Part shown: positions 1 to 64,000 of the stretch, piece by piece
Layout: the number at the start of each line of letters is the position of its first letter
Numbering within the stretch: the stretch's first letter is position 1
Assembly: GCA_963697435.1 (NCBI GenBank)
Contig: CAVOOB010000001.1
Location: 142,276 to 206,275, forward strand
Length of the DNA stretch: 64,000 bases
Direction of reading: 5' to 3'
Source: an uncultured Gemmatimonadales bacterium
GTDB lineage: Bacteria; Gemmatimonadota; Gemmatimonadetes; Gemmatimonadales; GWC2-71-9
Notes under the pieces: model-generated
What the model was told of the DNA's origin: nothing
Databases searched by the model: none
The model's input: the letters and a program-made list of their open reading frames with translations, nothing else
Translations under genes and position numbers: made by a program

Positions 1-103
1 ACTTCCAGATCACCGGGAGCGTAACGCCAAAGTCGTAGACGGCACCCGTCCCATCCACCAACGTCGCCGTCAGCGGTAGAAGTTCCCCGACCTCAATAGT
101 CAT
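1..103 (-). CDS. N-terminal fragment of a CDS continuing past the left edge; Ig-like (Big_2-type) surface protein fragment
   Basis: Hand translation from ATG at 103..101: MTIEVGELLPLTATLVDGTGAVYDFGVTLPVIWK. The strand pattern resembles bacterial Ig-like domains. Too short for certainty. Confidence 0.3.
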   Translation of the reverse strand, partial: MTIEVGELLPLTATLVDGTGAVYDFGVTLPVIWK

Positions 104-132
104 CGCCGGGGGATCAACCCGAAGCCGGAGGC

Positions 133-1169
133 TCAGGTTCGTCGGACACTGGTCGCTCGTCCGGCGAGCACGCCAGTTTCGGTGGGAGCACCGGGGCAGT
201 CGAGGAATTGAATCACCACGCTCGAGAATACCATGGTGCAGCCGCTCCCACCCACCGTGGCATTGCTGATCTCTTCATCGGCCGACCTCACAACCATGCG
301 CCCTGTGCGGCACGCGGAACCTTCAGGGAGTTTCACCTCAGTCCCCACGAATTGGGTGAAATGCTCCGCAGTGGCCTCCATTGTGGCCGTCGCGGGGTCG
401 TAGCGCATCTCGCCAGGGGAGGATACGGATGCCTCCGGGCCCAACCGTCGCCAGGAGCGGAATGCTACCCTCCAGCGCGGGCAGCCCAGTGATGCGGACG
501 GTGGCTGGCTTCAGGAAGTGTATGCCGTCAGGCGCACCGACGAAGCCAGTGATGACCTTGGCATCGTAGGAGCGGAAGGCGTTGAGTGTCGGCGCATCGG
601 TAGGCGCTGGCTGGCAGCGGCGTGAGCTGAATTTCCGTGGGCCCGGCCAAGGCTCCACTGGGGATGGCCAACTCCACGGTTCCGCCAGGCAAATGAACCA
701 CGCCGCCGTTCGCGTCCACAAGCTTGGCACCGCCTAGAATCGAGACCCGGAGCTTCGAGCCCGGTTTGCCCGTCAGCCGCACCGTGAGCGCGTTGCGTTC
801 CTGCAGTACGATCGCTTGATGGAGGTGGCGCGGCCCGGTCTCGGTTGCGGTCCGCAGCGCGGGAATCACTTGCCCGTTCACGGAAACCGACCCATCCGCG
901 CCTTGCGTCGCCAAGTCATCAATGTCGATGATGTAGTCCGCCGCGGGGTCGGCGGTGAACGTGGCCGACTCCACTCGGGGGGACGCGGTCGTGCGCACAT
1001 ACTCGGTCGGCCCAAACGCGTTCGCCGTGGGTACAGCGACGTTGGCCGCGACGAGGGACGGCTGCACCGCCGGTCCGCTTGGCAGCTCATTCTCCGGCGC
1101 GCAGGCCATCGCGATCAGGAGGGGGAGGAACGACACAACACGGAGAGAGGCGGACCGAGAGCGCGACAT
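133..1169 (-). pseudogene. Secreted lipoprotein with the reading frame broken twice
   Basis: ORF 528..1169 begins with a lipoprotein-type signal (MSRSRSASLRVVSFLPLLIAMAC). Protein-like sequence continues in ORF 338..730 (APTDAPTLNAFRSYDAKVITGF...) and then ORF 133..444. Frame changes lie near ~600 and ~440. Confidence 0.5.
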
Positions 1170-1394
1170 AAGACCCCCGCTGAGTGGCGGCTGTCAGGTC
1201 ACGAGACAGCAGTGCCAGGTGAACGCGGCCTGACCGATGCCTGAAGATGGGCCGACGAAGTCAGCGGGGAGTCATCAAGGAGTCACGTACCTTCGCCCGT
1301 TGCGCCGCCCAGCCCAATACTGCCCTCCGGCCGCCGGCCCGCAAGAGGCTCAATCAGGATGGAAACACTCCGGATTCTCGGGCTACAATTCCAA

Positions 1395-1540
1395 CTAGCC
1401 CCACTCCCGCCGATGCCGCCTCCACCAGGGCAAGAGAGGGCGCGGCTGGTACGTGAGAACCCCAAGCTCCTCGTAGAGCACCCGCAGCCGGCCCCGGAAG
1501 CACTGGGGCCACTCGTCCCACCCAGCCGTTTGACGGGCAT
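1395..1540 (-). repeat. Copy A of a 3-copy repeat family encoding a degenerate mini-ORF (WDEWPQCFRGRLRVLYEELGVLTYQPRPLLPWWRRHRREWG*)
   Basis: Shares the exact 18-mer gagcacccgcagccggcc (1476..1493) with copies at 3016..3033 and 3910..3927. The ATG at 1540 is out of frame with the conserved WDEW... reading, so this copy is degenerate. Confidence 0.7.
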
Positions 1541-1640
1541 CGAGATCTCCCTTCCAAAGTGTCAGTCCTTCTCGGGTGAGCCTATGTTTCAGGTGTAGGC
1601 CGCCCTCCCCTAAACGAGTGCACCTCAGGAGACGCTCCCC

Positions 1641-2971
1641 ATGAGGGAAGAAATCGCCGAGATTCTCTCTCCCCAGAAGCACTGGAAACGTGGAGCTACC
1701 CCGGAGTTGCGCGCTTCCTGGCCGACCCGATCCCGACTGCTTTCGGCCGCCGTCCGCCTCACCGCCTTGCTCCTGGCCGCCGCATGCAGTGAGAGCACGG
1801 CGCCATCGGCGGACCCGCCCGTGTTCTCTCAGCAGGGGTCCAAGCTGGTCGGCACCGGCGCCGTGGGGTCTGCGCTTATGGGCGGTGCTGTGTCCCTCTC
1901 CGCCGATGGCAATACCGCCCTCGTCGGAGGGTACTTCGACAATGCGGGTGCTGGGGCAGTGTGGGTCTGGACACGGAGCGGAGGTGTTTGGACGCAGCAG
2001 GGATCCAAGCTGGTCGGCACCGGCGCGGTGGGGGCTGCCAACCAGGGCCATTCCGTGTCGCTCTCCGCCGACGGCAACACCGCCATCGTCGGAGGGCCCG
2101 ATGACGATCAGGTGCCGGGGCCGTGTGGGTCTGGACACGAAGTGGAGGTGTTTGGACCCAGCAGGGATCCAAGCTGGTCGGCACCGGCGGCGTGGGGACT
2201 CCCCTTCAGGGCTATTCCGTGTCCCTCGCCGCCGACGGCAATACCGCCATGGTCGGAGGGTACTTCGACGATGGGGGCGGTGGGGCCGTGTGGGTCTGGA
2301 CACGGAGCGGAGGTGCTTGGACCCAGCAGGGATCCAAGCTGGTCGGCCCGGCACCGTCGGGGTCGCCGAGCAGGGTATTTCCGTGTCCCTCTCTGCCGAC
2401 GGCAACACGGCCTTGGTCGGCGGGCGTAAAGACAATGTGAATGTTGGGGCCGCGTGGGTCTGGACACGGAGCGGGGGCGTTTGGACGCAGCAGGGATCCA
2501 AGCTGGTCGGCACCGGCGCCGTGGGGACTGCCCTTCAGGGTTATTCCGTGTCCCTGTCCGCCGACGGCAACACCGCCCTGGTCGGAGGGTAGCTTCGACG
2601 ATCTGGCGGCTGGGGCCGTGTGGGTCTGGACGCGAAGCGGGGGCGTCTGGACCCAGCAGGGAACCAAGCTGGTCGGCTCCGGCGCCGTCGGGAACGCCTA
2701 CCAAGGCTATTCAGTGTCCCTCTCCGCCGATGGCAACACCGCCATGGTCGGAGGGTATCTAGACAATGTGGATGCTGGGGCCGCCTGGGTCTGGACACGG
2801 AGTGGGGGCGTTTGGACCCAGCAGGGATCCAAGCTGGTCGGCACCGGCGCCGCGGGGGCTGCCGAGCAGGGTATTTCCGTATCCCTCTCCGCCGACGGCA
2901 ACACCGCCATGGTCGGAGGGTATCTGGACAATGCGGGTGCTGGGGCGGTCTGGGTCTTCACATCACAATGA
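1641..2971 (+). pseudogene. Secreted FG-GAP/beta-propeller-like repeat protein (~7 x 54-aa repeats), three frameshifts
   Basis: Signal-like N-terminus (LTALLLAAACSES). Repeat unit: GAVWVWTRSGGVWTQQGSKLVGTGAVG..QG.SVSLSADGNTALVGGY.DN. The repeat reading hops between ORFs 1641..2429, 2123..2440, 1690..2592 and 2441..2971, with shifts at ~2110, ~2345 and ~2590. The last is a 1-nt insertion: gggtaGcttcgac versus gggtacttcgac in sister repeats. Confidence 0.65.
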
Positions 2972-2979
2972 CGGCGACC

Positions 2980-3075
2980 ACGCGGCTGATAGGTAACCTC
3001 GCTGTCGAGCTCATCGAGCACCCGCAGCCGGCCCCGGAAGAACTGGGGCCACTCGTCCCAAGTGAAAGGCTGCAT
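2980..3075 (-). repeat. Copy B of the mini-ORF repeat family (MQPFTWDEWPQFFRGRLRVLDELDSEVTYQPRG...), 3'-truncated
   Basis: ATG at 3075. The conserved core is at 3016..3033. Similarity to copy C stops about where the FG-GAP gene ends (2971). Confidence 0.7.
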
Positions 3076-3145
3076 GGCTCGAGGAGCGCTTCCGGTTGCA
3101 GCACAGATGGAAACCCTCAAGCGTCACACCAATGCATCCCGAGCG

Positions 3146-3718
3146 CTAGAGTGCCTTGAATACCTCATCGCACCGCTGTGTGACGACTTCAATCATTGAA
3201 TGAAGATCGGCGACTATCGGAACGCGTGATGCGACGTGTGGAACGGCGGGCCTGTGGCGAGGATCAAGAGTCAGATAGGCAGTCTTGCCGGTAGAGGAAA
3301 TCACAAAGTTGAAGGGATTGGCGTCGCGATGGACCACCTCATTCCGATAATTGACGACCCTGAACATGAGCCCGTCGTCTGAATAGGGGTCCGGGGGGAG
3401 CGGAGTTTTGTGTACCTTGATATTGAGTCCCTCCATCGCGGCTACTAGTGTGGCTGACGCGGTGCTTGCGCGAAGCTTGACGCAAACTCTCCCAATACTC
3501 ACATCGTCGTCCGCAATCCCAAGCGCTTGCTCGCTGTTGACCACTTGGGCCATGAAATCCATGGCGCCAGACAAGTGGAAGAAGAACTCCTGCACCGCCT
3601 GTTGGCGCCCATCGACATCTGATGGCATCGTACCAGCCCTGACGAGCCCGACCAGGTCTGCCAGTCGTCGCTCCGCGAACCGTAGCTTCTGGCGAACGGT
3701 GTCGTGAATGGCTGGCAT
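3146..3718 (-). CDS. Hypothetical protein with a HEPN-like Rx4H motif
   Basis: Intact 190-aa ORF in a visibly A/T-richer stretch. The motif is NYRNEVVHRD (R-x4-H), as in HEPN RNase domains. No other family recognised. Confidence 0.55.
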   Translation of the reverse strand: MPAIHDTVRQKLRFAERRLADLVGLVRAGTMPSDVDGRQQAVQEFFFHLSGAMDFMAQVVNSEQALGIADDDVSIGRVCVKLRASTASATLVAAMEGLNIKVHKTPLPPDPYSDDGLMFRVVNYRNEVVHRDANPFNFVISSTGKTAYLTLDPRHRPAVPHVASRVPIVADLHSMIEVVTQRCDEVFKAL

Positions 3719-3819
3719 GGGAAATCGCCTTGGGGGGGAGTTGCGAAAGGGCGGGCATCAGAACTAGGCCCACACTACGATCTCACTCTGGTCGTGTTAA
3801 GTCCAGCCATCGGACGCGC

Positions 3820-3969
3820 TCAACCCACAGGCCACCACCGCCGATGCCTCGGCCAGTACCACGGCAGCTTGGGCCTCGGCTGATAGACGACCTCGCCCCG
3901 TAGCTCGTAGAGCACCCGCAGCCGGCCACGGAAGAACTCCGGAAACTCGTCCCAAATGAATGGCGGCAT
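3820..3969 (-). CDS. Copy C of the repeat family: an intact 49-aa mini-ORF
   Basis: Hand translation: MPPFIWDEFPEFFRGRLRVLYELRGEVVYQPRPKLPWYWPRHRRWWPVG*, from ATG 3969..3967 to TGA 3822..3820. It is below the ORF-track length cutoff. It is conserved at the amino-acid level with copies A and B. Function unknown. Confidence 0.35.
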   Translation of the reverse strand: MPPFIWDEFPEFFRGRLRVLYELRGEVVYQPRPKLPWYWPRHRRWWPVG

Positions 3970-4040
3970 GGCCCGAGGATAGCCCCTCGTCGCCCTGCCG
4001 CCTGTACCATTTCAGCGCACAACCCCGCAATCCTACGCGC

Positions 4041-5033
4041 CTACTGGCTGCTGAGGTCCACCTCGACACGATTGTCGTCGACGAGGATGATAGACTGATT
4101 TACGAGCTCCTGGCTCGTGATGTCAAAGTCGGCGAAGCTCAAGATCGCCTTCAGCGGGAAATAGGCCATTACATGCTCGGTTGTTGCGTCTGTGTAGTAG
4201 GGAGCGGTCCCATGTCGAACGTCTTGTCGAAGCATGAGCCCTCCAATGGCATCGTGAGGCATCGCAATTTTGGCAAATAGCTTAAGCAACGCCAATTGTT
4301 CCTCAATCAGCGCTCCAATCCGCTTACTGCGCGTTACCTGCAAGTCATTCCACGTTGAGCCATAGAGAGGCAGCGATATCGTCATGTAGGTCAGGCCTTT
4401 GAAGTCCTCTGAGCCAAGGGTCGTTCCATTCGCCGTGATGTGGGCGAACTTCAGGAGCGCCGTTCGCTCGGCCGGGGAGAAAGTGGCGAGGGGCCCAACA
4501 AACGTCACTGAGTCGATAGCCGCATATGACAACTGCAATACAGAATCGGCGGCCGCCACTGGCGCGATCAATGCGCGAGCGACCTCGGGTTGCTCCACAG
4601 GCACGAAGATGCGGAAGTCTTGGGTGCCTGAAGTGTTCACGGTAATTTCCCACATCTTCTGCTTGGTGCCGATGCGCGTCACCTTGATAATCTTATGAAT
4701 GTCGTAGCGCCCAGATGGAGGGAACCCAGCAGAGCGCCAATCACTCCTCCAAGTACCGGTGGCCGAGTCTAACACTTCTATGACGCCACCGTTCGACCGC
4801 GCATCCAAGTCGTATTTGTATGTAGCGAAGATCCCGGTCGACAAGTGGACATTCATCAGCGCCGTCGGGACGGCGATCACCACACTATCACGTTTCGAGA
4901 ACCCGGTGTCCTCACTCTTTTGGGCCTGCACGCTTGAGAACACAGATATGCTCGCCACGAGAGCGATTATGGTGCAGCGCGCGGTGGGAGGTAGGAACAC
5001 AAAACGGAACATGATGAACCCCTTGTTGCCCAA
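4041..5033 (-). CDS. Secreted hypothetical protein
   Basis: Intact 330-aa ORF with an N-terminal signal peptide (FVFLPPTARCTIIALVASISVFSSVQAQ). A/T-rich relative to its surroundings: a hand count of line 4261-4320 gives 26/60 G+C. Confidence 0.6.
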   Translation of the reverse strand: MGNKGFIMFRFVFLPPTARCTIIALVASISVFSSVQAQKSEDTGFSKRDSVVIAVPTALMNVHLSTGIFATYKYDLDARSNGGVIEVLDSATGTWRSDWRSAGFPPSGRYDIHKIIKVTRIGTKQKMWEITVNTSGTQDFRIFVPVEQPEVARALIAPVAAADSVLQLSYAAIDSVTFVGPLATFSPAERTALLKFAHITANGTTLGSEDFKGLTYMTISLPLYGSTWNDLQVTRSKRIGALIEEQLALLKLFAKIAMPHDAIGGLMLRQDVRHGTAPYYTDATTEHVMAYFPLKAILSFADFDITSQELVNQSIILVDDNRVEVDLSSQ

Positions 5034-5228
5034 TTTTGCAGGACGCGTAATAGCCCTGCTATTCTACGCTTCGCCCTCCGCTCCCGGAAGACCCTGCACC
5101 TGAGCCTGGTCGCCCACGTGTCCAAGGGCGTGGCCCGGCTAACCTAGCCGTCGGCCATCCAGATTCACAATGTTTCTCCTGCTCCCAACCGGGCAATTCC
5201 ACCGATCCGTACTGCCCTAAGGTCGACT

Positions 5229-5318
5229 GAGGTCGAACATGAGATCGAATATGAGGTCGCCGTTGAGGGCACACCCCAACGTCCGTTGAAGGTGTCCGTT
5301 GAGGGTTTTGGCACACCC
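5229..5318. repeat. Subterminal direct repeats just downstream of the cas1 3' end
   Basis: Three tandem 12-mers: gaggtcgaacat, gagatcgaatat, gaggtcgccgtt (5229..5264). Two copies of ccgttgaggg(N0-5)gcacaccc (5260..5276 and 5296..5318). One ccgttgaagg (5283..5292). Confidence 0.6.
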
Positions 5319-5326
5319 TCAGGGGG

Positions 5327-6762
5327 CTACGCGACCCCCACTCCCGCCTCCCTGAGGGCCTCCCAGTGCCTGGCATGGGGGACCACCTCCCCTGACCGGA
5401 TCCGGCTGCAGGCGCTCTTGGTGAGCCCCGTCTGAGACGCTAGGTCGAGCCAGTTTGACCCCCTGGATTCCGGGAAGCACTATCCCGCCGATAGAACCCC
5501 ACGTCGGCTTCACCGGGGTGCTTCCGGTTCCACGCCCGATCCTCCCGCCAGACCTCGCGCATTGCACGCCGACGCTTCGCCCCGGCCTCAGGGCCCCGTT
5601 GGCGGCTGCGGTCCGGTACATCGCCCTTCGAGAACTCCCGTCCCACCGGACGCTGTCCCCTACGCGGTCGCCTGGAGACCCCGCGCCCACCCACGGGGCG
5701 TTCCGCAGAGCGCCTCCCGTCCTTCGTCATGAGCCCCAGAGAGGCCTTGTCGGGTCGGTCCGCCTCCAGAAGGGTCGCCGCGACCTCTTGGGCAATCGGC
5801 AGGACCAGGCGGGCCCACTGCTTCGTGGTGGTCGCCAGCTCGGTGGTCAGCGGTGGCAGCAACCGGCAGCCCCCATCGAGCCCCTCGAAGAAGGTGTCCT
5901 TCGTGAACTCCCGGGCGGTGAGGAGTTCGAGCAGGAAGGCGTCGACGGCTGGGCGCGCGGGCTCCATGAGGTCGAACACCAACGAGTCCCGATTCCGGGC
6001 GTCCCTGTGCATCAGCCCCAACATGGGGTCGGCTCCGACCGCCAGGGCCGCGATCCGGGCCTCGGCCTCCAGGAGGGCGTAGAGGTAGTTCAGCATGGCG
6101 TTGGCGGGGTTCACGGCCCGTCGCGGGGGACGTCGTGAGGGGGGACACCCGGGTCCCAAACGACCGCCAGTGGGCGGGTCGGCGCTTGGCGTCCGCCGTC
6201 GCAAACCGGACCTCGAGCGGCTGCCAGGCGCCCCAATAGGCCCTAGCGGCCACCGCCTCGAGGACCCGGAGCTCCTTGAGGCTCTTCGTCTCCCCGAGGC
6301 GCCCAAGCACCTCCACGAGCATCGGTTCGGCCTCAGCCCCACCGGGGAGCCGGGGGAGCAGCTGCCGTTGCCCCTCGACCTTTCGCCGGATGAGCTCCTC
6401 GGAGATCCGCCCCGCCAATCCCGTCTCCCCAGCGAGGGCCTGATTGCGCCGAAGCGCCGGGATGACAGCCCCGGTGGGAGCTGCGACGAAGAAGACCCGC
6501 CCATCGCTGTCGAGGTGGGTAAGCGGGACCCCGACGCCGTTGAGCCAGCGGATGGCGTCGAGAGAAATGGTGCCGGCATGTCCGAGGATCAGGATCCGCT
6601 TGAGCTCACGATCGAGCCGGCGAAGCGCAGGCCGTCGCGCTTGGCGGCGAGTCCATCCTCAACCACAAGGTGGCCACGCTCCACGGCGATGCGGAGGCCG
6701 TAGCCCTGCAGGACGAGAACGTCGCGTGCCGGTTTGGATCGGGTAGCAGGTGAGGTGCGCAT
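5327..6762 (-). pseudogene. cas1: Cas1-family integrase (casposase-like) with a C-terminal HTH; at least 4 frame disruptions
   Basis: Hand-joined frames, in order: MRTSPATRSKPARDVLVLQGYGLRIAVERGHLVVEDG...; RLDRELKRILILGHAGTISLDAIRWLNGVGVPLTHLDSDGRVFF...; SRRPPRRAVNPANAMLNYLYALLEAEARIAALAVGADPMLGLMHRDARNRDSLVFDLMEPARPAVDAF; and a tail ...ILPGIQGVKLA / LASQTGLTKSACSRIRSGEVVPHARHWEALREAG*. Shifts lie at ~6618, ~6135 (G6 run) and two within 5330-5480. Confidence 0.8.
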
Positions 6763-6780
6763 CAGGGTGCTCCTTCAGGT

Positions 6781-7869
6781 TCAACGGCAAGAGAACAGCA
6801 TGCAGGTTACGGCGACGCGGGAGCGGCAAGCCGTGGTGGTAGAGATGCAGTCGATAAACCATGACGAGAACGATTCGAACAGTTGTCCCTGCTCGCCATC
6901 AAAGAGGGTGAAGCCTCGAACGCTGGCCATGGTGTGCTGTCGAAAGGCATACCACACCAGGAACATGTGGGGTGGCGGTCCATCGAATGGCTCGAGGGTG
7001 GGATCGTGCGCGTTTTGCATCACCCACATCGCGATGAATTCCTCCCGCCACACCTCGAGGTCGGGGCTATGCTCTTCCGAGAGCGCGGAGCGGATGAGGC
7101 TGGCCCCAATGTCTTCGCTGAGTTCAGCGAGTTGATCTCGGAGTTTCTGTCGCCACTCCTCCATCTCATCTTCTCGCGCCTTTGCTGCCCGTCGAGTGTC
7201 CGGCGTGGAGCCTTTCTTGCCCTCGGTTGGCGACCGTCGGAGTTCTGTCAATGCGGCCTCGAGCCCGGTGGGGACGCCTCGCATGCCCACGATTGCGTGC
7301 TCGATCGCGTCGAGATGTTCTTCGGCAATTTCTTCCTTCTTGATCCCGTAGCCTGACAAGACTCGCACCACTAGCGCTAGCGCGGTATCAAACTCGCCTC
7401 GGCGCGCCCCGGTGAATCGATTTGGGCGGATGCCGAACGCTCGAAGCCCAGGTGCTGATGCAAGGCGTTTGAATTCGCCGATGCCAGTAACCCCCGGCTC
7501 GTCGCTCTCCATCCGTTGAAGCGCGGTATTGACCTCGTCCTCGAACCTCGCGGCGAGCTCCTGTAGGAACTGTCGAACGGCAGGAGTCACGGGGAAACCC
7601 GCCAACCACATCATCCACGCCACCCACTTGAGATCCCGCCGTCGCCCCCGGCTGAGGAGCGTGCTAACCGCCAGCACGTGGTCGAGCGCCTCGGGGGGAT
7701 AGCCTAGCGACGTCGTTCCCCGGCCTCGCCCGAGGCTCCTCCGCAGGGGTCGGGGCACGAGGCCGGCCTTGTGCCAGCGGACCACCTGATCCCCTCGAAT
7801 GGTGTGCCCCCGGACCCGAGCCAAATCGAGCAACTCCTTGAGCGGGAGGGGCTTGGCAGCTTGCAGCAT
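6781..7869 (-). CDS. Hypothetical protein (362 aa) immediately upstream of cas1; possible N-terminal HTH
   Basis: Intact ORF whose stop is 19 nt from the cas1 ATG, so probably co-transcribed. No family recognised. Confidence 0.6.
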   Translation of the reverse strand: MLQAAKPLPLKELLDLARVRGHTIRGDQVVRWHKAGLVPRPLRRSLGRGRGTTSLGYPPEALDHVLAVSTLLSRGRRRDLKWVAWMMWLAGFPVTPAVRQFLQELAARFEDEVNTALQRMESDEPGVTGIGEFKRLASAPGLRAFGIRPNRFTGARRGEFDTALALVVRVLSGYGIKKEEIAEEHLDAIEHAIVGMRGVPTGLEAALTELRRSPTEGKKGSTPDTRRAAKAREDEMEEWRQKLRDQLAELSEDIGASLIRSALSEEHSPDLEVWREEFIAMWVMQNAHDPTLEPFDGPPPHMFLVWYAFRQHTMASVRGFTLFDGEQGQLFESFSSWFIDCISTTTACRSRVAVTCMLFSCR

Positions 7870-8032
7870 GCATCAAATATACAACAGTACGCGAGAATGC
7901 GTAAGTGACTGCAGGTACGAGATCTAGGTTGCCTCTTCCAGTCGAGAATCCGCGTTCCGGCACCCCTGCCAGGACGGGCTCGATTGGCCGCCTGACCCGC
8001 TGGGACAGGCGACACTCATCAGTGGAGGCAGT

Positions 8033-8227
8033 ATGAAATACCTCACCCCCGCGGACGCCGCTCGACGGCTCGGCATCACCCCCGCGGCAGTCCGGGCGAT
8101 GGAGAAGCGCGGCACGCTCAAAGCCGTGGCCCGAACGGAAGGCAACGGACGACTCTTCAGCGCGGCTGACGTGGCGACCCTCGCGAGGAAGCGGGCCCGC
8201 AAGCCCAAGGGAGGGCGCCATGGCTAA
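8033..8227 (+). CDS. MerR/excisionase-type helix-turn-helix DNA-binding protein
   Basis: 64 aa: MKYLTPADAARRLGITPAAVRAMEKRGTLKAVARTEGNGRLFSAADV. A GGAGG RBS sits upstream. Divergent from the 6781..7869 gene. Confidence 0.7.
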   Translation: MKYLTPADAARRLGITPAAVRAMEKRGTLKAVARTEGNGRLFSAADVATLARKRARKPKGGRHG

Positions 8228-8738
8228 GCGTCGCAAGCCCAGTCGAAAGGCGAAGCGCCCAGCGGAGCGGTCGCCCACCAAAGGGCTCACCGCCCAGTCG
8301 GCGCAGGCCGAACGCCGGGCCCTCAAGGCACTGTCGCTGATGCGGAAGGGGTTGTCCCGCGCCAAGGCAGCGACCCGGGCCGGCACCACTCCACGGACGA
8401 TCCAGAAGTACGCGAAGCCGGCCATCCGGCGACGGGAGGGCACCTATGAGGCGCTCCCCGCCGATCAGATGCGGCGCCCCATGCGCTTCCTCACGGACCG
8501 AGGCGTGGTCGTGGTCGACGTTCGGAGCTCCCGTTCCGCGACCAGTCTCTCCCTGTACTGGGCGGCGGTCGACCACTACCTCCGCACCGGGGAGCGCGAT
8601 CGGCTGCAGCCCTACGAGGGCAAGCGACTCCGGGCCGGCGGTCATCTGTTCGCCTACATCACGGACCCCGACCTCCTCATTCGGCTCGCCGAAGCGGGCG
8701 AGGTCCTATTCGAAGACCTCTACGAAGCCACGGCCTGA
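8220..8738 (+). CDS. Hypothetical basic protein (172 aa)
   Basis: Intact ORF whose start overlaps the stop of the HTH gene (8220 vs 8227), consistent with translational coupling. Confidence 0.55.
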   Translation: MAKRRKPSRKAKRPAERSPTKGLTAQSAQAERRALKALSLMRKGLSRAKAATRAGTTPRTIQKYAKPAIRRREGTYEALPADQMRRPMRFLTDRGVVVVDVRSSRSATSLSLYWAAVDHYLRTGERDRLQPYEGKRLRAGGHLFAYITDPDLLIRLAEAGEVLFEDLYEATA

Positions 8739-8740
8739 CC

Positions 8741-9172
8741 GTGGAGAAAGGTGCATTGACCATGTCCTACGATCCTCAGCGGCGGCGGCGCGGGTCCACC
8801 GCCGCGGCAGCGCCTTGGGCCGGATGCTCGCTGCCTGACCTGCGGGATCGCCGACCCCACGGTGCTCATGACCCGTCGCGCGCGTTTTTCGAGCGGCACC
8901 ATGTGCTCGGCAAGGCCCACGCCCCGGACCTCACGGTCGCGGTGTGTCGGAATTGTCACGCCATTCTCTCGGCACATCAAAGCGACGACGCCGTCCCCCT
9001 CGAGCCGCAGCCCACGATGCTGGAGCGAATCGTCGCCATCCTCCAGGCACTGATCACGTTTTTCAAAGACCTCGCGGATTTCTTACTCGCCTTGGCGCTC
9101 TGCCTGGTCCAGTTCATCATCGGGCTCGACGCCCACGCTCCGACCTGGAGGAATCAACCATGGGCTCGCTAA
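8741..9172 (+). pseudogene. HNH endonuclease, 1-2 frameshifts
   Basis: Frame 0 reads ARCLTCGIADPTVLMTRRARF. The ORF 8741 frame reads FERHHVLGKAHAPDLTVAVCRNCHAILSAHQ. Together these give the Cys pair plus HH..N..CH HNH pattern. The shift is at the T5 run near 8886-8890. Confidence 0.65.
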
Positions 9173-12100
9173 AGCAGAGTGTTCTTCGGGTGGCCCTTCG
9201 GGCCTGGATTGCCCGGGTCGATCGACCGGTAAAGGCGCCGTACAAGCCGTCTGTGCTCCCGTGGCCGAAGCACGTGCTGGTGCTGGACACGGAAACGACC
9301 ACCGACGCTGTACAGCGCCTGTTGTTCGGGAGCTGGCGTCTCGGCATCTTCGGCGAGCATGGAGAGTTCGAGTGTCTGGAGGAGGGACTGATCCACGCCG
9401 ACGATCTCGCCACGCGGGATCCGGTCGGCTGGGCGCGGCTCCAGGAGTACTGACGAACGCATCGTCCTGCGACGCGGAATCTTCGGCGGGCGGAGCTTCT
9501 GCTCCTCTCCCGTCGGGAGTTCGTCAACGACCGACTCTGGAAGGCCCTCGATGGCGGCACGCTCATCGTCGGCTACAACTTGGCCTTCGATCTGACGCGG
9601 CTCGCCATCGGGGTGGGCGCGTCCCGGCATCCCATGTTCCAGGGCGGCTTCTCAGTGCCCCTCTTCGAGTACGAGGAGCAGGGCAAGTGGGTGGAGAACA
9701 AGCACCGGCCCCGCATCCGGATGAAGGCGATCGACAGCAAGCGGACGCTGATGGGGACCACCCGGCGCGTCGGCGCCCGACCTGAGGAGAAGCGCCAAGT
9801 CCTGGAGGGGCTGGGCCGGCTCCTCGACCTCAAGCATCTCACCTTCGCCCTGACCGACCGTCATCTCAGCCTGGCGAAGGCCGCCGAGACCTTCGGGCTG
9901 GAGGTCGGCAAGCTCGACGTCGAAGAACATGGCGTGATCACCGAGCACTACATCGACTACAATCGCCGCGACGTGGAGGTCACGTCGCTGCTCCTGGAAG
10001 CGGTGCGGGCCGAGTGGGTTCGCCATCCCGGTGGCCCTCTCGCCCGACAAGGTGATGTCGCCCGCCAGGTCTCGGAAAAGGCTATCTCCGGGCCATGGGG
10101 ATCGTCCCACCCGGGCGGAAGTTCAGCGACATCGGGGACACCGTGCACGGGCTCTGCATGACTGCCTACTTCGGCGGACGCACCGAGGTCCGCATTCGGC
10201 GCCAAGTCGTGCCGGTCATCTACGTCGACTTTCTCTCGATGTACCCCACGGTGAATGCCCTCATCGGGCTCTGGCGCATGCTCACCGCCGAGCGAATCAA
10301 GATCCAGGCCGCCACGGAGGAGGTGCGGAAGCTCCTGGCCGGGATCACTCTCGAGCGCTGCTTTCGAGAAGGCTTTCTGGGGAGATCTGCGGTTCTTTGC
10401 CAAGATCCGCCCGAACGGTGACATCCTCCCGGTGCGGGCGTCCTACGGCCCGACCGAGGACAACACCACCATCGGCGTCAATCCGTTCAGCAGCGCGATC
10501 CCGGTCTGGGTCGCGGGGCCGGATCTCGTCGCATCCGTGCTGCTGACCGGCAAGCAACCGGAGGTCCTCGAGGCGATTCGGATCGTACCGGTGGGCCAGC
10601 AGACCAGGCTCGACCCCGGTGGAACTCCGAAGCCAGGTCCATTGATCCGAGGAAAGAGGACTTCTTCCAGCGGGTGATCGAGGAGCGGCAGCGCGCAAAG
10701 ACTCGGCGACCCGACCTCAGCGAGGAAGAGCGTGATCGGCTTGAACGCTTTCTGAAGGTGATGGCCAACAGTGCCAGCTACGGCGTCTACGCGGAACTGA
10801 ACCCACAGCCCACGCGCACCGGAGCCCCCGAGGCGGTGGAAGTGTATGGCCTCGACGGCATGTTCCCGACCACCACCGCCGCCCCAGAGGACCCAGGGGA
10901 GTTCTGCTTCCCACCCTTCGCGGCCCTGACCACCGCGGGAGCGCGGCTCATGTTGGCCCTGTTGGAGTGCGGCGTTCGAGAACTCGGTGGAGAGATCGCC
11001 TTTGGTGACACAGACAGTGCAGCGATCGTGGCTACGGAGGGTGGTGGTCTCGTCCCATGTTCTGGTGGGGCGGACGTGCTCCCGGACGGTCAGGCCGCGG
11101 TGCGTGCCCTGAGCTGGGGGCAGGTGCAGGCACTCTCAGCAAGGTTCCGCGAGCTGAGCCCGTACAATCGCGACTACGTCCCTGGATCGATTCTCAAGAT
11201 TGAGGATGTGAACTTCGTCCCTGGGACCGAGACGTCACGTCAGCTCTTCGCCTTTGCCATCTCGGCCAAGCGTTATGCCCTGTTCGTCCGAGGGGTCGAC
11301 GGGGCCATTGAGGTCGAAAACGCGAAAGAACATGGGCTGGGGCATTTGCTCTGGCCCACACGGGGCACCCGAACCGAGGCAGAAGAGGTAGAAGATCGCA
11401 AGAAGGGCCGTCAGTGGATTCGGGATGTCTGGAAGGCACTGATCCGGGAGTCAGAAGGGGAGGAATTCCTCCTGCCCCAATGGGCAGACAGGCCGGCTCT
11501 TGCCCGGGTCACGGTAAGTACCGTCGGCATACTCCTCACCTTTGACAACCTGAACGATGAGAAGTCCTACGACGACTCTGTGAAGCCGATGAATTTCCTC
11601 CTGAGCCCCACGGTGGCCCGGTTCGGGCATCCAGCGGGAGCGAACCCCGAACGGTTCCACCTGCTCGGCAGCTACGAAACCGACCCAGATCGATGGCTGG
11701 ACATGACCTGGTACGAGAAGTACTCTGGCCAGACCTACCGGATTGGGGTCGGCCGGGAGACGCCTGGAGATCGGGTACAGGTGCGGTCCTACCGGGATGT
11801 CATCTTGGAGTACCGGGTCCACCCGGAAGCGAAGAGTCTCGACGCCAACGGCGAGCTCTGCGCCCAAGCGACCTGTGGACTCCTCCAGCGCCGCCCGGTG
11901 GAGCTCGGAGAATTGGTCTACGTCGGGAAGGAGTCCAACGCGCTGGAACAGGTCCAACAGGGGCTCATACATGCCACGGCGGATGTGCGGACCACCTACC
12001 AGGTCAGCGACAAGACGCTGTGGGACTTGGTGTTCCTCCCCGCCATCCGCCGGATTCCGCTCCAGCAGTTGGCCAAGGCCACGGGTCGCGGTATCCGATT

Positions 12101-12326
12101 GATTCGCTTCTGGCGGAAAGGGGAACGTCAACCGTCCCTGGAGATGCTGGCACTGCTGAAGCTGATCGCTGCCCGCTGGGCTGCGTGGGCGATGAAACAG
12201 CCGCGTATGTCCCCGGAGGATCGTGAAGTGGCCCTCCGCGTGCTGGCCGCGGCTCCAACGGCACCCCGCCGCGCAGCGAAGCCACCGGCGCACCCCAAGA
12301 AGGTTCGCCGCAAGTCCGCGAGGTAG
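9160..12326 (+). pseudogene. polB: Family B DNA polymerase (~1055 codons); N-terminal half broken, C-terminal 550 aa intact
   Basis: Motifs: ExoI VLVLDTETT, ExoII LIVGYNLAFDL, ExoIII YIDYNRRDVE, motif A YVDFLSMYPT, motif B KVMANSASYGVYAE, motif C AFGDTDSAAI. There is an in-frame TGA at 9451..9453. Frame changes lie near ~10028, ~10068, ~10360 and ~10620. ATG 9160 follows a GGAGGA RBS. Confidence 0.85.
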
Positions 12327-12346
12327 CACTGTTCAGACTCGAGGGG

Positions 12347-12374
12347 CTGCTCCCAGGCAGGCGCCTGGGAGCGG
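12347..12374 (+). terminator. GC-rich hairpin after polB
   Basis: ctcccaggc (12350..12358) pairs with gcctgggag (12363..12371), and the stem can be extended by 3 more pairs. No U-tract follows. Confidence 0.4.
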
Positions 12375-12520
12375 TTCTCGCTAAGCGTTCCGCGCCTCCT
12401 GACGGGGCCCGGACGGCCACTCATATTAACCCCTCGCGTGGTCCTATTGAGGTGAAGTCGACTTGATACTAGGGCCGCACGACAGATCAGGCAGGAGTCA
12501 GTGTCGACCGCTCTAGACTG

Positions 12521-13156
12521 CTATGATGCTGATTGGCCGAGCCGGAACGGTTGGAGATTGTCGGCGTCGATGCCTTCATCCCCGATACCTGTGCGGAACA
12601 GAGGAATGCCGAGGCGCTCGCAAACGATCTTCAGTGCATCGCAAACTGCGGGTGCCATTCTGTGACCAGCAATGACCCGCCGAATGGGTCGATCGAGCTG
12701 GTACCATGTTTCGTGTGCAAGGACGCGTACTTCGCGTTCATAGCTCCACTCACTGTACTTTGATGATAGGACTTGATTTGCGACGCTCTCCGGATCAATA
12801 GCACCGGCAATTGGGACGTACGCCGCGATGCCGCGATAGGTCACCTTTCGAATCCGTTGATCATCCTCCGGAAGGTCGACCTCCACCGCGAGCCCGGAAA
12901 AACCAGATGCGTAATGAGCCCACAGTAGATGACAGTCGAACGTTTGAGACAATGCACAGACCTTGATCCGCTTCTTCTCCTTGATGATCGCGTTCACCTG
13001 CTCCACCGGATCCAGCTCATTTCTAGTTGATGTGACGAACATGCCCTCCATTGGGTCGTTTAGCGCAGCCCAATCACTGCAGCGCAAGCGCCGCTTGATC
13101 AAGATGTCCATGGCAAACCCAAACTGGTCTGCCGAGCGAAACTTGTAGGCAATCAT
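12521..13156 (-). CDS. DUF2971 family protein
   Basis: 211 aa. MIAYKFRS...LRCSDWAALNDPMEG and CALSQTFDCHLLWAHYASGFSGLAVEV match the DUF2971 pattern from memory (YKY...fs....NDP.E; ..S......mWshYa....G). A/T-richer region. Confidence 0.65.
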   Translation of the reverse strand: MIAYKFRSADQFGFAMDILIKRRLRCSDWAALNDPMEGMFVTSTRNELDPVEQVNAIIKEKKRIKVCALSQTFDCHLLWAHYASGFSGLAVEVDLPEDDQRIRKVTYRGIAAYVPIAGAIDPESVANQVLSSKYSEWSYEREVRVLAHETWYQLDRPIRRVIAGHRMAPAVCDALKIVCERLGIPLFRTGIGDEGIDADNLQPFRLGQSAS

Positions 13157-13226
13157 TCATCGCTCTGTGTTTTCCACGCCGAACAGTACGTGGGTGGGTC
13201 GGAGAGGCCAGATGCGCATTGTAGGG

Positions 13227-13928
13227 CTACATAGGGTCGCTTAGCATTGTGGTCCTGTACTCTACTCCGTTCACCCCATAGAGCGCGGATGTCTCGGCTG
13301 CGAGGTTAGCTGCGGAGAATAGCATGACGTTTGTGCCGCCTGGTGCAAGTGAGCTATCGTAGACTATGCCAGCACATCCTGCGTCTCTGACCTCATCGGC
13401 AAGTTTCTGACTGGCGAGGTAACCCGAAGGATCCTCGTGGTGCACCGGGCGACCGAGAAGAAATACCAAGTACTGGAGGGTAGGTGTATTCGGTGCCGTT
13501 CGTTCTCCGCTTGTAAGGTCGACCACTTCAACGATTGATGTAGTACGAAACGTAGCCACCGTGATTCGAGCCCGAGCCCAGGGCCGCATCTCGGCGACAG
13601 CAGCGTCGAAGGAGAGTGCGCCATAAAATACGGGTACACCTTTCCGACTGAGGCGCGCAACGGCTGCGCGTTCCGGCGGCGGCGGGCCCATCTCCGAAAC
13701 CGCGTAGGGTCCAGTGACGTTCGCCTCGTGCTCGGGCGGCATCAGGCGGGCACGCTCGATCGTCTGTCCAACGGGCATGGTGCGCCGGCGGCTGATCGCT
13801 TCTGAAACTAGCGAAAACCAGAACCGGGGATCCGGAGGTGGCAGGTTGTCGCGAAGGGCGTCGGAGAGGTTGTTCCAGGCCACAGCCTGGCGCAGCAGGG
13901 CAAGATCAATATCTCCGTCAGATTCCAT
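13227..13928 (-). CDS. RES domain protein (NAD+-targeting toxin family) with a ~70-aa N-terminal extension
   Basis: 233 aa. ARLSRKGVPVFYGALSFDAAVAEM carries the R and E elements. YLASQKLADEVRDAGCAGIVYDSSLAPGGTNVMLF carries the S element. No Xre/ParS-type antitoxin gene is adjacent. Confidence 0.65.
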   Translation of the reverse strand: MESDGDIDLALLRQAVAWNNLSDALRDNLPPPDPRFWFSLVSEAISRRRTMPVGQTIERARLMPPEHEANVTGPYAVSEMGPPPPERAAVARLSRKGVPVFYGALSFDAAVAEMRPWARARITVATFRTTSIVEVVDLTSGERTAPNTPTLQYLVFLLGRPVHHEDPSGYLASQKLADEVRDAGCAGIVYDSSLAPGGTNVMLFSAANLAAETSALYGVNGVEYRTTMLSDPM

Positions 13929-14077
13929 AGATCACACCTAGGGTGATTGTAATGACATCTGACGGTCCATTGGCCACTTATGCGGGTGTTCTTCCAGTCC
14001 TACCCTCAGGCCCTTGGGAGCAAATGCTGATTAGGGTCGGACGGGTCAACGAAGTCAGCTCAGAAGTGGGCTATCGC

Positions 14078-17000
14078 CTAAGGTACCTTGAACGAGAGCG
14101 ATCCTACGACGCCGGCGGGTGCCAAGGCTACAAACGTCGAACCAGTACCAAGCTCTCCGTTAGAATTCGCGCCCCAACAATAGGCAAAGCCCGCAATCGT
14201 CACGCCACATGTATACCCAGCCCCACCGCTCATAGTAGCGAATTGCAGCCCCCCGGCCACCGGCGTAGGCGAATACACCCAACCTCCCAGTCCGTCACCA
14301 ATTCCTTTGGGGCCTCCCCAACAGCTCGCTTCGCCGGAGACAGCTATTGCACAGGAGTGCCAACCCCCCACTGAAACCTGTGAGAACTGAAGAGGTGATG
14401 AGATGACTGCAGGTGTGTCCCTGCTGATCGTGGTCCCATCACCCAGCTCGCCATTAGTATTGGCCCCCCAACACAGGACACCTCCTGCCTGTGTTAGCAC
14501 ACAAGCGTGCGCACCACCGAACGCGATATCGACAACAGACGGCAAACCCAATACGCGCGATGGAGTATCAGTGAAAGCTCCGTTGCCGGGACCAAGCTGT
14601 CCAGAAGAGTTGTTTCCCCAGCAATACACGTCTCCCGCAACCGTCAAGCCACACGCAGAGACACCCGAGGCACGAATGAGTTCAAATGTGAGACCACCAG
14701 AGACGAGAGAAGGTAAGGAGCGCGATTCCTGAGCTGCATCACCCAATTCACCTTCTAGACCCCTGCCCCAGCAATAGCCTTCCCCCCTACTCGTCACACC
14801 ACACGAGAATTGCCCGCCAGGTGAGGTCTCTATAGTGCGAAAGTAGTGGCCACCAGCGACTGGAACTGGTGAAGGTCTGCTGGTTGTGGTGCCATCTCCC
14901 AATTGTCCCTTGGAGTTGTCGCCCCAACAAAGTGCGCCTCCATCAACAGCCAACCCGCACACATGGCTCCCTGGAGTAGTCACCGCTGCAAACCGGAGCC
15001 CGCCTGCCGCAAGTACTGGTGTGACTGCTGGTAGGGTAGAGACAGAGCCGTTTCCAAAAACACCGTAGCCGTTGTACCCCCAACAGTACAGTTCAGCGCT
15101 CACTACAATGCCACAAGTCACACTGCTTCCTGCTCGCAACCAGTTTCCTTGTGTCGCTACCGTTGCGGCGACAAACTCCACTTGATCCAAAGGGGCACCG
15201 GAAATGGCGACACGAACAACAGTCGTCTCGTTGTCGGTTGGCCCGAGCACGATACTAGCTCCAGCCTCACCAGAGGCATCAGTGACGGCGACCGTGCTAT
15301 CAATACCATCGAATCGCCCGGATCCGGACGTCACGCGGAAGACCACCGCCGCTCCTGGCACGAGATTGTCGAAAGTATCGCGAACTTCGACTCTCATTGG
15401 GGCTAGGTGCATGCCTGGAGCTCCGACCATTTGGCTATCACCTGCCACCTTTGTCATCTGAGTGGGCGTTCCTACCGTCACCGCAAAACCACTACTGGTC
15501 GCGCTTGTCAGACCGGTGGCGGTGGCGGTCAGGGTGTAACCAGTCCCTACCTTGTCAAGCTTCAAGTCGCTAAAGGTCGCGACGCCACTCACCGCCGCCT
15601 GGGTCACCGTGCCGCTGAGCACAGCTCCCGCTGTACCGGTCCCACCAGTGATGGCCAGCGTGATACTCGCCGTCGAGCTCGTCACCGTGTTACCGGAGGC
15701 GTCTCGCACCGTCACGACGACAGCTGGCGTCATGGCGACCCCAGCAGCCACGCTCGTCGGCTCCACAGTGAAGCCCATTTGCGTAGGTGCTCCTGCCGTC
15801 ACCGCAAAACCACTACTGGTCGCGCTTGTCAGACCGGTGGCGGTGGCGGTCAGGGTGTAACCAGTCCCTACCTTGTCAAGCTTCAAGTCGCTAAAGGTCG
15901 CGACGCCACTCACCGCCGCCTGGGTCACCGTGCCGCTGAGCACGGCTCCCGCTGTACCGGTCCCACCAGTGATGGCCAGCGTGATACTCGCCGTCGAGCT
16001 CGTCACCGTGTTACCGGAGGCGTCTCGCACCGTCACGACGACAGCTGGCGTCATGGCGACCCCAGCAGCCACGCTCGTCGGCTCCACAGTGAAGCCCATT
16101 TGCGTAGGTGCTCCTGCCGTCACCGCAAAACCACTACTGGTCGCGCTTGTCAGACCGGTGGCGGTGGCGGTCAGGGTGTAACCAGTCCCTACCTTGTCAA
16201 GCTTCAAGTCGCTAAAGGTCGCGACGCCACTCACCGCCGCCTGGGTCACCGTGCCGCTGAGCACAGCTCCCGCTGTACCGGTCCCACCAGTGATGGCCAG
16301 CGTGATACTCGCCGTCGAGCTCGTCACCGTGTTACCGGAGGCGTCTCGCACCGTCACGACGACAGCTGGCGTCATGGCGACCCCAGCAGCCACGCTCGTC
16401 GGCTCCACAGTGAAGCCCATTTGCGTAGGTGCTCCTGCCGTCACCGCAAAACCACTACTGGTCGCGCTTGTCAGACCGGTGGCGGTGGCGGTCAGGGTGT
16501 AACCAGTCCCTACCTTGTCAAGCTTCAAGTCGCTAAAGGTCGCGACGCCACTCACCGCCGCCTGGGTCACCGTGCCGCTGAGCACGGCTCCCGCTGTACC
16601 GGTCCCACCAGTGATGGCCAGCGTGATACTCGCCGTCGAGCTCGTCACCGTGTTACCGGAGGCGTCTCGCACCGTCACGACGACAGCTGGCGTCATGGCG
16701 ACCCCAGCAGCCACGCTCGTCGGCTCCACAGTGAAGCCCATTTGCGTAGGTGCTCCTGCCGTCACCGCAAAACCACTACTGGTCGCGCTTGTCAGACCGG
16801 TGGCGGTGGCGGTCAGGGTGTAACCAGTCCCTACCTTGTCAAGCTTCAAGTCGCTAAAGGTCGCGACGCCACTCACCGCCGCCTGGGTCACCGTGCCGCT
16901 GAGCACGGCTCCCGCTGTACCGGTCCCACCAGTGATGGCCAGCGTGATACTCGCCGTCGAGCTCGTCACCGTGTTACCGGAGGCGTCTCGCACCGTCACG

Positions 17001-17884
17001 ACGACAGCTGGCGTCATGGCGACCCCAGCAGCCACGCTCGTCGGCTCCACAGTGAAGCCCATTTGCGTAGGTGCTCCTGCCGTCACCGCAAAACCACTAC
17101 TGGTCGCGCTTGTCAGACCGGTGGCGGTGGCGGTCAGGGTGTAACCAGTCCCTACCTTGTCAAGCTTCAAGTCGCTAAAGGTCGCGACGCCACTCACCGC
17201 CGCCTGGGTCACCGTGCCGCTGAGCACAGCTCCCGCTGTACCGGTCCCACCAGTGATGGCCAGCGTGATACTCGCCGTCGAGCTCGTCACCGTGTTACCG
17301 GAGGCGTCTCGCACCGTCACGACGACAGCTGGCGTCATGGCGACCCCAGCAGCCACGCTCGTCGGCTCCACAGTGAAGCCCATTTGCGTAGGTGCTCCTG
17401 CCGTCACCGCAAAACCACTACTGGTCGCGCTTGTCAGACCGGTGGCGGTGGCGGTCAGGGTGTAACCAGTCCCTACCTTGTCAAGCTTCAAGTCGCTAAA
17501 GGTCGCGACGCCACTCACCGCCGCCTGGGTCACCGTGCCGCTGAGCACGGCTCCCGCTGTACCGGTCCCACCAGTGATGGCCAGCGTGATACTCGCCGTC
17601 GAGCTCGTCACCGTGTTACCGGAGGCGTCTCGCACCGTCACGACGACAGCTGGCGTCATGGCGACCCCAGCAGCCACGCTCGTCGGCTGGATTGTGACAC
17701 CTAACTGTGTCGGTGTGGGCCCTACTGTTGGGGCGGTCGAGTCGGTGGTACCGCAAGCGGCACAGACTACCAGTGCAGTCAGGAATGGAAGGCGCACGAA
17801 ATCCAGCTTCCGGTGAGGGGGTTTACACGGATCCTGTCTAGGCGGGCCGCTCTCAGGGCACTGTCGGTGCCAACAGGGATCCAT
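14078..17884 (-). CDS. Large surface lipoprotein: 7 tandem Ig-like domains, 1 divergent Ig-like domain and a C-terminal 7-blade RCC1-like propeller
   Basis: Intact 1268-aa ORF. A more likely start is GTG 17797, giving MRLPFLTALVVCAACG. RCC1 signatures include CWGYNGYGVFGNG, CWGDNSKGQLGDGTT, CWGNNSSGQLGPG, CWGANTNGELGDGTT and CWGANSNGELGTGS. Confidence 0.85.
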   Translation of the reverse strand: MDPCWHRQCPESGPPRQDPCKPPHRKLDFVRLPFLTALVVCAACGTTDSTAPTVGPTPTQLGVTIQPTSVAAGVAMTPAVVVTVRDASGNTVTSSTASITLAITGGTGTAGAVLSGTVTQAAVSGVATFSDLKLDKVGTGYTLTATATGLTSATSSGFAVTAGAPTQMGFTVEPTSVAAGVAMTPAVVVTVRDASGNTVTSSTASITLAITGGTGTAGAVLSGTVTQAAVSGVATFSDLKLDKVGTGYTLTATATGLTSATSSGFAVTAGAPTQMGFTVEPTSVAAGVAMTPAVVVTVRDASGNTVTSSTASITLAITGGTGTAGAVLSGTVTQAAVSGVATFSDLKLDKVGTGYTLTATATGLTSATSSGFAVTAGAPTQMGFTVEPTSVAAGVAMTPAVVVTVRDASGNTVTSSTASITLAITGGTGTAGAVLSGTVTQAAVSGVATFSDLKLDKVGTGYTLTATATGLTSATSSGFAVTAGAPTQMGFTVEPTSVAAGVAMTPAVVVTVRDASGNTVTSSTASITLAITGGTGTAGAVLSGTVTQAAVSGVATFSDLKLDKVGTGYTLTATATGLTSATSSGFAVTAGAPTQMGFTVEPTSVAAGVAMTPAVVVTVRDASGNTVTSSTASITLAITGGTGTAGAVLSGTVTQAAVSGVATFSDLKLDKVGTGYTLTATATGLTSATSSGFAVTAGAPTQMGFTVEPTSVAAGVAMTPAVVVTVRDASGNTVTSSTASITLAITGGTGTAGAVLSGTVTQAAVSGVATFSDLKLDKVGTGYTLTATATGLTSATSSGFAVTVGTPTQMTKVAGDSQMVGAPGMHLAPMRVEVRDTFDNLVPGAAVVFRVTSGSGRFDGIDSTVAVTDASGEAGASIVLGPTDNETTVVRVAISGAPLDQVEFVAATVATQGNWLRAGSSVTCGIVVSAELYCWGYNGYGVFGNGSVSTLPAVTPVLAAGGLRFAAVTTPGSHVCGLAVDGGALCWGDNSKGQLGDGTTTSRPSPVPVAGGHYFRTIETSPGGQFSCGVTSRGEGYCWGRGLEGELGDAAQESRSLPSLVSGGLTFELIRASGVSACGLTVAGDVYCWGNNSSGQLGPGNGAFTDTPSRVLGLPSVVDIAFGGAHACVLTQAGGVLCWGANTNGELGDGTTISRDTPAVISSPLQFSQVSVGGWHSCAIAVSGEASCWGGPKGIGDGLGGWVYSPTPVAGGLQFATMSGGAGYTCGVTIAGFAYCWGANSNGELGTGSTFVALAPAGVVGSLSFKVP
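15476..17686. repeat. Seven tandem 321-bp (107-aa) near-identical repeats inside the 14078..17884 CDS
   Basis: Antisense shadow ORFs recur every 321 bp (15552, 15873, 16194, 16515, 16836, 17157, 17478). The only difference I could see among the copies is a synonymous A/G (gagcacAgctcc vs gagcacGgctcc) in the order A,G,A,G,G,A,G. Confidence 0.9.
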
Positions 17885-18033
17885 GGTGAGACACTATCGT
17901 CAATCTCCCGTCAATGGCCTGTAGCGCAAGCCCAAGGAGGGATGGTAATCCCTTCAAATGCACTCGGAATTAGAGCGAGAGTGAACTCCGAGGCACCATC
18001 TATCTCTTATCCCTGGACACGTTTGAGAGTTGG

Positions 18034-18585
18034 TTGAAGGGCAGTCCCGAGTTTGAGCTGCATGTGCTGGGGCCAGCCAGCCCCGGCGACACCACCACCT
18101 ACATCTCGTTCCAGTGCGTCGGCGAACACGCCCCCTCCGGCTACTACTGGGACATGAACTCGACCAATTGGAATGGGACCGCCAAGGTGTTCACCCAGGC
18201 CCAGATGGACGCTCTGGAGCAGGCGTTCCCCGGACAGTCGTACATGATCCTCGCGCTGGAGGACGACGACACCGCCTGCGAAATCAAGACGGGCGTGGAC
18301 CGCTTTGGCGATGCGCTGACCGCGCTCAAGAACGCCTACAATTCGTACACCGGACTCAAGGACGTCAAGATCATCACCATCAACGGAACCACGCGGGTCA
18401 TCACGGCAGCCAGGAGCGGCGCCAAGCTCGTGACCGCGCTGGCCAACCTCATCAAGAGCAACGACGATCTCATTGGCATTGCCATGGCCGATTCGGTCGT
18501 CGGCCGCTCCAGCCCGATCGGACACTGGGCCGTCATGGAGGGGCATTCGAAGGTGAATGGCTGGCTGAATCTCGTGATGCAATAA
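18034..18585 (+). CDS. Hypothetical protein (183 aa)
   Basis: Intact ORF with coding-like composition. It has a TTG start in the track, so the N-terminus is uncertain. Confidence 0.5.
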   Translation: MKGSPEFELHVLGPASPGDTTTYISFQCVGEHAPSGYYWDMNSTNWNGTAKVFTQAQMDALEQAFPGQSYMILALEDDDTACEIKTGVDRFGDALTALKNAYNSYTGLKDVKIITINGTTRVITAARSGAKLVTALANLIKSNDDLIGIAMADSVVGRSSPIGHWAVMEGHSKVNGWLNLVMQ

Positions 18586-18593
18586 CCACTGAC

Positions 18594-18617
18594 GGCGGGG
18601 GAGGATCCTCCCCCGCC
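18594..18617 (+). terminator. Perfect palindromic hairpin between two plus-strand genes
   Basis: ggcgggggaggatcctcccccgcc: a 10-bp stem with loop gatc. No U-tract follows. Confidence 0.4.
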
Positions 18618-18634
18618 CCACTCAAGGAGCGGAT

Positions 18635-19261
18635 ATGGGCGGGAGGACGAAGTGGAGTTCAGTTCTTGGCGGGGTGCTGGCCTTCCTCGCACTCCCGGCC
18701 GCGGGACTCGCCGGGCAGGAGGGGGCCTGGCACCTGACAGCCACCGCCGCCCAGACCTGGTTCAGCGGCGGGCTCGATGACACCACCACCACCGACGGCA
18801 AATGGAGCCTGGCACCGAAGATGACGTGGGGAATCTCCGCCGATCGTGCGGTGGGGACGATCCGGATCGGCCTCGGCCTGTCGTACCTCTCCTCCAACTT
18901 GCACTTGGCGAGTGATCCGATCACCATCACCGAGAACACGCTCGATATTGCGCAGTGGGGGGTGAGCGCCTTGGTGACCGTGCCGCTGCTGCGACTCGGA
19001 ACGGCCGGGGCCGCCGTGCACCTCTCCGCTGGACCGGTCCTCGGCATCTGGGCCATCACCGAGGAAGACAGCCGGACCAGATTCGGGGGGACGGCAACGT
19101 TGCAAGTCACCGCCCCGCTCGCTTCCTCCTGGCACCTCCTCGCCACGTTGGGAGGCACCGTCTCAGGCTCGCCCTTCAACACAGACGACCTGCCCCCTGA
19201 GTTCGAGACCACTACCCTCTGGGCGAGCAGGGTGGGTCTCGGCGTCCAGTACGCCTTCTAG
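18635..19261 (+). CDS. Outer-membrane beta-barrel protein (small OMP)
   Basis: Signal peptide (VLGGVLAFLALPAAGLAGQ), alternating-hydrophobic strands, and a C-terminal ...GLGVQYAF with terminal Phe. Confidence 0.7.
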   Translation: MGGRTKWSSVLGGVLAFLALPAAGLAGQEGAWHLTATAAQTWFSGGLDDTTTTDGKWSLAPKMTWGISADRAVGTIRIGLGLSYLSSNLHLASDPITITENTLDIAQWGVSALVTVPLLRLGTAGAAVHLSAGPVLGIWAITEEDSRTRFGGTATLQVTAPLASSWHLLATLGGTVSGSPFNTDDLPPEFETTTLWASRVGLGVQYAF

Positions 19262-19262
19262 C

Positions 19263-21925
19263 TCAGGACTTGGGGTCGAGCGCCTGGCTCACCACCAGCG
19301 ACAGATGCTGGCGGTGGGCCCGCGTCTCGGCGTCGCCAGATGGCGTGGCGACCTGCGCCTGAATCTTCTTCAGGCTTGCCACGGCAGCCGACTTGGCTAC
19401 GTAGTCGTAGTTCTTGGCCGTCGGGCCCTTGATCATCCCGGCCACCTGGCTGACGTACTCCAACTGCAGGTTCTGCCGGAAGGTGTTGACGTTGCCGCGG
19501 GCATCAGCCGCAAAGACGGCGTCGGTCAGGTCCGACATCATCTGGGCGGATGAGTATTTGTTGCCGTAGAGCCGCGAGTCGGTCAACCGGGCCTGGGTCT
19601 GCGGGGCCAGCATGAACGACAAGACGGTCTTCTGCATGTTGAGCACGCGCGCGTGGATGTCCGGCTCGCCGGGACCGCTGAAGCCGCGCCGGGGCTGTTG
19701 CAACTCGGCCAGCAGCGTCGGAGGAGCGCTCCAGGCGTCCGGCGCGAAGAACTCTGTCCGGAGAATGCGCATTGCCCGCTGTTGCTCGGCAAGCGGCACG
19801 GGCGTGAACGGCAGGCCGGCGTCCGGCTGCCCGTCGACCCCGCGGCTCACGTACACGCCGCCGATATACCGCGACGTCACCACCGCGGCATTCGCCTTCT
19901 CACCTGTCGTGCGGAGATAGGCCACCCGCAGGGTCGCATAGTCCTGGCCGGGCTTCGGGTACCGCTGGTCGATCCCCTGAGCAGGGAGTCGGACAGCGCC
20001 ATCCGCCCTTCGACCCAGCGTGAGCGCATCGTTGCTGAGGTCGCCCACCATGACCCGCGGGTCGATGCCCCGGGCCGGGGACCGCATGTCGTCGGCATCG
20101 TTGCCGAAGGCGAGCTGCGGCTCCGTCGAGCGATTGAGCAGGGCGGTCATCCGCGCCGCCTCGGCGGCCGGATTCGGGAGCGAGGGGCGATACGCGAACT
20201 CGATGGCCCAGTCGTCGTAGGGCCCCGTCTGAATGTCAAAAGCCAGCGTCCGCTTGCCTCCCGGAGGCGGCACGTTGACGGCCGTGTAGTCCATGACCGA
20301 TCCCGTCACACCCCGGGTCGCCACCAGCGCGGAGTCCTGCAGCTGCGCGGGGGAGAGCATCTGGCTCGCCTTCATGTTGTGGTTGAGGCCCAGGGTGTGC
20401 CCCACCTCGTGGAGCACCAGGCTCACGACGGCGTCGTAGATGTACATATTCATCTCGACCTCGGTCGCGCCGAACATCTCCAGCGCCGAGGCGCCGAACG
20501 CGGCCTGCTGCTGCATGTAGGCCTGAGCGGTGCATGCGGTCGGGTCCGAATCATCGATGGGCATGCGTCAACGACCTGACCGGCGAACTCGAACAACTCC
20601 GACTGATGAATTCGATTCGTCACGAAGATGAACTCGAGCATGATGTCGGCGCCGAGGATCTGCCCGGTCCGCGGATTCACGAAGCTCGGTCCGTACCCAC
20701 CGAAGGGCGGATTGGGCGAGGCGGTCCACCGGAGCACATTGTAACGGAGGTCGCCGGCCTCCCAGGTGGCGGTGTCCGGCTGCTCCTTCACAACGATCGC
20801 GTTGGTGAATCCAGCCGTCTCGAAGGCCTTGTTCCAGCGGAGCGCTCCCTCGCGGATGGCGGGCCGCAACTCCGTCGGTGTCGTGTTCTCGATCCACCAG
20901 GTGATCGGTTCCACGGGATCGGACATGGCCGCGTCGGGGTTCTTCTTGACGAGGTTCCACCGGTGCACCTGGTCCTTCCACGGGGTGACACTCGTGGAGG
21001 TGAGATCGGTCACCTGGTCGGTGAAGTAGCCGACCCGGGGATCGTCGTACCGGACCTGGTAGTCGTTGTCGGGCATCTCGATGAAGGTGTGCTGAATCGT
21101 CAGGCTGACGTTGCGCGCGTCGGTGATTTCGGGTCCGCCGCTGTTGGTGGGCGCCGGGTTGACGTACACGTATTCCACGACGACGTCCGTGTTCAGCGGA
21201 TACGACTTGACCGACACGACGTGCGTCTTGTCCTTGTTGAGCGCGCCGAGGGTGAATGTCGTGCCGGGCGGAGTACCGGGCCGCGGGCTCGGCTTGACCT
21301 GACGGAGGGTTTCGGTGAGGAAGAGCTCATCGGCCTTGATCAGGAATTCGCCGGTGGCCGTATCGGTCGCGGCGATCTCGATCGACGCGAGCATCCCCGG
21401 GCTGATGTTGGCGTCGGCGGCCCGACTGAGCGGGCTCGCCGGATTGAAATAGAACCGGGTGTTCTGGGTGATGAACTCGATCTTGTTGAAGTTCTTCCGG
21501 ACCGCGAACACCGTGTTGGGGCCGAAGGCGCCGCGAAAGCTGCCTGCCGGGAGTGCCCCCTCGTCGGTCACCGACCAGTAGATGAACTCCTTGCCGATCT
21601 GGTCCTGCTTCACGACCATCTGGAGCGCGCCGGTCACGGTGTCCTGGTAGATGGTAAAGAGCCCCTCGAACTTCGTCGAGCTCTTCGTGAGTTCCGCGAT
21701 GCTCTTCGTGGCTGCGGGTTTGTCGCCTCCGGACTTGGCCTTGCCCTGGGCGTTCGCCGGGCTCGGGGAAGTGCCTGCGCCCGGGCCGGACGCGCAGGCC
21801 AGCGCGACCACACTCAGGGACGTGAGAGCGACTCGGACGATTCCTCGACCTGGCATGAACAGCTCCGGTACGGGTGTGAACGGAGGGGCGATCTTCGGGA
21901 ACGGCATCGGGAGGGGAACCTGCAC
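19263..21925 (-). pseudogene. Zinc-dependent metalloprotease (DUF5117/DUF4953-type, HExxH), one frameshift
   Basis: The N-terminal ORF 20450..21925 (lipoprotein-like signal) and C-terminal ORF 19263..20564 (HEVGHTLGLNHNMKAS) overlap. The join is ...SELFEFAGQVVDA / PIDDSDPTAC... near ~20565. Confidence 0.75.
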
Positions 21926-21985
21926 ACAGGCCCCCTCGGCAATACTACAGCTTAGTAACGAGACGGGAAGGGGGTGCGACGGGTT

Positions 21986-22498
21986 TCAGGCAGCGACCCG
22001 CCCACCGCAGGCGGCACAATAGCGGCTGCCAGCCGAAAGGTCGGTGCCGCACTTGGCGCAGGCGGCCGGCGCGCCGAGCGGCTTGCCGCAGTCTGGGCAG
22101 AATCTCGCCCCGGGACTGGCTTCCGCGCCGCAGGCACCGCATGCAGCGGCAGTGCGGCCGTCGTCCCGGAGGGTCGCCACCCGGGCGGCGACCTGCGCCT
22201 CGATGGCAGCGGCAGGGGAGCCTGCGTCCTCGGTCCGAAGCGCCGAGAGCGCTTCGACGGTGTACTTCTGCTTCAAGAACTCGTAGTCGTTGTCACTCAG
22301 CTTGCCGGTCTCCCGGTCAAACTCGATTTCCTTCAGCGCTGCGAGCGCCACTCCACTGCGCGTATCCTCGAGGTCCTCAAGGGCATCGAGGTCGATGACA
22401 TCGGCCGGCCGTGCACCATGCGCCGTGAAGAGCGGCTCGAACACGAGCCAGAGCAGCGAGAGTCCCACGAACGCGGCCGCCAGAATCTCAATCCACAT
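21986..22498 (-). CDS. Membrane-anchored double zinc-ribbon protein (CcmI-N-terminal-like TM helix)
   Basis: 170 aa. N-terminal TM: MWIEILAAAFVGLSLLWLVFEPLF. C-terminus: CGACG...FCPDCG...CAKCG...YCAACG. Its start overlaps the ccmH-like stop (22498). Confidence 0.65.
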   Translation of the reverse strand: MWIEILAAAFVGLSLLWLVFEPLFTAHGARPADVIDLDALEDLEDTRSGVALAALKEIEFDRETGKLSDNDYEFLKQKYTVEALSALRTEDAGSPAAAIEAQVAARVATLRDDGRTAAACGACGAEASPGARFCPDCGKPLGAPAACAKCGTDLSAGSRYCAACGGRVAA

Positions 22499-23124
22499 CA
22501 GTCCTGGACCTCCGAAAGCGCCTTGCGCAAGCGCTCAAGCTCCTCGGGTGTGGCGCCGGCGACCGCAGCGATATCGATCGCCTCGGTGGCAGCCAGCGAG
22601 GGCACCGCCGAGACCTGGCGTTGGCGCCGGAGGATCCACATCGAGAGAAGACCGATGCCGATCAGCATCACGATGCCAGGCACGAAATAACCCGCCAGGT
22701 TGAAGCCCTCGGCCTTGGGCGCCATGAGCGCCTGCTCTCCATACTCACGCACGAACTCTTCGCGAATTTCGTCCGCGGTCCTGTTGTCGTTCCACAGCGC
22801 CACAATCTCGCGGTGGAGCGCCGGAGAGGTCGTGCACGTGAAATCCGTGGTCCGACAGGTGTAGATATCGAGGTTGCAGCCACACTGGCACTTGAGGGTC
22901 TTCTCAAGCTCCATGATCTGGACGTCGTTGTCCGCCCCGACCGTCGGTGTGCGCTGCTGCACCGCGTTGGGATTGTAGAGCCGCCCCGCGTCCCCGCTAC
23001 TGGGCGTGCCCTGCGAGGCGGCCTGCGCACGGAGGGTCCCCGCCCCGGTCAGCGCCAGTCCACCGAGCGCCACCTGTCGCAGAAAGGCGCGTCGTTCGGT
23101 CATCGCCTCATTCATCTCAGACAT
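22498..23124 (-). CDS. ccmH: CcmH/NrfF-family cytochrome c biogenesis protein, atypical (Tat-like signal, CQCGC motif)
   Basis: The scaffold fits CcmH: LEKTLKCQCGC...ALHREIVALWNDNRTADEIREEFVREYGEQALMAPK followed by a TM helix. The N-terminus ERRAFLRQVALGGLALTGAG resembles a twin-arginine signal. Confidence 0.7.
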   Translation of the reverse strand: MSEMNEAMTERRAFLRQVALGGLALTGAGTLRAQAASQGTPSSGDAGRLYNPNAVQQRTPTVGADNDVQIMELEKTLKCQCGCNLDIYTCRTTDFTCTTSPALHREIVALWNDNRTADEIREEFVREYGEQALMAPKAEGFNLAGYFVPGIVMLIGIGLLSMWILRRQRQVSAVPSLAATEAIDIAAVAGATPEELERLRKALSEVQD

Positions 23125-25147
23125 TCTCCGCGCCGACGAGCGTCGCTTCGTAGCCGGCCTGGGTGCGCCGGGTCTCCGCGATGCCGCCGCCGCCGGGCCA
23201 CATGGTCAGGATTCCGCCGACGACGAGCACCAGCCCCGCAAACCACACCCACCAGACCAGTGGATTGATGGTGAAGCGGTAGACCGCCTCTTCGGTCCCG
23301 TTTACTGATCCGGCGTAGACGATGTAGAGGTCTTCCTTCAGGTCACTCCGGATGCCGACCTCGGTGGACGGCTCGAACGTCGGGCGGCCGAAACTGTCCA
23401 CGTGCTGGCGCTTCTCGGACTTCATGACCCCAAGCGACTTGCCGTTGTAATCGACCTGCACCGTGGCCGCCGACACCACCCGATTGAGGGCGTTGTACTG
23501 CGACACCCCGAGATGCGTCAGCTTGTAGGTGCCACCGTAGGGACTCTGCATCTCGATCGACTCGCCCGGCTTGAGCGTCGCTTCCTGGTCGACCCGAAAC
23601 GCCATTCCGGTGAAGGCGATGAACATCAGCAGGATCCCGACGTGCACGATGTAGCCACCGTAGCGCCGGCGGTTCCGGGCAATCAGGTGGAACAGCGCGG
23701 TCGGGATCGACTCGCCGTGCATCCGGCGGCGGGCCCGGATTCCGCGGTAGAACTCCTGCACCACCGTTCCCATCACGAAGGCACCGAGCCCGATGGTCAT
23801 GATCGGATAGAGGTCCCGCATCCCGTCGACGACGAGGGCCAGGGTGACGATCAAGCCGACGGAGACCGGGATGACGAACTGCCGCTGCAGATTCCGGGCG
23901 GTCGCCTTGCGCCAGGCGATCAGCGGCCCGATGCCGGTAAGCGCCAGCAGGAAGAGCCCGAGGGGGATGTTGACCCGGTTGAAGAAGGGGGGGCCCACGG
24001 TGATCTTGCTGCCCCGCACCGCCTCGGAGAGAATCGGGAAGAGCGTGCCCCAGAGCACCGAGAAGGCGATCCCGACCAGCGCGAGGTTGTTGAAGAGGAA
24101 CGCCGCCTCCCGGCTCAGCATCGACTCCAGCTTCGCGTCCGGCTCGAGCTCGTCCCAGCGGGTGTAGAGCATCGTGAAGCTGAGGACGCCGGCCACGAGG
24201 AGGAAGCCGAGGAAGAAATAGCCGACGTTGGACTGCGTGAAGCTGTGCACGCTGGCGATGACGCCGGAGCGCGTGATGAAGGTGCCGAAGATGCTCAGGA
24301 GGAACGTCGCGACGATCAGCGACAGGTTCCACCGTTTCAGCATCCCGCGCTTCTCCTGGATCATGACGGAATGCAGGAACGCCGTCATCGTGAGCCAGGG
24401 GAGGAAGCTGGCGTTTTCCACCGGGTCCCACGCCCAGTAGCCGCCCCAGCCGAGCTCCACGTACGCCCACCACATGCCGAGCACGATGCCGATCGACAGG
24501 AAGACCCACGACACCAGGGTCCACTTCCGAATGGCCACGATCCACCCGCTGTCCAGCCGGCGCCGGAGCAACGCCGCGATGGCAAAGGCGAACGGAATGG
24601 TGACGCTGATGTAGCCGAGGTAGAGCATCGGCGGATGCATGACCATGCCGATGTTCTGGAGCTGGGGATTGAGCCCGCGCCCGTCTTCGGGGATGAACGC
24701 CAGCCGGTCGAAGGGGTTGGCGGCGAAGAGCATCACGAGGACGAAGAACACCACCACGATGTTGGTGACGCCGGCCACGTAGGGCAGCAAGTCGGCGTAG
24801 CGGCGCGAGGTGATCCACTGCGCCACGGCCGAGAAGCAGGCCAGCACGACCGCCCAGAAGAGGAGCGACCCCTTCTGCCCGGCCCAGAACGCCGACACGA
24901 TGTAATAGGTGGGGAGGTTTCGGGAGGTATACGCCGCCACGTACTCGATGTTGAAGTCGTGGGCGAAGAGCCCCTTCCAGAGTGCAAGCGCCGCCACGAG
25001 CAGCGCGGCGGCGAGCGCGTACGACGACCGGATGACCGTTCGCTCAAGGTCTGGGCGGTCCTGCCACTTCCCCGAAAAGGAGAGGACCGCGCCGAAGGTA
25101 CCGATCAGGAATGCCACCCACAGAGAAAACTGCCCGAGGAGTGTCAT
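23117..25147 (-). CDS. ccmF: Cytochrome c-type biogenesis haem lyase CcmF
   Basis: Intact 676-aa polytopic ORF with the WWD motif WGGYWAWDPVENASFLPWL. Confidence 0.95.
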   Translation of the reverse strand: MTLLGQFSLWVAFLIGTFGAVLSFSGKWQDRPDLERTVIRSSYALAAALLVAALALWKGLFAHDFNIEYVAAYTSRNLPTYYIVSAFWAGQKGSLLFWAVVLACFSAVAQWITSRRYADLLPYVAGVTNIVVVFFVLVMLFAANPFDRLAFIPEDGRGLNPQLQNIGMVMHPPMLYLGYISVTIPFAFAIAALLRRRLDSGWIVAIRKWTLVSWVFLSIGIVLGMWWAYVELGWGGYWAWDPVENASFLPWLTMTAFLHSVMIQEKRGMLKRWNLSLIVATFLLSIFGTFITRSGVIASVHSFTQSNVGYFFLGFLLVAGVLSFTMLYTRWDELEPDAKLESMLSREAAFLFNNLALVGIAFSVLWGTLFPILSEAVRGSKITVGPPFFNRVNIPLGLFLLALTGIGPLIAWRKATARNLQRQFVIPVSVGLIVTLALVVDGMRDLYPIMTIGLGAFVMGTVVQEFYRGIRARRRMHGESIPTALFHLIARNRRRYGGYIVHVGILLMFIAFTGMAFRVDQEATLKPGESIEMQSPYGGTYKLTHLGVSQYNALNRVVSAATVQVDYNGKSLGVMKSEKRQHVDSFGRPTFEPSTEVGIRSDLKEDLYIVYAGSVNGTEEAVYRFTINPLVWWVWFAGLVLVVGGILTMWPGGGGIAETRRTQAGYEATLVGAENV

Positions 25148-25153
25148 GGCGCG

Positions 25154-25573
25154 TCAGGCTGCGGGAGCTTCAGGAGTCGCTTCGTAGCGCGAACCGCACT
25201 TGGCCAGCACATCCGTGGCGTGGAACACCCCATCGGCGCCGAGACGGCCTTCGACCACGACTTCGATATCGCTGGCATCGGTGAAGGTGTCCGGCACCAG
25301 GCCCCGGTACGTCACCGGATAGATCTGCGAGCCATCGGTCACCTGGAAATCCACGGTCTGGGTGGCCGCATCGCGGCGAACCGACCCCGGCACGACGCGG
25401 GCCCCCATCTTCACGCCGACGTTGTGGAAGGTCGGATCCTCGGAAGCCTTGGTGGCGAGCTCGGTCGGCGTGAGGAAATAGACGCCCGTTTCCTTCACCC
25501 CCTGGAACATCAGGAGGCCGACGCTCCCGACGATCAGCACCGCGCCGAATAGGAACTTGTGGCCAGGCTTCAT
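25154..25573 (-). CDS. ccmE: Haem chaperone CcmE, CxxxY variant
   Basis: MKPGHKFLFGAVLIVGSVGLL... OB-fold-like body. The C-terminus is VLAKCGSRYEA, where canonical CcmE has LAKHDENY. The internal ATG at 25573 was chosen over 25618. Confidence 0.85.
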   Translation of the reverse strand: MKPGHKFLFGAVLIVGSVGLLMFQGVKETGVYFLTPTELATKASEDPTFHNVGVKMGARVVPGSVRRDAATQTVDFQVTDGSQIYPVTYRGLVPDTFTDASDIEVVVEGRLGADGVFHATDVLAKCGSRYEATPEAPAA

Positions 25574-25690
25574 GGTCCCGCTCCCCGCGTGTAGTTGGAT
25601 TCCGACAAGACTCTTCAAGAATCGACAGCCGGCCGACTCGGAGCAAGGCCCGAACGGTCGATTAAGGAACTCTTCACGCCGACTTTAGCC

Positions 25691-26499
25691 TCACTGCCCC
25701 GAGGTCGCTGCCTGGTGGAAATCGGTCATCATCCGCTCGTGATCGCCGTACTCGGGGCGGCCCTTCTTCATCTCTGCATCGTAATGAGACAGGAACGCCT
25801 TGTAGGCCTTCTTCAAGGCAGCATCGTCCTTGTTCCACCGGGCCACCGTGCCCTGGATCACATAGCCGAACAGATGCCCCGGATCCTGAATCAGGAGGGT
25901 GTCGGCGATCGCGGCGGCCCCGGCAACGTCCCCGCTGTGCAGCTTCAGGGTGGCCAGGTGGAATCGGGCATCGGCGTCGATCGTCTCCAACCGCTCGTAC
26001 GCCATCATGGCCATCGGTGTCATGGTGGTGACGGTCTGCTGATCGCCCGATTCAGAGGCCCGCATGATCCGGTTGTAGAGGCGGTCGAAGGCCTCACGCG
26101 GTGTCATGGTGCTGAGGTCGGGGAGCGGCCCAGCGCCGGCCCCTCCCGCAAAGGGCGCGGCGGAACCGCCGGCGCCGACCACGCCGGCCGCCTCCGGGGC
26201 ACCCCCGCTGCCGCGCACCACCAGGGCGAGCACCGCCACGAGGAGCACGGCGCTCACGACCGCCGCCACCGCCCACGCCTTTCGATCGCCGGGCGCCGAC
26301 GACGACGCACCCTGCCCAGCGCCGGCGCCTGCGCCTGCGCCTGCGGCGTCCCGCACTGGGTGCAGAACTTGGCGCCAGCCGCCAGCGGGGCATGGCAGGA
26401 GGCGCAGGTGCGCGGGCCGAGGCTCGCACCGCAGTGTCGGCAGAACTTCCCTTCGGCGTCGGCGCCGCAGGAGGGGCAACGGGTCGTCTTGGAGGCCAT
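25691..26499 (-). pseudogene. Zinc-ribbon / TM / helical-repeat protein, one frameshift
   Basis: ORF 26254..26499 (MASKTTRCPSCGADAEGKFCRHCG...CASCH...FCTQCG) continues into the frame of ORF 25691..26479 (...ASSSAPGDRKAWAVAAVVSAVLLVAVLALVV + soluble domain). The shift is near ~26320, beside a (gcgcct)3 repeat. Confidence 0.6.
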
Positions 26500-26594
26500 C
26501 GGACAGAATCCAGGGTATGAGGGTGGGTATTGGCCGGAACTAATCTAGCCAGACCATCGAGATCGCGGGACCGCAATAATACTGAGGGGGGGGG

Positions 26595-27653
26595 TCAGCA
26601 GATGCGGGGGAGCTGATCTCCGGGGAGCATGTCCACGATGCGGGTGCCACCCAGCCCCGTCCTGAGGACCACCATGCCGGGGTGCTCGGCGACGGCCGCC
26701 CCGGCGATGACCGCCTGGGCACCGAGGGGGTGGCTGCGGAGCGCCGCCAGCGCCGCATTCGCCGCCTCCGCCGCGACGAACGCGACGAGGACGCCTTCGT
26801 TGGCCACGTACATCACGTCGAGCCCGAGCAGATCGCAGACCGACGCGACGGGCCCCGGAACGGGGAGCGCCCCGTCCTCGAGCACGACGCCGATCCTGGC
26901 GGCACCCGCGATCTCATTCAGGGCGCTCGCCAGACCACCGCGGGTCGGGTCTCGCAGGACGTGCACCGACGCTCCCACCGATTCGCGCAGCAGCTCCACG
27001 AGGGGAAAGAGGGTGGCGGCGTCGCTCTCGATGGCCGCGTCGAAGGCGATTCCCTCGCGCGCCGCCATGATGGCCATGCCGTGCGACCCGATCGGCCCAC
27101 TCACCAGGATGGCATCGCCGGCGCGCGCGCGCTCAGGGCTCGGACGGAAGTCGGCCCGCAGTTCGCCGATGCCGGTGGTGTTGATGTAGAGCTTGTCGGC
27201 CTTGCCACGTTCCACGACCTTGGTGTCCCCGGTCACCACGGGCACTCCCGCCGCCCCGGCCGCCTCGGCCATGGAGGCGAGCACCCGGTCGAGCAACGCC
27301 AGTTCGAGCCCCTCCTCCAGGACAAAGCCGACGGTGAGGCACACCGGCCTCGCCCCGACCATGGCGAGGTCGTTCAAGGTGCCGTGCACCGACAGCGACC
27401 CGATGTTGCCACCGGGAAACTCCACCGGGCTCACCACGAAGGTGTCCGTCGAGATCGCCACCTCCTGCCCGTTGACGGGGAGGACGGCCGCGTCGCCCAG
27501 CTGTTCCAGGACCGGGTTCCGCAGGTGCGGCAGGAAGCGTTCGTTCAGCAGCGCCGCGCTCAGCTTTCCGCCCGATCCGTGCCCCAGCTGGACGCGGTCG
27601 GTTGCCGCAACGGGCAGCGGACAGGTAGGACCTCCGCCGATCGTGACGGTCAT
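26595..27653 (-). CDS. hypE: Hydrogenase maturation protein HypE
   Basis: MTVTIGGGPTCPLP...GHGSGG... with the canonical C-terminal PRIC. The ATG at 27653 lies directly after the hypD stop (27655). Confidence 0.95.
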   Translation of the reverse strand: MTVTIGGGPTCPLPVAATDRVQLGHGSGGKLSAALLNERFLPHLRNPVLEQLGDAAVLPVNGQEVAISTDTFVVSPVEFPGGNIGSLSVHGTLNDLAMVGARPVCLTVGFVLEEGLELALLDRVLASMAEAAGAAGVPVVTGDTKVVERGKADKLYINTTGIGELRADFRPSPERARAGDAILVSGPIGSHGMAIMAAREGIAFDAAIESDAATLFPLVELLRESVGASVHVLRDPTRGGLASALNEIAGAARIGVVLEDGALPVPGPVASVCDLLGLDVMYVANEGVLVAFVAAEAANAALAALRSHPLGAQAVIAGAAVAEHPGMVVLRTGLGGTRIVDMLPGDQLPRIC

Positions 27654-27654
27654 C

Positions 27655-28764
27655 CTATGCCTCCGGTGCCACGGCCGACCGATGGCGACCGAAGTTGTAG
27701 TAGGCCGCGCAGGCTCCTTCGGAGGAGACCATCGGCGCACCGAGGGGACGTTCCGGCGTGCAGAGCGTGCCGAAGGCGGGGCATTCAAACGGTTTGAGCG
27801 TTCCGCGGAGCACCTCCCCCGCCCGGCATTCCGCCGGCTCATCGACCGCGACGTCCTCGAGGCCGAACCGGAGCTCGGCGTCGAAGTCCGAGAACTCGGG
27901 CCGCAAAACGAGCCCACTCTTCGGGATGGTCCCCACACCCCGCCACTTCCGGTCGGCCAGCTCGAACACCTTCCGGACGAGATCCTGCGCTGGCGGCGTC
28001 CCGATGCGACGGACGGCGCGGACGTACTGGTTCTCGACCTCGTGTCGCCCTTCCTCGAGCTGACGGACCGCGAGCGCGATCCCCTCGAGGATATCGACCG
28101 GCTCAAACCCGGTAACGACGATCGGCACCTTGTACCTGGCGGCGATCGGCTCGTATTCCGTCCACCCCATCACGCTGCAGACGTGGCCCGCCGCCAGGAA
28201 GCCCTGCACGCGGTTCTCAGGCGCGTCGAGAATGGCGACCATGGCCGGGGGCACCGTGACGTGGGAGACGAGCACGCTGAAGTTCGGCACCCCCAGCTCC
28301 TTCGCCCGGAACACCGCCATGGCGTTGGCCGGGGCCGTCGTCTCGAAGCCGACCGCGAAGAACACCACCTGCTTGTCGGGATGCTTGATGGCCAGGTCGA
28401 GCGCATCCAGCGGCGAGTAGACCACACGCACGTCCCCGCCCCGCGCACGGATCTGCTGGAGGTCACACTCGCTGCCGGGGACGCGCAGCATGTCGCCGAA
28501 GGAGGTGAACAGGACGTCGGGCCGCGCCGCGAGCATCAGCGCCTTGTCGATCTGCTCGAGCGAGGTGACGCACACCGGACACCCGGGGCCATGGATCATC
28601 TCGACCGCCGGGGCGAGGATCTCGTCGAGCCCCTGCTTGACGATGGTGTGGGTCTGGCCACCGCAGACCTCCATGAGGACCCAGCGGCGGGTGGCGCTGT
28701 CGAGAATCTGGCGGACCAGGGTGCGCGCCAGCACGGGATCCCGGTACTCGTTGAGGTATCTCAT
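27655..28764 (-). CDS. hypD: Hydrogenase maturation protein HypD
   Basis: [10 protein letters not shown]...[11 protein letters not shown]...GPGCPVCVT motifs; 369 aa. Confidence 0.95.
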
Positions 28765-29015
28765 GGCGTCACCCCGAGTTCCCCCTCGAGGAGGCTCATC
28801 TCGCGGAGCATCTCGTAGGTGCGCTTGGCCTCCTCTTCATCCACCTTGGAGATAGCGAAGCCGACATGGACCACCACGTAGTCACCCGCCACCACCTCGT
28901 CCGCCACGTACGCCAGACAGACGTCCCGGCGCACGCCACCAAAGTCCACGGTCCCCATCGGAAGCCCGCTATCGCCGCGGATGTCCACGATCTGTCCAGG
29001 AATGCCGAGACACAT
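28761..29015 (-). CDS. hypC: Hydrogenase assembly chaperone HypC
   Basis: Starts [10 protein letters not shown]; 84 aa; overlaps the hypD start by 4 nt. Confidence 0.9.
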
Positions 29016-29041
29016 GGAACGCCTCCTTCGGGTTCAATCGG

Positions 29042-31372
29042 TCAACGTGCCAGTCGTGCGGCAGCCACGGCGGCCTGCCCGAAGCTGATGGCTCCATCGT
29101 TGGGGCTGAGGCGCCGGGGCCAGAGGACGGTCAGTCCGAAGCCCTGCAGCCGGCCCACCAGCGAGGTGAGCAGCCGCGCGTTCTGGAAAGTGCCCCCGCC
29201 GAGGGTAACGGTTCGGATGCCGCTCTCCTCGGACACCCGGCGGATCACCTCGGCGGCGGCCCACGCAATGCTCGCATGGAAATCGGCGGCGAGGTCTGCC
29301 ACGTTGTCACCCCGCTGCCGGCGCGAGCCGAGGACCGCCAGCAGGTGCAGCGGGTCGATAATCCAGGCTCCCTCGTCCGAACGATCCAACCCCACCCGAA
29401 TTTCGGAGGCGACGCGCCGCCCCGCAAGCGATTCGAGTTCCATCGCCGCCTGCCCCTCGTAGTCCGCCTTCAGGCGGAGTCCGAGGACGGCTGCGGCCGC
29501 ATCGAAGAGCCTTCCCATGGAGGACGCCCACGGAGCGTTCACCCCCCGTGTTGCCTGAAGTTCGGCGACGGCCCGCTCCGCCTCCTGGATGCCATCGAGC
29601 GCCAGGGTGAACGCATTCCCAAGGTGCGGGTCCAGCATCAGGTAGCCGAGTGCGGCGCGCCACGGATTGCGGGCGGCGAGGTCGCCGCCGGGGAGCGGGG
29701 CAGGCCGCAGGTGCCCGACGCGGCGAAAGCCGAGGAGGTCCGCCTGGAGAACCTCGCCACCCCAGACGCCGCCATCCGCGCCGTAGCCCACGCCGTCGAA
29801 CGAGAGCGCAAGCACCGGATCGGTCCGACCATGCTCCGCCATGACCGCGGCTGCGTGGGCGTGGTGGTGCTGCACCGGTTCCAGGACCCGCAACCCCGAT
29901 TCCAGCGCGACGCGAGTCGAGAAGTACCCCGGGTGCGCGTCGTGGACGACCGCCTCGGGCTCGATGCGGAACAGCGTCTTGAACCGGTCGAGCGCCGCGT
30001 GGAAGTGCTCCAGCGTCTCCAGGTTCTCGAGGTCACCGATATGCTGACTGACATACGCGCGCGCGCCGTGCACCAGCGTGAAGGTGTTCTTGAGATGCGG
30101 CCCGACCGCCAGGAGCGGTACCGGACTCCCGACCGGCAGATCGAGGGGGAGCGGCGCGTACCCCCGCGCGCGCCGCATCAGGATCGGCCCAATCTCCGTG
30201 GGCCGCACCACCGAATCATCGTACCGGGCGACGATCTCGCGATCATGAAGCAGGAAGCCGTCGGCGATGCCCTCCAACCGCGCCAGCGCCTCCTCATTCC
30301 CGGTCGCGATGGGTTCATCGCTCACGTTGCCGCTGGTCATCACCAGTGGCCGGCGGACCCGGTCGAGGAGGAGGTGATGCAGGGGTGTCGTCGGCAACAT
30401 GACGCCCACCCAGGCGAGCCCGGGGGCCACTCCCTCGGCCAGAGGATCGCGCGCTCCTCGCTCCAGCAGCACGATCGGGCGCTTCGGTGAGCGGAGGAGC
30501 AACGTCTCATCCCGGCCCACCACGCCGATTTTCCCCGCCTCCTCGAGGGTGCGGACCATGATCGCGAATGGCTTCGCCTCGCGGCGCTTCCGCAACCTGA
30601 GCTGCGCAACGGCGGATGCGTTGGTGGCGTCGACCGCCAGCTGGAACCCACCCACCCCCCTGAGCGCGACAATGCCGCCCTTGAGCAGTGTCAGCGCGGC
30701 GGCGGACAGCGCCTCGTCCGAAGCCGCCGTCTGTGTCGCGCCCTCTGGCGAGGCGTACCAGAGACGGGGGCCACATGCCGGACAGCTGTTCGTCTCCGAA
30801 TGGTGGCGTCGGTCGACCGGCGAGTCGTATTCGCGCTGGCAGGCCGCGCACTGTATAAAGACCGCCATGCTGGTTCGCGCGCGATCGTACGGCATCGACT
30901 CGATGACCGTGAAGCGAGGGCCGCAGTCGGTACAGGTGATGAACGGATATCCGTACCGGCGGTCCGCCGGATTCCGGAGCTCGGCCTCGCACTCGGCGCA
31001 AACGGCCACATCGGGCGAGACCGGCTGCCGTCGGTCCGGCTGCGCCTGGCTCGCCTCGATGGCGAAACCGCTGAGCCCGGTGACGATGCGTGTCGTCACG
31101 TCGATGCGCTCGATTTGCGCCAGCGGAGGTGCCTCGAGTTCGAGCGCCACTACGAACTCCTCCAGGGCGGCCGGGGCGCCTTCGACTTCGATCTGGACTT
31201 CGCCGGCGGTGTTGAGCACCCACCCGGCGAGTTGATGACGCAGGGCCAACCGATGCACAAAGGGGCGGAAGCCCACCCCTTGTACAACGCCCGAAATTCG
31301 GACGGCACGCCCCTCCCGGTCGTTCAGACCGATACGGGACGCCGCGCCAGCTGCCGGAGCAAGTTGTACCAC
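29042..31372 (-). CDS. hypF: Carbamoyltransferase HypF
   Basis: 776 aa. Acylphosphatase domain (VQGVGFRPFVHRLA), two zinc-finger pairs (CAECEAEL...CTDCGPRF; CAACQREY...CPACGPRL), and YrdC/Kae1-like domains. Confidence 0.95.
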   Translation of the reverse strand: MVQLAPAAGAASRIGLNDREGRAVRISGVVQGVGFRPFVHRLALRHQLAGWVLNTAGEVQIEVEGAPAALEEFVVALELEAPPLAQIERIDVTTRIVTGLSGFAIEASQAQPDRRQPVSPDVAVCAECEAELRNPADRRYGYPFITCTDCGPRFTVIESMPYDRARTSMAVFIQCAACQREYDSPVDRRHHSETNSCPACGPRLWYASPEGATQTAASDEALSAAALTLLKGGIVALRGVGGFQLAVDATNASAVAQLRLRKRREAKPFAIMVRTLEEAGKIGVVGRDETLLLRSPKRPIVLLERGARDPLAEGVAPGLAWVGVMLPTTPLHHLLLDRVRRPLVMTSGNVSDEPIATGNEEALARLEGIADGFLLHDREIVARYDDSVVRPTEIGPILMRRARGYAPLPLDLPVGSPVPLLAVGPHLKNTFTLVHGARAYVSQHIGDLENLETLEHFHAALDRFKTLFRIEPEAVVHDAHPGYFSTRVALESGLRVLEPVQHHHAHAAAVMAEHGRTDPVLALSFDGVGYGADGGVWGGEVLQADLLGFRRVGHLRPAPLPGGDLAARNPWRAALGYLMLDPHLGNAFTLALDGIQEAERAVAELQATRGVNAPWASSMGRLFDAAAAVLGLRLKADYEGQAAMELESLAGRRVASEIRVGLDRSDEGAWIIDPLHLLAVLGSRRQRGDNVADLAADFHASIAWAAAEVIRRVSEESGIRTVTLGGGTFQNARLLTSLVGRLQGFGLTVLWPRRLSPNDGAISFGQAAVAAARLAR

Positions 31373-31995
31373 GTGTCGAGCCCCTCACCGGTCAGGGCGG
31401 AGGTCTGGAAAAACTTCAGGTCCGGATTGACCTCTCGTGCAAAGCCAAGCGCCTGCTCCAGGTTGAACGGCACATGGGGGAGCAGGTCGATCTTGGTCAG
31501 GACCGCGTAGCGTGCCTGCTGGAACACCTTGGGATACTTGAGCGGCTTGTCCTCGCCCTCCGTCACCGAGAAGAGCACCACCTTGGCATCCTCCCCGAGG
31601 TCCCAGCTCGCGGGGCAGACGAGGTTGCCGACATTTTCGACGAAGAGCAAGTCGGTGGCCGCCAGGTCGATGGCTTCGAGGGCGGTCTCGACCTGTCTCG
31701 CATCGAGGTGGCAGGCGCCGCCGGTCACCACCGCCTGCACCAGGCGCGTCGTGTGCCGGGCCAGCCGGTCGGCATCGTTCTGGGTCTGCACGTCCCCGGT
31801 CACCACCGCCATCCGGAGTTCGTCGCCGAGGGCGGCGAGGGTGCGCTCGAGGAGGAGTGTCTTTCCCGATCCCGGAGAGGACACCAGGTTCAGCGCCGGG
31901 ACCCCGGCGGCGGCGAGGCGTGCCCGGACCGTGCCGGCAATCTCGTTGTTTCGAGCCATGACTGGCTCTCGGAGTTCAATTGTCCTGACGGTCAT
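31324..31995 (-). CDS. hypB: Hydrogenase nickel-incorporation GTPase HypB
   Basis: SSPGSGKTLLLE P-loop, ...ENVGNLVCP...TKIDLLP. Start taken at MTVRTIEL (31995). Confidence 0.9.
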   Translation of the reverse strand: MTVRTIELREPVMARNNEIAGTVRARLAAAGVPALNLVSSPGSGKTLLLERTLAALGDELRMAVVTGDVQTQNDADRLARHTTRLVQAVVTGGACHLDARQVETALEAIDLAATDLLFVENVGNLVCPASWDLGEDAKVVLFSVTEGEDKPLKYPKVFQQARYAVLTKIDLLPHVPFNLEQALGFAREVNPDLKFFQTSALTGEGLDTWYNLLRQLARRPVSV

Positions 31996-32236
31996 CGTCG
32001 AGCTCCAGGTAAGTGACGCGAAGCACATCGCCCTGGCACCGGGTCATGGCGGGCCGGGCCCGGTGGAACGGTGGTGCGGCCAGCAGTGCCTCGAGGCAAA
32101 AGAGCAAGTTGTCGGGCTCAAGGCCGGAGTCGTCTCCGACATCGAGCCCGACGGTAATGAGCTGCGGCAGTTCTGCCGGGGAGAGTCGCTCCTCCGCGAG
32201 GCGGCAGACCTCCACCGCCACGCTCATTTCATGCAT
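31976..32236 (-). CDS. hypA: HypA-like nickel metallochaperone lacking the zinc-finger domain
   Basis: 86 aa. It starts MHEMS (MHE Ni-binding N-terminus). It ends ...RCQGDVLRVTYLELDDD, which aligns to the E. coli HypA C-terminus (RRCPQCHGDMLQIV...). The CxxC-X12-CxxC segment is absent. Confidence 0.7.
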   Translation of the reverse strand: MHEMSVAVEVCRLAEERLSPAELPQLITVGLDVGDDSGLEPDNLLFCLEALLAAPPFHRARPAMTRCQGDVLRVTYLELDDDRQDN

Positions 32237-32738
32237 GGGCCGGTGCGCGCGGTGAAACCCGGATACCCCATTCCCTCAGTTGACCTGCCATCCGATCGGG
32301 AAGTCGGTCGGTTCCCCGCTCCACCGCGGGGGTCATGTCGGACCGCATTTCGACCACCGATGGCTCGACGCCGAGCGCCACCGTCATCGGGGGGAGTGTC
32401 CCGCGCACCTGGGCGAGTGTCAGCACGTCCACGATATCCACCTGGTGCACCGAGATCTTCTGCCCCAGCACCTTCGGCAGGTCCGGACCGTCGAGGAACA
32501 CGTCCGCGCCGGGTTCGAGCCCGGCGCGGATGGCGTCGACCAGCAGCAACTTGCCGGCGGACTCGATATAGGGGAGCAGGTTCATTCCCCAGGTGCCGCC
32601 GTCCATCAGCTCGATGCCATCGCCAACGTCGAACCGGTCCCGGAACCGCTCCAGCGCGATGATCCCCACGCCGTCGTCGCCCATGATGGGGTTGCCGAGG
32701 CCCAGGACGAGGACCGGCCGGACGTTATTCGTCCACAT
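32229..32738 (-). CDS. hupD: [NiFe] hydrogenase maturation endopeptidase (HyaD/HupD family)
   Basis: VLVLGLGNPIMGDDGVGIIA signature. Start taken at MWTNN (32738), overlapping the cytochrome b stop. Confidence 0.85.
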   Translation of the reverse strand: MWTNNVRPVLVLGLGNPIMGDDGVGIIALERFRDRFDVGDGIELMDGGTWGMNLLPYIESAGKLLLVDAIRAGLEPGADVFLDGPDLPKVLGQKISVHQVDIVDVLTLAQVRGTLPPMTVALGVEPSVVEMRSDMTPAVERGTDRLPDRMAGQLREWGIRVSPRAPAHA

Positions 32739-33492
32739 ACTGGATGTCCGCCTTGATGTAGTGGCCTCCGCTGAAGATGCCCGACAGTCCACCGCCATGT
32801 TCCGTAATGTCCTTCCGGAGCACCAGGTAGATGTGGATGATCGGGAAGACGATAAACCACCAGGTGCAGAGGTGGTGGGTCAGGCGGATGATCTGGATCC
32901 CGCCAACGGCGAGGACCATCGGCTCCGTGAGGCCGTACCAGAACCCGCCGGGGTTGGCCTGCCCGTACATGGCGAAGCCCGTGAACACCATGACCGCGGC
33001 GATCAGGTAGGTGAAGGTGTAGCTCAACTGCTGCAACGGGTTGTGCCCGATGTAGTAGATGCCGTGATCCCCTTCGATCATCAGGTAGTACTTGATCTGT
33101 TTCCAGAGGTTGACCCAGTCGCGCCACCGGATCGGGAAGAGCGCGGGGAGACGCTCGAACTGATTGCCCGCGAAGAGCCAGTAGATCCGGATCAGCCCGG
33201 CGGCCACGAGCAGTCCCGCGGCAATGAAGTGGGCCAGGCGGATGTAGCCCATCAGGAACTCGGGTGGTCCGCCGGTGGTGAGGAAGTAGGGTCGATTGAT
33301 GAAGAAGCCGGTGACCACCAGGGCGGTGATCGTGATGAACGCCACCCAGTGGGTGAACCGGAGGGGGCCGCCCCACGGTGAGACCCAGCGGTAGTCACCC
33401 GAGGGTGGGGCGGAATGCCGTCCAAGCGGAAAGAGCGGCGAATCGGCGAGGGGCGGCGGCGCGGGGCCATGCCGCGGCGTGGAAGTCGTCAT
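32725..33492 (-). CDS. hupC: Ni/Fe-hydrogenase b-type cytochrome subunit
   Basis: Four-TM protein (RFTHWVAFITITALVVTGFFI..., IRLAHFIAAGLL..., HNPLQQLSY...). Start MTTSTP at 33492 overlaps the large-subunit stop. Confidence 0.85.
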   Translation of the reverse strand: MTTSTPRHGPAPPPLADSPLFPLGRHSAPPSGDYRWVSPWGGPLRFTHWVAFITITALVVTGFFINRPYFLTTGGPPEFLMGYIRLAHFIAAGLLVAAGLIRIYWLFAGNQFERLPALFPIRWRDWVNLWKQIKYYLMIEGDHGIYYIGHNPLQQLSYTFTYLIAAVMVFTGFAMYGQANPGGFWYGLTEPMVLAVGGIQIIRLTHHLCTWWFIVFPIIHIYLVLRKDITEHGGGLSGIFSGGHYIKADIQYVDE

Positions 33493-35204
33493 TGGACCTT
33501 GACCTCCACGATCGGATTCCCGGCGGCGTCGAGCACGTGGACACCACACGCCATGCAGGGATCGAAGGAGTGGATCGTGCGCAGGATCTCGAGCGGCTGC
33601 TCCGGCCGGAGCAGCGGGTGGTGATCCATCAGCGCCGCCTCGTAGGGCCCGGGCACGCCTTGTTCATCCCGCGGGGAGCAGTTCCAGGTGCTGGGCACCA
33701 CGCACTGGTAGCGGGAGATCTTGCCATCCTGAATCTGAACCCAGTGGCCAAGGGCGCCACGGGCGGCGTCGAGGTATCCGTAGCCCTGGGCCGTCTTCGG
33801 CCAGGTCTCGGGGTCCCAGAACTCGCCGTTGAAGGTGCGGGTATCGCCGTTCTTGATGCGGTTGACGAGTTGGCCGTACCAGTTCTGCATCTGGTTGGCC
33901 AGCAGCACCGTCTCCATGCAGCGCGCGCCCACGCGGCCGAGCGTCGAGAAGAGCGCGGCCGGCGGCACGTCGAGGCGGGTCAGGAGTTCGGTCACAATCT
34001 CCTTGATGTCGGGCTGGCCCGCGGCGTAGCCGACCAGCATCCGCGAGAGCGGCCCGACCTCCATGGGACGCCCATCGTACCGCGGCGACTTCATCCAGGT
34101 GTACTTCTTCTCGTCCTGCAGGTACGTCCACGGGGTCGGCGGGCCGGTGTACTTCGGGACCGTCTCCCCCTCCCACGGGTGGAGCGATGCGGCATCGCCG
34201 CCGGAATACTCGTACCAGGAACTGGTGATCCCCTCCGTGACCAGCGTCTGATCGTACGGATACACCTTGGAGAGGTCGCGGTTCAGGACGATCCCGCGGG
34301 GGAAGTAGAGCGAATCGAGGTCGTTGGTGTCGACGGCGGCGTACTCGCCGACGGTGAGGTAGTTGCCCGTCCCGCCGCCGATGGCGCCCCAGTTCTTATA
34401 GAACCCGGCGATGGCCTGCACGTCGGGCCAGTACACCTCGTCCACGAACCGCTTGGCGCGGGTGATCATCGCCTGCACATCGGAGAGGCGCGCCGCGTTG
34501 ATGGTCGCGGTGTCGTTGAGGTTGATGGCACTGGCCATGCCGCCGACCAGGAAGTTCGGGTGCGGGTTCTTTCCGCCAAAGATCGTGTGGAGGCGGATCA
34601 CGTCCTTCTGCCAGTCGAGCGCCTCGAGGTAGTGCGCCACCGCCAGGAGATTCACCTCCGGCGGGAGCTTGTAGGCGGGGTGGCCCCAGTAGCCGTTGGT
34701 GAAGATGCCGAGCTGGCCACCGGCCGCGAATGTCTTGATCCGGTTCTGCACCTCGGCGAAGTAGGTCGCGGAGTTGTTGGGCCAGGGGGAAATGCTCTTG
34801 GCGATGGCCGCTGTCTTGGCCGGATCGGCGCTCAGCGAGCTAATGATGTCCACCCAGTCGAGCGCATGCAGGTGGTAGAAGTGGATGACGTGGTCCTGGA
34901 TGGTCTGCATCCCGTGGACCAGGTTGCGGATCAGGGTGGCGTTGGGCGGAATCTTGATGCCCAGGGCGTCCTCGACCGCGCGGCAGGAGGCGACGGCGTG
35001 CACCACCGTGCAGACGCCGCAGATCCGCTGGGTGAAGGCCCAGGCGTCGCGCGGGTCGCGTCCCTGCATGATGGTCTCGATGCCGCGGAACTGGGTGGAG
35101 GAGGCCCAGGCCGTGGAGATCATCTGGTTCTCCGCCGTGCACTCGATCCGGAGGTGTCCTTCGATACGAGTGATAGGGTCTACGACCACTTTAGTCTTGG
35201 CCAT
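33489..35204 (-). CDS. hupL: Group 1 [NiFe] uptake hydrogenase large subunit
   Basis: MAKTKVVVDPITRIEGH, L1 QRICGVCTVVH, L2 SFDPCMACGVHVLD with a C-terminal extension for proteolytic maturation. Confidence 0.95.
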   Translation of the reverse strand: MAKTKVVVDPITRIEGHLRIECTAENQMISTAWASSTQFRGIETIMQGRDPRDAWAFTQRICGVCTVVHAVASCRAVEDALGIKIPPNATLIRNLVHGMQTIQDHVIHFYHLHALDWVDIISSLSADPAKTAAIAKSISPWPNNSATYFAEVQNRIKTFAAGGQLGIFTNGYWGHPAYKLPPEVNLLAVAHYLEALDWQKDVIRLHTIFGGKNPHPNFLVGGMASAINLNDTATINAARLSDVQAMITRAKRFVDEVYWPDVQAIAGFYKNWGAIGGGTGNYLTVGEYAAVDTNDLDSLYFPRGIVLNRDLSKVYPYDQTLVTEGITSSWYEYSGGDAASLHPWEGETVPKYTGPPTPWTYLQDEKKYTWMKSPRYDGRPMEVGPLSRMLVGYAAGQPDIKEIVTELLTRLDVPPAALFSTLGRVGARCMETVLLANQMQNWYGQLVNRIKNGDTRTFNGEFWDPETWPKTAQGYGYLDAARGALGHWVQIQDGKISRYQCVVPSTWNCSPRDEQGVPGPYEAALMDHHPLLRPEQPLEILRTIHSFDPCMACGVHVLDAAGNPIVEVKVQ

Positions 35205-36327
35205 CGTGACCTCCCTCCGCCGCCGCAGCCGCTTTCTTGCGCGAGCGAATCTGGTGTACGGTAGTGGCGGTGGCATGCGCGGCCACGCCGGCAATGGTCC
35301 CGACCGCGAGCGCGGCGCCAATGGTGTCGGCGGTCTTCTCGATGCCGATGCCGGCCACGTTGGGCAACCGGGTGTAGAACGGGGTCATGGTGTCCCAGAA
35401 CCCACGCTCGGTGCAGCCGATGCACGGGTGACCGGCCCCGATCGGCCAGCTGGTCTTCATGTTCCACTGGAAGATCGGGCAGGGGCTGAAGGTCGCCGGC
35501 CCCTTGCACCCCACCTTATACAGGCACCACCCCTTGCGGGCGGCCTCGTCGTCAAATTCCTCGACATACTGGCCGGCGTCGAAGTTGGCCCGGCGCGGGC
35601 ACTGATCGTGGATCCGCGCGCCATAGGCGAAGAGCGGCCGACCGTCGGCGTCAAGCTCCGGAAGCCCGCCGAAGGTCAGGTAGTGGACCAGGGTGGCCGT
35701 GACCGTCTCGGCAATCGGCGGGCACCCGGTCAGCTGCACCACCGGCTTGTCCTTGATGATATCGGCGATGCCCACCGCCCCGGTCGGGTTCGGCTTGGCG
35801 GCCTGGACACTGCCCCAGTGCGCGCACGCGCCGACGCCGATCACCGCCTTGGCGCCGGCGGCGGCCTCGACCAGGATGTCCTTGGCCGTCCGGCCGCCGA
35901 TCACCGTATAGATGCCGTCCTCGGCGAGCGGCACCGAGCCGGTCACCACGAGGAGGTACTCGCCCATGTTGGCCTTCATCGAGGCGTGCAGCGCTTCCTC
36001 CGCTGCCGTGCCTGAGGCCGCCATGAGCGTGTGCGAGTAGTCGAGGGAGACGATGTTCAGGATCAGTTCGCCGATCGAGGGATCGGCGCTCCGCAGAACG
36101 CTCTCGACGCAGCCGGTGCACTCCTGCAGCTGAATCCAGATGACCACAGGCCGCTTGACGCCTTCCAGCGCGGCGGCCACGCGCGGTGCGGCCATTTCGG
36201 TCAGGCCGAGGAGCACGGCCATCTGGCCGCAGAACTCGAGGAAGTCGCGGCGGGATACGCCGCTTGTCTCGAGATGCTCGCCGAGGGTCTGATCTTTGGC
36301 CCAGGGGAACTGCGTGGGAAAGAACAT
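35191..36327 (-). CDS. hupS: [NiFe] hydrogenase small subunit with Tat signal and C-terminal membrane anchor
   Basis: ATG 36327 follows a GGAGG RBS. Tat motif SRRDFLEFCG. Fe-S cysteines (ECTGCVES, GACAHWG, CPRRANF, CLYKVGCKGP, CIGC). Hydrophobic C-terminal tail. Confidence 0.95.
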   Translation of the reverse strand: MFFPTQFPWAKDQTLGEHLETSGVSRRDFLEFCGQMAVLLGLTEMAAPRVAAALEGVKRPVVIWIQLQECTGCVESVLRSADPSIGELILNIVSLDYSHTLMAASGTAAEEALHASMKANMGEYLLVVTGSVPLAEDGIYTVIGGRTAKDILVEAAAGAKAVIGVGACAHWGSVQAAKPNPTGAVGIADIIKDKPVVQLTGCPPIAETVTATLVHYLTFGGLPELDADGRPLFAYGARIHDQCPRRANFDAGQYVEEFDDEAARKGWCLYKVGCKGPATFSPCPIFQWNMKTSWPIGAGHPCIGCTERGFWDTMTPFYTRLPNVAGIGIEKTADTIGAALAVGTIAGVAAHATATTVHQIRSRKKAAAAAEGGHDGQD

Positions 36328-36720
36328 CGTCTGAACCTCCGGTCCACAATGGTGCGGGATGGACCGGCGGCGGGAGGAGCCCGCCGTCGGGGGGGGAATC
36401 CAACTGAGACAACATCCGAATCGGCGAATAAATCTGATCTGAAGAGATTCTGAAGATGATTTCAGTACTGCTACGGAGTGGAGGATGCGCGATACGAATC
36501 GGAACTGCCGAGTTCCGCGAGAAACGGTCGCGTCACATTCATCGAGATGCGGCTGGAACGACGCCACCGCGGTATGCTGGAAGCGAAGATTCTCCAAAGA
36601 GTTAGTGAAGGAACAATAAATTTTGTAACGATAGCCCCGTATTGCCACGGAGACCCATTGCGCGAAAGCCCGGAGAGGGAAAAATTGCTCGCGTCCTCCC
36701 TCAACTCAAGGGTCATTCCT
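36328..36720. promoter_or_regulatory. 393-bp A/T-richer divergent control region between the hydrogenase operon and the cytochrome cluster
   Basis: No convincing CDS. Contains the palindrome ggaactgccgagttcc, the repeat cgaatcgg x2, and the inverted repeats ctgaa-N6-ttcag and gaggga-N16-tccctc. Confidence 0.4.
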
Positions 36721-38347
36721 ATGATGTCTCGCACCGTTCGCTCCCGCTCCCTCGCCGCCATCCTCGGCACGCTGGCGATCGTCTTCTTCGCCGGCTGTAC
36801 CGAGACCAACACCGAATACGTCGAGCGGCCGCAGTTCAATCCGCCGCCCGACTCGGTCAATGGCTACATGGGGTACTACAACGCCGCCACCAAGCAGACG
36901 ACCTGCGGCAACTGCCATGTCGGCTATCAGGGCACGTGGGTCGACACCGCGCACGCCGATGCCTACAACACGCTGGACGCCTCCGGGCCATGCCCAGTCG
37001 TTCTGCTACGGCTGCCACACCGTCAGCGATGACCGGCAACACGGCGCCGCGTCGGGCGAACCGGGCGGGTGGAACGTGGTGCACGAGCCCGGCCTACCAC
37101 GACGTGCAGTGCGAGAGCTGCCACGGCCCGGGCTACGACCACGTGTCGAACCCGAACGATGACAACCATCCGCTGGCACGTGCCGGCCTGAACGACACCG
37201 CCACGAGCTGCGGCGGCTGTCACAGCGGTCGAACACCACCCGTTCGCGGAGCAGTGGTCGCAGACCGGCCACGCCGATTCCGCGGCCAATGCGTACCCGG
37301 CCGGAGGCGGCACGGGGTGCGGCGCGACTTGTCACGAGGGCCGGACCGCGCTCGCCAAGTTCAACGGCGGGAAGCCGAGCACCTATATGGAACTCGACTC
37401 GATCGGCCAGATGACCACCCTGCCGCCGGCCACCTGCGCCGTCTGCCACGATCCGCACGGCAGCCCCTACCAGGGGCAGCTCCGCGCGCCGATCGACGTG
37501 CCTGACGTCACCGCCAACCTCTGCATGAATTGCCACAACCGGGGCACCTCCGCCGAGCGGCAACTTCTCCAATTCGACCGCGACCAGCACCAAGCGCGGC
37601 GCGCACGCCTCGCAGGGCCCGATCGTGCTCGGCCAGGGCGCCGGGTACATTCCGCCGCTACTTCGTCTACGACACCAACCGGGCGTACACCTCGCACGCC
37701 TCGCTCAACGAACCCGCGGCTCTGCGCCGGCTGCCATGTCAAGCTACCGTGAGCGATCCCATGACCGACGGCGTTCATCTTCCAGTCCGTGGGGCATCTC
37801 TTCTCGCCCGAACCCCTGCCTCGACGCGGTCACGGGCGAGCCGATCGACCGACAACAGCTGTGCTTACCTGCCAAGCAGCACGCGCAATGGACCGGCTGC
37901 CTGACCGCCGGCTGCCACGCCAGCGCCGATGTGGCGGCCTCGGCCCTGGTCAATCAGCGGTCGCTGATCGCCAGCCTGGCCGACCAGCTCTGGAACGACC
38001 TGAACCCCACGCTCAACAGCGGCGGCGAGCCGTACATGGACGCGGCCGACGCCGGCGACCTGGTCTACCTGCTCTTCACCGCCGGCAACCCGACGGTGAA
38101 TGGCGTCCAGGCCTTCGACCCGGACGACAACACCGTGTCGCCGGCCGGAGGGCGCCCTATTCAACGTCCGATGATGCTGGCCGAGGACCTCTACGACCAC
38201 AACGACGGGTCCTACGGCGTCCACAACCCGTTCTACTACGAGGCGCTGCTCGCGGCCAGCATCGCGGAGGTCAACGAGGTGTACAGATACTTTCCTCCCG
38301 CTCCACCGAGCCCGCCAGTCAAGGCGTCTCGATGGACAAGGCGCTGA
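36721..38347 (+). pseudogene. Multihaem cytochrome c lipoprotein (about 9 haem motifs), multiple frameshifts
   Basis: Start MMSRTVRSRSLAAILGTLAIVFFAGC. Haem motifs are spread over 3 frames: CGNCH, CYGCH, CESCH, CGGCH, CGATCH, CAVCH, CMNCH, CAGCH, CLTAGCH. Confidence 0.7.
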
Positions 38348-38713
38348 GCCGCCCGGCGGGCTCCAGCGTTCCAGCACCCAGATTGCTGGGCTCGAAATCA
38401 GGTCGGCCGGCCAGCATCGTTGATCCGGCGCAAGCTGTCCCATCGTGCCGTCGACCTGAGCCAGTGCTCCGGATCGGCGGCACGATTCGCATGAGCTCGC
38501 GCTGGCGTTCCCGTCCTGTTCCTGCGTAGGATTGAGTTCCCCCTACTGAGCGAATGCCTGTGATCCCCTCGACATCGCTGCCTCTCCCTCCTGCAGGTCG
38601 TCCAGGATTCGGCGGCCTTCCATCGGTTCCAGGAGGGGGTACCCCCGCAGCCCCCACCGCTCCCCGGCGGCATCACCACGGTACTGCGGGCCATCTTCAA
38701 TGCCCCGCTCTGG

Positions 38714-40549
38714 ATGTGGCTGGCGGGCATCGCCGTTGGCCTCACCGTCGCGGGATCCTGGGCGCCGGTCTGGACGAATCGAGCGGCAATCTGGAAGTGG
38801 CTCGACCAGCGATCGCGGGGCCAAGCTGGCGCTGGGCTCCACCGGGGGACTGATCCTGGCCATGGTGACAGGGATGTGGGCTACAAGGTCAATCACTATA
38901 TGGAGCACGACAACGACTTCTGCGTGGTTGCCATGTCTTCATCCCCTACGGCCAGCCGTTCGTCCGCCCGGACACCGGCACCTACCTCATCGTCAACCAG
39001 CTCGAGGGAAAGCACGACACCCTCGAGTGCCATGACTGCCACCTGCCGGACAAGATCGGCCCAAGCCCAGGAGCTGATCCTGTGGATGGTCGATCGGCCC
39101 GACAAGGTGCCCGAGCACGCCAAGGTCCCCCCCACGGTCTGCAAGAGCTGTCACGAGTCCGGGGAGGCCAAGGAGAGCTGGCAGGAAATCGTCACCACGG
39201 CTGGGCATCGCGTTCACTTCGAGTCCGATTCGCTCGAGGCCGAAGAGGTCGAGTGCCTCACCTGCCACGCCCGATCGGCCCATCGATTCGAACCGGTGGA
39301 TTCGACCTGTTCCCAGCAGGGATGTCACCTGACCGATGACGTGACCATCAAACTCGGCAAGATGACGGACGCCGTGGGGCTGCATTGCGCCGTTTGCCAC
39401 GAATTCACCGCCGACGTGCCCAAACTGGCCACCTTCGACTCGGCGAGCGGCACCCTGGTGCCGGGCGATGGCCAGTGCTTCAGCTGTCACGAGATGCAGG
39501 AGCGGCTCAAGGACTTCGACCCGAGGCGCGACCCGCACGACGGGAAGTGCGGGATGTGCCACAACCCGCACACCAACGTCGAGCCGGACGGACGCCCGGA
39601 GAGCCTGCGCGACGGCCGGCATGCCACGGCGACTGGCGAGCAGGTCGAGTTCCACACCGGCCAGATGCACCGGGAGGGCGATCGAGAATTGCGAAACCTG
39701 CCACCAGCCGCACGCCGCGCGCGTGGACGCCAGTGCCTGCGCCGGCTGCCACGAACGGGTGCGCGGATCGGTCACCGGAAGGGCGGCTCCGAAAGCCTCC
39801 ACTGCCCTTCGACACCACCAAGGCGCTCCGCTCGCGTTCGGCGCGGCCAGACCCGATCGGCCCTCATGGAAAGGGCGACGCGCCGCCGGATGAGGACCCT
39901 CCGGCGGCGTTGGTCTCTCAGGCCCCGGCGGACAGCTTCGAGCATGCCGCAGCACAAGGACCTGGCGTGCCTCACCTGCCACGCGACATCCTCGGCCACG
40001 TCGACGCTGAACTTTGCCGCGCCCGCGCGGCTGCCAGCTCTGCCACCACTCGACCGCCGCCCGAGCGCGACTGCGCCGCCTGCCACAAGCCCCCGCCGAC
40101 TGGTCGCCGAGACCGACCGCGTCACCGTGACGGTGCCCGGAGCACGCCCCTCGCCCTCGGGATGTGAGCTTCGAGCATGCCCGCACACGGAGCTAGCCTG
40201 CAAGGAATGCCACACGACCCCGGTGTCGCTGGCTGCCCGCCGCCGAGGTCAAGGGCTGCGTCTCCTGCCACGAGCAGCACCACACGGAGGCGAGAGATTG
40301 TGCCGCCTGCCACGCCGGCGGGGACATCGAGGCGCCGCACACACCGCCCGGCCATGGCCCATGAGGGGTGCGATGCCTGCCACACACCGGCGCGGATCGC
40401 CCAGCTGACACCATCCCGACCGTTCTGCCTGACCTGCCACCAGCCGCAGGCGGCCGATCACTACGCGGCACCAGGAGTGCACCCCCTGCCACCTCGATGC
40501 CACGCCCGCTGAATGGCGCTCCCGACTGGCGGGCAGGAGGGGTGCGTGA
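38714..40549 (+). pseudogene. Membrane-anchored NapC/NrfH-like large multihaem cytochrome c (about 19 haem motifs), multiple frameshifts
   Basis: TM segments WLAGIAVGLTVAGSWAPVW and LALGSTGGLILAMVTGMWA lie in different frames. FCV-GCH is disrupted by a 1-nt loss. Other motifs: ECHDCH, CKSCH, CLTCH, CSQQGCH, CAVCH, CFSCH, CGMCH, CETCH, CAGCH, CLTCH, CQLCH, CAACH, CKECH, CVSCH, CAACH, CDACH, CLTCH, CTPCH. The true start is uncertain. Confidence 0.65.
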
Positions 40550-42043
40550 CTCTGCGAGACGGTTGCCGCCGCGGCATTGCTCGTGGTCCTCATGCCGGGA
40601 ATCGCCGCGGCACAGGGCTACAACCTCCGGCTCACCGGCGGGCATCCAGAGCGTGAGCTTCCGCGGCTACACCGCCGACAGCATCCCGGTGGATAGCGTG
40701 GTAGCGACCAGCAACGGAAGCCTCGAGACGCCCACCGGCTATGCCGTGTCGTGCACCTCCGGCGCGCCCTACTGCAATTACTGGGTGCCTGGCCCGATCA
40801 ATGCCACCACACCGGCCGTGGCACAGGCCGCCCTGACGATGTGGGGCTTGGGGCTTCCGGGCCTGCGGGTGCAGGTGAATGGATATGCTGCCACCGACTT
40901 CAACGCGCGGGCGTCCTGGCCCGGCACGTCACCGAACTTCCAGCTCATCGAGGGCTACGCCGAGTACGCCGCCCCGTCCTGGACGCTGTTGGCGGGCCGG
41001 AAGGTCATCTCCGGCCGCCTCGGGAGCCTACGGGTTCGACGGCGGCCAACTGACGGGGCGCCTCGCGAGTGCCGGGTTGGCACTCTCCGGGTACGCAGGG
41101 ATCGGCCTGGCCCAGGGCTCGAACCTCTACATCACATCGAGCGACGTGAACCCCCAGGCCGACTACCTGCCCGCGCAGAGTCCGATTGTGGCGGGATTGA
41201 TCGGCACCTGGAATTCTCTCGCATGCCGAACTCAGCGCCGAGTACAGGCGAACAGTGGACCAGACGACCGACTACTTCGGGTCGGAACGTGTGGCGGCCT
41301 CGGCGACGCTGCGTCCATATGGTCATTGGAGCCTGGTGGGTGGCGCCATCTATGACATGGCGAGTGGGCTTTGGGGCAGCGCCGACGCCGCCGCTGCGCT
41401 TCGCCGCGCCGAAGGTCGGTGTCGTGGCCGGCTACAAACGGTACGCCCCCTTCTACGAGCTCTGGACCGTCTGGGGCGCGTTCAGTCCGGTGCCCTACAA
41501 CGCCATCTACGGCTCGGTCTCGTTCCAGGCCACCAAGCGCCTTCAGCTCCGCGTCCGCGGAGAGACGTACAAGTTCGAGGACACAGACACGGAGCACACC
41601 GCTGGTGTCCATTGGCAGACTCCGGATGGCGATATTCGCTTGGCGGGACCTACCAGATCTCGAACGCCTGGCAGGCCCAGCTCGGTTATGAAAACGAGTT
41701 CGGGACAGGCGCCAGTTCCAGTGGCTGGGACGGCAGCGTCACCTTCGCACCCAATGGCCAGTATTCGATCATGGTGTACGCCAATTCACTGTCACGTCCG
41801 CTCGAGTACCGCTGGGACCAATCGGTGGTCCTGATCTACGGGATGCAGGCCTCGGTCGTGGCGCGGGACAACCTCAGCGTGGCCTTCACGGTGGCACGCT
41901 ATGACGAGAATCGTGAACGTCCCGACGCCGCGTCGTTCGAGTGGGACCAGCTGCGCTTCGGGGCCAAGGTCGTGATGACCTTCAGTTCGGCAGACAGGAT
42001 GCCGCTCCCCAAGGCCATCACCAATCGACCGGCGGGGTACTGA
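40542..42043 (+). pseudogene. Putative outer-membrane beta-barrel protein (~500 aa), multiple frameshifts
   Basis: Signal reconstructed across frames: MRDSARR / VAAAALLVVLMPGIAAAQG. Amphipathic strand patterns include YSLGGTYQISNAWQAQLGYENEF, GQYSIMVYANSLS, VVLIYGMQASVVARDNLSVAFTVARY and LRFGAKVVMTF. No haem motifs. Confidence 0.55.
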
Positions 42044-42044
42044 G

Positions 42045-43492
42045 ATGCGACGTGTGCTCCCGCTCCTGACACTCAGCCTGGTGATCCTGACGGCTTCCGT
42101 TTCGGCACAGGACACCGATCGATTCGACCATCCCGAGCATGCGAAGGTCTTCCCGAGCTGCACCGCGTGTCATGCGGGCGCCGTGGATCCTGCGGCGCCG
42201 CTCCTCCCCTCGGGGAAGGGCTGCGTGAATTGCCATGACGGCACGATCGAACGCCGGGTCGAACTGGAAGGCGCCCCCGACGACCGGCACCAACCTCCGG
42301 TTCACGCACGCGGAGCATGGGAAAGAGGTGATCGTGAAGGTGGGCCGGGATTCGACGGTGAATTGCTCCGCCTGTCACATTCCCGACGGTCGCGTCGTGG
42401 ATGACGGTCGAGCCGGCGGTGCTGCCGCAGTGCTTCACGTGCCACGGCATCACGGCGGAGCATCTGTGCCGCCCCGGATACCGCCTGCGCCACCTGCCAC
42501 TACTCCCTTGCGCAAGCCACGGCACTCACCGCAGCCGACAGGTCGAGGCGTTCCCGACGCCTCCGTCGCATGACGCCGTCGGGTTCATGGGACCGGATGG
42601 CCACGGGGTCCAGGCCGAGGCCGGCACCGGGCCGAAGACCTACCGGGTCGCACCGAGTTGCGCCACGTGTCATGCGCAGAATTTCTGCATCACCTGCCAT
42701 GTGAACGCGCCGGAGACGCCTACCGATCCAGGCGCTCGCTCAGGACCCCCGGTCACTGGCCATTCCGGTGAAGCTCGAGGAACCGGCCACGCATCAGCAG
42801 GACAACTTCGTCCTGACGACATGGAAAGGACGCGCAAGAAGAACGCCGTGCCTGCCAGACCTGCCACACGCAGGAGAGTTGCTCGCCTGCCATGTCACGC
42901 CCGCCGCGGCCGGTGGCGACGCTGTACGCCAGCGGGCCCGGACGCGGCGAGGGCGCCCAGGTCGAGCGAAGCCGCCCGCCCAGCCACATGGCGGATTTCA
43001 GCACCATCCACGCACCGGTCGCCAGCAGCAATCCGCAGTCGTGCGAGGGCTGCCACGCGCGGCCGCAGTGCCTCGATTGTCATCGCGGGACGCCGGAGCG
43101 AACGCCGCAGTACCACCCGCAGACATTCCTGGAGCGGCACCCCGCGGCGGCGTATTCGCGCGAGACGAACTGCAGCGACTGCCATAATCCGGGCGCATTC
43201 TGCCAGACCTGCCATATGCAGTCCGGAATCGGCAGCCCCGACGCGGCCGTTGCAGGCGGGGTACCACGACGTCTTCCCGGGCTTTCTCCTGAACCATGGC
43301 CAGGCCGCCCGCCAGAGCCTCGAGAGTTGCACCTCGTGTCACGTGGAGAAGGACTGCCTGACCTGCCACTCGGCGCTCTACGGTCGCGGATTCAATCCGC
43401 ACGGCCCCGGGTTCAATGCGGACAAACTCCGCTCGAAGAACCCGCAGATGTGCACGGCCTGTCACGGATTGAATGTGCCGGGCGGAAACTGA
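42045..43492 (+). pseudogene. Periplasmic multihaem cytochrome c (c3/c7-like, about 16 haem motifs), multiple frameshifts
   Basis: Signal MRRVLPLLTLSLVILTASVSAQ. Motifs: FDHPEHAKVFPSCTACH, CVNCH, FTHAEH...CSACH, CFTCH, CATCH x2, CITCH, CQTCH, CLACH, CEGCH, CLDCH, CSDCH, CQTCH, CTSCH, CLTCH, CTACH. Confidence 0.7.
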
Positions 43493-43538
43493 ATCTGAGG
43501 GGCAGACCGGCGGGGAGGCAGGGACGCAGGAATTCCGA

Positions 43539-43568
43539 ACGGCCCCGGGTGAAAGCATCCGGGGCCGT
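43539..43568. terminator. Bidirectional hairpin between convergent genes
   Basis: acggccccgg (43539..43548) pairs with ccggggccgt (43559..43568): a perfect 10-bp stem with a 10-nt loop. Confidence 0.55.
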
Positions 43569-43585
43569 CTCTCCGCCAGGGTGAG

Positions 43586-44038
43586 CTACTTGATCAGGAT
43601 CTTGTTCGTGACCGCCGAGGGAACCTTCGGCAGGTGAACCAGCAAAACCCCGTTCTGGTAGGTCGCATTGATCTTCTCGGCCGCGACCGCTGCGGGAAGC
43701 CGGATCATCCGGCGGAATTCGCCCCATTCCCGCTCGGCCAGCAGGTACTGCTCGGTCGGCTCGGCGGCAGGGAGATCACGGCGGCCAATCACGGTCAGCA
43801 GCGTGCCGACGAGATTGATGTCAAGATTCTCCCGGTGGGCGCCGGGAATATCCAGGCGCACGATAAACTCCGCTTCGGTCTCGAGCAGATCGAAGGGGGG
43901 GAGCCACGCAACTGGTTCGGCGTTCTGGGCCCGCCGCAGGGCGTCGGAGGCGAAGCTGGTGTGGAAGAGTCGATCGAACACCTGATCGATGTCGTTCCGC
44001 ACCTTGGCCATGACGGGTGCTGCCTTCACGATTCTCAT
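43586..44038 (-). CDS. Hsp20/alpha-crystallin small heat-shock protein
   Basis: PPFDLLETEAEFIVRLDIPG...NGVLLVHLPK pattern. Start taken at MRIVKAAP. Confidence 0.85.
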   Translation of the reverse strand: MRIVKAAPVMAKVRNDIDQVFDRLFHTSFASDALRRAQNAEPVAWLPPFDLLETEAEFIVRLDIPGAHRENLDINLVGTLLTVIGRRDLPAAEPTEQYLLAEREWGEFRRMIRLPAAVAAEKINATYQNGVLLVHLPKVPSAVTNKILIK

Positions 44039-44113
44039 GATTCCTCCTGATAGAGACCGTGCCACCACCATACCACATGGCCGTTGAAGCCGATGTGAAG
44101 CGGGGTTGAAACG

Positions 44114-45025
44114 ATGGCCACGAAATTCGCGCAGGGGTTCTGGCGACTCGCCGACCCGAAGATCTCGCTGGCATCCGCGGCCGGAATACTGCTGGGAGCG
44201 TCCTCCGCCGCCGCTGCCGGACCAATCGCGGTCGGCTGGCTCCTGCTGACGGTGCTCGGCGTGTTCGCCGTAGAGGTGGCAAAGAACGCATCTGGCGAGG
44301 TGTTTGACTGGGATTCCGGCACGGACCTGAGGGTCCGGGAAGTGGATCGAAGCCCGTTCTCAGGGGGCAAGCGCGTCCTTGTCGATGCACTGCTGACCCG
44401 CGGGCAGACCTGGGGGATTGCCATCGGAGGGTATCTCGTGGCGGCGGTCGTGGGACTGATCATCGTGGGATGCCGAGAGGGACGCGTCCTCTGGATCGGG
44501 CTTGCGGGGATGGCCCTGGCGTTCTTCTACCACGCCCCGCCGCTCCGGCTGGCGTACCGCGGCCTGGGAGAACTGGCGGTGGCCGTCAGCTACGGGCCGC
44601 TCGTGTGCGTTGGGACCTACCTGGTGCAGCGTGGCACAATACCGACCGCGATTGTCCTCCTTTCCCTGCCCCTTGGCATCCTGGTGGCCGCCTTTCTCTG
44701 GATCAATGAGTTCCCCGACTACGCCGCGGATGCACGCTCCGGCAAACACACACTCGTGGTGCGCCTGGGCCGGCGCGGCGCCGCGCCGGGGTTCGCGTGG
44801 CTTGGCATGGCAGCCGCGGTGATCCTGGTCTCGCTACCCGCCGCAGGGTTGCCAACGACCGTGTGGTTCGGCGGCATCGCCCTCCTCCGCTACGTGCCCG
44901 CCGCCAAGGCGCTGTTGACTTCCCCGGAAGAGACCGCGGCCATCGTCCCGGCCCAGGCGATGGCGCTGCAATCGTTCCTGCTCTACGCCCTCGGCGCCTC
45001 CGTCGGAATACTCATCGGCAGGTGA
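44114..45025 (+). CDS. UbiA-family prenyltransferase (MenA-like)
   Basis: 303-aa polytopic protein. First Asp-rich motif NASGEVFDWDSG. Second motif NEFPDYAADARSGKHTLVVRLG. Confidence 0.8.
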   Translation: MATKFAQGFWRLADPKISLASAAGILLGASSAAAAGPIAVGWLLLTVLGVFAVEVAKNASGEVFDWDSGTDLRVREVDRSPFSGGKRVLVDALLTRGQTWGIAIGGYLVAAVVGLIIVGCREGRVLWIGLAGMALAFFYHAPPLRLAYRGLGELAVAVSYGPLVCVGTYLVQRGTIPTAIVLLSLPLGILVAAFLWINEFPDYAADARSGKHTLVVRLGRRGAAPGFAWLGMAAAVILVSLPAAGLPTTVWFGGIALLRYVPAAKALLTSPEETAAIVPAQAMALQSFLLYALGASVGILIGR

Positions 45026-45126
45026 ACTTTTCGCGCGGTGTCGAGCAAGAAAGTTTCGCCTACCGTTCACCATCGTTTCACCACCCTGGTCCTATCTTGA
45101 GCCTGTACCATCCACCAGGGGGCGTT

Positions 45127-45567
45127 ATGAAAGTCGCCAAGTTCAACCCGATCCTCGGCAACGTGGAGAAGATCGATCGGCTTTTTGATCCCTTCCTCAC
45201 GGGGCCGCTCTTCCCCGAACTCGCGACCAGGGGATTCGAAGGCACCTGGGTGCCGACACTGGATCTTGCCGAGAACGACAAGGCGTTCATGATCCGGCTC
45301 GAAGCACCGGGCATGCCGAAGGAGAATCTGGACGTGAAACTGACCGGTGAAGTGCTGACCATCACCGGCCATCGCGAGGCCGCCAAGGAAATTCCCGGTG
45401 AGAATTTCCTGTACAGAGAGCGGGAAACCGGCAAGTTTGTCCGGACGATCCGCCTGCCGGCCACCGTGAAGGAGGGGAAGATCGAGGCGCATTACACCGA
45501 CGGCGTGCTGAATGTGACGCTGCCGAAGGCCGCACCGGAAGTGCGGAGCAAGATCACCATCAAGTAG
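45127..45567 (+). CDS. Hsp20/alpha-crystallin small heat-shock protein
   Basis: MKVAKFNP...WVPTLDLAENDKAFMIRLEAPG...DGVLNVTLPK; 146 aa. Confidence 0.88.
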   Translation: MKVAKFNPILGNVEKIDRLFDPFLTGPLFPELATRGFEGTWVPTLDLAENDKAFMIRLEAPGMPKENLDVKLTGEVLTITGHREAAKEIPGENFLYRERETGKFVRTIRLPATVKEGKIEAHYTDGVLNVTLPKAAPEVRSKITIK

Positions 45568-45591
45568 GGTGATTGGCGCCTCGATGGACGA

Positions 45592-45620
45592 ACGGCTCCG
45601 GGCGCAGTGCCCGGGGCCGT
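45592..45620. terminator. Bidirectional hairpin between convergent hsp20 and glpK
   Basis: acggctccggg pairs with cccggggccgt: an 11-bp stem with 1 mismatch. The arms are nearly identical to those of the hairpin at 43539. Confidence 0.5.
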
Positions 45621-45629
45621 TCTGCAGTG

Positions 45630-47111
45630 CTACGCCTCGAACCGCGCCCAGGCGAGCGCCGCGTGAACGGCTCGATCCCACCCCGCCCGCCAAGTGTCCC
45701 GCTCGGCTGGCGTGGAGCAGGGTTCGAACCTGGCGAACTGTCTCCCCGCCAGAAACTCGGCTGCATCCCGCCACACACCGAGTGTGATCCCCGCCAGCCC
45801 CGCCGCGCCGAGGGCGGTCGTCTCGAACATGTCGGGCCGCTCGACCGGCGAGCCGAGGACGTCGGCGAGAAACTGCATGAGCCACCCGTTGGCGCTGGCG
45901 CCGCCGTCCACCCGCAGGGCGCCGGGTTCCAGCCCCGCGTCCGCCCGCATCGTCTCGACCAGCTCCGCGCTGCTGAACGCCATCGCCTCGAGGGCGGCCC
46001 GGACCAGGTGCGCCCGGGTCGTGCCCCGGGTCAGCCCCGTCACTGTGCCCCGCGCTTCCGCTTCCCAATGGGGTGATCCCAACCCGACGAAGGCAGGGAC
46101 GAAGTGCACGCCTCCGGTATCGGGGACGCTGCGCGCCAGTGCCTCCGACTCGTCGGCCCGGGCCACGAGGCCGAGGCCGTCGCGGAGCCACTGCACGGCC
46201 GCGCCGGCAATGAAGACGCTCCCTTCCAGCGCGTAGGCCGCCTCTCCGCGGGGACCACAGGCGGCCGTGGCGAGCAGCCCGTGCGCCGAGTGAGGGCGGT
46301 GCTCGCCGGCGTGCATCAACAGGAAGGTCCCGGTGCCGTAGGTGTTCTTGGCGCTGCCGGCGGTGATGCACCCCTGCCCGAAGAGCGCCGCCTGCTGGTC
46401 GCCGGCGATGCCGGCAATCGGCATGGGGAATCCGAAGTGCTCCGCGCGAGACTCTCCGCTGACGGCACCCGAGGACACGATGGTCGGCAGGAGTGGCGGA
46501 GGGACCTTGAAGAGGGTCAGGAGCTCGGGATCCCAGCCCTTCGACTCGAGCCCGTAGAGCATCGTCCGCGAAGCGTTGGTGTGATCGGTGACGTGACTCG
46601 CCCCGCCGGTGAGCCGCACCACGAGCCAGCTGTCCACCGTTCCCGCGGCCAATTCCCCCGATTCGGCCCGCCGTCGAATGTCTTTGTCTGCCAGCATCGA
46701 CTCCAGCTTGGTCGCGGAGAAGTAGGGGTCAGGCACCAGCCCGGTCCGTTCCCGCAGCATCTCCGCGAGGCCGAGCGCGCGGAGTTCGGCGCAGCGCGCG
46801 GCGGTGCGGCGGTCCTGCCAGACGATGGCCCGTCCGAGCGGTTCGAGGGTCTTCCGATCCCACAGCAGGATCGTCTCCCGCTGGTTGGTGATGCCGACAC
46901 CCACGGGGCGATCGCCCGATTGCGCGATCGCCTCCCGGCCGGCCTCCAGCGCGCCCTGCCAGACGTCGTGCGGGTCGTGCTCGACCCACCCCGGCTTGGG
47001 AAAGTGCTGTGGCAGTTCCCGGTACCCGCGGCCCAGCACCGTGCCATCCTGGTGGATGACGAGCGCCGTGGTTCCGGTGGTGCCTGAATCGATGGAGAGA
47101 ATTGAGGGCAT
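45630..47111 (-). CDS. glpK: Glycerol kinase
   Basis: 493 aa. ILSIDSGTTGTTALV...FPKPGWVEHDP..., FGGY-family layout throughout. Confidence 0.95.
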   Translation of the reverse strand: MPSILSIDSGTTGTTALVIHQDGTVLGRGYRELPQHFPKPGWVEHDPHDVWQGALEAGREAIAQSGDRPVGVGITNQRETILLWDRKTLEPLGRAIVWQDRRTAARCAELRALGLAEMLRERTGLVPDPYFSATKLESMLADKDIRRRAESGELAAGTVDSWLVVRLTGGASHVTDHTNASRTMLYGLESKGWDPELLTLFKVPPPLLPTIVSSGAVSGESRAEHFGFPMPIAGIAGDQQAALFGQGCITAGSAKNTYGTGTFLLMHAGEHRPHSAHGLLATAACGPRGEAAYALEGSVFIAGAAVQWLRDGLGLVARADESEALARSVPDTGGVHFVPAFVGLGSPHWEAEARGTVTGLTRGTTRAHLVRAALEAMAFSSAELVETMRADAGLEPGALRVDGGASANGWLMQFLADVLGSPVERPDMFETTALGAAGLAGITLGVWRDAAEFLAGRQFARFEPCSTPAERDTWRAGWDRAVHAALAWARFEA

Positions 47112-47156
47112 GAGAGTAGGCGGGGAGGCGGGGAGGCGGGGACGCGGCGCAGCGCC

Positions 47157-48110
47157 TCAGCGCGTCGGCGCAGGGACAGGACGTGCCGGCGGCGAGGACG
47201 CCCTGCGGGAGAAGAGGACTCCGCTGACGATCAAGGCGGCGCCTCCAATCTGAATGGGCCGGGGATGCTCGCCGAGAAGCGGCCAGGCGACCAGCATGGC
47301 GATCAATGGAATCATCGAATTGAAGATAGCCGTCCGGCCGCTCCCAACCACGCGGACGGCGTTGTTCCACAGGAGGTAGGCGACGACGATGGCGAGGAGG
47401 GTCGCGTACCAGACGCCGGTCCAGGCCCGGAGGCTCAACCCGCGCCAATCGAGGTCGACCAATCCCGGCCCGCCCAGCAGGAGGAGCCCCGGTGCGCCGG
47501 TCGCCATGGTCCACGCGGTGAGACGGAGCGTTGAGATTCGAAGCCGCATCGCCCGGACCCCCAGTGTGAAGACCGCCCAGCACAGCGTGGCCCCGAAGAT
47601 GGCGATGTCTCCGGCGAGCCGTCCGACACCGAGCTCCACACCCTTCCCCGCCAGGATCAGCGCCACGCCGGCAAAACCCAGAACCCCGCCGGTCACCACC
47701 GGCCGGCGGAGCGCCTCGATGCCCGTGACCGCGCCGAGGAGTGCCACCACCAAGGGTGTCGTGGCGATGATGAGGGAGGCATTGGCCACCGAGGTATGGG
47801 TGAGCCCATACATGAAGAAGACCTGATAGAGCGTGTTGCTCAGCAGTCCCATCCAGACGAGGGTCCACCATGCCTCCCTCGGCAGCGCGATCGACCCCTC
47901 GCGCCACTTCAGCACCAGGAGGAGAATCACCGCGGCCAGGGAGAACCGGAGGCCGGCGAAGCTGAGTCCCGACATCTCGGCGAGCGCCATCTTCATGAAG
48001 CTGAAATTGGCGCCCCAGATGAGGACCACGACCAGCATCGCCACTTCGGCGCGTGCCACCTGCCGGCTCTCGCTCATGGGGCCGCCGGTCCGCTGGTGAG
48101 GCTTCGGCAC
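47157..48110 (-). CDS. DMT-superfamily (EamA-type) transporter
   Basis: Ten-TM-like 317-aa ORF with LIWGANFSFMK and a duplicated EamA-like architecture. An alternative start is at 48077. Confidence 0.8.
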   Translation of the reverse strand: MPKPHQRTGGPMSESRQVARAEVAMLVVVLIWGANFSFMKMALAEMSGLSFAGLRFSLAAVILLLVLKWREGSIALPREAWWTLVWMGLLSNTLYQVFFMYGLTHTSVANASLIIATTPLVVALLGAVTGIEALRRPVVTGGVLGFAGVALILAGKGVELGVGRLAGDIAIFGATLCWAVFTLGVRAMRLRISTLRLTAWTMATGAPGLLLLGGPGLVDLDWRGLSLRAWTGVWYATLLAIVVAYLLWNNAVRVVGSGRTAIFNSMIPLIAMLVAWPLLGEHPRPIQIGGAALIVSGVLFSRRASSPPARPVPAPTR

Positions 48111-48198
48111 TTCACTCGGACGGGCACGCGAGGCGTCATGGCATTAAAATGCTCTCGTTCCGGACTGTTGGCCACCGCCCCCCAACCCGACCCTCATC

Positions 48199-48981
48199 AT
48201 GCCCTACGAGACACTCCTCCTCGACGTGCGCGACGGTATCGCCTTTCTCACCGTCAACCGCCCCGACAAGCTCAACGCCCTCAACGACGCCGTCATCCGC
48301 GATCTCGACCGGGCCGTCGCGCAGATCGAAGACGACGACGCCATCAAGGGCGTCATCCTGACGGGAGCCGGACCCAAGGCGTTCGTGGCCGGCGCCGACA
48401 TCGGTGAGCTGTCCAAGCAGAACCAGATCACCGGCAAGGCTCGCTCGATGCGGGGCCAGGCCGTCTTCCGGCGGCTGGAGCACTGCGGCAAGCCCGTGGT
48501 GGCGGCGGTCAACGGCTTCGCGCTCGGCGGCGGGTGCGAGCTGGCCATGGCCTGCCACCTGCGCGTCGCCAGCGAGAGCGCCACGTTCGGGCAGCCGGAA
48601 ACAAAGCTCGGTATCGGCCCGGGGTATGGCGGCACGGTGCGGCTCCCGAGGCTGGTCGGCAAGGGGCGCGCACTCGACCTGTTGATGACGGCGCGGATGG
48701 TCGGCGCCGAGGAAGCGCTGCAGATGGGGCTCGTCAACCGGGTCGTTCCCGCGGACACGTTGCTGGCGGAATCTGAACAGTTGCTCCGCGGGATCCTGGC
48801 CAACGGCCCGCTCGCGGTCCGGCTCTGTATCGAGGCGGTGGATGCGGGCCTGGAAATGAGCCTGGATGAGGCGCTGCTCCTGGAAGCCAACCATTTTGGC
48901 CTGCTCGCGTCGACCGAGGACATGCGCGAGGGGATGCGTGCCTTCCTCGAGAAGCGCGCGGCATCGTTCCGGGGCAGCTGA
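48199..48981 (+). CDS. Enoyl-CoA hydratase/crotonase family protein
   Basis: 260 aa. GIAFLTVNRPDKLNALN...FVAGADI...AVNGFALGGGCELAMAC. Confidence 0.9.
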   Translation: MPYETLLLDVRDGIAFLTVNRPDKLNALNDAVIRDLDRAVAQIEDDDAIKGVILTGAGPKAFVAGADIGELSKQNQITGKARSMRGQAVFRRLEHCGKPVVAAVNGFALGGGCELAMACHLRVASESATFGQPETKLGIGPGYGGTVRLPRLVGKGRALDLLMTARMVGAEEALQMGLVNRVVPADTLLAESEQLLRGILANGPLAVRLCIEAVDAGLEMSLDEALLLEANHFGLLASTEDMREGMRAFLEKRAASFRGS

Positions 48982-48987
48982 GCCCCC

Positions 48988-50070
48988 GTGCATCTCGACC
49001 GGCTCGTCCTGCGGGGGTTCCGGAACCTCCGCGACCTCGACCACCCTCTCCCCCCGGAGGGGGTGGTCCTCCTTGGGCCCAATGCCCAGGGGAAGACGAA
49101 CTTCCTTGAGGCCATCGGCTACCCAGTGCTCTTCCGGGCCATCCGCGGCGCCACCGACGCGGAAGTCGCCGCGTTCGGCGGCCAGGGGTTTCGCCTCGAG
49201 GCCAGCTTTCACGACGGCGCCCGGAACCGAAGCACCGAGGTGACGTACACCACGGCCAATCGCAAGAAGCGCATTCTGCTGGATGGGGCGCCGGTGTCAC
49301 GGCTCTCGGAGGCGGTCGGCGCATGGGTGGCGGTCGCGTTCCTTCCACGGGACGTGGCACTTGCCGGCGGCCCAGCCACGGAGCGGCGGCAGTACCTCGA
49401 CCGGATGCTGTCCCTCGCCTTCCCCGACTACCTCCGCGCACTCTCCCGCTTCCGGGCGGCACTCGCCCAGCGCAACGCGGCGCTCCGGCAGGGGCAGGAA
49501 CCGCTGGCACGCGCCTTCGACGCCCCGCTGGCGGCGGCTGGGAGTGAGGTGACCGCCCTCCGCCTGCGCTGGGTGGCCGGCGCCGCCGCCCGATTTGCGG
49601 AAGGGTTTGCGTCGCTCGGCGAGCAGGGGCCGACCGGGTTGTCGTACCGCGCCGATGCGGCGCTTGCGGACCCGGCAGGCTGGGAGGAGGCGCTGCATCG
49701 CGTCCGGGTTCGCGACCTCGGCCGCGGGATGACCACCATCGGGCCACACCGGGACGACCTGATCATGACGGTCGACGGCCGGTCGCTGCGCGACTTCGGC
49801 TCGACAGGGCAACTGCGCAGCGCCGCCGTGGCACTGCGACTCCTCGAGCTCCGGACGATCGAAGAAGCGCGCGGAGTGCCCCCCGCCCTGCTCCTCGACG
49901 ATGTCTTCGCCGAACTGGATGCCGATCGCCAGGCGCGGCTCGCCGACCGGCTGCTCGCCCAGCCGGTGGGCCAGGTGTTCGTCACCGCTCCACGGCGGGA
50001 CGAACTCCCGTCGGGATTGCAATTGCCGATCTGGAAGGTCCACCAGGGCGTCGTGACGGAGGCCGCGTGA
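48988..50070 (+). CDS. recF: DNA replication and repair protein RecF
   Basis: GTG start. LRGFRNL...LLGPNAQGKTNFLEAI Walker A. ...LLLDDVFAELD Walker B. Confidence 0.93.
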   Translation: MHLDRLVLRGFRNLRDLDHPLPPEGVVLLGPNAQGKTNFLEAIGYPVLFRAIRGATDAEVAAFGGQGFRLEASFHDGARNRSTEVTYTTANRKKRILLDGAPVSRLSEAVGAWVAVAFLPRDVALAGGPATERRQYLDRMLSLAFPDYLRALSRFRAALAQRNAALRQGQEPLARAFDAPLAAAGSEVTALRLRWVAGAAARFAEGFASLGEQGPTGLSYRADAALADPAGWEEALHRVRVRDLGRGMTTIGPHRDDLIMTVDGRSLRDFGSTGQLRSAAVALRLLELRTIEEARGVPPALLLDDVFAELDADRQARLADRLLAQPVGQVFVTAPRRDELPSGLQLPIWKVHQGVVTEAA

Positions 50071-50405
50071 AGCGGCGACCCGACCACTCGGGAAAGAAGC
50101 GGCCCCTGACCCCGCTCGCGCAGGTGCTCGAGGAGTACCTGGGTTCGTCGGGCCTCGGGAGAGGCGTAGAACGGGCGGAGGTCGTCCAGCGGTGGCCGGA
50201 ACTCGTGGGGCCCCAGATCGCGGCGGTCACCCAGGCGGAGTCGGTGTCGGAAGACGGGGTGCTCCGGGTACGGGTCGCGACGGCGCCGTGGGCGAGCGAA
50301 TTGAGCCTGATGACTCCACGTATCCTCGCTCGCGTCAATGCGGGCCGGACAGGGCGCATCAACTCGATCCGGTGGATTGCAGGGCCGCTGGATCGACGGG
50401 ACTGA
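50067..50405 (+). CDS. DUF721 (DciA-like) protein
   Basis: 112 aa. Overlaps the recF stop. It occupies the typical position between recF and gyrB. WPELVGPQIAAVT...VLRVRVATAPWASEL pattern. Confidence 0.75.
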   Translation: MKRRPDHSGKKRPLTPLAQVLEEYLGSSGLGRGVERAEVVQRWPELVGPQIAAVTQAESVSEDGVLRVRVATAPWASELSLMTPRILARVNAGRTGRINSIRWIAGPLDRRD

Positions 50406-50544
50406 GGACTGCAAACGCCGTACAAGAGGCGAAGACCGGCCGGTTCTGAAGGCACGTGAGTTCACAGGGACCCTCACTGCGCGATCCAACCGCCGCGCGT
50501 GAACTCCAGTGCGGGAGGAGCCGGTCGGGCAAGTGTGCAGAGCC

Positions 50545-50949
50545 CTACGCCGCCGCCGCGCCCGTCCCGTAGATCCCGCCGACGACCGCGCCATATACCA
50601 TATGACCGATCAGGCTCCCCATCCAGCCGGCGAACATCCCCATCCCCATCATCGGCATGACGACGACCATGGCCATCAGCCACGGGGCCAGCCCGTAGAT
50701 AGCGCCGCGCATCGGGGCCGGACCGGGGAGCCTGCTCGCGACAACCGCATACCCGAGGGCGAGAATGACCCCGATCATGAGATGCGCCATCCACCCGGCC
50801 AGCAGCATCCCGCCCATCTGCATTGCGAGCATGTCGGCCGGGTTCATCGGCGGCATCCCCATCACCGGCGCCACATAGAGTCCGACGCCGGTCATCACCA
50901 GCGTACCCACGATACCGGCCAGGATGGCCTTGCCCCAATTGATTTGCAT
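50545..50949 (-). CDS. Small Met/Gly-rich integral membrane protein
   Basis: 134 aa from ATG 50949, preceded by a GGAGGAG RBS. Four predicted hydrophobic helices. Confidence 0.6.
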   Translation of the reverse strand: MQINWGKAILAGIVGTLVMTGVGLYVAPVMGMPPMNPADMLAMQMGGMLLAGWMAHLMIGVILALGYAVVASRLPGPAPMRGAIYGLAPWLMAMVVVMPMMGMGMFAGWMGSLIGHMVYGAVVGGIYGTGAAAA

Positions 50950-51040
50950 GAAATCTCCTCCGGGAGGATGAAGTGACTCGTCTCTCCCTACCAAGCCGAC
51001 CCGGCTCGGAATAGTTCCCGAGGCTGACGCCACCGGCACG

Positions 51041-51066
51041 GGAACAATTGGGGGGCGCAGGGTGTT
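51041..51066 (+). promoter_or_regulatory. Candidate ECF (SigR-type) promoter GGAAC-N18-GTT
   Basis: ggaac (51041..51045), then 18 nt, then gtt (51064..51066). It lies upstream of the ytxJ-like / sigma / anti-sigma genes. Confidence 0.4.
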
Positions 51067-51081
51067 TCTCTCACATGGCGG

Positions 51082-51504
51082 GTGAGGCGACGACGTACGA
51101 GACCATTTTCGAGGGGGGACGGCGTGACGATTCAGCGGTTCGGTGATCCGGATGTCCCCGCCTGGCCGGAGGTGCTCCGCTCCGCGCCGCTGCTCGTGCT
51201 GTACAAGCACAGCCCCATCTGCATGACGTCCTCCGTGGCGCGGTCGGAGATGCAGGCCCTCCACAAGGCGCGCCCGACCCTCCCCATCTACCAGGTCGAC
51301 GTCATCCGCGAGCGCGGGCTGGCGCACCGGATGGCCGCCGACCTCCAGGTGCGACATGAGTCGCCCCAGGTGCTCGTGGTTCGTGAGGGCCGGGTCGTCT
51401 GGCATACCTCTCATTTTGCCATCAAGGCGGGCACGCTGCTCGCCCAGATCGACCGTGTACAGCAGCGGCACGACGCGCCGGCCTCCGAGGCCGTATCCCG
51501 CTGA
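51082..51504 (+). CDS. YtxJ/BrxC-like monothiol thioredoxin-fold protein (DUF2847)
   Basis: LLVLYKHSPICMTS...VRHESPQVLVVREGRVVWHTSHFAI pattern. A more likely start is GTG 51124 (MTIQRF), preceded by GAGGGGGG. Confidence 0.7.
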   Translation: MRRRRTRPFSRGDGVTIQRFGDPDVPAWPEVLRSAPLLVLYKHSPICMTSSVARSEMQALHKARPTLPIYQVDVIRERGLAHRMAADLQVRHESPQVLVVREGRVVWHTSHFAIKAGTLLAQIDRVQQRHDAPASEAVSR

Positions 51505-52088
51505 TGCACAGTTCGGATCGAGACGCCCTGTTCCGCGCCGAAGCCCTCCCCTGCTTCGCGGACGTGGCGCGCTATGCGCTTTCCCTCACCCTGGACCGCG
51601 ACGAGGCGGATGACTTGACCCAGGAGACCTACCTCCGGGCGTTCCGGTCCTGGCATCAGTACACCCCGGGCACCGAATGCCGACGGTGGCTCTTCACGAT
51701 TTGCCGCAACCTCTTTCTCCGGGCGCGGGAACAGGCGAGCCGGATGACCTCGTATGACGATCCGGCGGTGGAGGCGCTCGCGGCGGCCTCCGTGCATGCC
51801 TCGGCGGTGCATGCAGGGCGGTCAGACATCTTCGATCGCGTGGACCTCGGGGACGCCCTCAGACAGGCACTGGCTGGACTGGCAGAACCGTTCCGCGAGG
51901 CGGTGGTGAGCGTCGATCACCTGGACCTCACCTACGAGGCGGCCTCGGAGCTCCTGGGCGTGCCAATCGGGACCGTCCGCTCGCGGCTGTTCCGCGGGCG
52001 GCGCCTCCTGCAGGAGCAGTTGTTGACCTTTGCCAGCGACGCCGGCCTGACAACGGAGCGGCGGGATTCACAGGGAGAGGCATCATGA
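51504..52088 (+). CDS. ECF-type RNA polymerase sigma-70 factor
   Basis: 194 aa. Region 2 DDLTQETYLRAFRSW. Region 4 EAASELLGVPIGTVRSRLFRGR. Confidence 0.9.
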   Translation: MHSSDRDALFRAEALPCFADVARYALSLTLDRDEADDLTQETYLRAFRSWHQYTPGTECRRWLFTICRNLFLRAREQASRMTSYDDPAVEALAAASVHASAVHAGRSDIFDRVDLGDALRQALAGLAEPFREAVVSVDHLDLTYEAASELLGVPIGTVRSRLFRGRRLLQEQLLTFASDAGLTTERRDSQGEAS

Positions 52089-52354
52089 TGCCGATGGACG
52101 GGATGGTTGACTGCGATGCCGTAATGCGGCAGCTCTGGGACTACCTCGATGGTGAGCTGACCCCCGAGCGCATGGAGCAGATCGGCGCCCATCTGGCGGT
52201 GTGCCAGCGCTGCTTTCCGCAATACCAGTTCGAGCGGGCATTTCTGGACGTGTTGTCCGCCGCCAGGAAGGACCACCCGGCGCTCGATCAGCTCCGCCGG
52301 CGGGTGCTGGCCGCCCTCGAGGACGAGGGGATGTCAGGGGACCTAATGGCTTGA
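52085..52354 (+). CDS. Zinc-binding anti-sigma factor (ZAS, RsrA-like)
   Basis: 89 aa. Overlaps the sigma gene stop. HLAVCQRC matches HxxxCxxC, with an upstream Cys (VDCDAV). Confidence 0.8.
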   Translation: MMPMDGMVDCDAVMRQLWDYLDGELTPERMEQIGAHLAVCQRCFPQYQFERAFLDVLSAARKDHPALDQLRRRVLAALEDEGMSGDLMA

Positions 52355-52432
52355 CCAGTAAAGGTTTACCGTCTATTGTTCAGGGCACCGCCGGCCCCCA
52401 TTCCGGCCCACCCTGAACCAGGCTTCACACAT

Positions 52433-54373
52433 ATGGCAGACGAGCGACCGGCTGGACCGAAGGGGCAGAATTACGGCGCAGGATCCATTCAGGTCTTGAA
52501 GGGGTTGGAAGCGGTCCGGAAGCGGCCCGCCATGTACATCGGGTCGACCGGAGAGAACGGGTTGCACCACCTGGTCTACGAAGTGGTGGACAACTCGATT
52601 GACGAGGCACTGGCCGGCTTCTGCGACCAGGTGACCGTCACCATCAAGAAGGACAACGTCGTATCGGTGACCGACAACGGTCGCGGCATTCCGGTCGACA
52701 TCCATCCCATCGAGAAGATTCCCGGCGTCGAACTCGCGCTGACGGTCCTCCACGCCGGCGGCAAGTTCGACAAGTCCACCTACAAGGTCTCCGGCGGCCT
52801 GCATGGCGTCGGCGTCTCGGTGGTCAACGCCCTCTCCGAGCGGTTGGAGGTGGTGGTCGACCGCGACGGCAACCGGCATCATATGGCGTTCGCCCGCGGC
52901 AAGACCACCAAGCCGCTCAGCGTGCTCGGCAAGGCGAAGGGGACCGGCACCACCGTCACCTTCAAGCCCGACCCCGAGATGTTCTCGGTGCTCGAGTTCA
53001 GCTACACCACGCTGGCCGACCGGCTGCGCCAGCTCTCCTTCCTCAACAAGGGGATCACCATCGTCCTCCGCGACGAGCGGAAGGACGAGGTGCAGGAGGA
53101 GAAGTTCTTCGCCAAGGGCGGACTGGTGCAGTTCGTGGAGTGGCTGAACCGCAACAAGAAGCCGCTCCATCCGAAGGTCATCTCATTCCTGGCCGTCAAG
53201 GACGACATCGAGGTGGATTGTGCCCTGCAATACACGGACGGCTACAACGAGAACACATTCACCTTCGTCAACAACATCAACACGCACGAAGGCGGCACCC
53301 ACCTCACCGGATTCAAGTCGGCACTCACCCGGACGGTCAACGAAGCGGCGAAGCGCGCCGGCGCCCTGAAGAAGGCCGACTTCACCCTCTCCGGCGACGA
53401 CGTTCGCGAGGGCATGACCTGCGTGCTCCACGTGAAGGTCAAGGAGCCGCAGTTCGAGGGGCAGACCAAGACGAAGCTCGGCAATTCCGAGGTCGAGGGG
53501 ATCGTCCGCCAGGTCGTCAATGAGCACCTCGGCTCCTACCTCGAGGAGCACCCGCCGGTGGTGCGCGCCATCCTCGACAAGGCTGTCAGCGCGGCCTTGG
53601 CCCGGGAGGCGGCCCGCAAGGCCCGCGACCTGGTCCGGAAGAAGTCCGGGCTCGAGAACGCCGTCCTCCCCGGCAAGCTGGCCGACTGTTCCCTCGACGA
53701 CCCGACGCTGTGCGAGATCTACCTGGTCGAGGGCGACTCGGCCGGCGGCAGTGCCAAGCAGGGCCGCAACCGCGCGTTCCAGGCCATCCTCCCCCTCCGT
53801 GGCAAGATCCTGAACGTCGAGCGCGCTCGCATCGACAAGATCCTCAGCAACGAAGAAATCAGGTCGATGATCACCGCCATCGGCGCGGGGGTCCGCGAGG
53901 AATTCAAGCTGGAGGACGTGCGGTACAACAAGATCATCCTGATGACCGACGCCGACGTGGACGGTGCGCACATCCGGACGCTGCTGCTGACCTTCTTCTT
54001 CCGGCAGATGCCCGAATTGATCGATGCGGGCTACGTGTACATCGCCCAGCCGCCTCTCTACCGTGTGGCCAAGGGCAAGGAGGAGTACTATGCCTACACC
54101 GAGGCCGAGAAGGACGAGTACGCAAAGCGGCTCGGCGCCGACGAGGGCAAGACCGGCATCATGATCCAGCGCTACAAGGGCCTCGGCGAGATGAACCCCG
54201 AGCAGCTCTGGAGCACCACGATGGACCCGGAAAAGCGGACGGTGCTGCGGGTAACGCTCGATGATGCGGTGGAGGCCAGCAACCTGTTCGAGGAGTTGAT
54301 GGGCGACGAGGTCGAGCCGCGCCGCGCCTTCATCGAACGCAACGCGCACTATGTGACCAATCTCGACGTCTGA
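52433..54373 (+). CDS. gyrB: DNA gyrase subunit B
   Basis: MADERPAG...YGAGSIQVLKGLEAVRKRPAMYIG, GLHHLVYEVVDNSIDEA, LHGVG, EGDSAGG, PLRGKILNV, DADVDGAHI. Confidence 0.97.
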   Translation: MADERPAGPKGQNYGAGSIQVLKGLEAVRKRPAMYIGSTGENGLHHLVYEVVDNSIDEALAGFCDQVTVTIKKDNVVSVTDNGRGIPVDIHPIEKIPGVELALTVLHAGGKFDKSTYKVSGGLHGVGVSVVNALSERLEVVVDRDGNRHHMAFARGKTTKPLSVLGKAKGTGTTVTFKPDPEMFSVLEFSYTTLADRLRQLSFLNKGITIVLRDERKDEVQEEKFFAKGGLVQFVEWLNRNKKPLHPKVISFLAVKDDIEVDCALQYTDGYNENTFTFVNNINTHEGGTHLTGFKSALTRTVNEAAKRAGALKKADFTLSGDDVREGMTCVLHVKVKEPQFEGQTKTKLGNSEVEGIVRQVVNEHLGSYLEEHPPVVRAILDKAVSAALAREAARKARDLVRKKSGLENAVLPGKLADCSLDDPTLCEIYLVEGDSAGGSAKQGRNRAFQAILPLRGKILNVERARIDKILSNEEIRSMITAIGAGVREEFKLEDVRYNKIILMTDADVDGAHIRTLLLTFFFRQMPELIDAGYVYIAQPPLYRVAKGKEEYYAYTEAEKDEYAKRLGADEGKTGIMIQRYKGLGEMNPEQLWSTTMDPEKRTVLRVTLDDAVEASNLFEELMGDEVEPRRAFIERNAHYVTNLDV

Positions 54374-54398
54374 CGCGACCCGGCAGCGGCCTGTGCAC

Positions 54399-54427
54399 GC
54401 GCCCCCAGCGGATTTCGCCGGGGGCGC
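54399..54427. terminator. Bidirectional hairpin after gyrB
   Basis: gcgccccc (54399..54406) pairs with gggggcgc (54420..54427), followed by ttcgt. Confidence 0.55.
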
Positions 54428-54462
54428 TTCGTAGAGCAGTGACGGGAACTCGCACAGGGGCC

Positions 54463-54900
54463 CTACGCCCGCAAGTAGTCGCCCCGCCACTCCTTGACCA
54501 TCCCCTTGATGAGCTTCTGATCGGTGATCCGCTCGTCGAGCACCCGCTTGGCCAGGGTCGGCAGTTCGCCGTCGGAGGCGAACCGCAATGCCACCAGTTG
54601 CTCCGGCGCGAACTCCATGATCCGCGGCTTGAGCTCCGCGGGAAGCAGCTGCTCCATCCTGAGCCGCTCCTCGAGGCGAATCACGCGGTCCTGCACCGTG
54701 ACGGCAAAGGCCCGCATATACCAGAACATGAAGAAGAGCGTGACGGCGTAGACGACTCCGAGGGCCGTGCCGAGGCCCGGCCGAACCGCCAGATAGTAGA
54801 TCTGGGCACCGAGGATCAGCAGCAGGAGCGCCGCCAGGACGAAATGGAATCCGGGGACATAACGCGCGTGATTCGAGAAGTTCTGTGATCGGTCGGCCAT
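54463..54900 (-). CDS. Conserved membrane protein (resembles DUF6526 from memory)
   Basis: MADRSQNFSNHARYVPGFHFVLAALLLLILGAQIYY..., two TM helices and a soluble C-terminus. Confidence 0.6.
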   Translation of the reverse strand: MADRSQNFSNHARYVPGFHFVLAALLLLILGAQIYYLAVRPGLGTALGVVYAVTLFFMFWYMRAFAVTVQDRVIRLEERLRMEQLLPAELKPRIMEFAPEQLVALRFASDGELPTLAKRVLDERITDQKLIKGMVKEWRGDYLRA

Positions 54901-54934
54901 GGATACCCCGAGTGAATGGTGGACGACAGCGGGA

Positions 54935-56275
54935 TCAGATCGCCAGGTCTTCGACTCCGTCAACGGTCACACGATGCGACACCAGTGGGCGCGGTGCCGA
55001 AGGGCCTTCCGCGATGACGATTGCCTCCGACAGCGCCGCCTCCCCTGCCAGCAATCCAACCTCGTCGCGCGCGTAGATGGTCGCAAGGGGTTGCCCCGCC
55101 ACCACCTCGTCCCCCGGGCGCACGGTGATGACAAACCCGACAGTCGGGTCGACGGTGTCCTCCACCCGCGATCGGCCCCCGCCCATCGCATGCACGCCCA
55201 GCCCGACCGGCTTCGGGTGAATCGCCGTGATCCGGCCGCTGGAGGATGCGGCATACACCGCGGAGTGCGCGGCCTGGGGGAGTGCGGCGGGGTCCTCAAC
55301 GAGGGCCGGGTTGCCGCCCTGCGCTTCTATAATCTCCGCAAACTTCCGCAACGCCGCGCCGGAGGCGATCGTGTCCTGGAGGCGGCGTCGCGCGGCCGTG
55401 TCGTCCTGCTCGAGCCCGGCCGCCTTCAGCATCTCCACGCCCAGCGCCAGCGTCACCCGCATGAGATCGCCCGGCCCTTCGCCCCGGAGCGCGAGCAGGC
55501 ATTCCTCGACCTCGAGCGCGTTGCCACAGGCGTTGCCCAACGGGCGATCCATCGCCGTCACGAGGGCGACCGTGCGCACGCCACTCGCCTCGCCGAGGTC
55601 GATCATTGTCCGTGCAAGGTCGATCGCGTCGGACTCCATGGGGAGAAAGGCCCCGCTCCCGGCCTTGACGTCGAGCACCAGCGCATGGAGCCCCTCAGCG
55701 AGCTTCTTCGACATGATGCTGGCGGCGATAAGCGGCACGGAGGGGACCGTTCCGGTCACGTCGCGGAGGGCGTAGAGTCGCCGGTCGACCGGGGCGATTT
55801 CCCGGGTCTGTCCGAAGAGGGCACATCCGAGACGTCGCACCTGCGCTTCTGCATCCCGAAGCGTGAGTCGGGTCGAGAAGCCCGGAATGGACTCCAGCTT
55901 GTCGAGCGTCCCGCCGGTGTGGCCGAGCCCCCGACCGGACATCATCGGGACAGCCGCCCCGCAACAGGCGAGCATCGGAGCCAGGAGGAGCGAGGTCTTG
56001 TCGCCGACTCCGCCGGTGGAGTGCTTGTCGACCCGCGGTACCTCCCAGCCATCGAAATGGAGCTGGTCCCCCGAGGCGAGCATGGCTGCGGTGAACTCTG
56101 CGAGCTCCGCGCTGGACAGTCCACGCCAGACGACGGCCATCAGGAGGGCCGACATCTGGTAGTCGGGGATCTCCTCCGCGGCGTACGCGCGCACGATTGC
56201 CGCCCAGGTGCCAGGCGGGAGCTCGCCCCCCTCTCGCTTGCATTCGATGAGCGATGGAATCACCATTAAGGACAT
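54935..56275 (-). CDS. deoA: Thymidine/pyrimidine-nucleoside phosphorylase
   Basis: IIEKKR-like start (LIECKREGGEL), DKHSTGGVGDKTSL, SGRGLGHTGGTLDKLESIPG. Confidence 0.9.
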   Translation of the reverse strand: MSLMVIPSLIECKREGGELPPGTWAAIVRAYAAEEIPDYQMSALLMAVVWRGLSSAELAEFTAAMLASGDQLHFDGWEVPRVDKHSTGGVGDKTSLLLAPMLACCGAAVPMMSGRGLGHTGGTLDKLESIPGFSTRLTLRDAEAQVRRLGCALFGQTREIAPVDRRLYALRDVTGTVPSVPLIAASIMSKKLAEGLHALVLDVKAGSGAFLPMESDAIDLARTMIDLGEASGVRTVALVTAMDRPLGNACGNALEVEECLLALRGEGPGDLMRVTLALGVEMLKAAGLEQDDTAARRRLQDTIASGAALRKFAEIIEAQGGNPALVEDPAALPQAAHSAVYAASSSGRITAIHPKPVGLGVHAMGGGRSRVEDTVDPTVGFVITVRPGDEVVAGQPLATIYARDEVGLLAGEAALSEAIVIAEGPSAPRPLVSHRVTVDGVEDLAI

Positions 56276-56312
56276 CCTCCCGAACCGCTGGACCCCCACG
56301 CCCGGAGTTGTA

Positions 56313-59892
<3,580 letters not shown>

Positions 59893-59913
59893 TCTTCCGG
59901 CGAGGAGAATCCC

Positions 59914-60486
59914 ATGACGAGCCCTGCCCCGTTTTCCCAGTATCAGTGCCTCGGCCTCGGCCGGCGTGCCCTGCACCAGCTCCGCGCCAGCCTCGATCGC
60001 GATCGGGGTGTACAGACGGCCGCGCTCCTCCAGGAAGCCGGCGTGGCCGGCGGCGAGGGGCTCTTCAGCGCCTTCAGTGCCTGGCTCCAGACGGCGTACG
60101 GCGTGGTCCAGCCAGGCGACCTCGACGCCGCCTACCTGCCAGAGGCGCTGAAGGGCTTCTTCGGGGATTATGGGTGGGGGACGCTGGCGGTCAGCGAACT
60201 GGCGCCCGCGGTCATGGCGCTCGACAGCGAGGACTGGGCGGAAGCCGCCCCGGACCAGGGGAGTTCCTACCCCGCCTGCCACCTGACCAGCGGGATGCTC
60301 GCCGACTTCCTCGGCCGGATGGCCGAAAGCCAGGTCGCGGTGATGGAGGTCGAGTGCCGCACGCGGGGCGACGACAAGTGCCGATTCCTCGTCGGCGCCC
60401 CGGACTCCCTCTCGGTGCTCTACGACCGGATGTCCCGGGGGCTGACATACGTCGAGGCGCTCGGTCCGGTGCCGAGCGCCTCGTAG
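59914..60486 (+). CDS. V4R-domain protein
   Basis: 190 aa. C-terminus: CHLTSGMLADFLGRMAESQVAVMEVECRTRGDDKCRFLV, typical of V4R small-molecule-binding domains. Confidence 0.6.
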   Translation: MTSPAPFSQYQCLGLGRRALHQLRASLDRDRGVQTAALLQEAGVAGGEGLFSAFSAWLQTAYGVVQPGDLDAAYLPEALKGFFGDYGWGTLAVSELAPAVMALDSEDWAEAAPDQGSSYPACHLTSGMLADFLGRMAESQVAVMEVECRTRGDDKCRFLVGAPDSLSVLYDRMSRGLTYVEALGPVPSAS

Positions 60487-60536
60487 CGGGCGCCCCCCCG
60501 GGGACGCACCGCGATGCGCCCCTGCGGGGGCCGACG

Positions 60537-61590
60537 TTACGGCAGTTGCTTGAGGGTCACATCGCCCGACCCGGTATCGATGGTAATCCTCCCCTTCCCG
60601 TCCCCGATCGTCCCCACCAATCCGTCGCGCCCCTTCCGCGTCACCTGGAGCGGGAACTCCGTGGTGATATCGCCGCTGCTGGTCTCGATCTCGACCGCCG
60701 CGCCCATCGATTTCGGCGCCGACACCTCGACATCTCCCGACCCGGTATCCACAGACAGGTCATCGATGTCGCCGGTGAGGGCGATCCGGACGTCCCCGCT
60801 GCCGGTGTCGATTTCCACATCGCCGACCGTCGCTGTGGTGACCGTCACATCCCCCGAGCCGGTCTCGATGGACAGTTCGCTGGCCGTGACTCCCTCGATC
60901 CGCACATCGCCGGAGCCGGTGTCCAGAGACAACTCATCCGTCTTGATGTTGCTGAGAACGATGTCGCCCGATCCGGTATCGATGGAGAGCGAACCGTCGT
61001 GCCCTGCGAGCGTCACATCCCCTGAGCCGGTATCGATCGAGAGCGACCCCGATCCATTTGTGCCGGAGACGTCGGCGCTTGCGGTTTCCACCTCGATCGA
61101 GCCATTGACGTTGGTAAGCGTCACTTTGCCGACCCCGAGATTCAGCTCGATGCGCGTCCCCCTGGGAAGCATGAGGCGAATATCGGCCCACGCCATCAGG
61201 CCGCCGGAGCGCGACATGATCTTCACCTTCCGCCCCCCTTTGTCCCAGTCACCGCCGTGGTTGAAGGTCCCATCGTCCCGCACACGGACGTTTGTCTCGG
61301 AGTTGCTGCCCATGGCAGGGTAGCTGAACTCGGAACCGGGGTAGACGACGCTCAGCTTCCCGCTCGGTGTTCTGGATGGCCAACCTGGCGGCATCCTTCC
61401 CCGTGCGGGTGATTTCGGCCACGGCGGTGTTGCCCGTCGAGGGCTCGACCTGGAGCGTCCCGATGAGATTGTAGAGCTCGAGGTTCGATCCGGAGAGTTC
61501 GAATCGCTCGGCCTGCTGCGCCTGGAGGCCCATGAGCGGTGCGGTTGCGAGGACGAGCGTGGCAGCGACGAGGCGGACGGGATGAGTCAC
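60537..61590 (-). pseudogene. DUF4097-type beta-helical 'putative adhesin' protein, one frameshift
   Basis: The signal-bearing ORF 61249..61590 (MTHPVRLVAATLVLATAPLMGLQA) joins ORF 60537..61394, which carries many (I/V)DTGSGDV repeats. The shift is near ~61360 (...LAIQNT / GKLSVVYPGSEF). Confidence 0.7.
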
Positions 61591-61658
61591 GGTGCGGGCT
61601 CCTGAGGATGGGTATCAGGACGTTGGACGGGGGATTGGGCAAAAAGGTTGCAGGCGCC

Positions 61659-62956
61659 TTACCGCGGCGCTACCGATACCCCTTCCAGCAGGATCGGGGG
61701 CATGGCCAGGCTTCCCCGCCATTCCACCTCACTGCCCAGCCCGGCAATATGGCCCAGCAGTTCATAGGCGTTCCCCGCAACAGCCGCATCCTTGACTCGG
61801 CCCACGATCTCGCCACCGGTGACGCGATAGGCGAGGGCCACAGGATGCGAAAAGGCCCCACCGATGACGTTGCCCTGCCCCACCCCGATCAGCTCGTCGA
61901 CGATCAGCCCGTCGGGGACCCTCGCCACGAGCTCGTCCCAGGTCAGCTCCCCCGGCGAGACGACGAGGTTGGAATACGCTGCCTGCGGCTTGCCGAAGGT
62001 GGTCCGCCGGGCATGCCCGGTGGCGGGGACACCGGCGCGCGCCGCCGTCTCCAGATCGTAGATGAACCCGGCGACCACCCCCCGATCCACCAGCGGGAGC
62101 CGCCGTGTCACCACCCCTTCGTCGTCGATGGCACGGGAGCCGGGTGCCCCGGCCACCCACGGGTCGTCGGTCAGCGAAAGCGCCGGGTCAAACGCGCGCG
62201 CTCCCAACCGCTCTCCCAGCGGAGAGATGCCCTGGAGCACGGCCTTCCCCTGGCATGCCTGCCGGAGCGGGAGGAAGAGCGCGGCCGAGCCGGCTGCCGT
62301 GAACAACACCGGCAACTCGCCGCGCGGCGGTGGCGCAGACGTCTGGGCCCACCGTACCCGTCGCCGGATCGATTCCGCCAGCCCCGCGATGACCGACTCA
62401 CCAGGGAGGTCCGCGGCGGCATGGTAGTCGCCGACCATCAGGATGTCGTCGCCGCGACGCGGGTCAACTCGGCGGCGAACGACACGGTCGTCACGTCGTA
62501 GGTGGCTTCCACGCCCCGACTGTTCACCACCCGCACCGACACCGGCGCTTCGCTCCACCGTCACGTTCACCTGCCAGCCGTCGTGCGGGAGCCGTTCCAG
62601 GAGGGAGTGCCCCAGCGCGGCCAGGTCGGCCACGGAGGCAGCGGCCGCCGCCGGAGAATGGGTACGCACCGCCGGCAGGGGAGCGGGTGCGGGCAGGAAG
62701 AGGTCCACCGGTTCGCCGAGGGAGGCCGACGCGAGCGCCGCGTCGACGACGCCGTCCGGAGTGGCCGATGTGCGAGCCGGCGACGCCCAGCCGGCCACCG
62801 GCCAGGACGCGCAGGTTGACACCGCGCTCCTGCGACCACGAGGTGCTCTTCAGTCGCCCTGCCTCGAAGAGGAGCGTGACCGTCTCGTCGCGTCTTGAGG
62901 GTTGCATCGGCGGCCTCCGCCCGGGAAGCGGCGAGCTCAAGGAGCCGGACGATCAT
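61659..62956 (-). pseudogene. pmbA: PmbA/TldE-family protein, at least 4 frameshifts
   Basis: MIVRLLELAASRAEAADATLKT / RRDETVTLLFEAGRLKSTSWSQERGVNLRVLAGGRLG / WASPARTS... / a C-terminal 387-aa ORF ending ...GGAFSHPVALAYRVTGGEIVGRV. The ATG overlaps the tldD stop (ATGA). Confidence 0.7.
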
Positions 62957-64000
62957 GAGACGCTTCCGCCCACGAGCGCCTCGCTGATCCGGACATGGGG
63001 AGCGCCTTCGGTCACGGGAAGCGGGGCCTGCCCTCCCTTGCCGCACCCGCCGCCGAGCTCGTTCCACTGGAAATCGCCGGCGATCCGGTCGATGCGGTCC
63101 ATCGTCTGGAAGAGGTTGCCCGCGATCACGACATCCTTGACCAGCTCGGCGAGCTGGCCGTCGCGAATCATGTAGCCGTGCCCGGCCGTGAAGGAGAAAT
63201 CCTCGAGCAAGGTCTGCCCCCCCTGGGCATCGCACGCGTAGATGCCGAGCGGGATGTCCTTGAACAGGTCGTCGCGGGTGCCGCTGCCGTTGGCAATGTA
63301 GGTGTTGGTCATCCGGACGATCGGCGGGTGGCGGAACGAGAGCGCTCGGGCATTGCCGGTCGGGGCTTCGTTCATGCGCGCGGCGGTCTCCCGGGAGTGG
63401 AGCCGACCGACGAGGACACCGTTCTGGATGAGGACGGTGTTCCGGGTCGGCGTCCCCTCGTCGTCGTAGGGGAGGGTGCCCCGGAGGGCGGCGGCGCTGC
63501 CGTCGTCGCCGATCGTCAGATCCGGACCGCCGAACCGCCGGCCGAGGGTCATCATCTCCTGGGCCTGCTGGTTCTCATAGACGAAATCGGCTTCGCTCAG
63601 GTGGCCGAACGCCTCGTGCACGAATACCCCTGCCAGCTTCTGGTCGAGCACGACGGGATAGGTGCCACCCCGGACCCGCGGGGCGGTGAGCAGTGCGACG
63701 GCGCGGTCTGCGGCGGCGAGAAACTGCTCCTCCCGGTTCTGCACGGCGTCCCAACCGGAGCGGCGCCCCAGCGACTCGAAGCGCCCGTTCGATGGTCCCC
63801 TGGTCCCGGGCAACCGCGACGGCGGAGAGCGTCACCTCTGGCCGAAGCTCCGAGAGGAGGGTCCCGTCGGAGTTGGCGTACCAGTATTCAACCACTTCGT
63901 CGCGATAGCCCGCCTGGGTATCGACGATCCGGCGATCATGCCCCAGCATCAGCCCGTTGAGCGACTCGAGGTGCTGCTTCTTCGCGTCCAGGGAGATGCC
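62953..64000 (-). pseudogene. tldD: TldD-family metalloprotease, 5' end beyond the right edge; one frameshift in the window
   Basis: HEAFGHLSEAD motif, ...GNARALSFRHPPIVRMTNTY. The frame changes near ~63785 between ORF 63575..63949 and ORF 62953..63813. Confidence 0.75.

Follow-up and report, generated by a model that had tools for sequence, protein, structure and literature searches.

The window analysed here, a stretch of 64,000 nucleotides from a high-G+C soil-type bacterium that probably belongs to the Gemmatimonadota, contains between positions 5327 and 12326 a divergent module of cas1 and a family B DNA polymerase gene (polB). As stated in the preliminary description, cas1 is read in one direction and the HTH, 172-aa, HNH and polB genes in the other. 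The module is flanked on both sides by further open reading frames and, on the right, by a terminal inverted repeat (TIR) and a target-site sequence (Table 1).

Table 1. Features of the element and its insertion site (coordinates in the window)
Feature	Position	Strand	Basis or remark
Left-arm cargo ORF, 190 aa	3146..3718	-	ORF
Small conserved ORF MPPFIWDEFPEFFRGRLRVLYE...WYWPRHRR	3823..3969	-	Direct repeats D2; left-arm marker
Left-arm cargo ORF, 330 aa	4041..5033	-	ORF
cas1 (casposase) pseudogene	5327..6762	-	Cas1 domain and C-terminal HTH tail; 4 single-base frameshifts
Accessory gene, 362 aa, intact, directly upstream of cas1	6781..7869	-	ORF
HTH gene, MerR/excisionase type, intact, 64-66 aa	8033..8227	+	Opens the divergent polB operon
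Core gene, 172 aa, intact, conserved	8220..8738	+	Weak Pfam HTH_3 match
HNH-type nuclease gene, 137-143 aa	8741/8762-9172	+	HNH signature in alignment
Family B DNA polymerase (polB) pseudogene	9160..12326	+	Motifs; 1 stop and 5 frameshifts
Cargo gene, 211 aa	12521..13156	-	Weak Pfam DUF2971; between polB and right TIR
Cargo gene, 233 aa, RES-domain protein (toxin-type domain)	13227..13928	-	Pfam RES, E=7e-19
Cargo gene, 1268 aa, secreted-type: tandem Ig-like repeats and RCC1 beta-propeller	14078..17884	-	Pfam RCC1, WD40_RLD, Invasin_D3/Big_1
Right TIR, inward GGGATAAGAGATAGATGGTGCCTCGGAGTTCAC	17981..18013	-	Motif match and comparative junctions
Target-site sequence TGGACACGTTTGAG, presumed right-hand repeat of a 14-bp duplication	18014..18027	+	Shared with relatives

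The frameshifts in cas1 lie near 6621, 6124, 5491 and 5448, as located by tblastn against intact relatives and by DNA alignment to the cas1 of a related locus (L091), which is about 80% identical. Once the frames are stitched, the 341-aa product matches the Pfam profile Cas_Cas1 (E=2.3e-38; profile positions 1-271 of 283). The catalytic-region motif reported earlier, NPANAMLNYLYALLEAEARIAALAVGADPMLGLMHRDARNRDSLVFDLMEPARP, was recovered, and the C-terminal HTH tail (...LTKSACSRIRSGEVVPHARHWEAL) aligns with the C-termini of intact relatives; the intact Cas1 of locus L089 is 88-94% identical to the window protein over most of the aligned length and 67% identical in the first ~40 residues. The window Cas1 was compared by phmmer with the published family 3 (bacterial) casposases of AceAut-C1, StrAlb-C1, NitAL212-C1, HenMar-C1 and the Saccharopolyspora spinosa element (Krupovic et al. 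2014, 2016). The scores decrease from AceAut (235 bits) through SacSpi (186), StrAlb (155) and HenMar (140) to NitAL212 (124), and family 2 casposases reach 97 bits or less. In a neighbour-joining (NJ) tree the window Cas1 and the family 3 casposases form one clade in 166 of 200 bootstraps. By sequence, then, the window Cas1 is a member of the family 3 group, with AceAut-C1 as its closest published relative.

Homologues of this protein are annotated as "CRISPR-associated endonuclease Cas1", and its best sequence match in the PDB is a CRISPR Cas1 (4n06, E=3e-23), slightly above the Methanosarcina mazei casposase (6opm, E=1e-20). Nevertheless, we give next to no credence to a reading in which a CRISPR-Cas adaptation module left this remnant, beside an unrelated polymerase gene by chance. 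The window is without a CRISPR-like array over its full 64 kb, as had been noted before, and the neighbouring ORFs scanned gave no Pfam match to the Cas2 family. The linkage to the polymerase is constant: related genome loci that offer 6 kb or more of sequence upstream of polB number 63, and in 62 of them a divergent cas1 is present at a distance of 1.65-5.4 kb. Both this linkage and the clustering with family 3 casposases speak against such a remnant, as do the TIRs and target-site duplications (TSDs) that bound the related elements (see below).

The polymerase gene is interrupted by a TGA stop at 9451 and by frameshifts near 10030, 10067, 10370, 10617 and 10645, all five of them in the same direction (+1), while the segment 10674-12326 is open. 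All six motifs claimed for it were located: Exo I (LVLDTETT), Exo II (GYNLAFDL), Exo III (YIDYNRRD), and the polymerase motifs A (YVDFLSMYP), B (KVMANSASYG) and C (FGDTDS). The Pfam search was less telling, with a faint match to DNA_pol_B_2 and nothing else. The homologues found number at least 1375, of about 1000-1100 aa, the best being an intact protein (P0001) with 83% identity; the N-terminus is 90% identical to intact homologues. An AlphaFold (AF2) model of P0001 (pLDDT 77.8) found only family B polymerases among the 50 PDB matches listed, and this closest intact homologue of the window polymerase is thus predicted to have a family B fold.

The small genes of the core are conserved to different degrees. 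Upstream of polB a homologue of the 172-aa gene is present in most related loci (tblastn), the p176 protein of L086 being 73% identical, and the small HTH gene is 55% identical (tblastn) to an HTH protein of L001, with homologues that match Pfam HTH_17/MerR weakly. The HNH gene, whose frame is open from a GTG at 8741 and whose homologues begin with MSYDP, is not recognized in a Pfam search; its signature E-x-HH...VCRNCH appears in the alignment (A2), where E-x-HH and V-x-x-C-x-N-C-H are invariant. The window copy is without the first CxxC zinc knuckle, and its frame stays open. The 362-aa gene has no Pfam match. Its coupling to cas1, proposed in the preliminary description, stands as far as position is concerned, but it proved to be a variable accessory gene kept in near relatives only and mostly N-terminally: the equivalent in L006 shares 45% identity with it over 326 aa, several others match at the N-terminus only, and relatives encode an HTH-type protein in the same position (HTH_3/HTH_31 in L004).

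Among the cargo genes, a homologue of the 211-aa gene was not found in the other loci, and RES-domain cargo has also been reported from archaeal casposons (PMC4779613). The 330-aa and 190-aa ORFs of the left arm have no Pfam match, and the former region (4041..5033) has a G+C content of 0.56 versus about 0.66 in the host. Partial copies of the small conserved ORF occur at 2980-3075 and 1401-1520, and a 49-aa ORF about 450 nt downstream of the cas1 of L091 is 73% identical to it. The repeat gene at 1641-2971 is frame-broken.

The right end of the element is placed at 18013 on the strength of comparative junctions and not of the TIR seed motif, which alone is not significant (1.2 matches expected in 64 kb). 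The TIR shares its architecture (GGGWTAAGAGAYAG...AGTTCAC) with those of L001, L088, L089 and L090. In a related contig that is free of the casposon and apparently unoccupied (L093), homology begins exactly at 18014, with the break at 18013|18014. At the same insertion site three related metagenome assemblies have a casposon end: in L088 an identical 14-mer adjoins the casposon TIR, and in L089 and L090 it is near-identical; the site carries related casposons in related genomes. A 183-aa host gene, whose homologues also have 183 aa, starts at about 18034, some 6 nt beyond the target, and the casposon inserted just upstream of this gene. A left TIR was not found in positions 1-5300 of the window, nor a second copy of the target sequence within the window; the left end is not contained in the window, and for this copy the full extent and the 14-bp duplication are therefore presumed. 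The element measures at least 16.6 kb, from near or beyond the start of the window to 18013; the compact layout of ~7.3 kb given in the preliminary description corresponds to the core only, the left arm extending to at least ~1400.

Related elements are numerous, with 472 loci among the GTDB species representatives, in Gemmatimonadota, Acidobacteriota, Eremiobacterota, Chloroflexota and Actinomycetota. At 27 loci, situated at unrelated genomic sites, TIR pairs of about 35 nt (GGGATAGGAGATAG...) are accompanied by matching 14-bp TSDs (26 perfect, one with one mismatch) and delimit elements of 10.9-17.8 kb; these are therefore real transposons. Their termini resemble published casposon TIRs such as that of MetLum (GGGGTAGTAGTTATCGG) and that of NitAL212, which likewise has a 14-bp TSD. 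The earlier designation of the locus as a casposon or casposon relic is supported, since the Cas1/PolB module is bounded in relatives by conserved TIRs and 14-bp TSDs. The strong conservation of the module across phyla and its frequent defence-type neighbours (GmrSD, MmeI-like RM, DUF4365, patatin, RHS) might also suggest a domesticated, immobile host system, such as a defence or repair island. This is very improbable in view of the 27 unrelated sites with TIRs and TSDs, of genomes with two copies (L030/L034, L031/L073 and L071/L074), and of the contig without the element that is known for the window's site. Moreover, the defence genes lie inside TIR-bounded elements and are therefore cargo, and both enzymes are broken in the window, so no function is being maintained.

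The window copy had been called largely decayed. This holds for cas1 and polB, with ten lesions in 4.6 kb, and for the lost zinc knuckle of the HNH protein, but not for the other core and cargo ORFs, which are open. As assembled, the element would be incapable of moving by itself, given the four frameshifts of cas1, the five frameshifts and the stop of polB, and the knuckle loss. It is rather unlikely, though worth keeping in view, that the casposon is intact and potentially active and that its frameshifts and stop are assembly or consensus errors (long reads, mixed strain variants). In the window, insertions of 1 nt also interrupt a host Met-zincin gene (DUF5117/DUF4953) whose counterparts in L089 and L090 have 864 aa, the repeat gene mentioned above is broken too, the polB shifts all have one direction, and none of the small core genes or cargo genes is interrupted. 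The broken genes are 83-94% identical to intact homologues (88-94% for Cas1, 90% for the polB N-terminus), as would be expected if the decay were very recent or the consensus wrong. Against such errors speak the concentration of the ten lesions in cas1 and polB, the position of most indels outside long homopolymers, the substitution-type nature of the stop codon, and the loss of the first CxxC through frame-keeping changes. In addition, the highly repetitive cargo gene of 3.8 kb has an unbroken frame, and ten large host genes (gyrB, ligA, hypF, NiFe hydrogenase, ccmF and others) match their own Pfam domains, most over the whole profile. Decay of cas1 and polB is likely; given the split host gene, local assembly error could partly account for the lesions.

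Taken jointly, the best explanation, with a probability of about 0.85, is a family 3 casposon core within an element of at least 16.6 kb, present as a recently inactivated resident copy and not as a remnant of CRISPR. By analogy with the archaeal casposons and characterised casposases, for which the mechanism is established (PMC4046053, PMC5137440, PMC6977970), the Cas1-family casposase would bind the conserved termini, aided by its own C-terminal HTH and probably by the small HTH and HNH proteins. It would then join them to the target at staggered positions 14 bp apart, gap repair yielding the 14-bp duplication, while copying of the element would presumably fall to its own family B polymerase.

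With the family 3 casposons the element and its clade share a solo Cas1 casposase, the gene set PolB, HNH and HTH, TIRs that start with GGG..TA.., a 14-bp TSD (in the window's relatives as in NitAL212-C1), intergenic insertion in a bacterial host, and a cargo that varies (nucleases, toxins, RES-type genes). They differ in numbers, the clade's 472 loci comparing with about eight described bacterial casposons, and in hosts: apart from two actinomycete elements, the host phyla of the clade are without casposons in the literature searched, including Gemmatimonadota and Acidobacteriota, in line with the earlier remark that casposons are poorly documented in such hosts. Furthermore, many clade members target sites resembling a sigma-70 promoter, and in the window copy cas1 and polB are broken and a single terminus is visible. 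The clade gains interest from its promoter-like target site and from an abundance in soil bacteria that had not been reported.

The experimentally characterised casposons belong to family 2 (Euryarchaeota: Aciduliprofundum boonei, Methanosarcina mazei). They follow the same enzymatic logic, in that their casposase ends in an HTH and is accompanied by an HNH gene, two HTH genes and a PolB with motif C (C/G)DTDS (the "PolB_CDTDS" cluster, named after this motif, includes the A. boonei casposon polymerase), as well as comparable terminal sequences (GGGGTAGTAGTTATC / GGGTAATAGTTATCC) and TSDs of 14-15 bp, and inactivated copies with polB stop codons have been reported. In contrast to the present clade, their hosts are archaeal, their Cas1 proteins match at most at 97 bits (124-235 for family 3), and they insert at tRNA 3' ends or intergenic sites instead of at a promoter-like motif. 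Pipolins (piPolB-encoding) and other PolB-carrying integrative elements resemble the clade as mobile elements of self-replicating type with a divergent family B polymerase and defence-gene cargo. Pipolins differ in being without Cas1 and in relying on tyrosine recombinases with att direct repeats, whereas in the clade elements no recombinase gene was seen and the ends are TIRs with a 14-bp TSD.

The ORF map and three-frame translations of the window resolve two divergent gene sets within 5209-12480, with a cas1 gene and a 362-aa ORF on one strand and a run of small genes ending in a polymerase gene on the other. The stitched Cas1 product of 341 aa matches the Pfam profile Cas_Cas1 over nearly its full length (E=2.3e-38). 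References for Cas1 came from the alignment in Additional file 2 of the original casposon publication (PMC4046053), which covers casposase families 1-3 together with some Cas1 proteins of CRISPR systems. In phmmer comparisons the best scores were all obtained with the bacterial family 3: AceAut-C1 (235 bits), Saccharopolyspora spinosa (186 bits), StrAlb-C1 (155 bits), HenMar-C1 (140 bits) and NitAL212-C1 (124 bits), against 97 bits or less for family 2. In a distance-based neighbour-joining tree, with limited sampling of CRISPR Cas1 and deep branches that are unresolved, the window Cas1, 16 relatives and the family 3 references form one clade in 166 of 200 bootstraps; the grouping with AceAut, SacSpi and StrAlb is recovered in 176 of 200, with AceAut nested among the group. 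To judge from its Cas1, the element belongs to the family 3 casposons, which are already known, and the casposon interpretation of the preliminary description is supported both by this placement and by the termini of the relatives, which are bounded by terminal inverted repeats (TIRs) and 14-bp target-site duplications.

Coordinates of features in the window and in related loci
Sequence	Feature	Position	Strand	Remark
Window	49-codon ORF	1401-1520	-	
Window	Repeat gene	1641-2971	+	
Window	49-codon ORF	2980-3075	-	
Window	49-codon ORF	3823-3969	-	
Window	cas1	5327-6762	-	not a single ORF
Window	362-aa ORF	6781-7869	-	intact; 19 nt upstream of cas1
Window	HTH gene	8033-8227	+	64 aa (65 codons including stop)
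Window	172-aa gene	8220-8738	+	
Window	HNH-signature gene	8741/8762-9172	+	137-143 aa; directly before polB
Window	Polymerase gene (polB)	9160-12326	+	~1055 codons; not a single ORF
Window	1268-aa ORF	14078-17884	-	adjoins right TIR
Window	Right TIR	17981-18013	-	33 nt
Window	Shared insertion site	18014-18040		
Window	Start of host gene	~18034		homologues of 183 aa
Window	Met-zincin gene	19263-21925	-	host gene; DUF5117 + DUF4953
L001	Cargo	628-6352		GmrSD, DUF4365, DUF3825
L004	Cargo	3093-6145 and 13018-14481		HNH_5, DUF4062
L019	Internal inverted repeats	6451-6582 / 12948-13079		132 bp, 94% identity
L031	Internal inverted repeats	3204-3448 / 12641-12885		245 bp, 98% identity
L088	Shared insertion site	~1000		
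L089	Shared insertion site	~9980		
L089	Cargo	6845-9816		patatin, RHS/YD toxin
L090	Shared insertion site	~280		
L091	49-codon ORF	~11890-12040		downstream of cas1
L091	Cargo	12231-17087		patatin, RHS/YD toxin
L093	Unoccupied-looking site	88-130		

The stitched polymerase (1041 aa) keeps every exonuclease and polymerase motif: Exo I LVLDTETT, Exo II GYNLAFDL, Exo III YIDYNRRD, and A YVDFLSMYP, B KVMANSASYG and C FGDTDS. Since Pfam returned nothing but a faint match to DNA_pol_B_2 (PF03175) and a sequence search of the PDB gave zero matches, the fold was sought through an AlphaFold2 model of P0001, the closest intact homologue (83% identical to the window PolB; pLDDT 77.8, pTM 0.75). All 50 PDB matches listed by Foldseek for this model are family B polymerases, each with probability 1.00, and include Pol alpha, phi29, Pol II, Pol zeta and archaeal PolB. 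Motif C of the polymerase family reads (C/G)DTDS, mostly CDTDS, and the Foldseek matches include Pol alpha, phi29 and Pol II alike; the 'PolB_CDTDS' cluster of Kazlauskas et al. (PMC7544198) was named after this motif and includes the polymerase of the A. boonei casposon. The small gene before polB displays an HNH signature (E-x-HH ... V-C-x-N-C-H) once aligned with its homologues, with the first CxxC missing from the window copy. With the gene set, the motifs, the PolB fold and the HNH signature established, the initial observation of a cas1/polB module is confirmed.

The HTH and HNH genes accompany cas1 and polB amid host genes that are bacterial (gyrB, ligA, hyp, ccm). A CRISPR-Cas adaptation module or its remnant was ruled out, as there is no array in the 64 kb and the neighbours are HTH, HNH and PolB genes. 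The preliminary description had reported neither an array nor cas2 anywhere in the window: no CRISPR-like array was found over the whole 64 kb, and the absence of cas2 holds for the neighbouring ORFs scanned, a subset of the window, none of which matched a Cas2 family. A pipolin, which would combine piPolB with a tyrosine recombinase and att direct repeats, was also ruled out: recombinase families are absent from the gene tables of the related loci examined, and the ends are inverted repeats with a 14-bp duplication. A domesticated, immobile host system was likewise rejected.

At least 1375 homologues of the window polymerase, of ~1000-1100 aa and nearly all unannotated, are present in public data. 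Scanning a single genome for each GTDB species yielded 472 loci, most of them in Acidobacteriota, Gemmatimonadota, Eremiobacterota/Vulcanimicrobiota, Chloroflexota (Thermomicrobia) and Actinomycetota; among the hosts in culture are Tunturiibacter psychrotolerans, T. lichenicola and Tsukamurella soli. Among the best 80 of these 472 loci, 63 extend 6 kb or more upstream of polB, and all but one of the 63 (62/63) carry a divergent cas1 at 1.65-5.4 kb upstream of polB. Inverted repeats were sought in the flanks of the loci, followed by a search with the motif derived from them. The TIRs of the relatives are ~30-37 nt long, start with GGG(A/T)TA(G/A)(G/T)AG(A/T)(T/C)A and usually contain ...AAAACTGC/AGTTCAC... 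They resemble published casposon termini: MetLum GGGGTAGTAGTTATCGG, MetFor GGGTAATAGTTATCC..., StrAlb ...GGGGGAGTAGAGAGAG... and NitAL212 GGGGTATG..., the last with a 14-bp duplication. TIR pairs with matching 14-bp direct repeats, which are hallmarks of casposons, were obtained for 27 loci (24 from the genome scan, L001, and L004/L005), the repeats being perfect in 26 and carrying one mismatch in L001, the closest Gemmatimonadetes relative. The TIR-bounded elements measure 10.9-17.8 kb; the conserved 7-kb module is their core and the remainder variable cargo. Two of the related loci show further inverted repeats inside larger TIR-bounded elements, tightly bracketing the cas1-polB core in L019 and with one arm overlapping the 3' end of polB in L031; these suggest internal rearrangement or nested ends.

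In the window itself, no TIR emerged from a generic search for inverted repeats around the core, and the family TIR motif has one match, which alone is not significant because 1.2 chance matches are expected in a sequence of this length. In architecture this match equals the TIRs of L001. A casposon TIR abuts the same position in three independent related metagenome assemblies (L088; L089, with L091 and L092 representing the same locus; and L090), with flanking 14-mers identical or nearly so to TGGACACGTTTGAG of the window. In the related contig L093, position 18014 is exactly where homology to the window sets in, and no TIR stands in front of it; L093 looks like the unoccupied site. From the same-site junctions and this break in homology, the right end of the element is placed at 18013, in intergenic DNA ~6 nt upstream of the start of a host gene. 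Cargo and polB lineages differ among the same-site loci, which indicates either an old inherited insertion with replacement of modules or repeated site-specific insertion.

For the left end, neither the TIR (GGGATAAGAGATAG..., + strand) nor a second copy of TGGACACGTTTGAG was found in 1-5300 in searches by pattern with up to 3 mismatches, by nhmmer with a TIR profile and by blastn-short, the 14-mer being single-copy in the window; the search for termini thus delivered the right TIR and one copy of the 14-mer. Three copies of a 49-codon ORF (MPPFxWDEWPQFFRGRLRVLYE..YQPR..WYWPRHRR), whose repeated DNA measures ~80-140 nt, lie in the left arm, and one copy lies in L091 before a 1618-aa RHS/YD-repeat gene; the ORF may be a marker of cargo cassettes. 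Together with the low G+C at about 3-5 kb, these copies and the right end show that the element spans at least 1401-18013. The compact ~7.3 kb element proposed at the outset is therefore its core, and the left end probably lies beyond the start of the window or is lost. The contigs of the syntenic relatives L089, L091 and L092 end inside an RHS cargo gene. A tblastn search of the window with the N-terminal extension of protein P0133 gave nothing, and this extension is probably a spurious upstream ORF.

The description of the element as largely decayed holds for cas1 and polB, both of which are broken, but not for the small genes and the cargo genes, all of which are open. When aligned with intact homologues, polB reads TGA instead of a Val codon at 9451 and contains five +1 frameshifts (near 10030, 10067, 10370, 10617 and 10645); cas1 is interrupted by four indels of a single base (near 6621, 6124, 5491 and 5448). 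Such lesions could also stem from a local error of the consensus, and a host Met-zincin gene just outside the element is likewise split: a single ORF of 864 aa in L089 and L090, it is read in the window as two overlapping ORFs owing to two 1-nt insertions (break near 20560-20572), being either a host pseudogene or a sign of assembly indel errors. Nevertheless, ten large host genes between 19 and 60 kb match their own Pfam domains, mostly over the whole profile, so the assembly is not generally error-ridden, and we consider local consensus error the less likely explanation. The broken genes are still 83-94% identical to intact homologues. A genuine and recent inactivation is the more likely reading, with a probability of roughly 0.65-0.75; inactivated copies with stop codons in polB have been described for Methanosarcina casposons (PMC4779613). 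As assembled, the window copy can supply neither enzyme and could at best be mobilised in trans. In the left arm, the repeat gene (repeats ...SVSLSADGNTALVGG...GAVWVWTRSGGVWTQQGSKLVGTGAVG...) reads in three different frames and is thus frame-broken several times; we read its product as putative FG-GAP-like beta-propeller repeats.

With this gene set, these termini, the 14-bp duplications of the relatives and the re-use of a site at hand, a mode of transposition can be proposed by analogy with the characterised casposases of families 1 and 2 (PMC5137440, PMC6977970, PMC8464041). The casposase would join the 3' ends of the TIRs to the target at staggered points 14 bp apart, repair would then generate the 14-bp duplication, PolB would replicate the element, and the HTH and HNH proteins may help in the recognition of ends or target. 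The choice of target is not random. At 15 of 26 distinct insertion sites the duplication ends in TTGAC (L001, L011, L014, L015, L017-L019, L022, L023, L028, L033, L036, L040, L043 and L044), and 13 of these 15 have a TAnnnT hexamer at a distance of 16-18 nt downstream, an arrangement present at only 2.8% of the 2847 TTGAC sites that served as background. The TTGAC-N16-18-TAnnnT target has the appearance of a sigma-70 promoter. It faces a tRNA gene in L028 and L023, and a tRNA gene also lies beside the insertion in L070, whose duplication ends in TTGAG. The sites of the Gemmatimonadota type, that of the window (TTTGAG end, no -10-like box) included, deviate from this pattern.

The elements are mosaic. 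The Cas1 proteins of the window and of L089, which share an insertion site, are 88-94% identical and their PolBs only about 50%; P0001, encoded on another contig, shares 83-90% identity with the window PolB. The 5.7 kb between polB and the right end are cargo, comprising a DUF2971-like gene, a RES-domain gene and a gene for a 1268-aa Ig-repeat/RCC1 protein, and tblastn of the window cargo proteins against all analysed loci gave zero matches. The 1268-aa protein is unusual as transposon cargo: seven nearly identical tandem Ig-like repeats of ~97 aa each precede an Invasin_D3/Big_1 domain and an RCC1 beta-propeller. Defence- and toxin-type genes abound in the cargo of related casposons, and the window copy has its RES-domain gene.

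The window copy is a new, apparently inactivated family 3 casposon and by itself an ordinary broken member; its main interest is as a pointer to a large undescribed clade of casposons in soil bacteria. The CRISPR adaptation machinery has been proposed to descend from casposons, of which ~54 are described in the literature examined, a handful of them bacterial: a census of 2016 counted about eight bacterial casposons, and a study of 2023 worked with a total of 54 casposases and refers to a survey not yet published. Our literature search found no paper linking casposons with Acidobacteriota. In genomes chosen to represent species, the clade counts 472 loci or more, the hosts being for the most part soil Acidobacteriota, Gemmatimonadota, Eremiobacterota, Chloroflexota and Actinomycetota. 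A comprehensive picture, to which taken as a whole we give slightly less than an even chance, would be that the window copy belongs to a very large undescribed clade of bacterial casposons whose casposase recognises a sigma-70 promoter-like target, with the duplication ending on the -35 box, and whose members ferry defence and toxin cargo (GmrSD, RES, patatin, RHS) and exchange cas1/polB modules by recombination at shared sites. The family is common in soil bacteria, has well-defined termini, a 14-bp duplication and a sequence-specific, often promoter-like choice of target, and presents casposons as carriers of defence and toxin genes. The search of relatives for intact copies and empty sites, suggested earlier, turned up the unoccupied-looking site in L093 and apparently intact copies; those with both ends in the cultured Tunturiibacter psychrotolerans and T. 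lichenicola could make bacterial casposition accessible to experiment.

Follow-up and report, generated by a model that had tools for sequence, protein, structure and literature searches.

A conserved four-gene porin-cytochrome-like operon of Gemmatimonadales, in a copy whose frameshifts are probably assembly errors

What is to be made of a set of multihaem cytochrome genes in which every gene is frameshifted, next to a hydrogenase cluster in which every gene is intact? The window analyzed here, a 64-kb stretch within a 313-kb contig, comes from a soil-type Gemmatimonadales genome. On its plus strand, positions 36721-43492 hold four adjoining genes (termed here g1 to g4) with 39 of the window's 43 plus-strand CXXCH motifs, which fall in all three reading frames between 36904 and 43451; on the minus strand, the entire window contains three such motifs. 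Counted in the orthologues at the intact locus L003, the haem motifs number 7+2 in g1, 18+2 in g2, none in g3 and 16 in g4 (CXXCH plus longer-spaced forms), giving the operon a total of about 45 haems in addition to one predicted outer-membrane barrel. These counts agree with those of a preliminary description made from the sequence, and tblastn against L003, frame plots and alignments bore out its four plus-strand genes with a frameshift in each. Its gene junctions were also reproduced: g2 and g3 overlap (GTG at 40542, TGA at 40547-40549), and g3 and g4 abut at 42043/42045.

The three cytochromes appear to occupy different positions in the cell envelope. As proposed initially, g1 (36721-38529, plus strand; lipobox, tblastn and Pfam evidence; ~14-20 indels) encodes a lipoprotein cytochrome with nine haem motifs: its 580-aa orthologue has seven CXXCH and two CX3-4CH motifs, its N-terminus carries the lipobox FFAGC, and the intact L003 protein scores 44.5 bits (cut-off 30) against Pfam PF22113 (MtrC/MtrF domain II/IV). 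In the window the gene is recovered as tblastn pieces across three frames, with a 3' end placed only approximately, at about 38400-38529. The product of g2 (38554-40549, plus strand; ~15 indels) is a cytochrome with a predicted inner-membrane anchor, whose 656-aa orthologue contains 18 CXXCH and two CX4CH motifs and, according to hydropathy and an AF2 model, starts with a hairpin of two transmembrane helices, its N-tail acidic and its loop basic. Strong divergence over the first ~75 codons leaves the start of the gene uncertain. The gene had been called NapC/NrfH-like, which holds for the membrane-anchored layout and fails for family membership: PF03264 gave no match, the NrfH model TIGR03153 reached 16.9 bits (cut-off 134) on another part of the protein, and throughout the g2 family, which consists only of Gemmatimonadales "hypothetical proteins" with c3/c7 Pfam matches, NapC/NirT matches are absent. 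Finally, g4 (42045-43492, plus strand; tblastn and Pfam evidence; ~10 indels) encodes a cytochrome with putative Sec export to the periplasm; its 479-aa orthologue has 16 CXXCH motifs, matches Cytochrome_C7 at 45 bits and passes the PF22113 cut-off at 39 bits, and the match to HmcA is faint (15.7 bits, cut-off 400). Membership of g2, g3 and g4 in the Mtr, NapC/NrfH and HmcA families was rejected on sequence profiles.

Between these cytochromes lies g3 (40542-42043, plus strand; 496 aa including a signal peptide; ~6-7 indels), a haem-free gene whose sequence matched nothing in Pfam or NCBIfam and no PDB entry at E<=10, and which has 341 homologues, the best of them 86% identical. An AF2 model of its orthologue P0001 (pLDDT 80.8, pTM 0.72) is all-beta, with ~22-24 predicted strands but neither plug nor internal domain, and the best Foldseek matches of this model are large outer-membrane barrels (FimD, MOMP, MtrB, AlgE and OprC), MtrB (6r2q_B) being fourth at E 1.8e-8. 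Model and structural matches thus agree with the barrel proposed at the outset, and g3 is predicted to encode a large outer-membrane beta-barrel.

The operon is conserved across Gemmatimonadales, as judged from gene content and order, and the window holds its copy. Among GTDB species genomes we found 470 barrel relatives, nearly all of the 80 listed being Gemmatimonadales, and in these 80 loci g4 lies downstream in 72 of 72 cases, g2 upstream in 62 of 70, and g1 is present in 55 of 55. Many Gemmatimonadales MAGs therefore carry the intact clusters, in unchanged gene order, that the preliminary description had proposed to look for: L003, L014, L019 and L020, all short-read assemblies, have each of the four genes unbroken, as does L011, which is assignable to neither the short- nor the long-read set. 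We found no description of this four-gene operon in the literature.

Upstream and on the opposite strand, the hydrogenase cluster is as complete as first described (hupSLC-hupD-hypABFCDE-ccmEFH). At 31327-36327 (minus strand), tblastn recovered hupS, hupL, hupC (cytochrome b), hupD, hypA and hypB of a group-1 [NiFe] uptake hydrogenase, each as a single full-length piece with 87-93% identity to L003; HupS scores 447 bits against TIGR00391, and HupL matches Ni/Fe hydrogenase large-subunit models. The adjoining minus-strand stretch (22498-31372) contains, in single open frames, an ORF in the hypF position, hypC, hypD, hypE, an ORF of unknown function, ccmE, ccmF and ccmH, with full Pfam matches for hypC/D/E and ccmE/F/H. 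The ORF in the hypF position (29042-31372, 776 aa) is probably hypF, given its location and the HypF Pfam domains in its L001 counterpart. Separating hupS from g1 is the 393-bp divergent spacer noted before (36328-36720), in which a MAFFT alignment of 13 orthologous spacers, one per genome, revealed conserved blocks: a hairpin beside the ribosome-binding site of hupS, direct repeats of CTGAAGA, and a leader of ~130 nt before g1. Searches of the spacer for Rfam families and for a sigma-70 or terminator consensus gave no match. At least 12 related species have hup and hyp in the same divergent arrangement. A hydrogenase-linked conduit, as had been suggested, is thus consistent with synteny in the close clade of the window, where the adjacency is constant, but not across the family, in which 17 of the 45 loci with enough flank have the hydrogenase next to the operon; this synteny weakly suggests a link between the two.

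Frame disruption is confined almost entirely to the operon. GC3 frame plots and a codon-score path indicated ~35-45 frame changes over 36.9-43.3 kb, and alignments against relatives delimited an indel-dense patch at 36985-43242 (plus strand) with ~45 window-specific frame-disrupting indels. Each of g1 to g4 is split into several tblastn pieces in different frames when compared with L003, whereas hypB, hypA, hupD, hupC, hupL, hupS and ubiA, as well as HSP20 (two copies), FGGY, EamA, ECH, AAA21 and DciA, each yield one full-length piece. Per-gene alignments gave 20, 17, 7 and 10 window-specific events in g1, g2, g3 and g4, counts that include a few large end-of-alignment effects, and none in 11 of the 12 flanking genes aligned, EamA showing one 13-nt gap that is taken to be an effect of the same kind. 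In a five-locus DNA alignment, 34 unique single-base insertions stand against eight unique single-base deletions, and 21 of these insertions are not part of a homopolymer. Spacing between indels is Poisson-like (mean 141 nt, sd 149), and multi-base deletions of 4-23 nt, not multiples of three, also occur in the patch. In one stretch (38388-38765, plus strand), comprising the 3' end of g1, a spacer lengthened by a 140-nt insertion, and the 5' end of g2, alignments show ~52% identity to relatives that are 65-76% identical among themselves; here, over ~380 bp, several family-invariant residues of the g2 N-tail are replaced and the usual g2 start codon is missing. Elsewhere in the window, PolB in a mobile element is a second frameshifted gene, which could be an ordinary pseudogene.

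In several respects the operon does not look like a decaying one. Projected onto the intact frame, the cluster has no stop codons, keeps all 41 CXXCH and all four extended motifs, and retains 52 of 53 invariant and 57 of 60 near-invariant barrel residues; pairwise dN/dS between the window and L001 (0.07-0.25) is the same as in intact pairs and flanks. Single-base insertions of the same lineage-specific type are present, in flank and cluster genes, in nanopore-only MAGs of relatives that were built by Flye and one round of Medaka (PMC12313526); their density in the cluster, 17 events in 6.65 kb, is ~2.5 times that in the flanks, 11 in 10.6 kb. Three short-read assemblies and one other, which completed the comparison, had no single-base events. 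Of the two explanations first offered, bad assembly accounts for these data far better than loss: we consider that the operon works and that its sequence is poorly polished over this stretch, the frameshifts being artefacts and not decay, with a probability of roughly 0.65-0.7. They would be consensus errors of a long-read metagenome assembly, limited to a stretch of poor read support, as might arise if an accessory or strain-variable operon were present in part of the population and hence represented by few reads, against good coverage of the shared flanks. Some such special local cause (a coverage drop or a strain mixture) must be assumed, since the flanks are cleaner than those of any nanopore MAG examined. 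Also at odds with artefact are the coincidence of the patch with the operon, which is more natural under operon-wide decay, the ~380-bp diverged stretch, the multi-base deletions, an N/S above that of the flanks, and the frameshifted PolB.

Several of these features would be expected of a real and very recent inactivation, in which an unneeded conduit decays by small indels while its neighbours remain under selection. The indel patch has the boundaries of the operon beside clean flanks, the start region and N-tail of g2 have diverged strongly and lost invariant residues, out-of-frame multi-base deletions occur, and the window branch has a slightly higher N/S in the cluster (0.86) than in the flanks (0.52), the cluster value being within the range of intact lineages (0.55-1.8). 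But decay has to be reconciled with the lack of in-frame stops, a dN/dS like that of intact relatives, the retained haem motifs and barrel residues, and window-specific synonymous changes that are equally frequent per codon in the cluster (109 in 2215 codons) and in the flanks (181 in ~3500). Moreover, the nonsynonymous excess of the cluster, ~20, implies that ~45 indels accumulated beside only ~40 neutral substitutions, a ratio of roughly 1:1 that is above the one indel per roughly 5-10 substitutions usual in mutation-accumulation and pseudogene studies. Bacterial decay is usually deletion-biased and slippage-driven, whereas this spectrum is insertion-biased, mostly non-homopolymer, and identical to what is plain assembly error in the nanopore MAGs of relatives. 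We therefore regard decay as unlikely. That the extra bases are real and bypassed by programmed +1 frameshifting, hopping or transcript editing, making this a heavily recoded locus, would account for perfectly conserved underlying frames and for a majority of +1 insertions; but the 38 sites inspected have mixed codon phases and no shared context or slippery motif, no relative shares them, the short-read orthologues are simple open frames, and deletions of one and more nucleotides are present as well, so that recoding is exceedingly improbable.

If the operon works, what does it do? Gene order conserved in relatives and the AlphaFold barrel together uphold a porin-cytochrome reading as architecture: in the Mtr/Pcc-type layout proposed at first, a predicted barrel stands between a lipoprotein cytochrome and a Sec-exported 16-haem cytochrome. 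The topology of the proteins, and the path and direction of electrons, we infer as follows. The two-helix hairpin would hold g2 in the inner membrane with its ~20 haems towards the periplasm, and the quinone pool is probably its partner in electron exchange; g4 would lengthen the haem chain, probably inside the g3 barrel, which if empty would perforate the outer membrane; and g1, with its nine haems, lipid anchor and MtrC-like domain, would form the surface-exposed end. In the close clade, where the operon would share its conserved control region with the quinone-reducing uptake hydrogenase HupSLC, near ccmEFH, the simplest circuit would run from H2 through HupSL and HupC to quinol, g2, g4/g3 and g1, and on to an extracellular acceptor; electrons might alternatively flow in reverse, in metal oxidation. 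Functional genes could instead serve a periplasmic electron store or respiratory branch, accompanied by an ordinary solute porin. Profile searches place none of the components in the Mtr, NapC/NrfH or HmcA family, the Foldseek matches of the barrel are generic, with MtrB one among many, and the surface position of g1 is a matter of predicted topology. Yet typical solute porins have 16-18 strands, far fewer than this plug-less barrel; multihaem genes flank the barrel at the frequencies given above, in overlapping or abutting frames; g1 combines a lipobox with an MtrC/MtrF-type domain; and the g1-g4 cluster encodes no catalytic reductase subunit, CXXCK motif or molybdo/FeS partner. The locus accordingly displays neither a non-barrel g3 nor a periplasmic reductase system, the outcomes that the preliminary description had held against a conduit, and a non-conduit role is decidedly unlikely.

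No component is orthologous to one of an experimentally studied conduit, and a role of g2 as quinol oxidase has no profile support; the parallels are in layout. As in MtrCAB of Shewanella oneidensis (6R2Q), neighbouring genes encode a lipoprotein cytochrome, a large outer-membrane barrel and a periplasmic cytochrome; a region of the MtrC/MtrF domain II/IV type (PF22113 above cut-off) is present in g1 and g4, and MtrB is among the top structural matches of g3. In contrast to MtrB, with its 26 strands, g3 has ~22-24 predicted strands and no sequence similarity to it (Pfam, NCBIfam, PDB); haem counts are 9, 16 and 20 and not the 10 and 10 of MtrCAB, and the operon cytochromes reach 19-32 bits against the DmsE/MtrA family model (cut-off 192). 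Whereas Shewanella encodes CymA elsewhere in its genome, here the membrane-anchored 20-haem g2 would fill its place. Its first haem motif lies ~10 residues past the membrane helix, and its haem domain is predicted to be periplasmic, as in NapC/NirT/NrfH/CymA proteins, but g2 has two helices and 20 haem motifs where that family has one helix and four haems. The Geobacter clusters OmaB-OmbB-OmcB, ExtABCD and their relatives follow the same logic of periplasmic cytochrome, porin-like protein and lipoprotein cytochrome, in a different taxon and with no orthology detected by the GSU2203-family decahaem model (29.6 bits, cut-off 325). PCC3, a whole-envelope conduit likewise predicted from genomes only (He et al., 2017; PMC5566968), also joins a porin to extracellular and periplasmic multihaem cytochromes, both unusually haem-rich; its hosts are mostly Proteobacteria, whereas the present family is almost entirely Gemmatimonadales among the 80 listed relatives, and the conserved inner-membrane protein of PCC3, which has five helices and two HX13H motifs (a putative dihaem b), has no counterpart in the operon, which has instead g2, a 20-haem c-type cytochrome on a two-helix anchor.

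Most of the CXXCH motifs on the plus strand of the window (39 of 43) lie between 36904 and 43451, spread across all three reading frames, and the minus strand carries three in 64 kb. Reading through 36.9–43.3 kb requires approximately 35–45 frame changes, as judged from GC3 frame plots and a stop-forbidding codon-score path, and the frame-corrected products fall into four plus-strand genes: g1 (36721–38529), a lipoprotein cytochrome with lipobox FFAGC (LAGC / FAGC); g2 (38554–40549), a membrane-anchored giant cytochrome; g3 (40542–42043), a haem-free protein of approximately 496 aa with a signal peptide; and g4 (42045–43492), a Sec-exported cytochrome. Motif map, frame plots and codon path thus bear out the preliminary description of multihaem genes accompanied by one haem-free gene, all with broken frames, and the junctions are as it had them: the GTG of g3 at 40542 falls within the end of g2 (TGA at 40547–40549), and g4 starts two bases past the g3 stop. 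In the intact reference locus of a relative (L003, on a MEGAHIT contig), the four genes are simple open frames of 580, 656, 496 and 479 aa with approximately 45 haem-binding motifs in total (g1, 7 CXXCH and 2 CX3-4CH; g2, 18 and 2; g3, 0; g4, 16). Across the 393-bp divergent spacer, the hydrogenase, maturation and ccm genes are intact, as had also been claimed: hupS, hupL, hupC, hupD, hypA and hypB each align to their orthologue as one full-length piece, the hypF position holds a single 776-aa ORF (whose counterpart in the closest-relative locus, L001, has HypF domains), and hypC, hypD, hypE, ccmE, ccmF and ccmH beyond it all give full Pfam matches.

The operon recurs in relatives. Corrected g3 has 341 homologues, the best of them 86% identical and most of those listed near 496 aa; among the listed homologues, the few with a source name are all "hypothetical protein", and the named taxa are Gemmatimonadales or Gemmatimonadota. 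With one genome scanned per GTDB species, g3 has 470 relatives, and the 80 of these that were listed come nearly all from Gemmatimonadales MAGs. Because an exhaustive profile search of 1.84 billion cluster representatives returned only 485 matches at E ≤ 0.001, the g3 family is compact and lineage-restricted. Among the 80 loci fetched, g4 follows g3 in 72 of the 72 with enough flank, g2 precedes g3 in 62 of 70, g1 was found in 55 of 55 (in its standard position in 48), and hupL lies within 10 kb of g3 in 17 of 45. Intact syntenic clusters, which the preliminary description had proposed to look for, thus exist in L003 and others with the same gene order, and L003 matches the window in having divergent hup/hyp genes on one side and HSP20-UbiA-HSP20-FGGY-EamA downstream. 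The MAG that contains one typical Gemmatimonadales locus (L015, the same as L002) bears the label "uncultured proteobacterium", and the MAG with another operon copy (L074) is labelled Vicinamibacterales (Acidobacteriota); these labels could reflect mislabelling, mis-binning or horizontal transfer.

In a five-locus DNA alignment, 34 single-base insertions, 8 single-base deletions and a few longer events at 36985–43242 occur in the window only, with insertions outnumbering deletions approximately 4:1; eight of the insertions fall within 39550–40150. Per-gene alignments place 20 frame-disrupting events in g1, 17 in g2, 7 in g3 and 10 in g4, and zero in 11 of the 12 flanking genes aligned, the twelfth, EamA, having one 13-nt gap that is probably an alignment-end effect. 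The spacing of indels is Poisson-like (mean 141, sd 149), and 30 of 38 insertions adjoin third codon positions, against 25 expected, in a test for mixed-strain doubling of polymorphic sites, an excess too small to be decisive. Homopolymer-type sequencing error was rejected, since 21 of the 34 inserted bases have no identical neighbour and so lie outside any homopolymer, and a composition anomaly was rejected because the GC content of the cluster matches its surroundings (approximately 66% for the window as a whole). The segment 38388–38765 runs from the end of g1 through a spacer enlarged by a 140-nt insertion into the first ~75 codons of g2; it is only ~52% identical to relatives that share 65–76% among themselves. 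Neither the rest of the window nor the fetched loci contain this insertion, g2 lacks its usual start codon here, and several N-tail residues that are otherwise invariant in g2 have been replaced.

The cluster in the window displays none of the signs of relaxed selection that were sought, namely in-frame stops, raised dN/dS or loss of essential motifs. After projection onto the intact frame, g1–g4 contain 0 stop codons; dN/dS against the closest relative is 0.07–0.25, indistinguishable from intact-gene pairs and flanks; and 41 of 41 canonical CXXCH and 4 of 4 extended haem motifs survive, as do, in g3, 52 of the 53 invariant residues and 57 of the 60 that are nearly invariant. Synonymous divergence per codon is equal in cluster and flanks. 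Counting only changes that no other lineage shares with the window, the cluster has 94 nonsynonymous and 109 synonymous substitutions and the flanks have 95 and 181, which gives the cluster an N/S of 0.86, where intact lineages range from 0.55 to 1.8, and its excess of roughly 20 nonsynonymous changes is about what random substitution errors at the ~0.7% level would contribute. That level is the indel density of the cluster, which is near the raw error of a single modern long read, taken roughly. Indels that arise spontaneously in bacteria generally cluster in repeats, and pseudogenes are generally biased towards deletions; a total of ~45 indels with no more than a few dozen surplus substitutions would also depart widely from the usual ratio.

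We compared five nanopore-only MAGs of relatives with three short-read loci (L003, L014 and L020) and one locus of unknown method (L011). In the nanopore MAGs, the genes for hydrogenase, FGGY and UbiA as well as those of the cluster contain lineage-specific single-base insertions, of which many lie outside homopolymers; the other four loci contain zero single-base events. The five hold 17 events in the 6.65-kb cluster against 11 in 10.6 kb of flank, a ~2.5-fold higher rate, so that the operon is in general mildly prone to consensus error. The five belong to the Microflora Danica project, whose nanopore MAGs were assembled with Flye and one Medaka round (PMC12313526). Of the seven nanopore MAGs from this project that carry the locus, six (L001, L007, L010, L012, L013 and L018) have one or two frameshifts in the g1 region, at ~6250–8000 in each and at positions that all differ, and the seventh (L002/L015) gives only a partial match to g1. 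In short-read assemblies g1 is unbroken. A frameshift in L001 also fuses ubiA with the next HSP20 gene.

Substitutions, retained motifs and the indel spectrum all indicate a local consensus problem, so that the frameshifts are most likely an artefact and not biology. The 313,044-bp length of the contig suggests a long-read or hybrid assembly, and the best-fitting cause of local errors would be low read support over the operon while the shared flanks were deeply covered, as might arise if only part of the population carried the operon, or if co-existing strains had such different alleles of it that polishing could draw on few reads. Such low support would also account for the patch ending close to the boundaries of the operon. 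The nearest genomes to the window are only ~85% identical, and exact-pattern scans of metagenome contigs, one of them allowing for the presence or absence of two insertions, found no second copy of the window species.

The preliminary description had left the choice between a cluster being lost and one badly assembled; selection, spectrum and the signature in nanopore MAGs favour the latter, in the form of a consensus artefact, and we consider a real, recent inactivation of the operon unlikely. Operon-wide decay would likewise produce a patch with operon boundaries, out-of-frame deletions of 4–23 nt are present, and the strongly diverged 38388–38765 segment, with its altered g2 N-tail and missing start codon, also speaks for decay; were the inactivation very recent, it would also be compatible with the lack of stops, the low dN/dS and the kept motifs. 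However, selection appears intact down to the haem motifs and barrel residues, the indels are insertion-biased and mostly non-homopolymer, and the same single-base signature is plain error in the nanopore MAGs of relatives. If the dense insertions were real, they would call for an unknown localised process of insertion mutagenesis or for recoding, a separate reading that is far less likely than the conduit proposed below. Programmed recoding in particular is highly improbable: inspection of the sites revealed no sequence context that they have in common, they fall in mixed codon phases, and none is shared by a relative. When genomes are scanned, frameshifts crowded into one operon of an otherwise clean contig are not evidence of gene loss.

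A second frameshifted stretch, again in accessory DNA, lies in the PolB gene of an apparent mobile element elsewhere in the window. This plus-strand gene for a family-B DNA polymerase (~9265–12326), whose full-length homologues (800–960 aa) carry PF03175, is split across at least four frames at ~10029–10640 and lies ~3 kb from a minus-strand ORF with a Cas1 domain (5440–6579; PF01867, E = 7e-23); Cas1 and PolB constitute the casposon gene pair. A stretch of lower GC content (59%) at 12000–17900, where minus-strand genes encode a RES-domain protein (13227–13928) and a 1268-aa RCC1/Ig-like repeat protein (14078–17884), is probably part of the same acquired island.

Of the three cytochromes, g1 is predicted to be a surface lipoprotein with an MtrC/MtrF-type multihaem domain and an N-terminal lipobox: its orthologue scores 44.5 bits (cut-off 30) on PF22113, the MtrC/MtrF domain II/IV, and both g1 and g4 exceed the Pfam cut-off for this domain. 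A periplasmic decahaem cytochrome of the MtrA/DmsE family was rejected, as the best TIGR03508 scores were 32.4 bits in g1 and 19.4 in g2 against a cut-off of 192, with no match in g4. The hexadecahaem cytochrome HmcA was rejected for g4, which reached 15.7 bits on NF045713 (cut-off 400) over ~70 aligned residues. Sequence searches of the PDB with g1, g2 and g4 gave only marginal c3/c7/PpcA-type matches. For g2, profile matches are confined to generic c3/c7 families, and homologues with a source name are almost all "hypothetical protein". By profile, the NapC/NrfH likeness earlier given to g2 did not hold up: neither g2 nor 120 homologues match PF03264 (NapC/NirT), and the NrfH model TIGR03153 gives 16.9 bits against a cut-off of 134. 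Its AlphaFold2 model (mean pLDDT 41.8) is confident only for a hairpin of two transmembrane helices; from these hydrophobic helices (residues 42–69 and 81–106), an acidic N-tail and a basic inter-helix loop, both ends of g2, and hence its haem domain, are predicted to face the periplasm. The N-tail ahead of the first membrane helix (residues 12–45 of P0391) is among the most conserved parts of the protein, with D20, V24, P29-D30-P31, V36-Q37, F40-Q41, P43 and W45 invariant in 50 sequences (alignment A2), a pattern suggesting that the tail interacts with something specific on the periplasmic face.

The haem-free g3 had been proposed to be a beta-barrel, a fold now confirmed by structure prediction. 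AlphaFold2 models its closest intact orthologue as all-beta (pLDDT 80.8, pTM 0.72), with a signal helix and ~22–24 long antiparallel strands but without a plug or cork domain, and Foldseek searches of the PDB with this model return only large outer-membrane barrels (the FimD usher, MOMP, MtrB, AlgE and OprC), with MtrB (6R2Q chain B) at rank 4 (E = 1.8e-8). The modelled likeness to MtrB is at the level of fold only: g3 and its intact orthologue match no Pfam or NCBIfam family at E ≤ 1, and a profile of 48 g3-family members matches no PDB chain at E ≤ 10, hence not 6R2Q_B, so that by sequence g3 does not appear to be a member of the MtrB/PioB family. Judged from the model, the Foldseek matches and the constancy of its neighbours (g4 in 72/72, g2 in 62/70), a signal-bearing, predicted large outer-membrane barrel is kept as a unit with multihaem cytochromes, the arrangement expected of the porin-cytochrome class.

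By its sequence features, the divergent neighbour is a membrane-bound [NiFe] uptake hydrogenase of group 1. The small subunit, HupS, reaches 447 bits on TIGR00391 (cut-off 179.5) and has a weak Tat-signal match, HupL matches Ni/Fe large-subunit models, and the orthologous locus contains Ni_hydr_CYTB and HycI domains, as expected for a cytochrome b subunit and a maturation protease. The spacer between hupS and g1 (36328–36720) contains blocks conserved across 13 genomes (the window and the orthologous spacers of 12 loci): a GGCGGCGGG-N5-CCCGCCGTC hairpin adjoining the hupS ribosome-binding site, CTGAAGA-N4-CTGAAGAT...TCAGTA repeats and, before g1, a leader of ~130 nt (…GTGAAGGAAC…TTTGTAACGA…CCCCGTATTGCCACGGAG…ATTGCGCG…). 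Scans of the spacer yielded no Rfam match and no promoter or terminator. The conserved hairpin, repeats and leader suggest that in this clade the operon and the hydrogenase are regulated together; most other members of the family have the operon but no hydrogenase alongside.

Neither of the findings that would have spoken against a trans-outer-membrane conduit was made: g3 is a predicted barrel, and a known periplasmic reductase system was rejected, the cluster having no catalytic subunit, no CXXCK motif and no catalytic partner genes. The conduit reading of the operon is reasonable, and it is now better grounded: the barrel fold is predicted, relatives have intact orthologues in synteny, and the family has been delimited. 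HupSL would oxidize H2 in the periplasm and reduce quinone via HupC; g2 would reoxidize quinol at the inner membrane, or receive electrons otherwise, its 20 haems reaching into the periplasm; g4, with 16 haems, could continue the chain and, by analogy with MtrA in MtrB, occupy g3, whose lack of a plug domain is the one indirect argument for a cytochrome inside the barrel; and g1 on the outer face would pass electrons to minerals, humics or partners. On a rough, uncomputed estimate, the 36 haems of g2 and g4 could span the periplasm without a soluble shuttle, and the reverse direction of electron flow would be equally compatible with this anatomy.

We therefore propose, tentatively and with a probability of about 0.35, that g1–g4 form an undescribed conduit, whose barrel and two largest cytochromes are unrelated by sequence to those of conduits studied so far and which in one clade is apparently co-regulated with an uptake hydrogenase via a shared conserved control region, serving H2-driven extracellular respiration of Fe, Mn or humics, or electron uptake. 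If the operon works in this way, a widespread soil phylum would join the organisms capable of extracellular electron transfer, using conduit parts that the Pfam and NCBIfam profile libraries do not recognise, and H2 oxidation and extracellular respiration would seem to be directly linked at the genetic level.

Our literature search returned general surveys only, with no description of a porin-cytochrome or hydrogenase-linked conduit from Gemmatimonadota; the biology of g1–g4 is thus that of a known conduit architecture in a Gemmatimonadales module not itself found described. That architecture is of the Mtr/Pcc type, and its nearest conceptual counterparts are the "PCC3" clusters, a prediction made for Proteobacteria (PMC5566968). 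However, PCC3 is defined by a conserved five-helix inner-membrane protein with two HX13H motifs (He et al., 2017; PMC5566968), which is absent from g1–g4, where the sole membrane protein is g2 with its two helices. Nor do the cluster proteins reach the MtrA/DmsE, NapC/NrfH, HmcA or GSU2203 models, and g3 is unlike MtrB/PioB in sequence. What the operon shares with Mtr systems at the level of protein families is the MtrC-like domain of g1 and g4, the sole tested family threshold that was reached.
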